This document shows positions 1 to 30,377 of a stretch of DNA of 30,377 nucleotides, piece after piece. The DNA is from Promethearchaeota archaeon (lineage in GTDB: Archaea > Asgardarchaeota > Lokiarchaeia > Sigyniarchaeales > SOKP01). The DNA lies in contig JBHLPW010000056.1 of assembly GCA_048939015.1 (NCBI GenBank), positions 1-30,377 of the forward strand, written 5' to 3'. The translations under genes were made by a program, and so were the position numbers. The first letter of the stretch is position 1. Each line of letters begins with the position of its first letter. The notes under the pieces are model-generated. The model was not told the DNA's origin, did no database searches, and saw nothing but the letters and a program-made list of their open reading frames with translations.

Positions 1-156
1 ACGTTCATTTATTATAACAAGATTATTCATATTGCCAATAACTAAAGTAATAGCCCATGCAGTAAAGGATGTGATAAAGCAAGCTAAGTAATAGATTCTA
101 ATTTTTTTCTCTCTTTTATTACGCTCCTTTTTTATTTTTTTATTTTTTTCATTCAT
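1..156 (-). CDS. Partial hypothetical membrane/secreted protein (N-terminus only; runs off the window edge)
   Basis: ATG at 156 opens a frame that stays open to position 1: MNEKNKKIKKERNKREKKIRIYYLACFITSFTAWAITLVIGNMNNLVIINER. It has a basic N-region followed by a hydrophobic helix. Not in the supplied ORF track. Confidence 0.6.
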   Translation of the reverse strand, partial: MNEKNKKIKKERNKREKKIRIYYLACFITSFTAWAITLVIGNMNNLVIINER

Positions 157-293
157 TTGAATTTCCCTCAATCGATTAAACTAGACTTTTCTTTTAGTCT
201 ATGATTTTTGCATTTAGATTTCTTTTTTTAGATGATGTAACTTGATTTGATGTAATATTCTATTTAAATATTGACATATTTGTTAGTGGTTTG

Positions 294-343
294 ATGAAGA
301 AAATAGAGGTAAAAATGAAGAAAATAGAGGTAAAAATGAAGAA
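294..343. repeat. Perfect 21-bp tandem repeat, ~2.4 copies (ATGAAGAAAATAGAGGTAAAA)
   Basis: Identical units at 294-314 and 315-335, plus a partial unit at 336-343. Confidence 0.9.
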
Positions 344-410
344 TTTCTGATTCTAATAAATATTACAATTTTAAATACTGCTTTTTAGAATATTTAGTGT
401 CCTATTTGAA

Positions 411-425
411 AATAAAGTTTATATA
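411..425 (+). promoter_or_regulatory. Putative archaeal BRE/TATA promoter for the 447 gene
   Basis: AATAAAG followed by TTTATATA (418-425), starting 29 nt before ATG 447. This spacing fits a leaderless archaeal transcript. Confidence 0.4.
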
Positions 426-446
426 GTTCACATAACTCGAGATAAA

Positions 447-1037
447 ATGCTTCAAATTAGTCCAGAATTAGATCCGGGAGGTTTTTTTAGTTTTTCTTAT
501 AACCTATTAAATGGATTAAACTACTTCTTGTTCGTATTTTTTCAATATGGTAATTATATTTTATTTGCTATGTTTATAATTATGGGATTAGTCTTATACA
601 AGAGTGCCAGAGAAAAAGAATATGATGAAAAAGTCCATGGAAAAGAGGAATTAGTAAAAAAACGAGGAAGAGCTGGTGCAGCCATCTGTATATTATTAGC
701 TTTTGGTTTTGGTTCGGGACATCTTATTAATTTTTTCTTCGATATGTTCACAAAACTTCCGGAACCTGAATTAATATTAAGATATGTTGGAGATAAATTA
801 ATTTCTGTAAATTCTTTAGATAACCTTCATCTATTAAATTTATATGAAAAAGCAATTTATCTCCTAATTAGTTTCTTTTCTTTTTTCTCATTTGTAATGA
901 TTTCTGTAAGTATTTACTTGATGTTTTTCAATAAATTTATCATTCATTCTAGGCTTAATTTCATTACTATTCTAATTGTTGGACTTATTTTTTGGGTTCT
1001 CTGTGGTTTTAATGCCTCATTTCGATTGTTAGTGTAA
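447..1037 (+). CDS. Hypothetical multi-pass membrane protein (~4 TM)
   Basis: 196-aa ORF with several long hydrophobic segments separated by a charged loop (KSAREKEYDEKVHGKEELVKKRGR). Confidence 0.75.
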   Translation: MLQISPELDPGGFFSFSYNLLNGLNYFLFVFFQYGNYILFAMFIIMGLVLYKSAREKEYDEKVHGKEELVKKRGRAGAAICILLAFGFGSGHLINFFFDMFTKLPEPELILRYVGDKLISVNSLDNLHLLNLYEKAIYLLISFFSFFSFVMISVSIYLMFFNKFIIHSRLNFITILIVGLIFWVLCGFNASFRLLV

Positions 1038-1052
1038 TAGTTAAGTCTTTAT

Positions 1053-2843
1053 TTATTGTTTTTTACGTTTTTCTTGCTTTTCATATAGAATCTTAAAATA
1101 ATCATTTAGCTCATCAAGAGTTTCTTCCGTTTCATAAAGACTTGGTTTCATTATTTCGGTCTTCTTAAGGGTAAACTCATCTTCCAGTTTTTTATTTTTT
1201 AATTTTTTTTTTGTCATTTTTTTTCGATATTGATTTTTAACCTTTTGTAAGGATTCCTTTAAAGTATTTTTAGGGAAGTTCTTTTTTTTATTGTCAGGGA
1301 TTTCTGAATTCTCTTTATTTAAATTATCTAATCTCTCTAAAATAATATCATTATTGTGCTTTATTTCTGATATTTCAAGCCACTCCCTTGGTATCAGGGG
1401 AACGTTTAATAGAAATGGTCTTTTAATAGAATTTACTCGAGCAATACATTGTCCCTTCTCTAAAATGGATAGATAATCTTCATGTTCTCCATCAAGATTT
1501 AATAATTTACAGAGAAAATCTTTATCAATATGAGTCTTAAAACATACCAATACTCCACAATTCGCTAAAATTTCTTCACTTATATCGGGGTGAGTCGCTA
1601 ATGAGATTAAACATTCTCCTGTACCCCTTTGTAATAAAGCAATATCCTCCAAATAGGTAGTTAATTTGTTTTGTCGTGTTAGATCTTTAGGAGCAAAATA
1701 TTGAGTATCTTCTACAATCGTAATGTGTTTTATACCTTGAAAATTGAAAGCCCCTCGTGTGAGATTTTTATCCCAAAGATATTTCAATATCATATTAAGG
1801 AAGAACAATGCATCTTCTTTTTCTCCTCCAAGACGGATAATAGAACTAAGATCTATTAGAATATTCCTTTGGAAAAGGCTCTCTGTCTTGATTTTATGTT
1901 CAGTATCAAATAAGGCTTTTAATGACCCTAAAGAAAACCTTCTAATTCGATTTGTTATACTGATTAAGGTTTGACTTAACATCGGAATCTCATCTTTCTT
2001 ATTCTTCGCATATCCCTTACAATAGTCATAAAATCCTTGCCAACTCTGAAATTTCTTATTTTGACAAATTTTAGTCAATATTTCAACAAGCACCTTTTCC
2101 ATCTGTGGAGAGAATTCGGCGTTTTCGTCTAAGAACTTTCCACTCTTCAATATATCAAAAATCCTCTCTGCATGTACTTCTGGAAGAGAGTCTCCAGGAT
2201 TGAATATATTAATTGAAAAATTCTCTCCAGGTCTTATAATTATTAAATCTTCGATTTTCCGCTGTAAGAAGTGATATTCCCCTTTAAATTCAACTAGTAA
2301 GAATGGAATTTTATATTTCTTCGTGAAGTTCATTAAAAAATGTTGGATGAAATTACTCTTACCAGTGCCTGTGGCACCACATACAAACATATGCTTTTCA
2401 AGGTCTTCAAGTGATAGAGAGAATTTTCCTTTTTTATGCCCGTTTTCAACAATTGTACAAATTTTTATATTTCTCTTTCTTGCTTTTAAAAAAGAGGGTT
2501 TATCCAATTCTACAACGTCATCATCAGAGTGATAAACCGAATAGAAGAACAACACCGAAGAAATACATAACAATAAGAGAAAAACATTGCTAAATAATGA
2601 TTGATTATGAGAATTAGTTGCCTTTGTGAAATTCATAAGAAATGGAAGCAATATTAGAGCAAAAATTAAAATTGCTGTCCCTAATAAGAAAATAATGATA
2701 ATCTTAAGCTTATTAGCTGAGTTCTCTCTCTTTCGAGAGATAAAGAAAATTATATTTAAAATAATTAAAACTATGTTTAAACATAGATAGAAAGAAACAA
2801 ATTCAGAGGAATCCAGAACGCTTGACATATAATTCATAATCAT
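1053..2843 (-). CDS. Membrane-anchored HerA/FtsK/VirD4-CedB-like P-loop ATPase (DUF87-like)
   Basis: Three N-terminal TM helices; LEKHMFVCGATGTGKS Walker A; LLVEFKGEY; atypical Walker B HITIVEDTQ; QRGTGECLISLATHP; basic C-terminal tail. Confidence 0.8.
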   Translation of the reverse strand: MIMNYMSSVLDSSEFVSFYLCLNIVLIILNIIFFISRKRENSANKLKIIIIFLLGTAILIFALILLPFLMNFTKATNSHNQSLFSNVFLLLLCISSVLFFYSVYHSDDDVVELDKPSFLKARKRNIKICTIVENGHKKGKFSLSLEDLEKHMFVCGATGTGKSNFIQHFLMNFTKKYKIPFLLVEFKGEYHFLQRKIEDLIIIRPGENFSINIFNPGDSLPEVHAERIFDILKSGKFLDENAEFSPQMEKVLVEILTKICQNKKFQSWQGFYDYCKGYAKNKKDEIPMLSQTLISITNRIRRFSLGSLKALFDTEHKIKTESLFQRNILIDLSSIIRLGGEKEDALFFLNMILKYLWDKNLTRGAFNFQGIKHITIVEDTQYFAPKDLTRQNKLTTYLEDIALLQRGTGECLISLATHPDISEEILANCGVLVCFKTHIDKDFLCKLLNLDGEHEDYLSILEKGQCIARVNSIKRPFLLNVPLIPREWLEISEIKHNNDIILERLDNLNKENSEIPDNKKKNFPKNTLKESLQKVKNQYRKKMTKKKLKNKKLEDEFTLKKTEIMKPSLYETEETLDELNDYFKILYEKQEKRKKQ

Positions 2844-2914
2844 GTAAAAATTTTAAAAAGAACACCTTATTTCTTAATTTTTCTTTAAAAATTACACATA
2901 ACACAAAAAAAAAC

Positions 2915-4204
2915 CTATATTAAGTCAAGATTCTCCAATGATTTCTTACAGATCTCTGCTATTTTCTGTACATCTCGCATTATGATCTCATTTTTAAGTG
3001 CTATTCTTGCATACGCTCTACTAAGTATAAATATCATTCTAGTTAGAGGGAACCCTTCCATTTTCCTTTCTTTATTTTTTTCATTATTTATACTTTCCAT
3101 TTCATTCGTAAATTCTTTAATATATGCAATTGCTGGTTTAGAAAGCTTGGGATCATATGTTCTTTTAGAGTATATAATATATTTTCTTAAAAAATCTCTT
3201 TTGATGTTTTTCAAACTCTCTCTTGTTCCTTTAATGTCATTGATTTTCTTATTAGTACTAATCAAAACTAAGTCAAACTTGCTAAGAATCTTATTTTTAT
3301 GTTGAAACTTTAAATTATCATAAACAGACCTGCTTTTATGAGAGATGTCATCATACCACTTATTATCTCCTGTATTCGCTGCAGCAATTATTGAGCTTTT
3401 TCTCAAAATTTCATCAAATTCTTCATATAGTTTGGTTAGTCTATACGGCTTCATTTCTGTTAAATTATCAATTAATATCATACCGTTTGTGGCAAATTCA
3501 GTCAATCCAGCTTTCTCAATGTGTTTCCCCCCTTTTTTGTCTCGACTATTATACTGTACAAACCGTTCCTCTGATTTCTGAGAAAACTGTATCGTGTTAT
3601 TCGGAAAAAAGTTATTAAGGATCTTCAAAAATGAACTTTTACTTGTTTTTGAGCCTCCAACAATTAATAAACTAAGGTAGCACGAAATCTTATTCGTAAC
3701 AAGGTGAGGAACGATATTACATGCCAAAAGGAGGGTTCCTATCAATTTTATATCATCATTGATAAAGATATCATCCTGAAAAATATAATCCGCTAAAATG
3801 GATTGTATTGAAGGATTCAGAGCAAATAATTTTATTTCGGAAATATCTTGGCGAGTAATCTCGATATTCTCATTAATAATTTTGATGTCTTTTGCAACAA
3901 GGATCATATTCATTGTCTTGCCATTTTGTACGTTATTTATTTCCAGAGTTCCTGTTATTTGTATTTTATCTCCTAAACTAGGAAAACCGTTAGTAGATTC
4001 AGTTAAAATTACTTCTTTTTCATGATGAATGCCAAATTTCTTATGATCATCTTTAAGCCCTTGAACATGAACAGATTGGATGAATCCATAATTTTCATCT
4101 TGATATACTGGAGATAATTTTGTAACAACTCCTTCACAAACCACCATTTTATTCAGATACGTTGAGTTTAGTTTCTCCAATGGTACATAAGGTTCTGAGA
4201 CCAT
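2915..4204 (-). CDS. Degenerate, truncated MCM-family protein (OB fold + AAA+ domain), probably ATPase-dead
   Basis: MCM-like motifs in the expected order: LNKMVVCEGVVTKLSPV, GDKIQITGTL, LLIVGGSKTSKS, EKAGLTEFATNGMILIDN, SIIAAAN, ILSKFDLV, LRKYIIYSKRTYDPKLS, LSRAYARIALKNEIIMRDV. Confidence 0.8.
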   Translation of the reverse strand: MVSEPYVPLEKLNSTYLNKMVVCEGVVTKLSPVYQDENYGFIQSVHVQGLKDDHKKFGIHHEKEVILTESTNGFPSLGDKIQITGTLEINNVQNGKTMNMILVAKDIKIINENIEITRQDISEIKLFALNPSIQSILADYIFQDDIFINDDIKLIGTLLLACNIVPHLVTNKISCYLSLLIVGGSKTSKSSFLKILNNFFPNNTIQFSQKSEERFVQYNSRDKKGGKHIEKAGLTEFATNGMILIDNLTEMKPYRLTKLYEEFDEILRKSSIIAAANTGDNKWYDDISHKSRSVYDNLKFQHKNKILSKFDLVLISTNKKINDIKGTRESLKNIKRDFLRKYIIYSKRTYDPKLSKPAIAYIKEFTNEMESINNEKNKERKMEGFPLTRMIFILSRAYARIALKNEIIMRDVQKIAEICKKSLENLDLI

Positions 4205-4393
4205 GAATATACTTTACCTCAAAAATGAGAAAAAATAATAGTATGATAAATTGAAAATTAGTGATATATTAAATAGCTAGACACTCTTCAAGAATTCTAA
4301 AAATTTTTTTATAGGTTAAGGAGTAAACTAATTTTCTTGTTCTAGAAAAGCTTAGATCAAAATGAAATGAATAAAGATTTTTAAATATATAAA

Positions 4394-5353
4394 ATGTATT
4401 TAATAAAATCTCAATGTTTAATTAAATTAGTTTTCATAAAAATGGGATTCACGGATACAATTAAATTAGAAGCAAAAAGAAGAGCATGTTATAGATGTTG
4501 TATATGTGAAAAGCCGAAATTTCTTCATGTTCATCATATAATACCAAGTGAAGAATTAGGCCCAGATACAATTGAAAACGCTGTAGCTCTTTGTGTATCA
4601 TGTCATGATCTATATGGTCATGATAAAGTAAAACGAAAATGGGTAAAAGAAAAAAGGAATTGGTGGTATACTCAATGTTATAATACCAGAAATCAAGCTT
4701 TTGATATCGAAATCTTACAAAAGATAAATGAAATTTATGAATTCTTAGAAAGTAGAGAGAGTCGACTGCAGTCAACAGAAGAGTATTATTTATTTCTTAG
4801 AGAACAGATTCAATCCCATATTCAAAGATTAAATAATGTGGTTTCTGATTTGTCACTAAAATTAACAAGAAGAGAAGTAAATCAGATAAATATAATTCAA
4901 GATGATATAGAAATGATTAAAGGTATGACAAAACTTATTGAAACGATATCAATGGAAGATTCTGAGGATTACTATCTCTGGAAAGATATATCTGATTACT
5001 TGACAAGAATTGAAATAAGTACCACAATCCCAAATGAATATACTTTTTTTCATCTGATCAATAAATTATTAACGGACTATTTGAGTACCAATATTTTAAG
5101 CGAACATTCAGAAGATCCTAATCTTGGTCTAGTAGATATCTTTATTAGTCCTACCATTGGCATAGAAATTAAATTACTTAGCTCTCATACCCACATTAAT
5201 AGGATTATTGGACAACTAATAGAAATTTTAAGAATTAGCAAGTTTAAATTTCTCATTGGAATTGTTATGGATATGACAACAGGTAAGCAATTAAAACGAT
5301 ATGATCAATTAATTTTTGGTGAAAATAGAAATATAATACTTATAATTAAATAA
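4394..5353 (+). CDS. HNH endonuclease with central coiled coil and C-terminal PD-(D/E)xK-like domain (likely start ATG 4442)
   Basis: CCIC..LHVHHIIP...DTIENAVALCVSCHD is a Zn-binding HNH signature. The C-terminal VDIFISPTIGIEIK...IGQL resembles a restriction-endonuclease-fold active site. Confidence 0.75.
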   Translation: MYLIKSQCLIKLVFIKMGFTDTIKLEAKRRACYRCCICEKPKFLHVHHIIPSEELGPDTIENAVALCVSCHDLYGHDKVKRKWVKEKRNWWYTQCYNTRNQAFDIEILQKINEIYEFLESRESRLQSTEEYYLFLREQIQSHIQRLNNVVSDLSLKLTRREVNQINIIQDDIEMIKGMTKLIETISMEDSEDYYLWKDISDYLTRIEISTTIPNEYTFFHLINKLLTDYLSTNILSEHSEDPNLGLVDIFISPTIGIEIKLLSSHTHINRIIGQLIEILRISKFKFLIGIVMDMTTGKQLKRYDQLIFGENRNIILIIK

Positions 5354-5426
5354 TACAAAATGAATTCTTTTTATCAAATTCTTCCAATATTGCGACATCC
5401 TACAATAATAAAAAAATAAAAAATAA

Positions 5427-7751
5427 TTAATTTAGATATGGGAACTTAATAATCTGTGGCTCATGTTTGCCTTTACATAAGATAAAAGCGTGTCCTACTG
5501 GGAGTCGCTTCAATTGTTCTCTCTGTTCACTATTCAAGTAATCTTTAAGATACGCACATCCACTTCCTTCAATCAAGAAGAAAATCTTAGTGTTACAAAG
5601 ATCCACAAGTTCTTTCTTTATGTCTTTTGGGTGTTGTGTAGCGTATATTACTCCATATCGCCTTTTGCGACCACGATGCTGAATTTCACTAAGAAAGTGC
5701 AATATTCGTTTTTGGTAATCGGTGTTTGCTAAAAGTTTAGGCATTATCCGAGTGACTTCATCTAAAACAAATATTACTCCAATATCAGAGGTATCAATAT
5801 CAGAATCTCGCTTCATTTTATACTTATGAAATACTGCTAAAAAGTAAAGAGCGACAATTCGTTGCTGATCATCATCTAAATCAAAACAGTCTAGGACTGT
5901 AATTTTTCCTGGAACTAACATCTGTTCAATATCAATTGGCTCTGCATCCAGCCGATCAAATAAATCCAATGTAATTGAGAGTAGCGAACGAGTTATAGCA
6001 TCTCTCACGCTCGCATTTAAACGATAAGCGGGAAGAGTCATATATCTAAGAATCTCAGTATGCAATTCTGTAAATGTAAATGTTCTATTAGGATAATCAT
6101 AAATTATATCTTGAATGATACGTTGTAAAAGTGTGCTTGAGACGCTTGGAAGTTCATGAAGAAATAATAGTAAATGTTTAGGATCAATACTATTCAATGA
6201 TAAGCACCAATCAGTTTCATCGGTCAAATGAATAATCTCAATATTTTCAGATTCTACAGGATCGATGTCCCATTTAGCCATTAGTTTCATTGATTCTTCA
6301 ATTGAAGGGATGCATGGTAGATTAGAAAACTCTCCCTCAGCATCAAAAATGATAATAGCAGGGCAATTTGCCTGCGGAGCTGTTGAAAGCGTCATAAATC
6401 GAATTGCTGATGTTTTTCCTGTGCCTTGAGTACCACCCATAAAAATTCCTTGATAATAAAGCAGTGGATTAAAGTGGTACTTGTATTCTTGATCGATGTC
6501 ATGAAGCCAGCCAAATGGGATGCCATTTTGGGGTATTTTTTTGAATTCATAAAACTCCCATTCTCTCAATGGCGTAATCTTCCCTTGAATAATTGTTTGC
6601 GGACGAGGACTTCGGGGACCTTCTGGATGAAGCTCAACTATTGGATTCAGTTTTATAGCAAAAACCTTTTCATTAAGACTTTTTAGAACAATTGAAGCAT
6701 TTTCCTCATAACACCTAATAAGTTCAATAATGCAAATGATTCGAATTCCATCTTGTCGTTCAACAGCGACTAAGTCTCCATCTTTCACATATTCAGCCTT
6801 GTCTGCCCATAGATACCCTTCCATTTTATTCTCCTTATTATTTACTAGCTCCATAGGTTTTGATTTATCTGTATTAACCCAGCCTAAAGCATCAAAGGCT
6901 CTTACATTCTTTTCTACTTCACTAGACCCTTTAGATACTTTTTCTTCATCTAATGAAATTATTGAAGCTGCTGCAGTAACATCTCTAGAACTATTTAGTC
7001 CACTTTCATCTTGAGTATCAACCTTAAACTCTAAAGCATCCAAACCATTCTCTCTAATGAAATCTATAGCTGCTACCTTCAGTTTATCAGTAAAATCGTA
7101 TTCAATGATTTTATTTGGAAAGTAAATTAGTACTACCTTTTGACATTGCATTCCTGTATTTTCTTCCAAGATAATACCATAAATACAGGCCTGGATGAGA
7201 TCTCTATAATACTTAGACTCAGGATTGCTTGGATCTTCCCCTTCGAAAGGATAAGACTTGAATTCTCGTACAATTAAACGTTCGTCATCTGTTAATACCA
7301 TCTCATCAATACGAGCACTGATTTTTGCTCCTTCTATAACACCGATTTCCTCTTGTTCGAAGGATATAATTCCTCCAAATAGTTGTTTCTCTAGTTCTAT
7401 GGGAATCACAGACCAATTATTTTCTTTCGCGTAATTTTTAGCTAATTCAACAATCTGTTGGTATAAGATCTTCAGTAGTGTGTTAACATCCTTATAATAC
7501 ATATTTAGTTTCTTGTTATTTCGAACTTCAGCTAATATTTTATTGCGAACTTCACGAGTTCTCTGATTTAATATTGTATGACTCACTCTTGCATTAGCTC
7601 CTGTCTTTAAGACTTCCTTAAAAAATCGCGCCTTGATATGGTGTAAGAGATTTCCTCGTCGTGTACCTATTGATGAATATATTTTTTTTCCATATCCTTT
7701 ATCAAGGGTTCTGCTAACAGACTTAATATTATTTGATATTTCCTTTGTCAA
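5427..7751 (-). CDS. Fusion of a RecB/Cas4-like PD-(D/E)xK nuclease with a HerA-family ATPase
   Basis: N-terminal nuclease motifs RGNLLH, EKQL, ARIDEM, REFKS and QACIYG. These are followed by a HAS-barrel-like segment, GGTQGTGKT (Walker A), IFDAEGEF, VLDEV (Walker B) and GRKRRYGVIYATQHP. Confidence 0.85.
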   Translation of the reverse strand: MTKEISNNIKSVSRTLDKGYGKKIYSSIGTRRGNLLHHIKARFFKEVLKTGANARVSHTILNQRTREVRNKILAEVRNNKKLNMYYKDVNTLLKILYQQIVELAKNYAKENNWSVIPIELEKQLFGGIISFEQEEIGVIEGAKISARIDEMVLTDDERLIVREFKSYPFEGEDPSNPESKYYRDLIQACIYGIILEENTGMQCQKVVLIYFPNKIIEYDFTDKLKVAAIDFIRENGLDALEFKVDTQDESGLNSSRDVTAAASIISLDEEKVSKGSSEVEKNVRAFDALGWVNTDKSKPMELVNNKENKMEGYLWADKAEYVKDGDLVAVERQDGIRIICIIELIRCYEENASIVLKSLNEKVFAIKLNPIVELHPEGPRSPRPQTIIQGKITPLREWEFYEFKKIPQNGIPFGWLHDIDQEYKYHFNPLLYYQGIFMGGTQGTGKTSAIRFMTLSTAPQANCPAIIIFDAEGEFSNLPCIPSIEESMKLMAKWDIDPVESENIEIIHLTDETDWCLSLNSIDPKHLLLFLHELPSVSSTLLQRIIQDIIYDYPNRTFTFTELHTEILRYMTLPAYRLNASVRDAITRSLLSITLDLFDRLDAEPIDIEQMLVPGKITVLDCFDLDDDQQRIVALYFLAVFHKYKMKRDSDIDTSDIGVIFVLDEVTRIMPKLLANTDYQKRILHFLSEIQHRGRKRRYGVIYATQHPKDIKKELVDLCNTKIFFLIEGSGCAYLKDYLNSEQREQLKRLPVGHAFILCKGKHEPQIIKFPYLN

Positions 7752-7761
7752 CCTTTTTTTC

Positions 7762-7770
7762 TCACCTCCT
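7762..7770 (-). promoter_or_regulatory. Shine-Dalgarno sequence (AGGAGGTGA) for the nuclease-HerA gene
   Basis: Strong archaeal SD 10 nt upstream of TTG 7751, inside the 28-bp gap after the NYN gene stop. Confidence 0.7.
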
Positions 7771-7779
7771 TTTTGTAAT

Positions 7780-8355
7780 TTAAAATAACTCTAACTCTCC
7801 TGTTGTTTTTTTCATTCTATTTACCACATCAACAGTGGTTATATTTGACGAAGGTGACCTTCTATTTAAACAAAAAATATTTGAACCTATTTTTTCAATT
7901 TTTTCATAATTAATATTAGGACTCAAGCACACTTCGCTGTCAATTATCATGAATGTAACTCTTCTCTCTTCTAACCATTGATTACTTGGTAACTGACATA
8001 AATAATCTCTAAATTTATCATTAGATATGATAAAGCAAAAATCGTGTTTTAAAGCAAAACTAAGAATAAATTCGTCAGCTATTTTTGGAGCTTCAACAAT
8101 TTTACCTTCTTTAACAAGTACTTCAAATTCAACGGGTTTATCAATGTAATATCTGAGAGAAGGATCACAAATACAATGAATATTTTCTTCAGAAAAACCT
8201 AACTCCTTTGTCAAATAATGAAGTAAAGATATAATATCCGATAATAAAGGAACTTGATACTGATTGAACTGAGAATATGCTACGTTATTACAATCAATGT
8301 AAACATGGAGCTCTTTTAAAATTGGATAATCTTTAAAACAGTTTGATAAACACAT
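7780..8355 (-). CDS. NYN/PIN-fold ribonuclease, Zc3h12a (Regnase)-like
   Basis: Motifs VYIDCNNVAY, CICDPSL, ADEFIL and IISNDKFRDY carry the acidic residues typical of the Regnase-type PIN active site. Confidence 0.8.
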   Translation of the reverse strand: MCLSNCFKDYPILKELHVYIDCNNVAYSQFNQYQVPLLSDIISLLHYLTKELGFSEENIHCICDPSLRYYIDKPVEFEVLVKEGKIVEAPKIADEFILSFALKHDFCFIISNDKFRDYLCQLPSNQWLEERRVTFMIIDSEVCLSPNINYEKIEKIGSNIFCLNRRSPSSNITTVDVVNRMKKTTGELELF

Positions 8356-8483
8356 TTTTTCACAATTCCTTCTTTTTATTAAATTCTCGATTGTTTAATT
8401 TAAAATAATAAATAATTTGTTAATAGTATTTTGTTATAGACTTTGTGCGCAGTACCGAACTCAATCCATAAATAGGAACAAGA

Positions 8484-8504
8484 ATTATATTAATTTAATA
8501 TAAT
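8484..8504. promoter_or_regulatory. Perfect inverted repeat ATTATATTAA-T-TTAATATAAT (possible operator overlapping the TATA region)
   Basis: 10-bp arms with a 1-nt spacer, 22-42 nt upstream of ATG 8526, in the divergent intergenic region. Confidence 0.35.
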
Positions 8505-8525
8505 CATAATGATGAACTAAAAATC

Positions 8526-11500
8526 ATGGATATTACTAAAAAGACTATATATCCCGAAAATTTAGAAAAAGGTAATTATGAATTTAATATTCTGCGAATT
8601 CTGGAAGAAAATGAATATTGCGTATGGCAGGATTTTCTAGATGAACGACTAAACATGTCTCCTACCACAGTATCAAAATATACAAGAAAATTAATAGAAA
8701 AAGGATATATCAAAAAAGAAAAAAGAAAATACAAGATAACTACAGATGGATTGAACAGAATAGCTGATTTAGAATCAATTGGAGAAGAAAAAAGTTTTCC
8801 ACCTGATGATCTTGAACTTCTACCTGAAGAAAAAATTATATGGATGGTTAATGTTAATCCTTATTGTCAATGGCGTGACTTTATGAACGAAAGATTAGAA
8901 ATGAATAGATCTACTCTTTCAAAAACTCTCGCTCGTTTAATTAGAAATGATTTGTTAGAAAAAAAGATTGATTCAGAAATATCTCATTATCCCATTTATG
9001 TGAAGAAAAGAGAAGCTGTGAGAAAATATAGGGCGATATTAAATTCCAAAAATTTAGATCCTAAAACAAGACAATTAGAAAAACTCAAAATGGTACGAGA
9101 AATTAGCCATGATAATAAACAACTTTTTGAAGAATTCGATATACATGAATTTGATATCAAACATAGATTCAATAAATATAAACTTATATTTGATTACTTA
9201 ACTTATAGACAGATATTTCGTGATAATGAAAAGCATTACAACCTAACTTTACTTTTTCTCGCAATCAATCATCCAGATAATTATCCAAATTACATTAGTT
9301 TAAAAGACTTTTGTACTAATTATGATATTAAAAAGACAGAATTAGATTATTATATAGGAGAATTATTAGAGCCAAGTTATTCCTCAATAAAACTATTTTC
9401 ATTAAATATTAACAATGAAAAATCTTACTTTTTTCATGAAAAGGGTAAATTAGCAAAAATTTTAAAAGCTCTAATACAAGATTATTTGGATAAAAAATTT
9501 CAAAAAACTATGGAAAAGGAGTGGAGGAAATATGATTATGATATAAAAATTCCTTTATCCTATGACGAATTATTAGAGATCGTTTCTATCATTATAGATA
9601 AACATGCATTTTTGAAACAAGAATTACGTTCTTCATTATTAGTATTCTTACCAAGCTTCATCAATTACTTAGAATATAAAATTGAACAGAAATATGAAAA
9701 ACTTTCAAAAAAGAAATCATCTATTTCAAGAGAGTTTGAAATAATTGAATATTTAAAAACATCTATGGACCTTACTGAAATTGAACACCCTAAATTAAAG
9801 GAAGAAAGAAAACTCGAAATTTCAGAAGAAATAGATTACATAGATAAAAAAACATTAGATTCGCTGGAAAAATCCAAAATTAAAATTAATTCATTAATTA
9901 AGGAAAACCATTATACAGAAGCTTTAAAAGAAATTAATGAAAGTTTGCCAATATTTGAAAAGGTTGATGAAGAAATTCAATTTTTCGAGCTTAATAAATT
10001 ATCCAAAATCAATATGGAATATTATGAGCTAAGGTTATTTTTTTATATTAATAAAATGAAGTGTTTAGTTAAATTGAGGAATTTTGATGATCTCTTAGAA
10101 AATGCTATAATAACATATGATCTTGATTCAATCTCAAACGTAGTCATAGATTTGATTGAAATTGAGCAATATAAAATTGCAAATGACATATATGATAAAG
10201 CATTTGATCCTTATAATAAACTAAGTGGCGATGACCGAAATGAAGCAATTGGCGAATTTTGGTGGGGTATTCATAGTTATTTTCATAATAAAATTGTTGA
10301 CGAATTTAGAAATAAAACCTATGAAAATGCGCTGACCATTATCAACAAATATTTGAATTTTAGTCCCAATGATGAAGAAATGGTCGAATTAAAAATTAAA
10401 GCCTATTTTTATTTAAAGGAATATGAGAAAGCAATAGAAATTACTGATAATGCTATTAAAAAGTGGCCAAAAAGACCAGAACATATTAAATGGAAATTAA
10501 CAGAAGAGGAAAAAGAGGAACCTATATGGGCATTAATGCTAGACAAAGAAAAAGATAAAGACAAGATCGAAAGTATTTCATACGGTTATAAATTCTGTCA
10601 CTTAAAAGCTCGGATTTTACTAAATATGAAGAAGTATGATGAATCATTAGAAATATTAGAAAAAATAATCAAAGCGAATCCAAATATATCAGAATCTTAC
10701 TATCTGAAGAGTTTAATTGAATATGAATTAAATCATAGTGAGCAAGCGTTAGAATTACTTAATTTCGCAATAGATATTGATCCAAATGAAGATTTATACT
10801 ATGGGGTCAAAGCTGATTTCCTGTTTAATTTTAACAAATATTCAGACGCTTTAGAGGTTATCAATAAATCAATTGAACTAAATTCTAGAAAACCAATTTA
10901 TTATAATATAAAAGCTAAAATCCTACTCTTTATGAATAAACCAAACAACGCTTTAAAAGTTATTGATCATGCAATTCAAGAATTTCCAGAATTCTCTGGG
11001 TTTTATAAAACAAAGAGTCTTATATTATCCAATCAGGAAAAATCATTAATAGCTCTTGAAAAAGCTGAAGAGTTAGGGGATAAAATTAGTTATTATAATA
11101 AAGCTCAAACATTATATAACCTTGGAAGAAGCGATGAGGCTTTAAAAGCAATAAATATAGAACTAAATAAAAATTTTGATGATCCAATTGGCTTTGAACT
11201 GAAAGCCGCCATCCTAGCTGAATTAGGAAGATTTGATGAAGCATTTAATGCATATGAAAAAATTAACGAAATTAATGCAGATTATGCAAAAATAACCAAC
11301 ATTAAGTCTCATATCTATAACAAGATGGCTTATTATTTTGCGGAAGAAGGTAATCAAGAAGAAGCCGTAAAAGCGATAAAGAACGCAATTGAAATTTCGC
11401 CCGATTCAGCAGATTATTACGATTCTTATGGTGAGATTTTAATGATTTTTAAAGATTTTAAAAACGCGGTAGAAAAGTTCGAAAAAGCTAAAAAACTTCA

Positions 11501-11735
11501 TTTCACCCCAATTGAGACATTCATTAAACTTGGAAAATGTTTATTTGAACTAGGTAAATATGAAGAAGCCTTAGAAAATTTGAGAATTGGTAGGAATCGA
11601 GCGGTACATACTGTTAAAAGAGTAATGTCAACTGAAGAGGATAAACGTTTTATTGTAGATTTTCCACAGACCGAACTGATTCAAGAAGCAGAGAAATATA
11701 TTTTAGAAATAAAAAAAATTCAGGATAAAAAATAG
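8526..11735 (+). CDS. Tandem winged-HTH (MarR/ArsR-like) plus C-terminal TPR-repeat protein
   Basis: Two similar N-terminal units (NEYCVWQDFLDERLNMSPTTVSKYTRKLIEKG and NPYCQWRDFMNERLEMNRSTLSKTLARLIRND). The C-terminal half has many ~34-aa TPR-like repeats (e.g. ALELLNFAIDIDPNEDLYYGVKA). Confidence 0.85.
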   Translation: MDITKKTIYPENLEKGNYEFNILRILEENEYCVWQDFLDERLNMSPTTVSKYTRKLIEKGYIKKEKRKYKITTDGLNRIADLESIGEEKSFPPDDLELLPEEKIIWMVNVNPYCQWRDFMNERLEMNRSTLSKTLARLIRNDLLEKKIDSEISHYPIYVKKREAVRKYRAILNSKNLDPKTRQLEKLKMVREISHDNKQLFEEFDIHEFDIKHRFNKYKLIFDYLTYRQIFRDNEKHYNLTLLFLAINHPDNYPNYISLKDFCTNYDIKKTELDYYIGELLEPSYSSIKLFSLNINNEKSYFFHEKGKLAKILKALIQDYLDKKFQKTMEKEWRKYDYDIKIPLSYDELLEIVSIIIDKHAFLKQELRSSLLVFLPSFINYLEYKIEQKYEKLSKKKSSISREFEIIEYLKTSMDLTEIEHPKLKEERKLEISEEIDYIDKKTLDSLEKSKIKINSLIKENHYTEALKEINESLPIFEKVDEEIQFFELNKLSKINMEYYELRLFFYINKMKCLVKLRNFDDLLENAIITYDLDSISNVVIDLIEIEQYKIANDIYDKAFDPYNKLSGDDRNEAIGEFWWGIHSYFHNKIVDEFRNKTYENALTIINKYLNFSPNDEEMVELKIKAYFYLKEYEKAIEITDNAIKKWPKRPEHIKWKLTEEEKEEPIWALMLDKEKDKDKIESISYGYKFCHLKARILLNMKKYDESLEILEKIIKANPNISESYYLKSLIEYELNHSEQALELLNFAIDIDPNEDLYYGVKADFLFNFNKYSDALEVINKSIELNSRKPIYYNIKAKILLFMNKPNNALKVIDHAIQEFPEFSGFYKTKSLILSNQEKSLIALEKAEELGDKISYYNKAQTLYNLGRSDEALKAINIELNKNFDDPIGFELKAAILAELGRFDEAFNAYEKINEINADYAKITNIKSHIYNKMAYYFAEEGNQEEAVKAIKNAIEISPDSADYYDSYGEILMIFKDFKNAVEKFEKAKKLHFTPIETFIKLGKCLFELGKYEEALENLRIGRNRAVHTVKRVMSTEEDKRFIVDFPQTELIQEAEKYILEIKKIQDKK

Positions 11736-11780
11736 TTTTACTTCAAATTCAACTTCAATTGGAAATTTTGAAATTGAATT

Positions 11781-12716
11781 TTATTTATTTGAGAAGTATG
11801 CATCTGAAATACTTTTTAACATGAGATCCATTTCAGAATTTACATTAATAATATCTCCAGAGTTTTTTAATTCATTTATATCTTTTAAATGATAATAGAA
11901 ATAAGGAATAAGAAGAACAGTTAAAGAAAGTATCGATACACTAATATTTGGAAAAAATTCTAAGATTGTAGGGCTATTAAAAAACAAGGGGATGAAAGTT
12001 GTTGTTATTGTTATAAAATAACCTACGATTTCTATAGTTTTTAATGTTGGTTTTAAATATTTCTCAAATCTCTCAATTCTTTGATTTAAACTAACTAACT
12101 CTTCACTTATTTCATTAAGAGATTTCTTTATTATGTAATGATTACTAAGAAAGACCAATTGTGGTTGAATTGATTTTAACCATTTTTTAAAAGGCATGCA
12201 CTTTCTTTTTATTCTATCAATTCTAATGTATGTCGTAAACATGATCGTTAAAACAGTCGTAATTGTTGAGCGAATTTGCCAGTAACCAGAGAATTCTGTT
12301 AAGTTTGGATTTAAGAAAATTAGAATAACTGTCAGAATAAAAAGAAGATATATGACTATTCTAACTATTTTGATAGAAATCATTCTATACCTCAAACGCT
12401 TATATTTTAAAAGTAGAATTTCATAGAAATCCATTTTTAAATTAATAAATAAAGTGATTTTTTTGAGAGTTGAGATAATATTCACCTTGCTAAGTGAATC
12501 TTTCGTTATAGATTTCATATTAAAATTAGCAAATACTTTATCTTCGTAAGTAAAACTCCATGTCATTAGCGGTAATATAATTAGACTTAATAAAATCCAA
12601 GGAGAGGAGAAATAAATTGAAGAAATGAACACGATTATTGTTAAAATAAGAAAAATGATTATCACCCATAATCCGCTGATTACTTTTTTATTTAACCAGA
12701 CATTAATTTGTTTCAA
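11781..12716 (-). CDS. Hypothetical multi-pass membrane protein (three TM hairpins plus a coiled coil)
   Basis: 311-aa ORF with a TTG start, paired hydrophobic helices and a LNEISEELVSLNQRIERFE coiled-coil-like segment. Confidence 0.6.
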   Translation of the reverse strand: MKQINVWLNKKVISGLWVIIIFLILTIIVFISSIYFSSPWILLSLIILPLMTWSFTYEDKVFANFNMKSITKDSLSKVNIISTLKKITLFINLKMDFYEILLLKYKRLRYRMISIKIVRIVIYLLFILTVILIFLNPNLTEFSGYWQIRSTITTVLTIMFTTYIRIDRIKRKCMPFKKWLKSIQPQLVFLSNHYIIKKSLNEISEELVSLNQRIERFEKYLKPTLKTIEIVGYFITITTTFIPLFFNSPTILEFFPNISVSILSLTVLLIPYFYYHLKDINELKNSGDIINVNSEMDLMLKSISDAYFSNK

Positions 12717-12832
12717 TCTAGCTTTAATCTTTTTTTCCTCCTTTGAATTTTCCTTAAAATTTACTTATTATTGTAAATATAACGATTTAAATTAGTAAAG
12801 AGTGAGACAAATTAATGGATTCATATAAATTT

Positions 12833-14806
12833 TTAATCCATAAAAGGATAATAATTAATTGTCTGTATTAAGTAATGTTCTCCAGTAGCACCATTAATGA
12901 CTAATCCTAACCGATTCTCTAATTGAGTAAGTATTTGCCGTTCGAAAGAATCTTCAGAAAAAAGAGCGTTATTGGGATAATCTTCTCTAAAAATAATCTT
13001 AATACTTGGTTGAGAAACCACATCATCAAACAAACGAGCGGGAGATTGGTCTGCTATAACGAATCCAACACCGCGACTTCGATACTCTTTCAGCAATTCT
13101 GAGAATATTTTTGCCATTTGCTCTTTCATGATAAAGTCCGCGTCATCGCTATTTGTCGTAATCGGCTTCTCTAAAATGGCATGAGCTTCATCAATGACAA
13201 TAAGATATTTTAAATCTTCCGCTTCACTATCTTTCGTAAGTGTTCTTAGGAGTTGAAAAATTACGTTTACAATGAGCATTTTCACAAATTTGCTACACAT
13301 AGATAAATCAAGAAATATATTTTCACCATTTAACCAACTATCGACCCATTCTGGCAGGTCTTCGTTTATTTTCAGCACTTTTTGAATTTTTTCCTCATCA
13401 AAAACATTCATTCGATTTCTGAACACTTGTAATAAATTAGCTTGTTCTTCTGGACCGTATGGATTATTCTTAATATAGGTTTCTACACCCTTAAGTAGAC
13501 CAATGAAGTACTCAGGTAATTCATTTTTTAATTCTAAAAAACCCACTTCAGTACGATAGATAATTTTTTCGAAGACATTTTTCAAGCCTAGTGACGCACA
13601 TATATAAGTAGCAGTCTCTTCTAATCGCTTCTTTAAGGTTTCTCTTTTGGTTTTAGTGAAGTATGGAATTTGAAAATCCATATCAGAATATTTTATTTTC
13701 TTGAAATTACGATGAAAAATCTCTTGAGACTCTTTCGCAACATTTAGTACTAAAATCCCTGCTTTTTTTGATTTTTGAGCAAGTTCTTGGATGAACCGAG
13801 TAAGAAAGTATGTTTTCCCGCTTCCAGATTTTCCAAATATAGCCATATCTTGAGGAAGTTTATTGATTGGAACAAAAGTCTCATGTTTAGTTATCACCCC
13901 ATTTTTGATATGATAACCAACTGTGATCGCTTTTTTCTTAAATTTATTATGAATATCAATATATCTAACATTCTCATTTTTCAAAATCGGAAGTCGAGGC
14001 AAAGGGAGATCTTCTGGAAAATCGAAATTCACATCCTCCTGCACAAAATTTCTCAAAGACTCACTCCCATCATTAAATACACTCCCTTCCAATATATCTA
14101 AATTTGACACTCCTGAGGGATTAATAACTTTCGCACGATACCCCATTTCATTCTCAATTTCCATAGATAAAAACTGAATTTCTCCTTCAAGCTTAGCTTT
14201 CTCTTCCACATTAGAGTTATCCAAATCTGATTTAATAAAGACTCTGATATTAAATAACTTCGATTGCTCTTGAGACATCTCCGAACGAGGTTCTCTCTGC
14301 CATAAAATAATTAATTGGGTCGTGTGGGCTGTTTTATGGTAAAACGCGCTAATATATCGCTCAATAATATTAATTTTGTTTTTAATATACCCCATTGGTA
14401 AGACAATCTCAAACAATTGGTCTTTATTCAATATTTCTTGACTATTCTCTTCAATTGGCTTCGCTTCAATGACTCCATCCAATCCAACGAATTTAAACCT
14501 TAGATTTGAAAGCCAAGCATGACCTGATCTAAGAGCATCTATTTTTGATGCTTCTGTTGTGAAAAAGACAACCTCAATATTATCATTCGCCGTTAATTCA
14601 AGACCATATACCCCAGGAGGATTGTTTCCAAATGGATCATAAAGGAAAGATCTAATATCCTCATGCTTCTGATAAAAAGGTACTGCTGACTCAGGTACCT
14701 CTTGAGGTTCGAATAACTCTGGTGCTTGGGTTATATGAATACGAGTCTGCCAAAATAAGATACCATGGTTATCTTCCACTTTATCCCCCTTCACTATACC
14801 CTTCAT
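12833..14806 (-). CDS. HerA/VirB4-like P-loop ATPase with an uncharacterised N-terminal domain (probable true start GTG 14779)
   Basis: DMAIFGKSGSGKT (Walker A), LIVIDEAH (Walker B), EYRSRGVGFVIADQSP. The GTG at 14779 sits 1 nt after the upstream stop and is preceded by GGGGGA. Confidence 0.85.
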   Translation of the reverse strand: MKGIVKGDKVEDNHGILFWQTRIHITQAPELFEPQEVPESAVPFYQKHEDIRSFLYDPFGNNPPGVYGLELTANDNIEVVFFTTEASKIDALRSGHAWLSNLRFKFVGLDGVIEAKPIEENSQEILNKDQLFEIVLPMGYIKNKINIIERYISAFYHKTAHTTQLIILWQREPRSEMSQEQSKLFNIRVFIKSDLDNSNVEEKAKLEGEIQFLSMEIENEMGYRAKVINPSGVSNLDILEGSVFNDGSESLRNFVQEDVNFDFPEDLPLPRLPILKNENVRYIDIHNKFKKKAITVGYHIKNGVITKHETFVPINKLPQDMAIFGKSGSGKTYFLTRFIQELAQKSKKAGILVLNVAKESQEIFHRNFKKIKYSDMDFQIPYFTKTKRETLKKRLEETATYICASLGLKNVFEKIIYRTEVGFLELKNELPEYFIGLLKGVETYIKNNPYGPEEQANLLQVFRNRMNVFDEEKIQKVLKINEDLPEWVDSWLNGENIFLDLSMCSKFVKMLIVNVIFQLLRTLTKDSEAEDLKYLIVIDEAHAILEKPITTNSDDADFIMKEQMAKIFSELLKEYRSRGVGFVIADQSPARLFDDVVSQPSIKIIFREDYPNNALFSEDSFERQILTQLENRLGLVINGATGEHYLIQTINYYPFMD

Positions 14807-14990
14807 CTACATAGTCATAATCCTTCCCTTCCTCACTCGAAGGCTCATCAATTCCGTCGAAATCCCTTCCATCACTTCCAGGTTCCTCGCCTAATCCTTC
14901 AAACTCCTCATGTCCTCCTTCTGAAGGCTCATCGATTCCTTGGTAGTCATTTGATTCTTCCCCAGAACATTTGTCAATACCATCATAATC
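14781..14990 (-). repeat. Five 14-aa acidic C-terminal repeats (consensus D[YF]xGIDE)
   Basis: DYDGIDKCSGEESN / DYQGIDEPSEGGHE / EFEGLGEEPGSDGR / DFDGIDEPSSEEGK / DYDYVDEGYSEGG*. Confidence 0.8.
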
Positions 14991-16832
14991 CTTTGCTTGT
15001 TTCGCAACATTTTTTGGATCGTATACACTTCGATATTCTGGTTCATTAAGATGCCACTCATCGACCAACACTCTTCCCCCTTCTGTTTTATCTTTCGGAG
15101 TTTTTTGTGGAGCATCTCCGGGGATCAATGTTTTGACTTCTCCTGGAGTATGTTCAGGTGCTAACCCGCTAGTTTCAAATGAGTGGTTATTTATATTTGC
15201 TTCAGAGGGAACATCCTCTTGTTTTTCAAGAGGCTCTTGACCCTCCCCTGTTAATGATTCCTCTTGAATCTCATCAGACTCTTCTTCTGTCGATAATGCA
15301 GGGTTTTCTTCTGATATATCCTTCCCTTCTTCCTGTGCTGACTCCTTCTCATTTTCTTCAGAAGATTTTTTCTTCTCTTCTTCCTCTTCATGCTCTTGTA
15401 TAGGGTGTTTTTCAGGGCCTTCAGGTTTTGTATCTGATGTTTGCTTCTCATCCTGCTTTTCAGCATTCCGTTCGTCAATATCTCTTGCAACATCATCAAG
15501 GTTCTTATCCTTGAGATACTCCTTTGCTTCCGTATAATTTTTAACTCCATACTCGCCTAACATCTCCTTAATTTTATTATTTATTATCTTCGCATCCATC
15601 CCATATTTATGATCAATTTCATTCTTTTGTAAATTTTGGATATCTTCTAAAAATTCTCGCTTATCTTGAATTTCTGATTTACCCTCATATTTCTCGGTTT
15701 GATTACTCAACCTCTCATTTATGTCCTTTACCACATCGTCAAGATTTTTTTCCTTTAGATATTCTTTTGCTTCTGTATAATTCTTAACACCATGTTCTCC
15801 AAACATTTCACGTATTCTTTTATTTACTGTAGTTCTATTCATACCATATTTTTGTGCAAGCTCTTTATTGGACAGATTTTGAATATCTTTAAGAAATTCT
15901 TGTTTATTATCGATCTCCTTTTTCACTCCAGATTTGTCAGGTTGATTGCGCATCCTCTCATTGATATCCTTAAGAACCTCATCAAGGTTTTTGCCTTCAA
16001 GATATTTCTTAGCTTGGGAAAAATTATTTACTCCTCGATGCCCCAGCATTTCTTTAATTCTTCTATTCATACATTTCCCATCTATATCATGTTTTTCGTT
16101 TAAATCCTTTTTTTTCATCTCTTGGATATCATTGAGAAATTCTCTTTTATCGGTGATTTCTCTCCTTCCGTTTGCCCGTGAATTGAACTGCCTTTTGCGA
16201 TATTTATATTCTTGCCATTTATTTGTTACCCCTTTACTTACATTATCTTGATATTTTTGATCTTTCCATTTATCTGATAATGATTGACTCATTTTGTCTA
16301 GAGTTTCTGGATTTCTTGCTATCTCTTGATTTACTTCAGTCATCTTATTAAGCCATTCTGGATCTTTAGCTCTCGCTTGTCTTTCTTTAATCTGCTTTTC
16401 TTGATATTCAAGATCATATTGCCATTTTTCTAATCCTCTTTCACTTAAGTATTCTTTTAACCTCTCGCTTAATCTACCTCCTCGACCCCCCTCTCTCATA
16501 TTATATCCTTTATCTGGATTCATTGTATCATATTTAATTATATTATCATCTTCTTTTCTATCCAATTCCTCTTGATTCTTCGCGACATCTTCCGTTTTTA
16601 ATTTAAAGTTCTCTTCTCCGTGCTTAATAACAGCATTTTCTATATAACGACGTTTTTCTCCTCTTTTTTGTTTGGCAAAACCCTCTTGAATCTCTTCTTT
16701 CCAACGTTCTTCTATAGGAATCTTATCATCTGCCCAACGACTTGAAACCGTCTGTCCTATATAATTCTTTCCATTTTTTATATTGGTAGCTCGATAAATA
16801 TAACCATAGGGCTTTTCTTGATTTTTAACCAT
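14781..16832 (-). CDS. GIY-YIG endonuclease with 17-aa helical repeats, three 81-aa HTH-like repeats and an acidic repetitive tail
   Basis: YGYIYRATNIKNGKNYIGQT...EERW...LDRKE...GYNMREGG forms a GIY-YIG module. The repeats are visible in both protein and DNA. Confidence 0.85.
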   Translation of the reverse strand: MVKNQEKPYGYIYRATNIKNGKNYIGQTVSSRWADDKIPIEERWKEEIQEGFAKQKRGEKRRYIENAVIKHGEENFKLKTEDVAKNQEELDRKEDDNIIKYDTMNPDKGYNMREGGRGGRLSERLKEYLSERGLEKWQYDLEYQEKQIKERQARAKDPEWLNKMTEVNQEIARNPETLDKMSQSLSDKWKDQKYQDNVSKGVTNKWQEYKYRKRQFNSRANGRREITDKREFLNDIQEMKKKDLNEKHDIDGKCMNRRIKEMLGHRGVNNFSQAKKYLEGKNLDEVLKDINERMRNQPDKSGVKKEIDNKQEFLKDIQNLSNKELAQKYGMNRTTVNKRIREMFGEHGVKNYTEAKEYLKEKNLDDVVKDINERLSNQTEKYEGKSEIQDKREFLEDIQNLQKNEIDHKYGMDAKIINNKIKEMLGEYGVKNYTEAKEYLKDKNLDDVARDIDERNAEKQDEKQTSDTKPEGPEKHPIQEHEEEEEKKKSSEENEKESAQEEGKDISEENPALSTEEESDEIQEESLTGEGQEPLEKQEDVPSEANINNHSFETSGLAPEHTPGEVKTLIPGDAPQKTPKDKTEGGRVLVDEWHLNEPEYRSVYDPKNVAKQAKDYDGIDKCSGEESNDYQGIDEPSEGGHEEFEGLGEEPGSDGRDFDGIDEPSSEEGKDYDYVDEGYSEGG
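15468..16160 (-). repeat. Three tandem 243-bp (81-aa) coding repeats
   Basis: Units start at 16160 (EITDKREFL), 15917 (EIDNKQEFL) and 15674 (EIQDKREFL), an exact 243-nt period. Shared motifs include GVKNYTEAKEYL and KNLDDV. Confidence 0.9.
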
Positions 16833-17036
16833 TTTTGAATATCAATTTTTAAGATAGGTTTAGATACAAGTATTTAAACTTCAATTGTGAGGAAGAAACT
16901 CCAAAATAGCACTAATGAAAGAAATTTTTGTTTAAATAGTCACATCCATAAAATTAATAAGAAATTAGAAAATAGGAGTTGATGTAAAATTTCAGAAAAT
17001 CATATAAAAGATAGAAAAAAAGTAAACCCACCATAT

Positions 17037-17213
17037 ATGAGTATAGAGGAAATAATTAAATTACTGGCTGATATTAGAGTTGATTTGAACGAATTAAAGA
17101 AATCCGTCACATCGAAAGAAATTAAAGAACAACTTAAGTGGGCACTTAACGGAATAGATATTATTGGCTGTGAATTAACCCAAAATATAGCTAAAAAATT
17201 AAAAGAAAAATAG
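17037..17213 (+). CDS. Small hypothetical helical protein (58 aa)
   Basis: ATG 17037 to TAG 17213 encodes MSIEEIIKLLADIRVDLNELKKSVTSKEIKEQLKWALNGIDIIGCELTQNIAKKLKEK, with an amphipathic pattern. Below the ORF-track length cutoff. Confidence 0.45.
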   Translation: MSIEEIIKLLADIRVDLNELKKSVTSKEIKEQLKWALNGIDIIGCELTQNIAKKLKEK

Positions 17214-17245
17214 AAAGAAAAAATAAATTAAGTAAATATTTAGAT

Positions 17246-18934
17246 TCACATCATACCCGGGGGAAGACCACCCATTCCACCCATGCCACCCATACCACCG
17301 CCCATACCAGGTGGCATTCCACCAGGAGGCATTCCTGGGGGCATAGCAGATTTGGCTGATGCTATCACATCATCAATGCGGAGAATCATCGAAGTAGCTT
17401 CGGTTGAGGATTTAATTGCTTGTACTTTTACTACAGTAGGTTCGACAACTCCAACACTTGCCATATCATTGACCACTTCACCGGTGTCGAGGTCATGTCC
17501 AGCAAATTTGTTGCCTTGTTGATGAGCAGCTCTGAGTTTCATGAGAGTATCAATTTGGTCTAATCCCGCATTTTCAGCGAGAGTTTTTGGAATAATATCA
17601 AGCGAATCAGCGAAAATTTCAACAGCGAGTTGTTCACGTCCACCTAGAGTGGAGGCATATTTTCTTAACTGAATAGCAGTTTCAATTTCAGGAGCTCCAC
17701 CGCCGCCGACAAGTTTTTGATCTTCAACTACATCTCTCACTACGCAGAGAGCATCGTGAATTGCTCTTTCAACTTCATCGACGATAAGTTCAGTTCCACC
17801 TCTTATAAGAATAACGACAGATTTAGGATCTTTACATTCTTCAATGAAAATCCAAGAGTCATTCATTATTTTACGTTCTTCTACCAAACCAGCCCATCCA
17901 AGTTTTCCCGAAGCGATATCGTCAAGGTTCGTAAAGATAGTACCACCAGTTGCTTTTGAGAGTTTTTCAATATCAGATTTTTTCACTCTTCTTACGGCCA
18001 TAATACCGGCTTTTGAAAGGAAATGTTGAGCCATGTCATCAATTCCTTTTTGACAAATTACGACATTTGCTCCGGATTTTTGAATTTTTTCAACCATAGT
18101 CCTAAGCATATGTTCTTCTTCATCTAAGAATTGCTGGATTTGTTCTGGGCTTGTAATTTGGAGTTTACTATCGAATTCAGTCTTTTCAATTTCTACTGCG
18201 CTTTGTAGAAGTAAGATTTTAGCATCAGTAACGCTTTTTGGCATTCCAGGACTTACCACTTCTTTATCTAAGATAATACCTTTAATAAGTTTAGTATCAT
18301 CGATAGAATCTCCCTCTTTCTTTTGAATTTGGACTTTTCCTATGTCTGCGACATATTTTCCGTCTTCTTGTTTCTCAGTAATAGCTTTAATAGCATCCAT
18401 ACAGATTTGAGCTAACATTACTTTTGATTCTGAAACAATCTTACTGGACATACAAGTCATAGCAGCATTTTTCAGTCCTTTTTCATCTTCAATTCCACTT
18501 TTAATAGAAATACTATCAAGAATCTCAACAGCTTTTTCAGCTGCTTTTCTAAAACCTTCAGTAATCACAGTAGGATGTATTTTCTGTTCTAATAGTTTTT
18601 TAGCTCGTTTCAATAATTCTCCAGCAAGAATAACTGATGTAGTTGTACCATCACCAACTTCAGAGTCCTGAGTTTTTGCAACTTCAACCATCATTTTAGC
18701 AGCGGGGTGTTGTACATCAATTTCTTTTAGAATTGTAGCACCATCGTTTGTTATAACGACATCACCAAACTGGTCTACGAGCATTTTGTCCATACCACGG
18801 GGTCCAAGTGAAGTTCTTACAGCTTCTGCGATAACAATTGCGGCAGCGATATTGTTTGACATAGCATCTCTTCCACGTTGTCGTTCTGTACCTTCTTTCA
18901 TAATTAAGACAGGTGTTCCGCCTAATTGTGCCAT
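17246..18934 (-). CDS. ths: Thermosome subunit (group II chaperonin)
   Basis: Motifs [32 protein letters not shown] and RIDD, plus a Gly/Met/Pro-rich C-terminal tail. Confidence 0.97.
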
Positions 18935-19125
18935 TTTTTTTCACTCTTTGTAAATATGATTATTATTTATATTTTGAAATAATATTTTCTTTATATAGAT
19001 CTCTAAGTCATAAAATTAAAAAAGTTTACGAATTTTGAATTCCGTGAGAAAAATAACTGAAATTTATGGAATTTAATCTATCAAAAAATTTTTTAACCTT
19101 AAAATTAAAATAAAAAAAAAGGAAT

Positions 19126-21510
19126 TTAGTTTTTCAATTTTTTCAGTTTCTTCCTTGTCAATAATATTGTGCTTACACTGATAATTCCCAGAATGAATAG
19201 AACATTATAACTTGGAATTGGTGGACGACCTCCATCTGTAGGCTCCTCAGGGCATAGTTCACAGATATTATCCGTGAATATATTTCCTATTGAATTTTCT
19301 TCCCTCCAGCAACCATCTCTATTACAATAAAAAGTATTACCTGTAATATTATTATAATCACTATCCCAGAATTCTATTCCATATCCCCTGCTGTAATTTA
19401 TCATATTATTAAGAATATCGTTGAAATCAGATTCTGAAAGCATAATTCCATGTTCATTATCATTTACTATATTATTCTCTATTATGTTATTACCATAATG
19501 CTCCAACCTTATACCCTCATCAACATTACTACTTACATTATTATCTGAAATGGTATTATATTCACCATGGAGTTCTAAACCTGCCATACAGTCAAAAATA
19601 TGATTTTTAGATATAAAATTATGATTACATGTATCCATCCTGATGCCCGCATGAGGATTATTAACTGGATCATCAGTTAAGGTGTTATCAGTAATATTGT
19701 TGTAGTGACTCTGTATTAAATAAAACCCAGTTTCAAAGTTATTATCTACGGTATTACTTTTTATTACAGTATTGTTACTGTACCACATTTCTAATGCATT
19801 CATCCTATTATATTTGAAATCACAATTTGAAATTGTATTTCCATCACAATAAATCATAGTAATAGCATTTGAAGTATTATAGATTTGTAAATCGTCCATT
19901 ACTGAATTTTGTACATTTACTAATATAATTTGACCTGCGTTTGTAAAATCTGTTGAGAGTAACCCCGACTGATTAGCATAATAATATATTGGCTTTCCAT
20001 TCGCTAGATTAGTAATATCTATTTCCTGAGATGTTAAATATTTTAAAGTTCCTTGGGAATCAAGATATACTCCAGTATTAGAAAGTTGATTCCCTGATAA
20101 AGTGATATTTGCACTATCTTGTTCAATATATATTCCGTAATATTGACAATTATCGATAATATTTCCAATTAAATCATGTTCATAACAATCATATAAAGTT
20201 ATTCCATTATAATTATCATTTAATATATTTCCAGAGACAATAATGTCATTAGAATCAGATAAACGAAAACCCCTCTGGTTACTGTTCATGGTATTCCCAT
20301 GAAATGTACAATTATCACCTTTCCATATATATATTCCCGCATCAGTGTTGTCGCTTGCTGTATTTCCTACGATAATACAATTACTGCAATCAACCATATA
20401 TATTCCCTTTCCTATTGTATCCCAAGTATATTCATATTTACAATTGTTTGCTTTATTATTTGTCAAATTCACATAAGAACTCTCTTCTACATGAATTCCT
20501 TGAACATTATTATACGAAAGGTCATTGTTAAACAATGTAATGTTCCTACATAAAGTTAAGGAGATACCATTTGAAGCATGTGGTATTACGAAATTACTTA
20601 TGGCAGAATCGCTACAATTTACTAACATAATTTGTCCAGGATTCACAAAATCACTATTTCTTAGGCCTTTTTGATTTACGTAATAATAAACTGATTTTCC
20701 ATTCACATAATTCGTAGAACCGATAGTAATTGAAGTGAACTCTTTCATATTGTAAAGGTTACCAGATATAATGAAACCGCAGTTAGCTAAGAGATTACCC
20801 GTAGCAGTACAATTTTCACATTTATCAATCCATATCCCATTTCTGTTATTACTCAGTGTATTACTCTTTATAATAACATTATCACTATCCTGTACGTTTA
20901 TTCCTCGAACACTATTTAAAACTAGCGAATTTCCGATTATTGTATTATTGGCGCTATATTGTACCTTTATTCCATCTTGATTATTAGTTACAGTATTCCC
21001 AGTAAGAGTATTATTATTACAACCAAATTCAATGTTTATCCCATTATATTCATTAAAAGAACAATTATTACCAATTAAGAATCCATTATCAGTATCTATT
21101 AACCTAATGCCAGCACTATCATATTCTGTCCATCCCGAATTGTAAAGTCGACAATTTTCTATTCTAAAGAATACTGTAGATTCGGCAATAATAATACAAC
21201 TTTCTCCTTCCTCCCCATCAATCTCAACATCGTGGATTAGATATGGATCGCTCCAAACTCCTGAACCAGAGCACCATGGATAATGTGAAGCTGTATATGC
21301 CCAGCTTTTAGTTGGAATGGAATCATTTATAACAATATGAGATCCTGTTAAGTTCCATTGTGCTTGTTTTGGAGAATTGAGATCTTTATTCACATTTATA
21401 TTTATTGGAATAAGATTAGAAAAGAATAAGATCTGTGCAAACAATGATATTATAATCAACGATAATAAAACAAGAACGCCCGATCTTCTTTTATTTTTAT
21501 TTAAATTCAT
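19126..21510 (-). CDS. Cell-surface NosD/CASH-like right-handed parallel beta-helix protein with a Loki-CTERM-type C-terminal sorting signal
   Basis: N-terminal signal/TM; WCSGSGVWSDPYLI motif; many Asn-rich 'NNxxGIxL' repeats; two NGKxxYYYxN..GQI.LVN modules; tail PPIPSYNVLFILGIISVSTILLTRKKLKK. Confidence 0.88.
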   Translation of the reverse strand: MNLNKNKRRSGVLVLLSLIIISLFAQILFFSNLIPININVNKDLNSPKQAQWNLTGSHIVINDSIPTKSWAYTASHYPWCSGSGVWSDPYLIHDVEIDGEEGESCIIIAESTVFFRIENCRLYNSGWTEYDSAGIRLIDTDNGFLIGNNCSFNEYNGINIEFGCNNNTLTGNTVTNNQDGIKVQYSANNTIIGNSLVLNSVRGINVQDSDNVIIKSNTLSNNRNGIWIDKCENCTATGNLLANCGFIISGNLYNMKEFTSITIGSTNYVNGKSVYYYVNQKGLRNSDFVNPGQIMLVNCSDSAISNFVIPHASNGISLTLCRNITLFNNDLSYNNVQGIHVEESSYVNLTNNKANNCKYEYTWDTIGKGIYMVDCSNCIIVGNTASDNTDAGIYIWKGDNCTFHGNTMNSNQRGFRLSDSNDIIVSGNILNDNYNGITLYDCYEHDLIGNIIDNCQYYGIYIEQDSANITLSGNQLSNTGVYLDSQGTLKYLTSQEIDITNLANGKPIYYYANQSGLLSTDFTNAGQIILVNVQNSVMDDLQIYNTSNAITMIYCDGNTISNCDFKYNRMNALEMWYSNNTVIKSNTVDNNFETGFYLIQSHYNNITDNTLTDDPVNNPHAGIRMDTCNHNFISKNHIFDCMAGLELHGEYNTISDNNVSSNVDEGIRLEHYGNNIIENNIVNDNEHGIMLSESDFNDILNNMINYSRGYGIEFWDSDYNNITGNTFYCNRDGCWREENSIGNIFTDNICELCPEEPTDGGRPPIPSYNVLFILGIISVSTILLTRKKLKKLKN

Positions 21511-21685
21511 TTTTCTACCCTCTATTAATAAGGATCATTAACAAATTTGTTAAACTAATATTTAAACTTTTGCCACTTATGTCTAATTTATCAAAACTAA
21601 ACTCTATTAGAAATGAGCAGAAATCGGGCTAGTTAAATTAATAAAGTATCTATTTTTAGGATTGACAAAAAAATAAGATAATGAT

Positions 21686-21850
21686 CTATTTGGTGAGTTC
21701 TCTTCTTTTTAATCTGAGATCTTTTCCATGGCATCTACGGCATTTCTTTGCTCTAACTGGATTAAGAGCTCCACATCTTCTACACACTGTTTTTTCGAGT
21801 AAATGAAATCTTGCGATTCTCCTCTTCACTGGATCGTCTATAGGGCTCAT
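21686..21850 (-). CDS. rpl40e: 50S ribosomal protein L40e
   Basis: MSPIDDPVKRRIARFHLLEKTVCRRCGALNPVRAKKCRRCHGKDLRLKRRELTK. The CRRCGAxNP..AKKCRRC...LRxK pattern is the L40e signature. Missed by the ORF track (54 aa). Confidence 0.95.
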   Translation of the reverse strand: MSPIDDPVKRRIARFHLLEKTVCRRCGALNPVRAKKCRRCHGKDLRLKRRELTK

Positions 21851-22038
21851 TTTTTTTCAATAGTTATTTTATTAAGAAAAAAAAAATACTTATATCAATT
21901 TGTATTAAGAATAATTTCTAGAAAACACGATTTAAAATAAAATTTTTGTTTAGACTATGGTAAAATATGATAAAATTAAAATTCTATAAATAATAGATCT
22001 ATTTATACTATACATTAAGTAATATGAGTTGAGTTAAT

Positions 22039-22233
22039 GTGCCAAGGGAAATATTTGACGAAGAGAAATTCATGGAAATCTCTGAATATGCTATTCATTG
22101 TCGAGTTAAGCGCTTAAAAGATATAGTGAAGTTAAAATTACGAACTAAGAAAATTCTTTATACATATAAAACAGATCCAGTGACAGCAGAAAGATTGTTA
22201 AGAAATATTAGTTGTGATGTTATAGAATTATAA
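22039..22233 (+). CDS. rpl38e: 50S ribosomal protein L38e
   Basis: MPREIFDEEKF...RVKR...VKLKLRTKKILYTYK matches the L38e pattern. Confidence 0.88.
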   Translation: MPREIFDEEKFMEISEYAIHCRVKRLKDIVKLKLRTKKILYTYKTDPVTAERLLRNISCDVIEL

Positions 22234-22431
22234 ATTTTAGTTAAATAAAGAGTAATTATCCCACTGTACTTATAAACCTATAAATTTGAGAGTAATCTAC
22301 TCCAAGGTGTTATAAAAAACCAAAATACTGAGCATCTATGAATTTTAAACTCATATTTTCGAAAAAGTTAATTATATATTTTTTTACTTCATCTTATTTC
22401 TAATAATAACGATGATTAAGAGATTTCCCAT

Positions 22432-23352
22432 ATGATTCAAGCATTATATATTTTTCAGAGTGAATCCAAAGACCTTTTGTATAATAAAAGCTTTCAGAGT
22501 GATGAGAAATTAGAGATGTTTGATTCTTTTTTTTCTGCACTACAGACATTTGTGTCAGAACTTACTGAAAGCAGTACTGAATCTTTAAACACCATTGAGT
22601 TAGGTGAATATTTTGTGTTAATAACTCGAATTCCCGAAATTTTATCAGATCTAGTTATAATAGTCGATGGGCAAGATATAAAAGAAGTTCAAAAATTAAT
22701 CCCAAAAATAAATGATATTATCTTAAATCATCAAGATTTATTTATAAACTGGGATCGTAAACCAGAAAGACTTGAAATATTTGATTTAAAAATTATTCAA
22801 TTAATACTTTCAGATAAAAAGCTTATAGATGGTTCATCTCTAACTAATAATCAGAGTACAATCTTAAAGTCGATTTGGCAGCAGAAAGGTTCACTATCCG
22901 GACAATTAAGAGAAGATTTGTTAAATCAAAGAAAAGATCTTAAAGTTTTATACTTATCTGAACAAAATATTATGAAAAAATACGAAATATCAAAAAAATT
23001 AATTGATATTTCAGAAAAACTTCAAGATGACGAGAAGTTTATAGTATATCAAACAGAATCAAAATCTCTTAAGGATGAGATTAAGGATCGTAAACTACGA
23101 TTACAATATTATTTAGATAAGGTTAAAGAATCAATAAATTATTCAAAATACGCTGAAACCTATTCATATCTCTATTCTTTTTGTATTAAACTTGAAAATT
23201 TTGTTGATCCTGAAATTATAAATAAATATAAAATGCTTGCGAAAAAATTACTTGATAAAAGTAAACTAACTCGGGAAGAATTTAGAACCGCTTTGCAAAA
23301 AATATCTATGATTGAAGAAGAAGTAAACTTAAAATTATCTTTTAATCTCTAA
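22432..23352 (+). CDS. Longin-like domain protein with a helical C-terminal region
   Basis: N-terminal MIQALYIFQ...LLYNKSF...FDSFFSALQTFVSEL...LNTIELGEYFVLI follows the beta-beta-alpha-beta-beta-beta pattern of Asgard longin domains. Confidence 0.65.
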   Translation: MIQALYIFQSESKDLLYNKSFQSDEKLEMFDSFFSALQTFVSELTESSTESLNTIELGEYFVLITRIPEILSDLVIIVDGQDIKEVQKLIPKINDIILNHQDLFINWDRKPERLEIFDLKIIQLILSDKKLIDGSSLTNNQSTILKSIWQQKGSLSGQLREDLLNQRKDLKVLYLSEQNIMKKYEISKKLIDISEKLQDDEKFIVYQTESKSLKDEIKDRKLRLQYYLDKVKESINYSKYAETYSYLYSFCIKLENFVDPEIINKYKMLAKKLLDKSKLTREEFRTALQKISMIEEEVNLKLSFNL

Positions 23353-23556
23353 ATCATTCTTTTGGAAATTTGATTAGAGATCTTTGTATTTAATGAATAT
23401 ACATTTGTATAACAGATCCATTTAAGTAAGGAATTTAAGATACTTTATGATAAACTTAATTAACCATTTTTAATAGATATCAATCACTATACTATTTATC
23501 AATCCGATATAATAGAACATCACTTAAGTTGGGATATTTAATCTGGTCTAAAACGA

Positions 23557-24069
23557 ATGAAAGTCCTTCCTGCTGACAAAACATGCATTAATTCTGGTTT
23601 CTTATGTACTAATTGTCAAGCTAGGCTTGATGCTGGAGAAATTACTGAATTTGAAATTGATCTGGCAAAAGATCTAATTCAATTAGAGGAAGAAGATGAA
23701 AATTTTGCTTTTTTAAAAGATATTTCTTTTTATAAAGCTATCGATTACGAAGATGTAGTAATATTGGTAGTAGGGAAAAAAGATAAATTGAAAATATCTC
23801 AAGATTTAATCATATGGATCAAAGAGACATATGAGATAGATGAATTAATTTTCATTGAAAAAACGAATAAACCACGTCCAGTAGTGGAAGCTTTAATTGC
23901 ACCATTCAAACTTTTATCGCTTAATGAAATATTTTTAGCTACTGGAGACGTTCAGTTTAGAGCAGTGCTTAGAGAAGATGATAAAGATAATTTTTTGTTT
24001 ACGAAAGACGAACTTGAGGAACTTATTTATGAATTAACAGGGAATATTACCAGGGTTGAATTTCAATAA
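23557..24069 (+). CDS. Archaeal NusA-like (Zn-binding/KH) transcription factor paralog
   Basis: N-terminal CxxSGxLCxxC, followed by a degenerate KH-like region (LIAPFKLLSLNEIFLATG...). Confidence 0.65.
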   Translation: MKVLPADKTCINSGFLCTNCQARLDAGEITEFEIDLAKDLIQLEEEDENFAFLKDISFYKAIDYEDVVILVVGKKDKLKISQDLIIWIKETYEIDELIFIEKTNKPRPVVEALIAPFKLLSLNEIFLATGDVQFRAVLREDDKDNFLFTKDELEELIYELTGNITRVEFQ

Positions 24070-24116
24070 TCAATAAGATTTAATTAACTATTTTTCTAAT
24101 ATTAAATAGATTTACT

Positions 24117-24473
24117 GTGGAAGAATATAAACAAGTAATTTTAGTAAGAACAGATCTTAAGATGGGAACTGGTAAAAAGTGTGCCCAGTCTTGTCATGCT
24201 AGTGTTTCAGCATCAGACCTAGTAAGAATCCAAAATAAACCAATTTGGAAGAATTGGAAGAATTCTGGACAGAAAAAAGTTGTACTTAAAATCCAAAATA
24301 TGGATCAATTAAAAGAATTAACAGCTAAATTTGAATTGAATAAAATTCCATATTTTGTTGTGAATGATGCTGGATTGACACAACTAACTCCAGGAACAAT
24401 TACTGCTGTTGGAATTGGTCCTGTTTTATCTAAGGAGATTGATAAAATAACTGGGGATTTAAAACTATTATAA
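24117..24473 (+). CDS. pth2: Peptidyl-tRNA hydrolase, Pth2 type
   Basis: [60 protein letters not shown]. Confidence 0.96.
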
Positions 24474-24496
24474 TATTAACAACTTAGGCAATAAAA

Positions 24497-25888
24497 TTGT
24501 CAGACAAAGAAGCTGATACTTATATTTTCAAAAGAAATAGTGAAAGAGAAGTAGAAAAGTTTGTAGGAATTGATGCTTTTGCCACATCAAAAATTGATGG
24601 GATTGGGGGTGAATATAAGCAAAATTTTAAGGATTTTATAGTTAAAGAAATAGAAAGTAATGGAAAAATACTTAACATAAGAGAAGATTACAAATCTCAA
24701 CCTTTTTCTAAAGAATTAAAGGATGGATATACAAAATTTAATTTAATAAAAATTAATCGAGATACATTTAAAGCTTTAAGAGAAATAAGTAAAGCCTTGA
24801 AAATACCTTATGAAATGTTAAATTATTCTGGGTTGAAAGACAAACATTCCATATCAGTTCAAAAAGTCTCAATAAAAGGAGATCATATTGATAATTTAAA
24901 AAAATTAAATCTAAAGGATATTTTTATTAGAAATATCTATCCTGCAAAGAAACCTGTTAAATTAGGAAGCCATTGGGGAAATAACTTTACAGTCTTAATT
25001 AGAAATATAGAAAATCGTAGGGATTTGAAAAATAGATTAGAACAAATTTTCAATTATTTAAGGAAAAAAGGATTTCCTAATTATTTTGGACTTCAAAGAT
25101 TCGGAAGTTATAGACCCAATTCTCATATTGTTGGACGATATATTTTAGAAGGTAATTTTAAGAAAGCCTTTGAAGAATTTGTATCAACTACTTATACCTC
25201 TGAGTCTAGTGAATCAAAAATCGCAAGGAGAGAATTTAGAAATACACAAGATTTTGTGAAAGCTTTAGAAAATTTTCCAAAAAACCTAAAATATGAAAGA
25301 AACATGCTTCATTATCTAATTGAAACACCAAAAGATTACATGGGTTGTATTAACACATTACCTTCTGATTTGAAAAAGTTATTGATTAGTTCCTTTCAAT
25401 CTTATCTTTTCAATAAGATGCTTTCATTAAGAGTAAAGAAAGGCTTTCCCTTATTTACGCCGATAAAAGGTGATGTGATTTCCATATTAGATGACTATAA
25501 TGGAAATCTCACATATGTAAATTATATATATGGGAGCTTTTATGATAAATTCTTAAAAAAAGCATTAAATTTAAATCGAGCTGCCATTATTATGCCTATT
25601 ATTGGGAATACAACCGATTTAGAGTCATTCCCCTTGATGAAGACTCTATTTGAAGACACTATTAAGATAGAAAAAGTTGATAAAAATATTCTCTATAACA
25701 AATCAAATACAGAACTCGAGATGAAAGGTTCTATTAGAGCTATATCTGCTAAACCTACTGGTTTAAAATTATTAGAATTTAACGATGATGAACTTAATCC
25801 AGGAAATATAAAAATTCAATTTGAATTTTCTTTACAAAAAGGAAGCTATGCTACGATGCTAATTAGAGAACTTATTAAACCAGTTTAA
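24497..25888 (+). CDS. truD: tRNA pseudouridine(13) synthase TruD
   Basis: DFIVKE, GLKDKHSISVQ, GNNF, GFPNYFGLQRFG, FQSYLFN, FSLQKGSYATMLIRE. Confidence 0.96.
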   Translation: MSDKEADTYIFKRNSEREVEKFVGIDAFATSKIDGIGGEYKQNFKDFIVKEIESNGKILNIREDYKSQPFSKELKDGYTKFNLIKINRDTFKALREISKALKIPYEMLNYSGLKDKHSISVQKVSIKGDHIDNLKKLNLKDIFIRNIYPAKKPVKLGSHWGNNFTVLIRNIENRRDLKNRLEQIFNYLRKKGFPNYFGLQRFGSYRPNSHIVGRYILEGNFKKAFEEFVSTTYTSESSESKIARREFRNTQDFVKALENFPKNLKYERNMLHYLIETPKDYMGCINTLPSDLKKLLISSFQSYLFNKMLSLRVKKGFPLFTPIKGDVISILDDYNGNLTYVNYIYGSFYDKFLKKALNLNRAAIIMPIIGNTTDLESFPLMKTLFEDTIKIEKVDKNILYNKSNTELEMKGSIRAISAKPTGLKLLEFNDDELNPGNIKIQFEFSLQKGSYATMLIRELIKPV

Positions 25889-27362
25889 GTTCTGATGATA
25901 TTACAGTTTCAATACCAAAAATATCAATTACCTTTATTAGAATATTGTAATTCCCTGGTTTATCATAATGGTAATACTTTGATTTTAAAGCTAATTTTCT
26001 ATCTTTTGGAGTTCTAAAAGAAAACCACTTAGCCTTAAAAATATTATTTTGGGGGTAATAATCAACAGCCCAATAATCAATCCAATCAGAAAAAGATTTA
26101 ATATCTCCTTTAACTTTTTCTGAAATTAAATCAATAAAAGGTAATTGATAATCGATCAATTCTACATTAATCCTATTATTTTGTTTATGGATCTTCACGT
26201 GTAAATTGGGGGATTCATTGATTTTATAACCTTTCTGATCTTGAACCTCCTTCTTCAAAAGGTTATAGGATATTGTATCTAATTTATCCATTTTTTCAAT
26301 TCCTAAGATTTTAAAAGATTGAGGGGTTTTATTGTATTTTTTTTTCCAATCTATAATATCATTACTTTTATCTAGGTTAAGTATTCTTTTCCTTACTATA
26401 TGAATCGCGTGTTTATTTGAATCACATCCAATCCATCGTCTTCCAAGCTTTTCTGCTACAGTTAATGTAGTACCTGAACCACAAAAGAAATCTGCTACAA
26501 GATCATTGCTGTTTGTTGACGCCAGAATAATTCTTTTTAATAAACGTTCTGGTTTTTGTGTAGAAAACCCTTGATATTCTGAAGTATTAGCTCTAATATA
26601 GGGAATATCACTCCAAACATCTCGAGGGAAAATTCCTTCAGTTTCTACATAGACTTTCCTAGAAAGTTTCTTTCCATTATGGCTTCCTCCCCTATAATAA
26701 AATACACCTTTATCATCCTTTTTTAAAGCATTCTTAACTCTATCAGAAAATTCTTGGTATATCCTTGGATCATCTCGAAATACGTAATCATCAGTTTTTG
26801 AGTAAAATAGGATAGTATCATAAGATCTAATAAAAAAACGTCGAGTTTTTACTGAAGCAGCAGGATAAGCCCAAATTATTTCATTTCTGAAATTTTCATA
26901 TCCAAAAATTTCATCCATAATGACTTTGATATAATGAGAAATATGCCAATCGAGATGTATAAATATAACCCCGCTATCTGCTAATAGTAGCTTCATTAAA
27001 ATTAGGCGTTCACGCATAAAATCTAAATATGAATTTAAACCTTCATTCCATTTATCATTATAGGCAATTTCATCTATGAAATTACCATTTTCTCCTATTT
27101 GAACTTTAAGGTTGAAATTTCCTCCTGTACCAAAAGGGGGATCAATATATATGAGAGAAATTTTGCTTTTAAACTTGGTAATCAATGATTTCATTACTGT
27201 TTTATTATCTCCCCAAATTAGTAGATTCTGCCACTTTTCGTCAGGTTTAGAATCCATACCAATAGATGGATATATATCGAGAACATGAAAAGGTTTAGTT
27301 TCATATGGTTTTGAAATAATATCCTCTATTTCCAACTTGCCTTTCCATTTCAATTCAACCAT
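25875..27362 (-). CDS. Site-specific DNA amino-methyltransferase (beta class, type III Mod-like), apparently orphan
   Basis: NLLIWGDN, IYIDPPF (motif IV) before DFFCGSGTT (motif I), FRNEIIW, TQKPERLLKRII. Confidence 0.92.
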   Translation of the reverse strand: MVELKWKGKLEIEDIISKPYETKPFHVLDIYPSIGMDSKPDEKWQNLLIWGDNKTVMKSLITKFKSKISLIYIDPPFGTGGNFNLKVQIGENGNFIDEIAYNDKWNEGLNSYLDFMRERLILMKLLLADSGVIFIHLDWHISHYIKVIMDEIFGYENFRNEIIWAYPAASVKTRRFFIRSYDTILFYSKTDDYVFRDDPRIYQEFSDRVKNALKKDDKGVFYYRGGSHNGKKLSRKVYVETEGIFPRDVWSDIPYIRANTSEYQGFSTQKPERLLKRIILASTNSNDLVADFFCGSGTTLTVAEKLGRRWIGCDSNKHAIHIVRKRILNLDKSNDIIDWKKKYNKTPQSFKILGIEKMDKLDTISYNLLKKEVQDQKGYKINESPNLHVKIHKQNNRINVELIDYQLPFIDLISEKVKGDIKSFSDWIDYWAVDYYPQNNIFKAKWFSFRTPKDRKLALKSKYYHYDKPGNYNILIKVIDIFGIETVISSELKLV

Positions 27363-27447
27363 AAATATAAGATAAGAAAGTAAAAATTTTATTTTTAATT
27401 TAATTTTAACGAATATAATCGAGGAAATATAATAAATTGTTGAATAA

Positions 27448-28770
27448 ATGGAGTTTGATAATTTAGAAGATTGGAGAAAGACTCATTTCACAAAAGATAT
27501 AACAACAGATTTAGTTAATAAAGAAGTCATTTTAGGAGGTTGGGTTCGAAATTTTAGGGATCTTGGAGGCTTAAAATTCATCTCTTTACAGGACAAATTT
27601 GGAGAACGTCAAATAACCCTGAAAAAGGGAGTTGTAACCGAAGATTTATTTGACAAGGCTAAAGTTGGATACCAATATTGTATAATGGTGAAAGGTACTG
27701 TCAAGGCATTTAATGAAGCACCAGGAGGGATTGAAATTATACCCTCTGAAATAAAAATACTAAATACAACGCCTGAGAAGCTTCCTATAGATATGACTGG
27801 AGAAACTATATCTGAATTAGATCTTAGATTAAATAATAGAGCTTTAGATTTGAGATCTCTTAAAAATCAAGCTGTTTTTAGAATTAGAGGTGAAATGTTA
27901 AGGGCAATTCGAAAATTTTTATTTGAAAGATATTTTACTGAAATAACTACTCCTAAAATTATAGGTTCTGCAACAGAAGGGGGTACTGAGCTATTTCCTA
28001 TTATATATTTCGAAAGAGAAGCATTTCTCACTCAATCAGCTCAATTATATAAAGAACAATTAAGTGGAGTTTATGAACGGGTTTTTGAGATAAGTGACTG
28101 TTTTAGAGCAGAAAAACACCGTACAAAAAGACATTTATGCGAGATTTTTACATTAGACGTTGAAATAGCTTTTTCAACAATGGAGGATGTTCTTAAATTA
28201 TTAGAAGAACTTGTGTACAATGTTTTAAAAGATGTAAGAGAAAATCGATTTGATGCTTTAAAATATTTAGGAATGGAAAATATAACCGTTTTACCAGAGA
28301 TTCCATTTCCTAGATATAAATACGAAGAAATTATTGAATTAATTAACACTAAATTTGGTTTTAATATTGAATTTGGTGAAGATATTTCTACTGAAGCTTA
28401 TCGAAAATTGGGTAAAGAATTCCCTAATTATTACTATATAACACATTGGCCAATGTCAATAAAACCATTTTATATTATGCCGTCGAAGGATAATAAGTAT
28501 AGTGAATCCTTTGATTTACAAAAGGGAATGCTAGAATTAACTTCTGGAGGAACAAGAGTTCACAATATGGAACAATTAATTAATGCTATTGAAAATCAAG
28601 GACTTAATTCAACTTCTTTTAAATCTCATTTAAAAGCTTTTGAATATGGAATGCCGCCACATGCAGGATTTGGCTTGGGGATAGATAGATGGCTTACTAT
28701 GATATGTGGACTAGATGACATTAGGGAAGCTGTAATGTATCCTAGAACTGCTGATAGATTAACCCCTTAA
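27448..28770 (+). CDS. aspS: Aspartate--tRNA ligase (archaeal type)
   Basis: [73 protein letters not shown]. Confidence 0.95.
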
Positions 28771-28796
28771 TATTAAAAAACAGAATTTTTAAGAAA

Positions 28797-29714
28797 ATGA
28801 TAAATAATTACATTCAAGATTATATAAAATCAGGGAAAGCAGTTATAGCAGCGAAAAGACTGGCAATGAAATTAGTTTCACCAGGAGAATTATTTTTAGA
28901 TATTGCAAATAAATGTGAGGCAGAGATAATTAAGAATGAATGTGAATTATCTTTTCCAATCAATATTTCTTTAAATGAAATTGCTGCTCATTATAGCCCT
29001 CCTATAGATGATGAGACTAGAATACCAGAGAAAGGCCTCTTAAAAATTGATATTGGGGCTCATTATAATGGTTATATAGCAGATTCAGCATTCACTATAA
29101 ATATCGACGAAGATCCGGAGCTTCAGAATTTTATTGATGCAGCAAAAGAAGCACTCGATGCGGCAATTGAAATTTTCAATCCCGGAGTTAAATTGTATGA
29201 ACTTGGTGAAGTAATCGAAGAAAAAATCAGCAATCGTGGTTTAAAACCAATAAAGAATTTGGGAGGTCATGAACTAAAACAATATAATTTACATGCTGGC
29301 CCTTTCATACCAAATCATAAAGATAAACTCCATAACCAAATACTCAAACCGGGGGATGCTTATGCATGTGAACCTTTTTCCACTTCTGGAGCTGGAAGAG
29401 TAGAAAATGGAGATCAGGCCTTTATATTTCGATTTTTGAAAAAAGTTAAAAAAAATATGTCATATGAACATCTAGGATACATGAGTAAAATTGAAAGTAA
29501 TTTCAAACAGCTTCCTTTTAGTCCCCGATGGATAGAAAAAGAAAGTCTTATCCCTAAAAGTAAAATTCAACGAACAATTGAATTTTTTACAAGTAAAAAA
29601 GTCTTAAGTAAATATCCTATTTTAGTTGAGGCTCTTAAAAAACCAGTAGCTCAAGAAGAACATACAATTATCCTGGATGAAAATGGGAAACGAATTGTTA
29701 CAACAAAAGAATAA
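28797..29714 (+). CDS. map: Methionine aminopeptidase, type II
   Basis: FPINISLNEIAAHY, KIDIGAHYNGYIADSAFT, NLGGH, LHAG, ACEPF, QEEHT. Confidence 0.96.
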   Translation: MINNYIQDYIKSGKAVIAAKRLAMKLVSPGELFLDIANKCEAEIIKNECELSFPINISLNEIAAHYSPPIDDETRIPEKGLLKIDIGAHYNGYIADSAFTINIDEDPELQNFIDAAKEALDAAIEIFNPGVKLYELGEVIEEKISNRGLKPIKNLGGHELKQYNLHAGPFIPNHKDKLHNQILKPGDAYACEPFSTSGAGRVENGDQAFIFRFLKKVKKNMSYEHLGYMSKIESNFKQLPFSPRWIEKESLIPKSKIQRTIEFFTSKKVLSKYPILVEALKKPVAQEEHTIILDENGKRIVTTKE

Positions 29715-30377
29715 GTTTAAAGAAATAATATCGGCGGTCATATTATGCGCTGGTGAGGGAACGCGACTAAAGAAAATTACTAAAACTACTCCAAAACCAC
29801 TAATCAAAATTGAAAAATTTAAAAATATTCCTATTCTCCTTCATACGATTAATAATCTCGTTAATTTAGAAATAGAACAAATTGGAATTGTCATTGGTTA
29901 TTTGGGAAAGAAAATTTCTAATTTTATTTCAAATTTAATAAAAGAAAATGATGTTTTACAAGAAAAACTTCAAATCATTAATGCTAAAAAGCAATATAAA
30001 TTTGGACCTTTATATTCCTTTTTATCCATAACTAAAAATAAGAACTTCTTCACTAAAGATCATTATTATTTAGTTATACCAGGTGATACTGTTTTTGAAA
30101 CTAATATTCTAGTTGAAGTTTTAAACTTAATATCTAATAATTATGCATTAATTGAGAAATTTCCCTTTTTATTTTATAGAAATATAGAAATCTCAAAGTT
30201 AATAGAACTTTATAGTATAGACCGGTTTATTTCTAATGCCGAAATTGAAATATTAGATTCTAATTTTATATTAAAAAAAATATCAATTCTAAAAGTAGAT
30301 GAAATTCCTCATAGGGATACTATTAATCAGATTATACCGATTATAGGTTTAAATTATAATGCAGTAATCGAAATTTT
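29677..30377 (+). CDS. Partial nucleotidyltransferase (NTP_transferase family); runs off the window edge
   Basis: The frame from ATG 29677 (alternative starts 29683, 29695) contains AVILCAGEGTRLKKITKTTPKPLIKI, then VIGYLG and PGD. It overlaps the end of map. Confidence 0.85.
   Translation, partial: MKMGNELLQQKNKFKEIISAVILCAGEGTRLKKITKTTPKPLIKIEKFKNIPILLHTINNLVNLEIEQIGIVIGYLGKKISNFISNLIKENDVLQEKLQIINAKKQYKFGPLYSFLSITKNKNFFTKDHYYLVIPGDTVFETNILVEVLNLISNNYALIEKFPFLFYRNIEISKLIELYSIDRFISNAEIEILDSNFILKKISILKVDEIPHRDTINQIIPIIGLNYNAVIEI

Follow-up and report, generated by a model that had tools for sequence, protein, structure and literature searches.

The MCM superfamily is a clade of AAA+ proteins with a helix-2 insert and a pre-sensor-1 hairpin. 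A few MCM paralogues are known to be catalytically dead: MCM2 of Methanopyrus kandleri, and MCMDC2 and the mei-MCMs of eukaryotes. The M. kandleri protein (mkaMCM2, PDB 3F8T; Bae et al., 2009) is a naturally inactive homologue with "natural internal deletions" (PMC2933578). In MCMDC2 and the Drosophila mei-MCMs the Walker A and Walker B motifs are not conserved, and these proteins have been proposed to act as non-ATPase modulators of complexes with active MCMs (PMC5070785).

A further candidate is encoded on a 30,377-nt contig of a Promethearchaeota archaeon (GCA_048939015.1, JBHLPW010000056.1; this whole stretch is the window). A preliminary description, made from the sequence, had claimed an intact 429-aa frame for a non-catalytic mini-MCM, and the frame was recovered with its start, its stop and all of the quoted motif strings. 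No description of this mini-MCM family was found in the literature; in two papers on the Asgard mobilome, matches to "MCM" proved to be names of authors. The gene product is highly probably an MCM derivative that descends from Asgard MCM, is kept by selection and is not a helicase.

2915–4204, minus strand: mini-MCM gene, 429 codons plus a TAG stop, ATG start; the product (P0001) matches Pfam MCM and MCM_lid and has an MCM fold (Z 30.8)

Judged by its length in DNA of 30% GC, the frame is not a chance ORF. P0001 matches the Pfam profiles for the MCM P-loop (PF00493; 1.3e-15, 57.6 bits, cut-off 23.3) and MCM_lid (PF17855; 5.4e-08, 33.7 bits, cut-off 27.4); the MCM_OB HMM scores 18.1 bits, under its cut-off of 24.8, and the presence of an MCM-type OB fold before the AAA+ core is established by structure, model strands 20–109 lying on the MCM OB subdomain. 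The top PDB sequence match is SsoMCM (3f9v; 4.8e-19, phmmer). An AF2 model built from the 19-sequence family alignment reached a pLDDT of 56 in the ATPase core, and a 107-sequence alignment was used instead (pLDDT 92, pTM 0.91); this model cannot reveal departures from the MCM fold because its input alignment is dominated by canonical MCMs. The preliminary description had allowed that structure searches might not return MCM. They do: the best Foldseek match is 8x7u_C (E 5.6e-28, TMq 0.79), and VIA-align places model residues 2–426 on residues 98–595 of 8x7u_A (Z 30.8, 414 residues aligned). The alignment-free ESM Atlas model has a TM of 0.83 to archaeal MCMs. P0001 is thus confirmed as an MCM homologue built solely of OB fold, AAA+ core and lid.

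Against NCBIfam NF040949, the family of functional replicative MCM helicases, P0001 scores 97.3 bits, where the curated cut-off is 940. The source genome has its own MCM of 707 aa (G000:C30, L001:892-3015), to which P0001 is ~25% identical; the third PF00493 match in that genome is a MoxR AAA_3 ATPase. A basic pI was considered as a sign of new DNA binding in P0001 and dismissed, the corresponding region of the host MCM being equally basic.

Individual domain and motif claims were checked in the 107-sequence alignment (A2), and the architecture is as follows.

3869–4204, minus strand: OB-fold domain (residues 1–112, the equivalent of MCM subdomain C), without a preceding A domain; model strands 20–109 align from chain residue 98 of 8x7u_A
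4106–4111, minus strand: site of deletion of Zn-binding subdomain B (between P32 and V33); ~50 canonical residues, including the Cys4 motif, are a gap in all family members
3905–3943, minus strand: shortened N-terminal beta-hairpin loop (residues 88–100), ~6–8 residues shorter than in canonical MCMs; poorly conserved (mean 0.51)
3509–3559, minus strand: helix-2 insert beta-hairpin, kept (residues 216–232; model strands 218–221 and 228–231), family motif S-R-Y-K-K-G-G
3407–3412, minus strand: site of deletion of the pre-sensor-1 beta-hairpin (between E265 and I266), a 14-column gap relative to canonical MCMs in the whole family
3200–3244, minus strand: hypervariable linker between AAA+ core and lid (residues 321–335), indel-rich in alignment A1; conservation 0.43
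2918–3199, minus strand: AAA+ lid domain (residues 336–429), the end of the protein, without a winged helix; Pfam MCM_lid 5.4e-08

The four losses named in the preliminary description, namely the A domain, the Zn-finger insert, the pre-sensor-1 hairpin and the C-terminal winged helix, are all borne out: the N-terminal extension is 0 residues against ~97–101 in full-length MCMs, the Zn insert is deleted between P32 and V33, the model passes from helix 253–267 to strand 271–278 with no hairpin between them, and the C-terminal extension is 0 residues against ~90. The retained helix-2 insert is conserved (0.76 for the region; K223 in 19/19 sequences, S220 in 18/19, R221 in 17/19). A search for fused or longer forms of the family found none, and returned weak eukaryote-type MCM2 matches only.

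The ATP site is altered at several positions; residue counts are from the 19-sequence family alignment.

3635–3658, minus strand: Walker A, G-G-S-K-T-S-K-S (residues 183–190); G183, S185 and K189 in 19/19, position 190 Ser or Thr
3464–3475, minus strand: Walker B, L-I-D-N (residues 244–247), catalytic Glu replaced by Asn; D246 and N247 in 19/19
3374–3376, minus strand: sensor-1 position (N277), Asn in the window copy and His in 17/19 family members
3272–3283, minus strand: Arg-finger position, S-K-F-D (residues 308–311), Lys for Arg; K309 in 18/19, F310 and D311 in 19/19
3038–3040, minus strand: R389 (19/19), about four residues (one helical turn) past the canonical sensor-2 Arg

The readings IDN for Walker B and SKFD for the Arg finger (S-R-F-D in canonical MCMs) hold for the family, and Walker B D-N recurs in a 401-aa intermediate (P0025) and in four full-length proteins (below). 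The claim that the protein is "systematically disarmed" is overstated for Walker A, where the string GGSKTSKS is present as described but keeps Lys-Ser (K189, S190), a Lys-Ser/Thr pair that is invariant across the family. Position 186 is Gly in 16/19 members and non-Gly in the other three, among them the window copy with Lys, and the family consensus, G-x-S-G-T-Y-K-[TS], still fits the MCM pattern G-x-x-G-x-x-K-S. Lys for the P-loop Gly at this position may weaken nucleotide binding in those members. The canonical sensor-2 Arg position is kept in P0025 and in the full-length D-N group. Conservation is highest in the AAA core (0.74 in the family alignment), with ATP-site residues among the most conserved positions; since D246, N247, K189 and R389 are found in 19/19 sequences and K309 in 18/19, the ATP pocket, though altered, is under selection.

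It is highly improbable, given this site, that mini-MCM retains activity as an atypical helicase or ATPase and serves a small integrated mobile element as replication initiator or helicase, D-N and a Lys finger being sufficient for slow hydrolysis. In favour of this, the P-loop retains its Lys and Walker B its Asp, short viral MCM-domain proteins make up the nearest ESM Atlas clusters by language-model features (a lead only), and truncated MCMs without the usual N-terminus do occur on mobile elements, one example being a Bacillus cereus prophage whose MCM-like helicase is active (PMC2715239). However, no member has the catalytic Glu, positions 249 and 250, considered as sources of a substitute Glu, vary, no other invariant acidic residue lies near Walker B, and the Arg finger is lost. 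The pre-sensor-1 hairpin, described as functionally conserved from archaea to yeast (PMC4455780), is deleted. Genes for an integrase, a primase or a Rep protein are absent from the neighbourhood in the loci seen, IMG/VR holds no relatives of the mini family, P0025 or the full-length D-N protein P0038, and INPHARED phages and PLSDB plasmids gave no tblastn match, these three collections being poor in Asgard elements. A PHROGs DNA-helicase family matches P0001 at 9.3e-27, which reflects general MCM similarity.

The preliminary description had proposed placing the protein in a tree with other MCMs. In trees under LG+C20, the mini family, P0025 and the full-length D-N group form a clade with 100/100 support, nested inside the Asgard cellular MCMs; the same clade is obtained with support of 99–100 after the catalytic-motif columns are removed. 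A compositional or long-branch artefact was considered and rejected, the clade having held under both the mixture model and the removal of these columns. The full-length D-N group (P0038 and P0176–P0178; 682–695 aa) comes from Asgard metagenomes and was not found in the 400 Asgard genomes searched, including the window and its genome; the best outside matches of P0038 are named Asgard MCMs, at 42% identity versus ~27% for other archaea. In P0038 and its relatives the A, Zn, pre-sensor-1 hairpin and winged-helix parts are all present, with D-N, Lys and Gln already in place. Since D-N and Lys are found in these full-length clade members, disarming of the catalytic site preceded the loss of domains. 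On this account the family started from an Asgard cellular MCM: the Walker B Glu became Asn and the Arg finger Lys, and only afterwards did the A domain, Zn subdomain, pre-sensor-1 hairpin and winged helix go.

The mini-MCM family comprises ~25 protein clusters at 41–55% identity. It is present in 2/400 Asgard species genomes and absent from the other 53 genomes of the same genus; a second phylum search with a different centre brought back the same 400 genomes, and intermediate-scoring matches in two of them (G083 and G089) are ordinary canonical MCMs. Measurement of dN/dS among homologues had also been proposed, as a guard against neutral decay, and such decay is mostly not seen: more than 15 full-length copies are intact and keep the same length across 41–55% identity, and dN/dS is 0.23–0.40 for pairs with dS of 0.46–0.9, with the lowest values in the AAA core (0.23–0.30). 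Two observations do lean toward decay, namely a copy (L013) with a truncated N-terminus, in inverted order compared with the window, and a close pair (L009/L015) with few substitutions and omega of ~0.9. These, with the many missing domains, are what a captured MCM copy drifting functionless to loss would leave, but the intact copies, the low omega, the invariant residues of the active-site region, the well-conserved AAA core and a conserved upstream element that accompanies the gene all stand against such a relic. The conservation pattern largely refutes it, in our judgement, and makes it extremely improbable: P0001 is a repurposed helicase, not a decaying gene. The invariant substitutions, dN/dS, intact copies, structural matches to MCM and occurrence in 2/400 genomes support the view that this is a non-catalytic MCM paralogue held by selection in an accessory island.

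Signals flanking the gene are listed next.

4243–4283, minus strand: conserved upstream element with TATA-like boxes, ~40 nt, aligned across five loci
4216–4220, minus strand: GAGGT, a Shine-Dalgarno-like motif ~12 nt 5′ of the ATG, with a putative function
2905–2913, minus strand: T9 run, archaeal terminator-like, beginning 2 nt past the stop codon

The upstream element is probably the gene's own promoter or operator. Upstream sequences of two loci (L004 and L012) are 87% identical over 107 nt, and a search of the 4.86-Mb genome with the element's pattern gives 2 matches, where the reversed control gives 1. The T9 run after the stop codon suggests that the gene is monocistronic.

Besides the window, genomic context was examined in 8 short loci from metagenomes or MAGs, most of the contigs being <10 kb; the contigs carrying P0017 (80.5 kb), P0018, P0019 and P0038 (81.8 kb) lie outside this set. 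The gene of the window lies in a variable island at the contig end. All-vs-all BLAST of flanking ORFs and tblastx of 1.2-kb flanks found no conserved partner gene; the HerA-like gene downstream in the window recurs in L013 only, where the arrangement is changed. Neighbours in the window are HerA/mad8-like ATPases, a Cas4-HerA fusion, HNH and NYN; elsewhere they include an AriA/AbiLi/OLD-type ATPase (L012), a ThsB-like TIR protein (L013), a STAND/BrxC-like NTPase (L011), and a Ras/Roc GTPase with an FMN reductase (L004). Defence-type neighbours thus occur at ~4/7 informative loci. In PADLOC-DB 2.0, P0001 has no match (0 families, E<=0.01) and the neighbours alone match; no recognisable effector domain is found in P0001. 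No MCM, GINS or Orc gene adjoins mini-MCM in the loci seen.

In one alternative, mini-MCM regulates the host replisome as a core-type factor, braking or helping the cellular MCM in the manner of MCM-BP or MCMDC2 in eukaryotes. Ancestry shared with the host MCM and the precedents for inactive MCM paralogues as modulators (PMC5070785) are in keeping with this role, which is nevertheless very unlikely: the distribution is sporadic even within the genus, replication genes never adjoin the gene in the loci seen, and its place is a variable island at the end of a contig. The gene forms a solo cassette that includes a conserved promoter-like element, has a very patchy distribution and usually has defence-type neighbours. 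Mini-MCM would most likely block MCM-dependent replication of invading elements, or arrest replication upon infection. The assignment to defence is one of guilt by association, because there is no effector domain, PADLOC match or conserved partner.

How the protein might act can be proposed from its retained and missing parts. ATP-Mg would still be bound, through the P-loop Lys-Ser/Thr and the Walker B Asp; hydrolysis at a useful rate would be impossible because the catalytic Glu and the Arg finger are missing, and translocation on DNA would be impossible because the pre-sensor-1 hairpin is gone. At the inter-subunit ATP site, the cis face (P-loop and D-N) and the trans face (K309 and R389) are alike invariant, so the subunits most likely self-assemble. 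An ATP-stabilised ring or other oligomer would form through the OB fold and the AAA+ interfaces, would hold DNA with its OB folds and its basic, conserved helix-2 inserts, and would serve as a static clamp, a roadblock or a switch rather than a motor.

In an alternative without self-assembly, mini-MCM enters or caps an active MCM ring of the host or an invader and stalls it as a dominant-negative. The preliminary description had put this role first, with a decoy, a sensor or a scaffold as other possible roles. A non-hydrolysing subunit within an AAA+ ring is a classic poison; the protein descends from a host-type Asgard MCM and still has the OB fold and AAA+ interfaces for MCM oligomerisation, and the N- and C-terminal domains of the sister full-length D-N group are very like those of the host MCM, which fits co-assembly at an earlier stage. 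Identity to the host MCM is now low, however, the A, Zn and winged-helix parts are lost, and conservation of both ATP-site faces, expected for self-assembly, would be unnecessary for one-sided capping. This conservation points to self-assembly over one-sided capping of a foreign ring, and the poison subunit is judged unlikely.

The overall best explanation is that mini-MCM is an ATP-binding, non-hydrolysing, non-translocating MCM-derived oligomer with a putative anti-element role, a reading held with evenly balanced confidence. The clamp combined with the anti-element role is, as a specific proposal, tentative and somewhat doubtful. In a further reading, judged distinctly unlikely, the replicative helicase of the cell has been turned into an immune or conflict effector that works by itself, an ATP-locked, non-translocating ring or cap that would stop invading elements from replicating by MCM or would arrest replication of the host when it is infected. 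Were the conflict-effector reading true, the progression from a full-length dead MCM, via the 401-aa intermediate, to mini-MCM would be a stepwise exaptation into a conflict system, and would have taken place in the closest archaeal relatives of eukaryotes.

Among known systems, the canonical archaeal MCMs (SsoMCM 3f9v/6mii, Asgard-type 8x7u/8x7t and the host 707-aa protein) share with mini-MCM the OB, AAA+ and lid fold, the helix-2 insert, the P-loop Lys and the Walker B Asp. Unlike them, mini-MCM is without the A domain, Zn subdomain, pre-sensor-1 hairpin and winged helix, has D-N in place of D-E and Lys in place of the Arg finger, and in most members has His at sensor 1; it is accessory (2/400 genomes), whereas canonical MCM is universal. 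The full-length D-N paralogues, apparently undescribed so far, are the sister group of the mini family in the tree and have the Walker B D-N and Lys finger in common with it; in contrast to mini-MCM they keep the A domain, Cys4 Zn motif, pre-sensor-1 hairpin and winged helix, close to a host-type MCM, and a stretch of ~11 residues ahead of Walker A, retained in the mini family, is missing from them.

The likeness of mkaMCM2 (3F8T) to the P0001 model is at the level of fold only (Z 28.3, rmsd 3.5, 358 aligned residues, 18% identity), and 3F8T is not among the phmmer matches of P0001 at E<=1. It aligns from its residue 100, having an N-terminal region that mini-MCM does not have. Walker A is unconserved in mkaMCM2 (PMC2933578), whereas its Lys-Ser/Thr is invariant in mini-MCM. 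Mini-MCM would thus have originated independently of mkaMCM2, in another lineage. MCMDC2, which the preliminary description had offered as a parallel, is one in concept only: MCMDC2-like clusters are among the nearest to P0001 by language-model features (score 0.92, a lead only), but MCMDC2 and the mei-MCMs are eukaryotic and meiosis-specific with an MCMDC2_N domain, P0001 has no Pfam match to that domain (PF26063), and the resemblance is convergent because the mini family arose inside the Asgard MCMs.

To these systems the mini family adds a minimal OB/AAA+/lid architecture whose altered ATP pocket is under strong selection, which points to nucleotide binding without hydrolysis and not to mere loss of function. 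It also adds a traceable route from the cellular MCM of Asgard archaea, along which loss of catalysis came ahead of loss of domains, and an accessory, island-borne lifestyle as a solo cassette, unlike that of a core replisome partner. Its full-length dead sister MCMs are relevant to the question of whether Asgard archaea are where heteromeric assemblies of MCM arose. If the target is mobile-element replication or the host MCM, this would be a new way in which replication machinery is converted to serve control or defence, and mini-MCM a simple, tractable protein for studying the effects of an ATP-locked MCM ring.

Every sequence string quoted in the preliminary description is present in the open reading frame that encodes the mini-MCM:

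2915–4204, minus strand: mini-MCM (P0001), 429 codons

Four independent lines of evidence identify the product as an MCM homologue. It matches the Pfam MCM P-loop (1.3e-15; 57.6 bits, cut-off 23.3) and MCM lid (5.4e-08) models; its best phmmer match among PDB sequences is SsoMCM (3f9v, 4.8e-19); structure searches with its AF2 model (pLDDT 92, pTM 0.91) return MCM chains, namely 8x7u_C in Foldseek (E 5.6e-28, TMq 0.79) and 8x7u_A in VIA-align (Z 30.8, 414 aligned residues); and the alignment-free ESM Atlas model has a TM of 0.83 to archaeal MCMs. Because canonical MCMs dominated the input alignment for the AF2 model, that model confirms the fold but is blind to any deviation from it. As a lead only, the ESM Atlas clusters closest in language-model features are short (~407 aa) MCM-domain proteins labeled viral (Uroviricota) and eukaryotic MCMDC2-like proteins; no alignment-based link between the mini-MCM and viral records was found, and no viral or plasmid record was matched in IMG/VR, INPHARED (phages), or PLSDB (plasmids).

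Alignment of 19 members of the mini family (the protein clusters related to the mini-MCM) with 86 canonical MCMs, including the 707-aa MCM of the same genome (host MCM), bears out the loss of N-terminal domain A, the Zn insert, the pre-sensor-1 (ps1-β) hairpin, and the winged helix, all of which had been read from the sequence at the outset. The mini-MCM starts at the OB fold, with an N-terminal extension of 0 residues (full-length MCMs, ~97–101); P32 and V33 flank the deletion that removed the Zn subdomain; the N-terminal hairpin loop has become shorter and is poorly conserved; the missing ps1-β hairpin corresponds to 14 deleted alignment columns, and in the AF2 model helix 253–267 runs directly into strand 271–278; and the protein ends with the lid. 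The helix-2 insert is retained and carries a basic motif specific to the mini family. Walker B reads D-N and the finger motif S-K-F-D, so the reported replacements of the Walker B Glu by Asn and of the Arg finger by Lys stand. The same claim for Walker A holds only in part: position 186 is non-Gly in 3/19 members, the window copy among them, but the motif is not dead, as K189 and S190 are retained and the family consensus, G-x-S-G-T-Y-K-[TS], is still in the MCM pattern.

ATP-Mg in AAA+ proteins is bound by the P-loop Lys-Ser/Thr together with the Walker B Asp; the Walker B Glu activates a water molecule, and a neighboring subunit contributes the Arg finger that completes the site. The ps1-β hairpin of MCM belongs to the machinery that translocates DNA. 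Functional conservation of this hairpin is described in PMC4455780. Nucleotide-site residues rank among the most conserved positions of the mini family (19 sequences): G183, S185, K189, D246, N247, and R389 are invariant (19/19), and K309 is found in 18/19. With the binding residues invariant, the catalytic Glu invariably Asn, the finger Lys, and the ps1-β hairpin gone, the mini-MCM should still bind nucleotide but neither hydrolyze it usefully nor translocate; given these losses, a still-active element helicase is very improbable. From the conservation of the inter-subunit ATP site on its cis and its trans side alike, we infer that mini-MCM subunits pair with each other. The resulting ATP-stabilized ring or oligomer may grip DNA with its OB fold and helix-2 insert, serving as a clamp, roadblock, or switch. 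An inactive protein might instead poison an active MCM ring as one of its subunits; beside a site apparently kept for self-pairing, this is unlikely. The preliminary observation is confirmed, and its interpretation as a non-catalytic paralogue is supported in part.

Among 5.8 billion clustered proteins and 1.84 billion representatives searched, the mini family comprises ~25 clusters (420–440 aa, 41–55% identity), below which scores drop steeply, from ~280 bits to the ~68 bits of canonical MCMs. The named members were recovered from Thor-, Odin-, and Promethearchaeota MAGs, and no longer fused form was found. Conservation is highest in the AAA core (0.74), followed by the OB fold (0.64) and the core–lid linker (0.43). 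dN/dS is 0.23–0.40 (Nei–Gojobori; pairs with unsaturated dS, 0.46–0.9) and lowest in the AAA core, a range indicating purifying selection, with two caveats. The copy in L013, a short metagenome or MAG locus, is N-terminally truncated (lacking residues 1–168) and inverted relative to the window arrangement, and the close pair L009/L015 has an omega of ~0.9 on ~30 substitutions in 184 codons of the C-terminal half (dS 0.08). Substitutions between L009 and L015 (and L010) are scattered across the AAA core and lid; the near equality of dN and dS could reflect relaxed selection, diversifying selection, or small-sample noise. A decaying relic, to which these copies might point, is scarcely credible beside the constraint on the family.

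Disarming of the catalytic site preceded the domain losses and took place in an Asgard MCM paralogue still at full length, because full-length "DN" MCMs (P0038, P0176, P0177, and P0178; 682–695 aa) already carry the D-N Walker B and Lys finger, inside supported nested clades. These proteins also have Gln at sensor 1 and retain the A domain, Cys4 Zn motif, ps1-β hairpin, and winged helix, near host-type MCM; they are candidate dead subunits able to join host MCM complexes and were not found in any of the 400 Asgard species genomes examined. P0038 (687 aa) has three relatives at 67–76% identity, and its next-best matches are named Asgard MCMs (~42%, compared with ~27% for other archaea). The intermediate P0025 (401 aa) falls between the mini family and the full-length DN group in the tree; it combines a near-canonical P-loop (G-E-P-G-T-S-K-S) with a D-N Walker B, a deleted ps1-β hairpin, a finger Arg displaced by one position, and a sensor-2 Arg at the canonical position. 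In a 107-row tree, the mini family joins P0025 first and then P0038, beside the host MCM. A 42-row tree (LG+C20+F+G4) gives 100/100 (UFBoot/SH-aLRT) for the mini family, for its union with P0025, and for the further union with the full-length DN group; a quick search of the same set nests the combined clade among Asgard cellular MCMs (SH-aLRT 96), and clade support stays at 99–100 with all catalytic-motif columns removed. The full-length DN group has lost ~11 residues before Walker A that the mini family retains, which makes the two sister lines rather than ancestor and descendant.

The mini family occurs in 2/400 Asgard species genomes and in 0/53 other genomes of the same genus. The window genome has a single canonical MCM, on another contig; a third PF00493 match was rejected as a MoxR ATPase. 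Kinship with cellular MCMs might suggest a core replisome regulator, which so sporadic a distribution leaves quite improbable. The mini-MCM gene lies within ~17 kb of the contig start, before housekeeping genes (thermosome, TruD, AspRS-type synthetase), in a region with three HerA-like ATPases (one fused to a Cas4-like nuclease), an HNH protein, an NYN RNase, a wHTH-TPR protein, and a homing-endonuclease-like ORF. Features of the window include:

1053–2843, minus strand: HerA/FtsK-like ATPase, 596 aa, directly downstream of the mini-MCM; weak CedD (6.9e-13) and PADLOC mad8/HerA matches
5427–8355, minus strand: NYN (Zc3h12a-like) RNase gene, then a 774-aa Cas4-like nuclease–HerA fusion
8526–11735, plus strand: protein of 1069 aa, with a MarR/Lrs14-type winged HTH at the N-terminus and a long TPR array at the C-terminus
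12833–16832, minus strand: 683-aa homing-endonuclease-like protein with a wHTH (PHROGs homing endonuclease, 3.2e-14), overlapping the start of a 657-aa HerA-like ATPase (PADLOC mad8, 1.3e-15); possibly another two-gene system
25875–27362, minus strand: 495-aa N6/N4 DNA methyltransferase amid housekeeping genes (TruD, class II aaRS), with no restriction partner in the window ORF list

Other mini-MCM loci carry a STAND/BrxC-like NTPase near the mini-MCM copy (L011), an AriA/AbiLi/OLD-class ATPase (L012, 4.4e-22), a fragment of the Cas4-like nuclease–HerA fusion (L015, 64% amino acid identity over 89 residues), or two TIR proteins, one ThsB-like (1.6e-17), with an HNH-like protein and a DUF4238 protein (L013). 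A homologue of the HerA-like gene at 1053–2843 (L013:1–2745, 81% amino acid identity) adjoins the truncated copy, an arrangement that indicates a rearrangement hotspot. The neighbors in L004 are a Ras/Roc GTPase and an FMN reductase, not defense genes; no neighbor is conserved across the loci compared, and no PADLOC model matched the mini-MCM protein. The accessory, island-borne lifestyle of the mini-MCM points, by association alone, to conflict with mobile elements.

An element of ~40 nt with TATA-like boxes precedes the mini-MCM start codon in all five loci having upstream sequence; between L004 and L012 it is 87% identical over 107 nt, while the proteins share only 63% identity. In the 4.86-Mb genome, a degenerate pattern built on the element matches twice (once at the mini-MCM locus), compared with one match for the reversed control. 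A GAGGT motif stands ahead of the ATG and a T9 run comes after the stop codon; beyond that run, the HerA/FtsK-like gene has its own TATA-like and SD-like signals. The mini-MCM thus appears to be a monocistronic gene that moves jointly with its own promoter or operator.

Among known inactive homologues, mkaMCM2 of Methanopyrus kandleri (3F8T) has a fold like the mini-MCM model (Z 28.3) but gives no sequence match to it (phmmer against PDB sequences) and differs in motif state. MCMDC2 and mei-MCM proteins offer a eukaryotic parallel (PMC5070785), in which the resemblance is convergent. Outlier MCMs in a haloarchaeal survey either have intact motifs or are N-terminal-only fragments, none resembling the mini family (PMC3972481), and a 2025 survey of Asgard replisomes, which takes MCM to be mostly single-copy with recent duplications, does not describe it (PMC12680538). 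An inactive MCM paralogue is a known kind of protein, to which the mini family, of putative function, adds a well-resolved origin and a conserved but altered ATP pocket.

Follow-up and report, generated by a model that had tools for sequence, protein, structure and literature searches.

The gene pair described here was found to be a conserved, patchily spread accessory pair, so far only in Asgard-labelled archaea, in which a predicted NYN RNase gene is followed by a gene for a single-chain protein joining a RecB-type nuclease to a HerA-type ATPase. With a probability of roughly 0.55, the pair is read as a mobile accessory defence module in which the HerA motor and its own nuclease degrade invader DNA, and a partner protein docked through its C-terminal tail adds a second nuclease. 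The partner tail, the linked wHTH-TPR gene and a downstream ORF of 58-62 aa are new here. Defence partnerships or fusions of a nuclease with HerA have already been described (DndH, DUF4297-HerA, TdpAB), and the module is therefore a variant and not a new kind of system.

Organisation of the locus

The window, i.e. the whole stretch of 30,377 nucleotides that was analysed, was found to contain the two genes on the minus strand, with a third gene diverging from them on the plus strand. The features of the locus are as follows.

5427..7751, minus strand: gene 2, nuclease-HerA fusion, 774 aa, TTG start
7752..7779, minus strand: intergenic spacer of 28 bp containing AGGAGGTGA, taken from the sequence itself
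7780..8355, minus strand: gene 1, NYN RNase, 191 aa, ATG start
8356..8525, no strand assigned: divergent intergenic region, AT-rich, 170 bp, delimited by geometry only
8526..11735, plus strand: wHTH-TPR protein, 1069 aa, domains from Pfam

The original prediction had described two co-oriented genes with a gap of 28 bp and a Shine-Dalgarno sequence before the second, and this was confirmed by the coordinates and by the presence of AGGAGGTGA at 7770-7762, 10 nt 5′ of the TTG codon of gene 2. The spacing between the NYN and fusion genes was likewise tight at the homologous loci, where the two were found on the same strand, closely spaced or overlapping. The promoters of the NYN operon and of the wHTH-TPR gene are both presumed to lie in 8356..8525. 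Palindromes in this region were considered as operators and rejected, as they showed no excess over the background of DNA with 25% GC, and matches to sigma-70 promoters at the locus were found at background level in a scan that does not model archaeal promoters. No match to tRNA or Rfam families was found in the window, and the sequencing runs listed for the locus are sediment-metagenome DNA, with no RNA run among them.

The nuclease-HerA fusion

The AF2 model of the fusion (pLDDT 78.6) was found to contain four consecutive parts.

aa ~30-243: nuclease of the RecB/PDDEXK_1 type
aa 244-283: disordered linker
aa ~284-430: all-beta HAS-like beta-barrel
aa ~431-774: HerA ATPase

The fusion matched DUF87/HerA in Pfam with an E-value of 1.5e-8, and the PADLOC models mad8 (3.9e-15, residues 438-765), HerA (8e-13) and Cas4 (1e-4). 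The fusion family comprised 51 clusters, all of ~730-814 aa, and motif conservation was assessed over 30 homologues of 29-78% identity. The nuclease contained invariant G33, H37, D149, K165, Q187 and Y191 residues in these homologues, followed by the presence of invariant G440, Walker A G445-K446-T447 and Walker B D664-E665 residues in the ATPase, together with R693/R695/R697 and T705-Q706. The Walker A and B motifs, the arginine finger and the sensor-1 glutamine of a HerA ATPase were thus all present.

A comparison of 22 N-terminal domains gave the same nuclease residues and E132 as invariant, as is the pattern of RecB/PDDEXK_1 nucleases (G-x3-H, E, D, (D/E)-x-K and Q-x3-Y, in this order). 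PF12705 matches were recorded for many of the fusion homologues, and the nuclease profile matched Exonuclease V with an E-value of 0.0016. The RecB-family PD-(D/E)xK nuclease that had been claimed to be intact was upheld with one correction, namely that position 163 of the 'ExK' motif is occupied by either E or D across the family. The nuclease was also considered as a true Cas4 and rejected, because the set of four cysteines for an Fe-S cluster was absent (C203 being the only nearly invariant cysteine of the domain in the 22 N-terminal domains) and the Cas4 models scored weakly, at 1e-4 to 0.02. No cas genes were found in the window or in the homologous loci.

The best Foldseek matches to the fusion were the HerA chains of the HerA-NurA, SIR2-HerA, DUF4297-HerA and TdpAB complexes, with alignments of 520-620 columns and E-values of 3e-20 to 1e-14. 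Alignments of this length exceed the extent of the ATPase alone. The complete HerA with a HAS-like barrel of the original prediction was in this way borne out by the invariant motifs, the modelled barrel and the structural matches. By analogy with the solved complexes, the fusion is predicted to form a hexameric ring that translocates dsDNA.

The NYN RNase partner

Gene 1 was found to contain an NYN core at residues ~16-148, which a variable linker (~149-171) joins to a conserved tail at the C-terminus, residues 172-191 (ITTVDVVNRMKKTTGELELF). The protein matched PF11977 (RNase_Zc3h12a) with an E-value of 4.6e-10 and 39.9 bits, the cut-off being 23. The residues D21, N24, D94, E95, S111, N112 and D113 were invariant in 18 family members, in agreement with the acidic PIN/NYN catalytic motifs claimed for gene 1, and the active site was strictly conserved over ~100 clusters. 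Both the PIN-like fold and the Asp/Asn/Ser catalytic set of a Zc3h12a-type NYN RNase were present, and gene 1 is predicted to encode an NYN RNase with intact catalytic residues. The identity among NYN proteins was 46-66% as against 36-78% among the fusions, and the NYN protein evolves more slowly. The source genome contained only two PF11977 genes, both of them partners of fusion copies.

The profile of gene 1 matched ZC3H12C/B/A and PRORP in the PDB, and the best Foldseek matches of its AF2 model were MCPIP1/Regnase, ZC3H12C and KHNYN. Gene 1 therefore has PF11977 and the catalytic residues in common with the animal proteins Regnase-1/ZC3H12 and KHNYN, which are its best solved structural matches, whereas neither a CCCH zinc finger nor a KH or any further RNA-binding domain was found in it, and a short docking-type tail stands in their place. 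A search of gene 1 for zinc-finger families gave no match, and the NYN plus CCCH architecture of Regnase/ZC3H12 was thus absent. The relevance to the origin of eukaryotic innate-immune RNases that had been suggested was not supported, as Regnase, the nearest solved relative, was matched only at E ~1e-3, TM ~0.5 and ~20% identity, and PF11977 matches were also found in 3 of 14 bacterial and archaeal control genomes. The case for a specific evolutionary tie between gene 1 and the Regnase of eukaryotes is so far a weak one.

Conservation and distribution of the pair

The fusion was found directly downstream of the NYN gene at 27 of the 31 testable NYN-seeded loci, which answers the question of co-location in other genomes on which the claim of a gene pair had been made to depend. 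Two of the four exceptions contained a wHTH-ATPase gene inserted after the NYN gene, and the sequence ended before a fusion could show, whereas the other two were decayed, orphaned NYN copies in which the tail was truncated or absent. Conversely, fusions of 36-76% identity were found to be immediately preceded by an NYN gene. A survey of 400 genomes in the phylum gave 9 with the fusion, and one of the 53 other genomes in the genus gave 3. A further pair, divergent in sequence from that of the window, was present on a different contig of the source genome, the two pairs belonging to different major clades. The informative source names of the homologues were all Asgard lineages.

The C-terminal tail and exchange of the NYN domain

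The partner proteins were found to have a C-terminal tail of 20 residues in common (TTLDVL..I....GELELF). In the Loki clade the NYN protein was replaced by a partner of 111 aa in which the tail was kept, and the tail was the sole segment alignable between this partner and the NYN family (hhalign E 1e-5, probability 82%). The 111-aa partner was also considered as a truncated NYN protein, which appeared plausible by eye, and was rejected since hhalign aligned only the 22-residue tail. A Hel-type partner of 169 aa at the locus L008 gave nothing significant against the NYN family or the tail (E 0.31), and its tail likeness is unproven. The pattern of conservation suggests that the tail is a putative docking peptide onto the fusion. 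A complex prediction for full-length NYN protein and fusion, both with alignments, gave a score of 0.01 (mark 0.32), which counts neither way on binding.

The fusion was kept without any NYN domain in the Loki clade and at the locus L006. Since one clade does without the NYN domain and one locus has no partner at all, the RNase may be peripheral to the module. These observations bear on an abortive-infection or toxin-like reading, in which the fusion would mainly sense foreign DNA ends or replication intermediates and the tethered NYN protein would be the effector, which on release or activation degrades RNA of both host and virus and stops growth. Effector modules typically keep one adaptor tail and exchange the effector domain attached to it, the NYN protein combines its strictly conserved active site with a slower evolution than the fusion, and SIR2-HerA, one of the structural matches, uses HerA as a platform for the activation of a toxic effector. 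This reading is nevertheless considered unlikely, as the active site of the fusion nuclease is invariant, by which the fusion would be more than a mere sensor, as the NYN domain is missing from the Loki clade and L006, and as HEC-09, the sole NYN defence candidate found in the literature, gave no protection.

Neighbours of the pair

The wHTH-TPR protein was found to contain a MarR-type wHTH domain at aa ~19-68 and C-terminal TPR repeats at ~580-1069 in Pfam, and an atlas feature search of its middle region gave scores below 0.9 throughout. Full-length homologues were present divergently upstream of the pair at 16 of the 26 testable NYN-seeded loci (~60%), and homologues were found in the same position at L004, L006, L009 and L062. 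The wHTH-TPR protein is probably a regulator or sensor of the module. An ORF of 58-62 aa was present downstream of the fusion at 13 loci, and no homologue of it was found in the window, where the best E-values were 0.08-0.4.

The pair was found among defence genes at several unrelated loci. The neighbours at these other loci included a DpdB-like gene with a BrxP/SspD-like gene, a DpdB-like gene with LmuB-like and PglZ genes, a mad3/PtuA/GajA-like ATPase gene with a NACHT gene, a type IIG R-M gene and a DrmC-like PLD gene. The conserved module contained no mark of self and non-self such as a linked methylase, and the sparing of host DNA is therefore without explanation in a defence model.

In the window and its close relatives L001 and L060, the pair was found within a conserved island at the contig end containing an MCM-like gene, an HNH gene, a membrane-anchored HerA/VirB4-like ATPase gene and a GIY-YIG-plus-HerA pair. 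This island could be a mobile element instead of a defence island. The pair might accordingly serve the replication, transfer or partition of a mobile element, or be its weapon against competing elements, instead of host defence; the MCM-like, HerA-like and HNH genes of the island, the transposase genes adjoining the pair at L008 and L009, and the frequent occurrence of HerA-like ATPases in archaeal viruses and plasmids (PMC4158269) are consistent with such a role. It is regarded as quite improbable, as the island genes were found to travel with the pair only in close relatives, distant loci have host defence genes as neighbours, and no integrase, capsid or conjugation gene was consistently adjacent to the pair in the examined loci. 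A pattern-based scan of 2.9 million viral contigs for both genes gave no relatives, an absence that is weak evidence.

Comparison with known systems

The pair was found to match no named system in PADLOC, only single-domain models, and a text search of the literature gave no paper or named system for an NYN plus nuclease-HerA pair, in keeping with the earlier remark that the pair was not recognised as a named system. DUF4297-HerA and SIR2-HerA (Nezha) combine, as is predicted for the pair, a hexamer of HAS-barrel HerA with an effector of the same operon and are likewise accessory and located in defence islands; their HerA chains matched the fusion in Foldseek with E-values of 1e-17 to 1e-15 at an identity of only 12-16%. 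There the effector (the Cap4-like nuclease DUF4297, or SIR2) is made as a chain of its own, whereas here a RecB-type nuclease is fused N-terminal to HerA and it is an NYN RNase that is encoded separately. DUF4297 and SIR2 domains were absent from the window and from the homologous loci examined.

The available parts of two accounts describe 'capture' systems in which an REase lies directly upstream of HerA/FtsK in a single polypeptide and occurs with fast-evolving wHTH proteins, the proposed role being to intercept invader DNA and pump it into the nuclease (PMC10853773, PMC12839542). The order of nuclease before motor in a single chain is seen there in DndH/'HerA/FtsK capture' (PMC10853773) and in BRC (PMC12839542), as in the fusion, and an NYN partner, a docking tail and a TPR protein are not described in those parts. 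DndH is a protein of ~1700 aa with SWI2/SNF2-C, TRD and an inactive methylase and with the partners DndF and DndG, none of which is present here, and PADLOC gave no match to DndF, DndG or DndH at the locus.

HerA-NurA has the ATPase and barrel fold in common with the fusion (best Foldseek matches 9x1m and 4d2i), and its nuclease acts at the entry of the HerA ring, which would be a further likeness. NurA itself is a dimer encoded apart from HerA and has another fold, and it is mre11/rad50-linked and conserved in archaea, whereas the fusion nuclease is of the RecB type and its gene is rare. In MADS, where MAD7/MAD8 are described as a module of ATPase and nuclease on which defence depends (PMC13662399), mad8 was the best PADLOC model for the fusion ATPase, covering the ATPase alone. 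MADS is a bacterial operon of eight genes whose methyltransferase, kinase and OLD-like parts have no counterpart next to the pair.

Proposed mechanism

In the favoured reading of a HerA motor-plus-nuclease defence module, the fusion would form a hexameric, ATP-driven dsDNA translocase of the kind seen in solved HerA complexes, with six tethered nuclease domains at the barrel face, the site taken by NurA, SIR2 or DUF4297 in the known complexes. The ring would load onto invading DNA, followed by degradation of that DNA. The small partner, judging from the conservation pattern, would dock on the fusion through its C-terminal tail and may provide a second nuclease activity against invader or host RNA or a displaced single strand, its N-terminal domain being exchangeable. 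The divergent wHTH-TPR protein, where present, may regulate the operon or sense the trigger.

A stronger version, in which an Asgard immune machine acts on two substrates, the ring cutting invader DNA and the docked RNase destroying transcripts, and in which the NYN lineage is sister to or source of Regnase/KHNYN, is very unlikely. It is hardly credible that the pair is a housekeeping or stress complex for HerA-NurA-like end resection or repair with an RNase that clears R-loops or RNA-DNA hybrids: the HerA of HerA-NurA repair complexes is among the best structural matches and the RecB-type nuclease resembles the DNA-end processors Exonuclease V and Cas4, but the fusion is not the repair HerA because canonical NurA and better-scoring HerA (DUF87) genes are present elsewhere in the genome, and its rarity in the phylum, the two divergent copies of different clades in one genome and the variable genomic contexts rich in defence genes all speak against such a role.

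Implications

HerA-based immunity, including SIR2-HerA, DUF4297-HerA, TdpAB and DndH, is an active field, and in all solved examples known to us the effector is separate from the HerA ring. The fusion family would be a natural single-chain form of HerA immunity, with a nuclease on the motor and an RNase partner that is apparently attached by a peptide. The short transferable tail would be a compact handle on the recruitment of effectors to HerA rings. The Asgard-labelled archaea, the only hosts so far, are organisms whose defence systems are little studied, and if a defence function is borne out, the module would add a case from archaea in which an NYN RNase takes part in immunity.

Organization of the operon

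The window is one entire contig (C47, 30,377 bp) from a metagenome-assembled genome of 4.86 Mb in 125 contigs. The ORF listing and translation were found to give the following arrangement.

5427-7751, minus strand: gene 2, fusion of RecB-type nuclease, HAS-like barrel and HerA ATPase, 774 aa, TTG start
7780-8355, minus strand: gene 1, NYN RNase, 191 aa
28-bp gap between the two genes, minus strand: contains AGGAGGTGA at 7770-7762

The coordinates and translation agree with the original prediction of two co-oriented genes with a 28-bp gap and AGGAGGTGA before the second. Since the N-terminus of the fusion lines up with those of its homologues, the TTG start is credible. A 319-aa HNH endonuclease gene (4394-5353, plus strand; weak PADLOC mREase_IV match, 1e-5) is convergent with the fusion gene, and the first ~25 nt past the fusion stop are still similar to the homologous locus L060.

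Domain composition of the two proteins

Gene 1 was found to match RNase_Zc3h12a in Pfam (PF11977, E 4.6e-10, exceeding the curated cut-off) and no PADLOC model. The residues D21, N24, D94, E95, S111, N112 and D113 were invariant in 18 members of the NYN family, and the solved proteins closest to the family profile were ZC3H12C/B/A and PRORP (E 8e-4 to 0.05). The AF2 model, confident for residues 10-110 only, gave MCPIP1/Regnase, ZC3H12B/C, KHNYN and PRORP as best Foldseek matches (E ~1e-3, TM ~0.5), and the protein contained no CCCH zinc finger. Together these results argue that the label 'Regnase-like NYN' is right at the family level, the similarity being modest; the predicted retention of the acidic catalytic motifs was borne out by the PF11977 match and the seven invariant catalytic-set residues. 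The proposed bearing on the origin of eukaryotic immune RNases was unsupported by the measurements, and PF11977 matches were also found in three of 14 bacterial/archaeal control genomes. The only two PF11977 genes of the window's genome are the partners of its two fusions.

Gene 2 was found to match DUF87/HerA in Pfam and mad8, HerA and, weakly, Cas4 in PADLOC. Its AF2 model (pLDDT 78.6) contained the following parts.

aa 30-243: nuclease domain
aa 244-283: disordered linker
aa 284-430: beta-barrel
aa 431-774: ATPase

The RecB-type motifs G33, H37, D149, K165, Q187 and Y191 were invariant in 30 homologues of 29-78% identity, as were the ATPase motifs. E132 was invariant in the alignment of the nuclease N-domain, from which the four-Cys cluster of Cas4 was missing, and the closest solved relatives of the nuclease profile were Exonuclease V (E 0.0016) and Cas4 (E 0.29). 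The top Foldseek matches of the fusion were HerA chains throughout (HerA-NurA, SIR2-HerA, DUF4297-HerA and TdpAB complexes), aligned over 520-620 columns with the barrel included. The invariant motifs and the HerA matches uphold the description of gene 2 as an intact RecB-family nuclease joined to a complete HerA, and both active sites and the motor of the pair are intact.

Conservation of the pair

The fusion family was found to contain 51 clusters at 90% identity, all of about 730-814 aa, with Thor-, Loki-/Promethe- and Helarchaeota as informative names; locus L061 is labelled Heimdallarchaeota. The NYN partner family is tight (104 clusters, 46-66% identity), and an NYN gene was found directly upstream of fusions with 76%, 55%, 44% and 40% identity. 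A survey seeded with the NYN gene recovered 40 loci from metagenomes and genomes, and among the 31 testable ones (at least 300 bp downstream) the fusion followed immediately in 27, so that co-location extends to other genomes. Two exceptions, L035 and L052, contained a ~400-aa gene after the NYN gene, homologous to the gene that separates NYN from fusion in L058; both contigs stop before any fusion could appear. The other two, L042 and L056, contained orphan NYN genes without a fusion and with the C-terminal tail truncated or absent. Gene 1 and gene 2 thus make up a conserved operon, almost certainly a real module.

An exhaustive HMM search of 1.84 billion representatives with the nuclease-domain profile yielded no more than 29 proteins at E <= 0.001. 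The nearest long matches were fusions of 774-859 aa, most short matches look like contig-end fragments, and no clear split form (stand-alone nuclease and stand-alone HerA) was found among the 29. Less closely related fusions of Cas4/PDDEXK_1-DUF87-HerA_C type, 795-903 aa long (P0171, P0173, P0176 at L064:5001-7388, and P0182), at least one from Promethearchaeota, were also found; at L064, the one with usable context, no tail-bearing partner was present and membrane-protein genes lay upstream.

C-terminal tail of the partner

All upstream partners were found to share a C-terminus of ~20 residues, [ST]T[LIV][DE][VI][LV]..I....GE[LF].[LF][FY], which the two orphan NYN genes have lost. The partner of the Loki clade contained 111-116 aa with no detectable NYN domain, and in hhalign against the NYN family its tail alone aligned (22 columns, E 1e-5, probability 82%). 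Because this clade is nested inside NYN-bearing clades (support 99/99, tree of 20 fusions) and the alignment is confined to the tail, the N-terminal domain was replaced and the tail retained. The tail may well be a docking element for the fusion.

Accessory genes and genomic context

In 16 of 26 testable loci, the partner-less L006 included, a full-length homologue of the wHTH-TPR protein (window 8526-11735) was found upstream of the pair and in divergent orientation. A helical ORF of 58-62 aa with the conserved pattern ..LEDKLMDLI...IPVPVFE.E...ILKEIEYLE.L was found 30-60 bp past the fusion in 13 distinct loci (L060:8524-8697, a close relative; L006:10384-10560; L005:10347-10535; 10 further loci). 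It is missing in the window, where the convergent HNH gene occupies its place, and may be a fourth component of the module. A wHTH-ATPase gene of ~380-425 aa matches AAA_14 weakly and ends in a wHTH of ArsR/MarR type. It may take the place of the wHTH-TPR protein and was found at the following positions.

L058:2904-4178: inserted between NYN and fusion
L035:2289-3485: after the NYN gene
L052:3663-4196: after the NYN gene
L001:6293-7444: just upstream of the NYN gene

On the fusion tree the accessory parts were gained and lost while the partner and fusion core persisted, and no modification gene belongs to the conserved core.

The window shares with L001 and L060 a conserved island around the pair. 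This island adjoins the thermosome gene and holds a GIY-YIG-plus-HerA pair, a HerA-like ATPase with a membrane anchor, an MCM-like gene and an HNH gene. The other genes observed in the window were as follows.

447-2843: 596-aa HerA/FtsK-like ATPase and adjacent 196-aa ORF
2915-4204, minus strand: 429-aa MCM-like protein of the island (MCM P-loop 1.3e-15, lid 5e-8), its motifs originally described as disabled
12833-16832, minus strand: 657-aa HerA-like ATPase (PADLOC mad8, 1.3e-15) adjoining a 683-aa repeat protein, originally called GIY-YIG
25875-27362, minus strand: 495-aa N6/N4 DNA methyltransferase (PADLOC type III MTase, 1.5e-89)

In both L001 and L060 the 596-aa ATPase and the 196-aa ORF have homologues (51-52% and 27-29% identity) arranged in the same order, and the whole island was therefore inherited among close relatives. 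The 657-aa ATPase has homologues of 68-69% identity at the same place in both loci, next to a clear GIY-YIG-NUMOD3 protein in L001; with the repeat protein it forms a separate candidate module. The methyltransferase is surrounded by housekeeping genes (TruD, AspRS/AsnRS-type synthetase) and lacks a restriction partner within the window.

At more distant loci no gene of the window island travels with the pair. The neighbours found at individual loci were as follows.

L001: DrmC-like PLD
L002/L003: DpdB-like (9e-28) and BrxP/SspD-like (1e-52)
L005: mad3/PtuA/GajA-like ATPase and NACHT
L006: type IIG R-M enzyme (1e-96) and AAA_15/21 protein
L008: DpdB-like, LmuB-like and PglZ

At loci with the non-NYN partner, the DpdB/DndB-like gene is divergent from the pair, at the position held elsewhere by wHTH-TPR, followed by the BrxP/SspD-like PAPS-reductase gene (L002:3442-6413, L003:4501-7482) or by the LmuB-like and PglZ genes (L008:357-7234). 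This set may represent a modification or BREX-like module linked to the pair.

Among 400 genomes in the phylum nine contained the fusion, as did three of 53 other genomes of the genus. In the viral contig collection, pattern scans detected neither of the two genes. The window's genome contains a second pair at a contig end (C8:1078-3973; L015:1078-1647 and 1670-3973), with NYN 62% and fusion 43% identical to the window pair. The 20-fusion tree places the copies in separate major clades, so the second pair is not a recent duplication. The fusion is not the repair HerA, since elsewhere the genome encodes a canonical NurA (C107) and carries several DUF87 genes with better scores. The module has the behaviour of an accessory gene, and its contexts are rich in defence genes.

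Proposed mechanism and relation to known systems

The HerA hexamer would pump dsDNA, and six tethered RecB-type domains would cut the DNA from a position on the barrel face, where solved complexes have NurA, SIR2 or DUF4297. The partner would dock through its tail and add RNase activity, or nuclease activity on the displaced strand, and the wHTH-TPR protein would be a regulator or sensor. This mechanism fits the 'HerA/FtsK capture' concept of DndH and related systems, as outlined in PMC10853773 and PMC12839542.

PADLOC recognised only single domains in the pair, in line with the original view that it matches no named system. The literature found on HerA/NYN defence, Asgard defence, Cas4-HerA fusions and NYN anti-phage archaea does not describe an NYN and nuclease-HerA pair; HEC-09, the sole NYN-domain defence candidate in it, gave no protection on testing. 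Defence by a nuclease that cooperates with a HerA/FtsK motor, or is fused to one, is already known as a general kind, and the pair is thus a variant within that kind. The proposal of a candidate new defence system holds for its conservation, accessory distribution, defence-rich contexts and lack of a named match, but not for novelty of kind. An abortive-infection variant of the defence reading is rather unlikely; a defence module of the HerA motor and nuclease kind is preferred, at a probability of about 55%. With both variants taken together, the module is probably a defence system of some sort.

Follow-up and report, generated by a model that had tools for sequence, protein, structure and literature searches.

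We wanted to understand why the gene of a GIY-YIG nuclease overlaps the gene of a P-loop ATPase in a Loki-type Asgard archaeon, and whether the two products serve a common function. The window is the whole stretch of DNA that was analysed, 30,377 nucleotides of contig JBHLPW010000056.1 (assembly GCA_048939015.1). Reading of the open reading frames placed both genes on its minus strand. The GIY-YIG gene (14781..16832) encodes a protein of 683 aa (P0001), and the ATPase gene (12833..14806) encodes P0002, with 657 aa when read from the ATG at 14806 and 648 aa when read from the GTG at 14779. We consider that the genes form one operon, that the two proteins most probably cooperate on DNA and that their role is most likely conflict with invading DNA, that is, defence; we give this reading about an even chance of being right.

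The gene junction (14777..14806, minus strand) was read directly. The GIY-YIG stop codon TAA (14783-14781) is followed 1 nt later by a GTG (14779-14777), which opens the ATPase frame and is preceded by the purine-rich GAAGGGGGA. The upstream in-frame ATG at 14806 gives an overlap of 26 nt with the GIY-YIG gene. Both spacings were as the preliminary description had claimed. The GTG start fits the public gene call (P0003, 648 aa) and the N-termini of 38 homologs. By direct reading, TTTAAATA (16871..16878, minus strand), which lies 38 nt before the ATG of the GIY-YIG gene, may be an archaeal TATA box, and the ATPase gene has no comparable intergenic space upstream of it.

The nuclease begins with a catalytic domain of the I-TevI/Seg type (aa 8-120; 16473..16811, minus strand), assigned from conserved residues and profile matches. 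No GIY-YIG family was among the Pfam matches of the whole protein, and aa 1-131 matched SegE_GIY-YIG at E 7e-4 only, below the family cut-off. At the level of sequence the GIY-YIG identity is nevertheless confirmed by PHROG homing-endonuclease families (3e-14, profile covering aa 9-360), by the I-TevI catalytic domain 1ln0 (E 1.3e-4) and by residues G10, I12, Y13, Y24, G26, R43, W44, E94, G109, Y110 and N111, invariant or nearly so in 34 sequences. A helical linker with short repeats (aa ~125-215; 16188..16460, minus strand), conserved in the family consensus and lying inside the PHROG profile, leads to three helix-turn-helix (HTH) modules of ~85 aa (aa ~216-470; 15423..16187, minus strand). 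These share 55-56% protein identity and form no tandem repeat at the DNA level; HTH_24 and AsnC-type HTH families matched weakly at aa 319-343. The remaining 213 aa (aa 471-683; 14784..15422, minus strand) are acidic and of low complexity (67 D+E versus 19 K+R), with no family match in Pfam. This tail ends in five acidic-aromatic motifs of the D[YF]xG[IV]D type, spaced by 14 aa (DYDGID, DYQGID, EFEGLG, DFDGID and DYDYVD; aa 615-676; 14784..14990, minus strand), four obtained by motif scan and the fifth by direct reading. All 78 homologs of the protein are labelled as Asgard, and most of the long ones hold one to five motif copies.

For the ATPase, 92 homologs were found. Its motor domain belongs to the FtsK-HerA superfamily (aa ~291-657; 12836..13936, minus strand), as judged from Pfam DUF87 (31.9 bits, cut-off 23.2) and from fold matches to DndH-C (7es4, Z 29.5), VirB4 (4ag6, Z 25.8), HerA (8xau, Z 25.0) and TrwB (Z 22.8). 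The HerA/VirB4-like nature proposed earlier is in this way supported by fold. The Walker motifs described as intact are invariant across homologs in Walker A (GKSGSGKT, aa 325-332; 13811..13834, minus strand) at G325, G328, G330, K331 and T332, and in Walker B (VIDEAH, aa 537-542; 13181..13198, minus strand) at I538, D539, E540 and H542. We count these residues, together with the catalytic residues of the nuclease, as a sign of selection. The N-terminal ~290 aa had been called unassignable. This holds for Pfam, as the first 289 aa alone gave no match and the Pfam and NCBIfam matches of the full-length protein start at about aa 255-306, but not for fold. An AF2 model of the family-specific N-domain (aa ~10-290; 13937..14779, minus strand; pLDDT 81) had the VirB4 N-domain, TrwK/VirB4 7o42_A, as its top match among 48,161 chains (Z 10.5, rmsd 4.1, 219 residues); at 4% identity this match is only moderate. 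More than 500 residues, from both domains, align to full-length VirB4. The N-domain occurs in just 73 representative clusters among 1.84 billion, and full-length members are mostly ATPase-sized (about 630-1,080 aa), consistent with the ATPase family. The best PADLOC matches were mad8 (1.3e-15) and defence-type HerA (2e-12).

Ten genomes, spread over 4 genera of one Promethearchaeia family, carry the thermosome, GIY-YIG and ATPase genes in this order, and two further cases at contig edges hold GIY-YIG followed by ATPase. In eight triads (G000, G156, G203, G279, G256, G274, G270 and SCS4bin.30, with G279 judged from DNA only) the conserved N-terminus of the ATPase begins ~20-45 nt past the GIY-YIG stop. 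The printed ATPase frame extends back into the GIY-YIG 3' end in six of them, so that candidate ATPase start codons lie inside the GIY-YIG gene in most tight triads; in several these are the sole candidates. At four more loci the gap is ~90-240 nt. Such a recurrence of the tight junction in eight triads is more than chance, and the coupling claimed previously is borne out by synteny: the two genes recur side by side, in the same orientation and overlapping. They are not always together, as four ATPase orthologs have no adjoining GIY-YIG gene, and three GIY-YIG genes have no ATPase. A fused GIY-ATPase protein was searched for and none was found, which is weak evidence.

Triads of g1 and g4 that hold the ATPase gene have the acidic tail, as do G274 and G270 in variant form and G229 with a single motif. 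The tail is absent from G019, where no ATPase was found, from G159, where the ATPase is split by a stop, from the G215 remnant, and from all diverged paralogs not adjoining the ATPase. In G283 the tail is present and the ATPase lies elsewhere in the genome. The joint loss of tail and ATPase comprises few independent events (one within genus g2) and may partly come from physical linkage. Diverged GIY-YIG paralogs do stand in other contexts, apart from this ATPase, which counts in part against a module by the preliminary description's own measure, but only for paralogs without the acidic tail. In an ATPase subclade of 63-64% (G212 and the metagenome locus L198) the upstream partner is unrelated to the GIY-YIG protein, and it also carries a long acidic tail, with the terminus ...DDYPGG/E; the full-length G212 partner has 1,070 aa and DNA-binding repeats. 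Reversed pairings of both families occur in remote relatives, with the ATPase followed after 5 nt by a 1,238-aa protein with a GIY-YIG domain at L201, and the order ATPase, 193 aa, GIY-YIG at L043. Together, the tight junction, the joint loss, the partner swap and the reversed pairings point to a functional link of the two genes.

The nuclease could instead be a selfish free-standing homing endonuclease that sits downstream of its target, the thermosome gene, with the ATPase as a neighbour or cargo and no cooperation between them. All 13 orthologous GIY-YIG loci with an upstream flank, including the three without ATPase, lie directly downstream of the thermosome gene. In addition, aa 9-360 fit a complete phage homing-endonuclease profile, the domain has at least 358 relatives in viral contigs, and diverged and stop-containing family copies are found elsewhere in other contexts, as for homing genes. 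The GIY-YIG gene also diverges far faster than its flanks, as between G156 and G203 (d 0.58 for GIY, 0.13 for the ATPase). The last thermosome residues are PPGMM in most genomes with the GIY-YIG gene and PPDMY in most genomes without it, which could be a co-conversion tract. Three sequence-reading HTH modules are also more in keeping with homing to a specific site than with a nuclease directed broadly at invaders. However, no locus shows the thermosome gene followed by the ATPase without GIY-YIG between them, and copies of the ATPase alone all sit elsewhere in the genome, away from the thermosome site. In the thermosome tree every outgroup genus has the GIY-YIG gene, losses are scattered, and a stretch of ~50 nt with homology to the 5' end of the GIY-YIG gene persists in G222, which resembles decay and not invasion. 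The triad order looks ancestral, with at least three losses. This genome holds no thermosome or ATPase relic fragments, and a conserved tail that is lost with loss or breakage of the ATPase serves no role in homing. The conserved overlapping junction, the second acidic-tailed partner type and the reversed pairings also speak against homing, and we regard it as unlikely.

We return to a module of nuclease and motor. A homing-endonuclease-derived GIY-YIG enzyme would locate DNA by its three-HTH array, and the ATPase is a ring-type FtsK-HerA superfamily motor with a VirB4-like N-domain. The acidic tail may dock the nuclease on the motor or mask it until the motor engages, and the motor may pump double-stranded DNA past the nuclease; docking or masking and pumping would follow the logic of DUF4297-HerA, SIR2-HerA, HerA-NurA and 'HerA/FtsK capture' systems. 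A simple docking by charge on the ATPase N-domain is unsupported, as this domain, too, is acidic (net -13). We infer the physical complex, DNA translocation, the part played by the tail and defence. Next to relocated ATPase orthologs stand a complete Gabija system (GajA 5e-184, GajB 4e-221), a Cas4-like gene, and a type II methyltransferase accompanied by a PLD nuclease and MazF; a paralog follows a SIR2-TPR gene. Conflict is also favoured by the best PADLOC matches, by the patchy distribution with pseudogenes and by the rate at which the nuclease evolves, 2-3 times that of the ATPase. Against this reading we count the non-obligate pairing and the surface-protein genes, not defence genes, that occupy the thermosome-downstream site in pair-free genomes. 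The fixed position beside the thermosome gene in four genera and the agreement of ATPase with thermosome divergence (r 0.84) indicate vertical inheritance, unlike the mobility typical of defence islands, and the pair looks vertically inherited rather than mobile.

Stable placement beside a housekeeping gene and vertical inheritance would also suit a chromosomal repair or recombination module, a lineage-specific analogue of HerA-NurA that processes host DNA ends or a specific site, and the motor fold also matches HerA-NurA structures well (9x1m and 7f6d, both Z 22.9). Yet another contig of this genome already encodes NurA, with a match above the Pfam cut-off, and the genome yields 10 DUF87 matches, of which 9 pass the cut-off. 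Repair nucleases are usually conserved, whereas this one evolves fast, and most genomes of the same genus lack the pair, which is pseudogenised in some genomes and was not found in other sampled families of the phylum. Such a role seems improbable to us.

Least probable, and in our view very doubtful, is a transfer device for DNA or protein. In it a VirB4-like ATPase would drive export or import, with the GIY-YIG protein as a relaxase-like nickase and the tail as a recognition or translocation signal. Both ATPase domains match TrwK/VirB4 (N-domain Z 10.5, C-domain Z 25.8), the coupling proteins TrwB and TcpA match at Z 18-23 and some type IV substrates use acidic C-terminal signals. But the N-domain match is moderate, and at the sequence level the profiles point to HerA/DUF87 and to defence-type HerA, with no VirB4 family among the matches listed. 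The pair has no conserved company of T4SS, membrane, pilus, coupling-protein or integrase genes, and the sole membrane ORF downstream (311 aa) occurs in this genome only. IMG/VR viral contigs gave no member of the ATPase family, and the locus is vertically inherited. The preliminary description had offered defence or mobilisation by relaxase-like nicking and DNA pumping; the nuclease-motor module stands as the best reading, and mobilisation is unsupported.

We found no paper on this gene pair, which is most likely an undescribed module of the effector and HerA-type "conflict" kind. Complexes of nuclease and HerA (PMC11291478) and 'capture' systems combining HerA/FtsK, HTH and endoDNase (PMC10853773) are published precedents. 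VirB4/TrwK type IV secretion ATPases (PDB 7o42, 4ag6) share the N-domain and motor by fold, while our ATPase lacks the sequence-level family match, the T4SS partner genes and the membrane context. In the archaeal HerA-NurA end-resection complex (PMC12977600; PDB 9x1m) a ring motor gene also adjoins a nuclease gene (motor Z about 23); here the nuclease is unrelated to NurA, which is encoded elsewhere, Mre11/Rad50 neighbours are not seen in the conserved triad, and most relatives can do without the pair. Free-standing I-TevI/Seg-type phage GIY-YIG homing endonucleases have the same catalytic motifs, a linker with an HTH DNA-binding part and a highly conserved adjoining gene, whereas our nuclease has two extra HTH modules and the 213-aa tail, stands in an overlapping operon with a motor ATPase and fits ancestral presence with losses. 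Capture systems likewise join a HerA/FtsK motor to HTH domains and an active endoDNase, and structurally our motor is matched best by the C-domain of DndH from DndFGH (PDB 7es4; Z 29.5, rmsd 3.1, 323 residues). Here the parts are on two proteins and not fused, the nuclease is GIY-YIG and not REase, no Dnd genes are nearby and the characteristic DndH N-terminal domains are absent. The anti-phage systems DUF4297-HerA and SIR2-HerA (Nezha; PDB 8ziq, 8j4u, 8wod) are likewise two-gene operons with the effector first and a HerA-type ring ATPase second, with matching motor folds (Z 22-24), accessory and patchy distribution and, in DUF4297-HerA, a nuclease partner. Our pair has as its effector a homing-type GIY-YIG nuclease that carries three HTH modules and an acidic tail. 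Its ATPase has a family-specific, VirB4-like N-domain in place of a plain HAS-barrel, and scores 39 bits with the HerA_antiphage model (cut-off 800); the pair is archaeal, confined to one Promethearchaeia family and vertically inherited beside the thermosome gene.

The GIY-YIG nuclease gene (14781-16832, minus strand) encodes a protein of 683 aa and ends with TAA at 14783-14781. The frame of the ATPase gene (12833-14806, minus strand) is opened by a GTG at 14779, one base past this stop, with the purine-rich GAAGGGGGA ahead of it. Starting at an alternative in-frame ATG (14806), the ATPase gene would overlap the nuclease gene by 26 nt; the GTG start agrees with the public gene call (648 aa) and with the N-termini of 38 homologs. 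Read directly from the DNA, the junction geometry given in the preliminary description (stop, GTG and ATG overlap) was accurate. There is no intergenic space in front of the ATPase gene, and a candidate TTTAAATA box lies 38 nt ahead of the GIY-YIG ATG. A scan for bacterial-type promoters and terminators returned sites more rarely than in shuffled sequences, a type of model that is uninformative for an archaeon.

The thermosome gene (17246-18934, minus strand; Cpn60_TCP1, E 2e-186) is located 413 nt upstream of the nuclease gene. Between the two, on the opposite strand, there is an ORF of 58 aa (17037-17213, plus strand), which is probably a separate small gene. The DNA holding it was kept 3' of the thermosome gene even in related genomes that have no GIY-YIG/ATPase pair, e.g. 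G217, G202 and G222. We compared the 3' ends of the thermosome genes of 23 loci (17246-17395 in the window, and relatives). The protein ended with PPGMM in most genomes with the GIY-YIG gene vs PPDMY in most genomes without it, with exceptions in both directions; the difference may reflect phylogeny or a co-conversion tract. On the other side, 116 nt downstream of the ATPase gene, there is a 311-aa ORF with several hydrophobic segments (11781-12716, minus strand). It had no Pfam, PADLOC or PHROG match; no second copy exists in the genome, related loci lack a counterpart, and the ORF is unique to the genome of the window. In the related genome G171 a TPR gene comes straight after the ATPase gene in its place.

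The nuclease carries the GIY-YIG motifs YIY (aa 11-13) and YIG (aa 24-26), with the spacing of approximately 10 residues that is found in the superfamily. Among 34 homologs, G10, I12, Y13, Y24 and G26 were invariant, as were the catalytic residues E94 and N111, and the catalytic R43 was present in at least 90% of sequences. R43, E94 and N111 align with R27, E75 and N90 of I-TevI (profile match to 1ln0), and the 34-homolog profile matched the I-TevI catalytic domain with E 1.3e-4. A Pfam search with the whole protein listed no GIY-YIG family among its matches. With aa 1-131 alone, SegE_GIY-YIG was matched at 20.2 bits vs a cut-off of 25 (E 7e-4), and several homologs of the protein carry PF01541. 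Further, the protein matched PHROG 7168 (3e-14) and PHROG 314 (6e-12), and phage homing-endonuclease PHROGs cover aa 9-360. Relatives of the nuclease domain only were detected in at least 358 viral contigs. The GIY-YIG assignment holds despite the weak Pfam score because of the PHROG matches, the I-TevI profile match, the conserved catalytic positions and the viral relatives.

The nuclease domain is followed by a helical linker and three HTH modules of approximately 85 aa, 55-56% identical to each other. These repeats are visible at the protein level only, as no tandem repeats were found in the DNA of the gene. The protein finishes with an acidic tail of 213 aa (67 D+E vs 19 K+R), which ends in five acidic-aromatic motifs spaced by 14 residues. 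In short, the protein amounts to a complete homing-type endonuclease plus two further HTH modules and a tail. Larger proteins (810-1,238 aa) with GIY-YIG and HTH in their C-terminal half were seen at related loci L078 (2368-4800), L079 (2015-4483) and L201 (5541-9257); their N-terminal region had no assignment.

The preliminary description presented the ATPase as HerA/VirB4-like, with intact Walker A and B motifs and an N-terminal domain of about 290 aa that could not be assigned. Both Walker motifs proved invariant among homologs. R576/R578 and Q587 were conserved as well, and by position we assign them as the putative arginine finger and sensor. The protein passed the Pfam DUF87 cut-off (31.9 bits vs 23.2), and all HerA equivalog models scored far below theirs: HerA_antiphage 39 bits of 800, helicase_HerA 25.6 of 970 and HerA_Thermprot 24.8 of 800. 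VirB4 was not among the Pfam or NCBIfam matches listed for it. We obtained an AF2 monomer model (pLDDT 83.6), in which the motor domain (aa ~288-654) matched the C-terminal part of DndH (7es4, Z 29.5), VirB4 (4ag6, Z 25.8), TrwB (Z 22.8) and HerA of defence and repair complexes (Z 22-25).

The N-terminal domain had no Pfam match, and only 73 representative clusters were found for it among 1.84 billion proteins, the full-length ones being mostly of ATPase length. Folded alone (aa 10-290, pLDDT 81) and compared with 48,161 chains, it matched best the N-domain of TrwK/VirB4 (Z 10.5, 219 residues, identity only 4%), and the next match had Z 8.8. This best match is of the VirB4 type and not a HAS barrel; a few HerA alignments reached model residues 27-108. 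Foldseek with this domain alone gave only weak sheet-type matches to BBE-like oxidases, and the ESM Atlas gave unnamed clusters only. Since both the motor and the N-domain have such fold matches, the ATPase is, as modelled, a VirB4/HerA-like member of the FtsK-HerA superfamily and an orthologue of no named family. The fold class proposed earlier was supported by the predicted structure, and the N-domain, previously without assignment, now resembles that of VirB4. In both ATPase copies of the related genome G256 (C54:12132-13961 and C128:569-2491) there was one in-frame TAG each, and in the G159 copy (C91:39011-40985) one TAA. These copies may be pseudogenes, with read-through possible for TAG.

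We identified the ATPase family in 15 of 40 genomes of the window's own family and in none of approximately 160 genomes of other families in the phylum sample. Records of the carrying genomes are titled Promethearchaeia or Promethearchaeota, and no member was found in IMG/VR viral contigs. Orthologs at 53% identity or above come from approximately 15 species-level genomes. Synteny was reconstructed from genome-set searches and comparison of related loci; a metagenome scan contributed only 4 useful loci. The synteny check across Lokiarchaeia genomes, suggested in the preliminary description, showed the order thermosome, GIY-YIG, ATPase (the triad) conserved in 10 genomes of four genera, and two further loci at contig edges held a GIY-YIG tail followed by the ATPase. 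In at least 10 genomes of the same genus the thermosome ortholog was followed by unrelated genes.

On the thermosome tree the GIY-YIG gene was present in all outgroup genera and scattered within the genus, where at least 3 changes are needed, and these fit losses of the gene. In G222 the intergenic region survives, together with homology to the 5' end of the GIY-YIG gene over approximately 50 nt. A remnant of 240 aa is left in G215, and in G283 a stretch matching the ATPase N-terminus weakly (33 aa, E 0.002) comes after the GIY-YIG gene. Divergence of the ATPase followed that of the thermosome (r 0.84). The nuclease evolves 2-3 times faster than the ATPase, and in some close pairs it was far more different than the flanks. 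Mobility by homing would predict presence/absence polymorphism at a precise site and a spread that does not follow the host tree. Such polymorphism was observed, yet the outgroups carry the gene and the changes look like losses. No thermosome or ATPase 3'-end relics were found in the window's genome in a WHO-like test. The simplest history to be read from these sequences would be an old chromosomal locus that was often lost, with a nuclease gene of quick turnover.

Orphan fragments of the ATPase 3' end (~aa 470-652) were seen in L074/L173 (7847-8380), L198 (6573-6929), L188 (5001-5252), G008:C88:54646-54966 and G273:C65:114106-114417, a few kb downstream of full-length copies or apart from them. 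Some were 84-87% identical to the window's ATPase vs 64-75% for the resident full gene, and in G274 a gene for a Ras-family GTPase lies between the ATPase gene and the fragment. This looks like exchange of a 3'-end cassette.

Six lines of comparative evidence favour the view that the nuclease and the ATPase are linked and not merely adjacent. The distance from the GIY-YIG stop to the conserved ATPase N-terminus is approximately 20-45 nt in eight triads, and in most of these the ATPase frame extends back into the GIY-YIG 3' end. Among the loci compared, none had the thermosome gene followed by the ATPase without the nuclease; therefore the nuclease does not look inserted between pre-existing neighbours. 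The acidic tail was present in triads of genera g1 and g4 of the window's family and in G283, where the ATPase is relocated. It was cut to one motif in G229, and missing from G019 (no ATPase found), from G159 (ATPase split by a stop) and from all diverged GIY-YIG paralogs elsewhere. In G212 and the metagenome locus L198, a subclade of the ATPase (63-64% identity) is preceded by an unrelated protein with a long acidic tail and a similar aromatic-GG end; in G212 this protein is full-length and carries DNA-binding repeats. In more remote relatives the order differs: the ATPase followed by a 1,238-aa GIY-YIG protein after a 5-nt gap (L201), or ATPase, a 193-aa protein and GIY-YIG. Last, the proteins paired with the ATPase paralogs of 25-40% identity have no acidic tails.

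The pairing is not obligate (four ATPase-only and three GIY-YIG-only loci), and the events of joint tail and ATPase loss were few and phylogenetically clustered. We found no fused GIY-ATPase proteins above 1,150 aa, which is weak evidence. Docking of the tail on the N-domain by charge complementarity is unsupported as a way for the tail to act, because the N-domain is itself acidic (net charge -13, with no systematic difference between orthologs and paralogs). The interpretation proposed earlier is partly supported: the nuclease-motor module by the conserved junction, synteny, tail co-retention and partner swap, and the mobilisation part not. The form with the alternative partner has three genes (L177 1663-8047 in G212; L198 2-2808): a protein of 1,070 aa that combines homing-endonuclease-associated repeats with an acidic tail rich in Pro/Glu, the ATPase (63%), and a 369-aa coiled-coil protein overlapping the ATPase stop by 4 nt.

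A role of the pair in defence is plausible from its genomic setting. Relocated ATPase orthologs adjoin a complete Gabija system, a type II methyltransferase with a PLD nuclease and MazF, or a Cas4-like gene. The best PADLOC matches were mad8 and defence-type HerA. At L038 (2213-7234) of an Asgard genome the gene for a SIR2-TPR protein (987 aa) immediately precedes that of an ATPase paralog (653 aa), so that SIR2 and a HerA-like ATPase are paired there. Effector plus HerA complexes (PMC11291478) and HerA/FtsK, HTH and endoDNase 'capture' systems (PMC10853773) are published themes, to which the pair would fit by its gene neighbourhoods, patchy distribution, pseudogenes and fast nuclease. The fixed position and vertical descent of the locus argue against a classic defence island, as do the surface-protein genes that pair-free genomes have at this place. 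The site 3' of the thermosome gene is also unsupported as a general defence hotspot: in GIY-YIG-free genomes it is occupied by genes for FG-GAP/LVIVD surface proteins, a ferredoxin and a TPR protein.

Recurring cassettes (L039, L040, L042, L044-L047 and L050) contain ATPase paralogs of 25-40% identity, of which a genome can have up to 8 (G279). On the 3' side these encode a protein of 950-1,673 aa; the one scanned, from L045, had a TFIIB repeat and weak HTH matches. On the 5' side there is either a Cas6-like protein of 289 aa or one of 1,274-1,279 aa that includes a second DUF87-like region.

A main role in DNA repair is unlikely: the genome has genes for NurA and other DUF87 ATPases at other places, and most relatives do not have the pair. 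We give very little credence to a further reading, in which the acidic-aromatic tail would be a recognition signal read by the VirB4-like ring ATPase, and the motor would load, unfold or move the nuclease itself, with or without DNA, and not just pump DNA past it, as a minimal archaeal machine. If true, the archaeal lineage closest to eukaryotes would have a T4SS-like relation of substrate and motor that lacks a known secretion channel. The relaxase-like nicking and DNA pumping for mobilisation, proposed in the preliminary description, found no support, as no T4SS or conjugation genes and no membrane partner were conserved with the pair (the membrane ORF of 311 aa occurs in this genome only), and only the thermosome and GIY-YIG genes were conserved as neighbours, the downstream genes varying by genome.

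Prokaryotic immunity and DNA repair increasingly turn out to involve pairs of a nuclease and a ring ATPase. The solved examples in our fold-search listings were bacterial (SIR2-HerA, DUF4297-HerA) or based on NurA, and our literature search found no paper on GIY-YIG paired with a HerA-type ATPase in one system. A linked pair as favoured here would represent the same plan built in Asgard archaea from other parts, namely a homing endonuclease that was domesticated, three HTH modules as a reader, an acidic tail with multiple motifs and a motor whose N-domain is VirB4-like. Should the tail prove to be the coupling device, a simple, testable rule would follow for recruitment of effectors to such motors, and another partner protein, unrelated to the first, appears to use this rule as well. 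The pair would also clearly exemplify how a host system can recruit a selfish endonuclease.

In Nezha-type systems the partner is SIR2 or DUF4297, while here it is the GIY-YIG protein. With HerA the ATPase shares the P-loop motor fold (Z 22-25), but the equivalog-level HerA match failed. The resemblance to DndH is confined to the C-terminal motor (7es4, model residues 288-650); the N-domain is family-specific and stands in place of the multidomain N-terminal core of DndH, and no Dnd genes (DndF/DndG) were found in the window. For the VirB4/T4SS ATPases, the plan of N-domain plus motor found matches at the fold level (Z 10.5 and Z 25.8) and none at the sequence level among the families listed; their neighbours VirB3/6/8, coupling protein and relaxase are not conserved with this pair. 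New in this analysis are the resemblance of the N-domain to VirB4, the vertical history with losses of a locus anchored at the thermosome gene, the co-retention of tail and ATPase, the partner swap and the defence-gene context.
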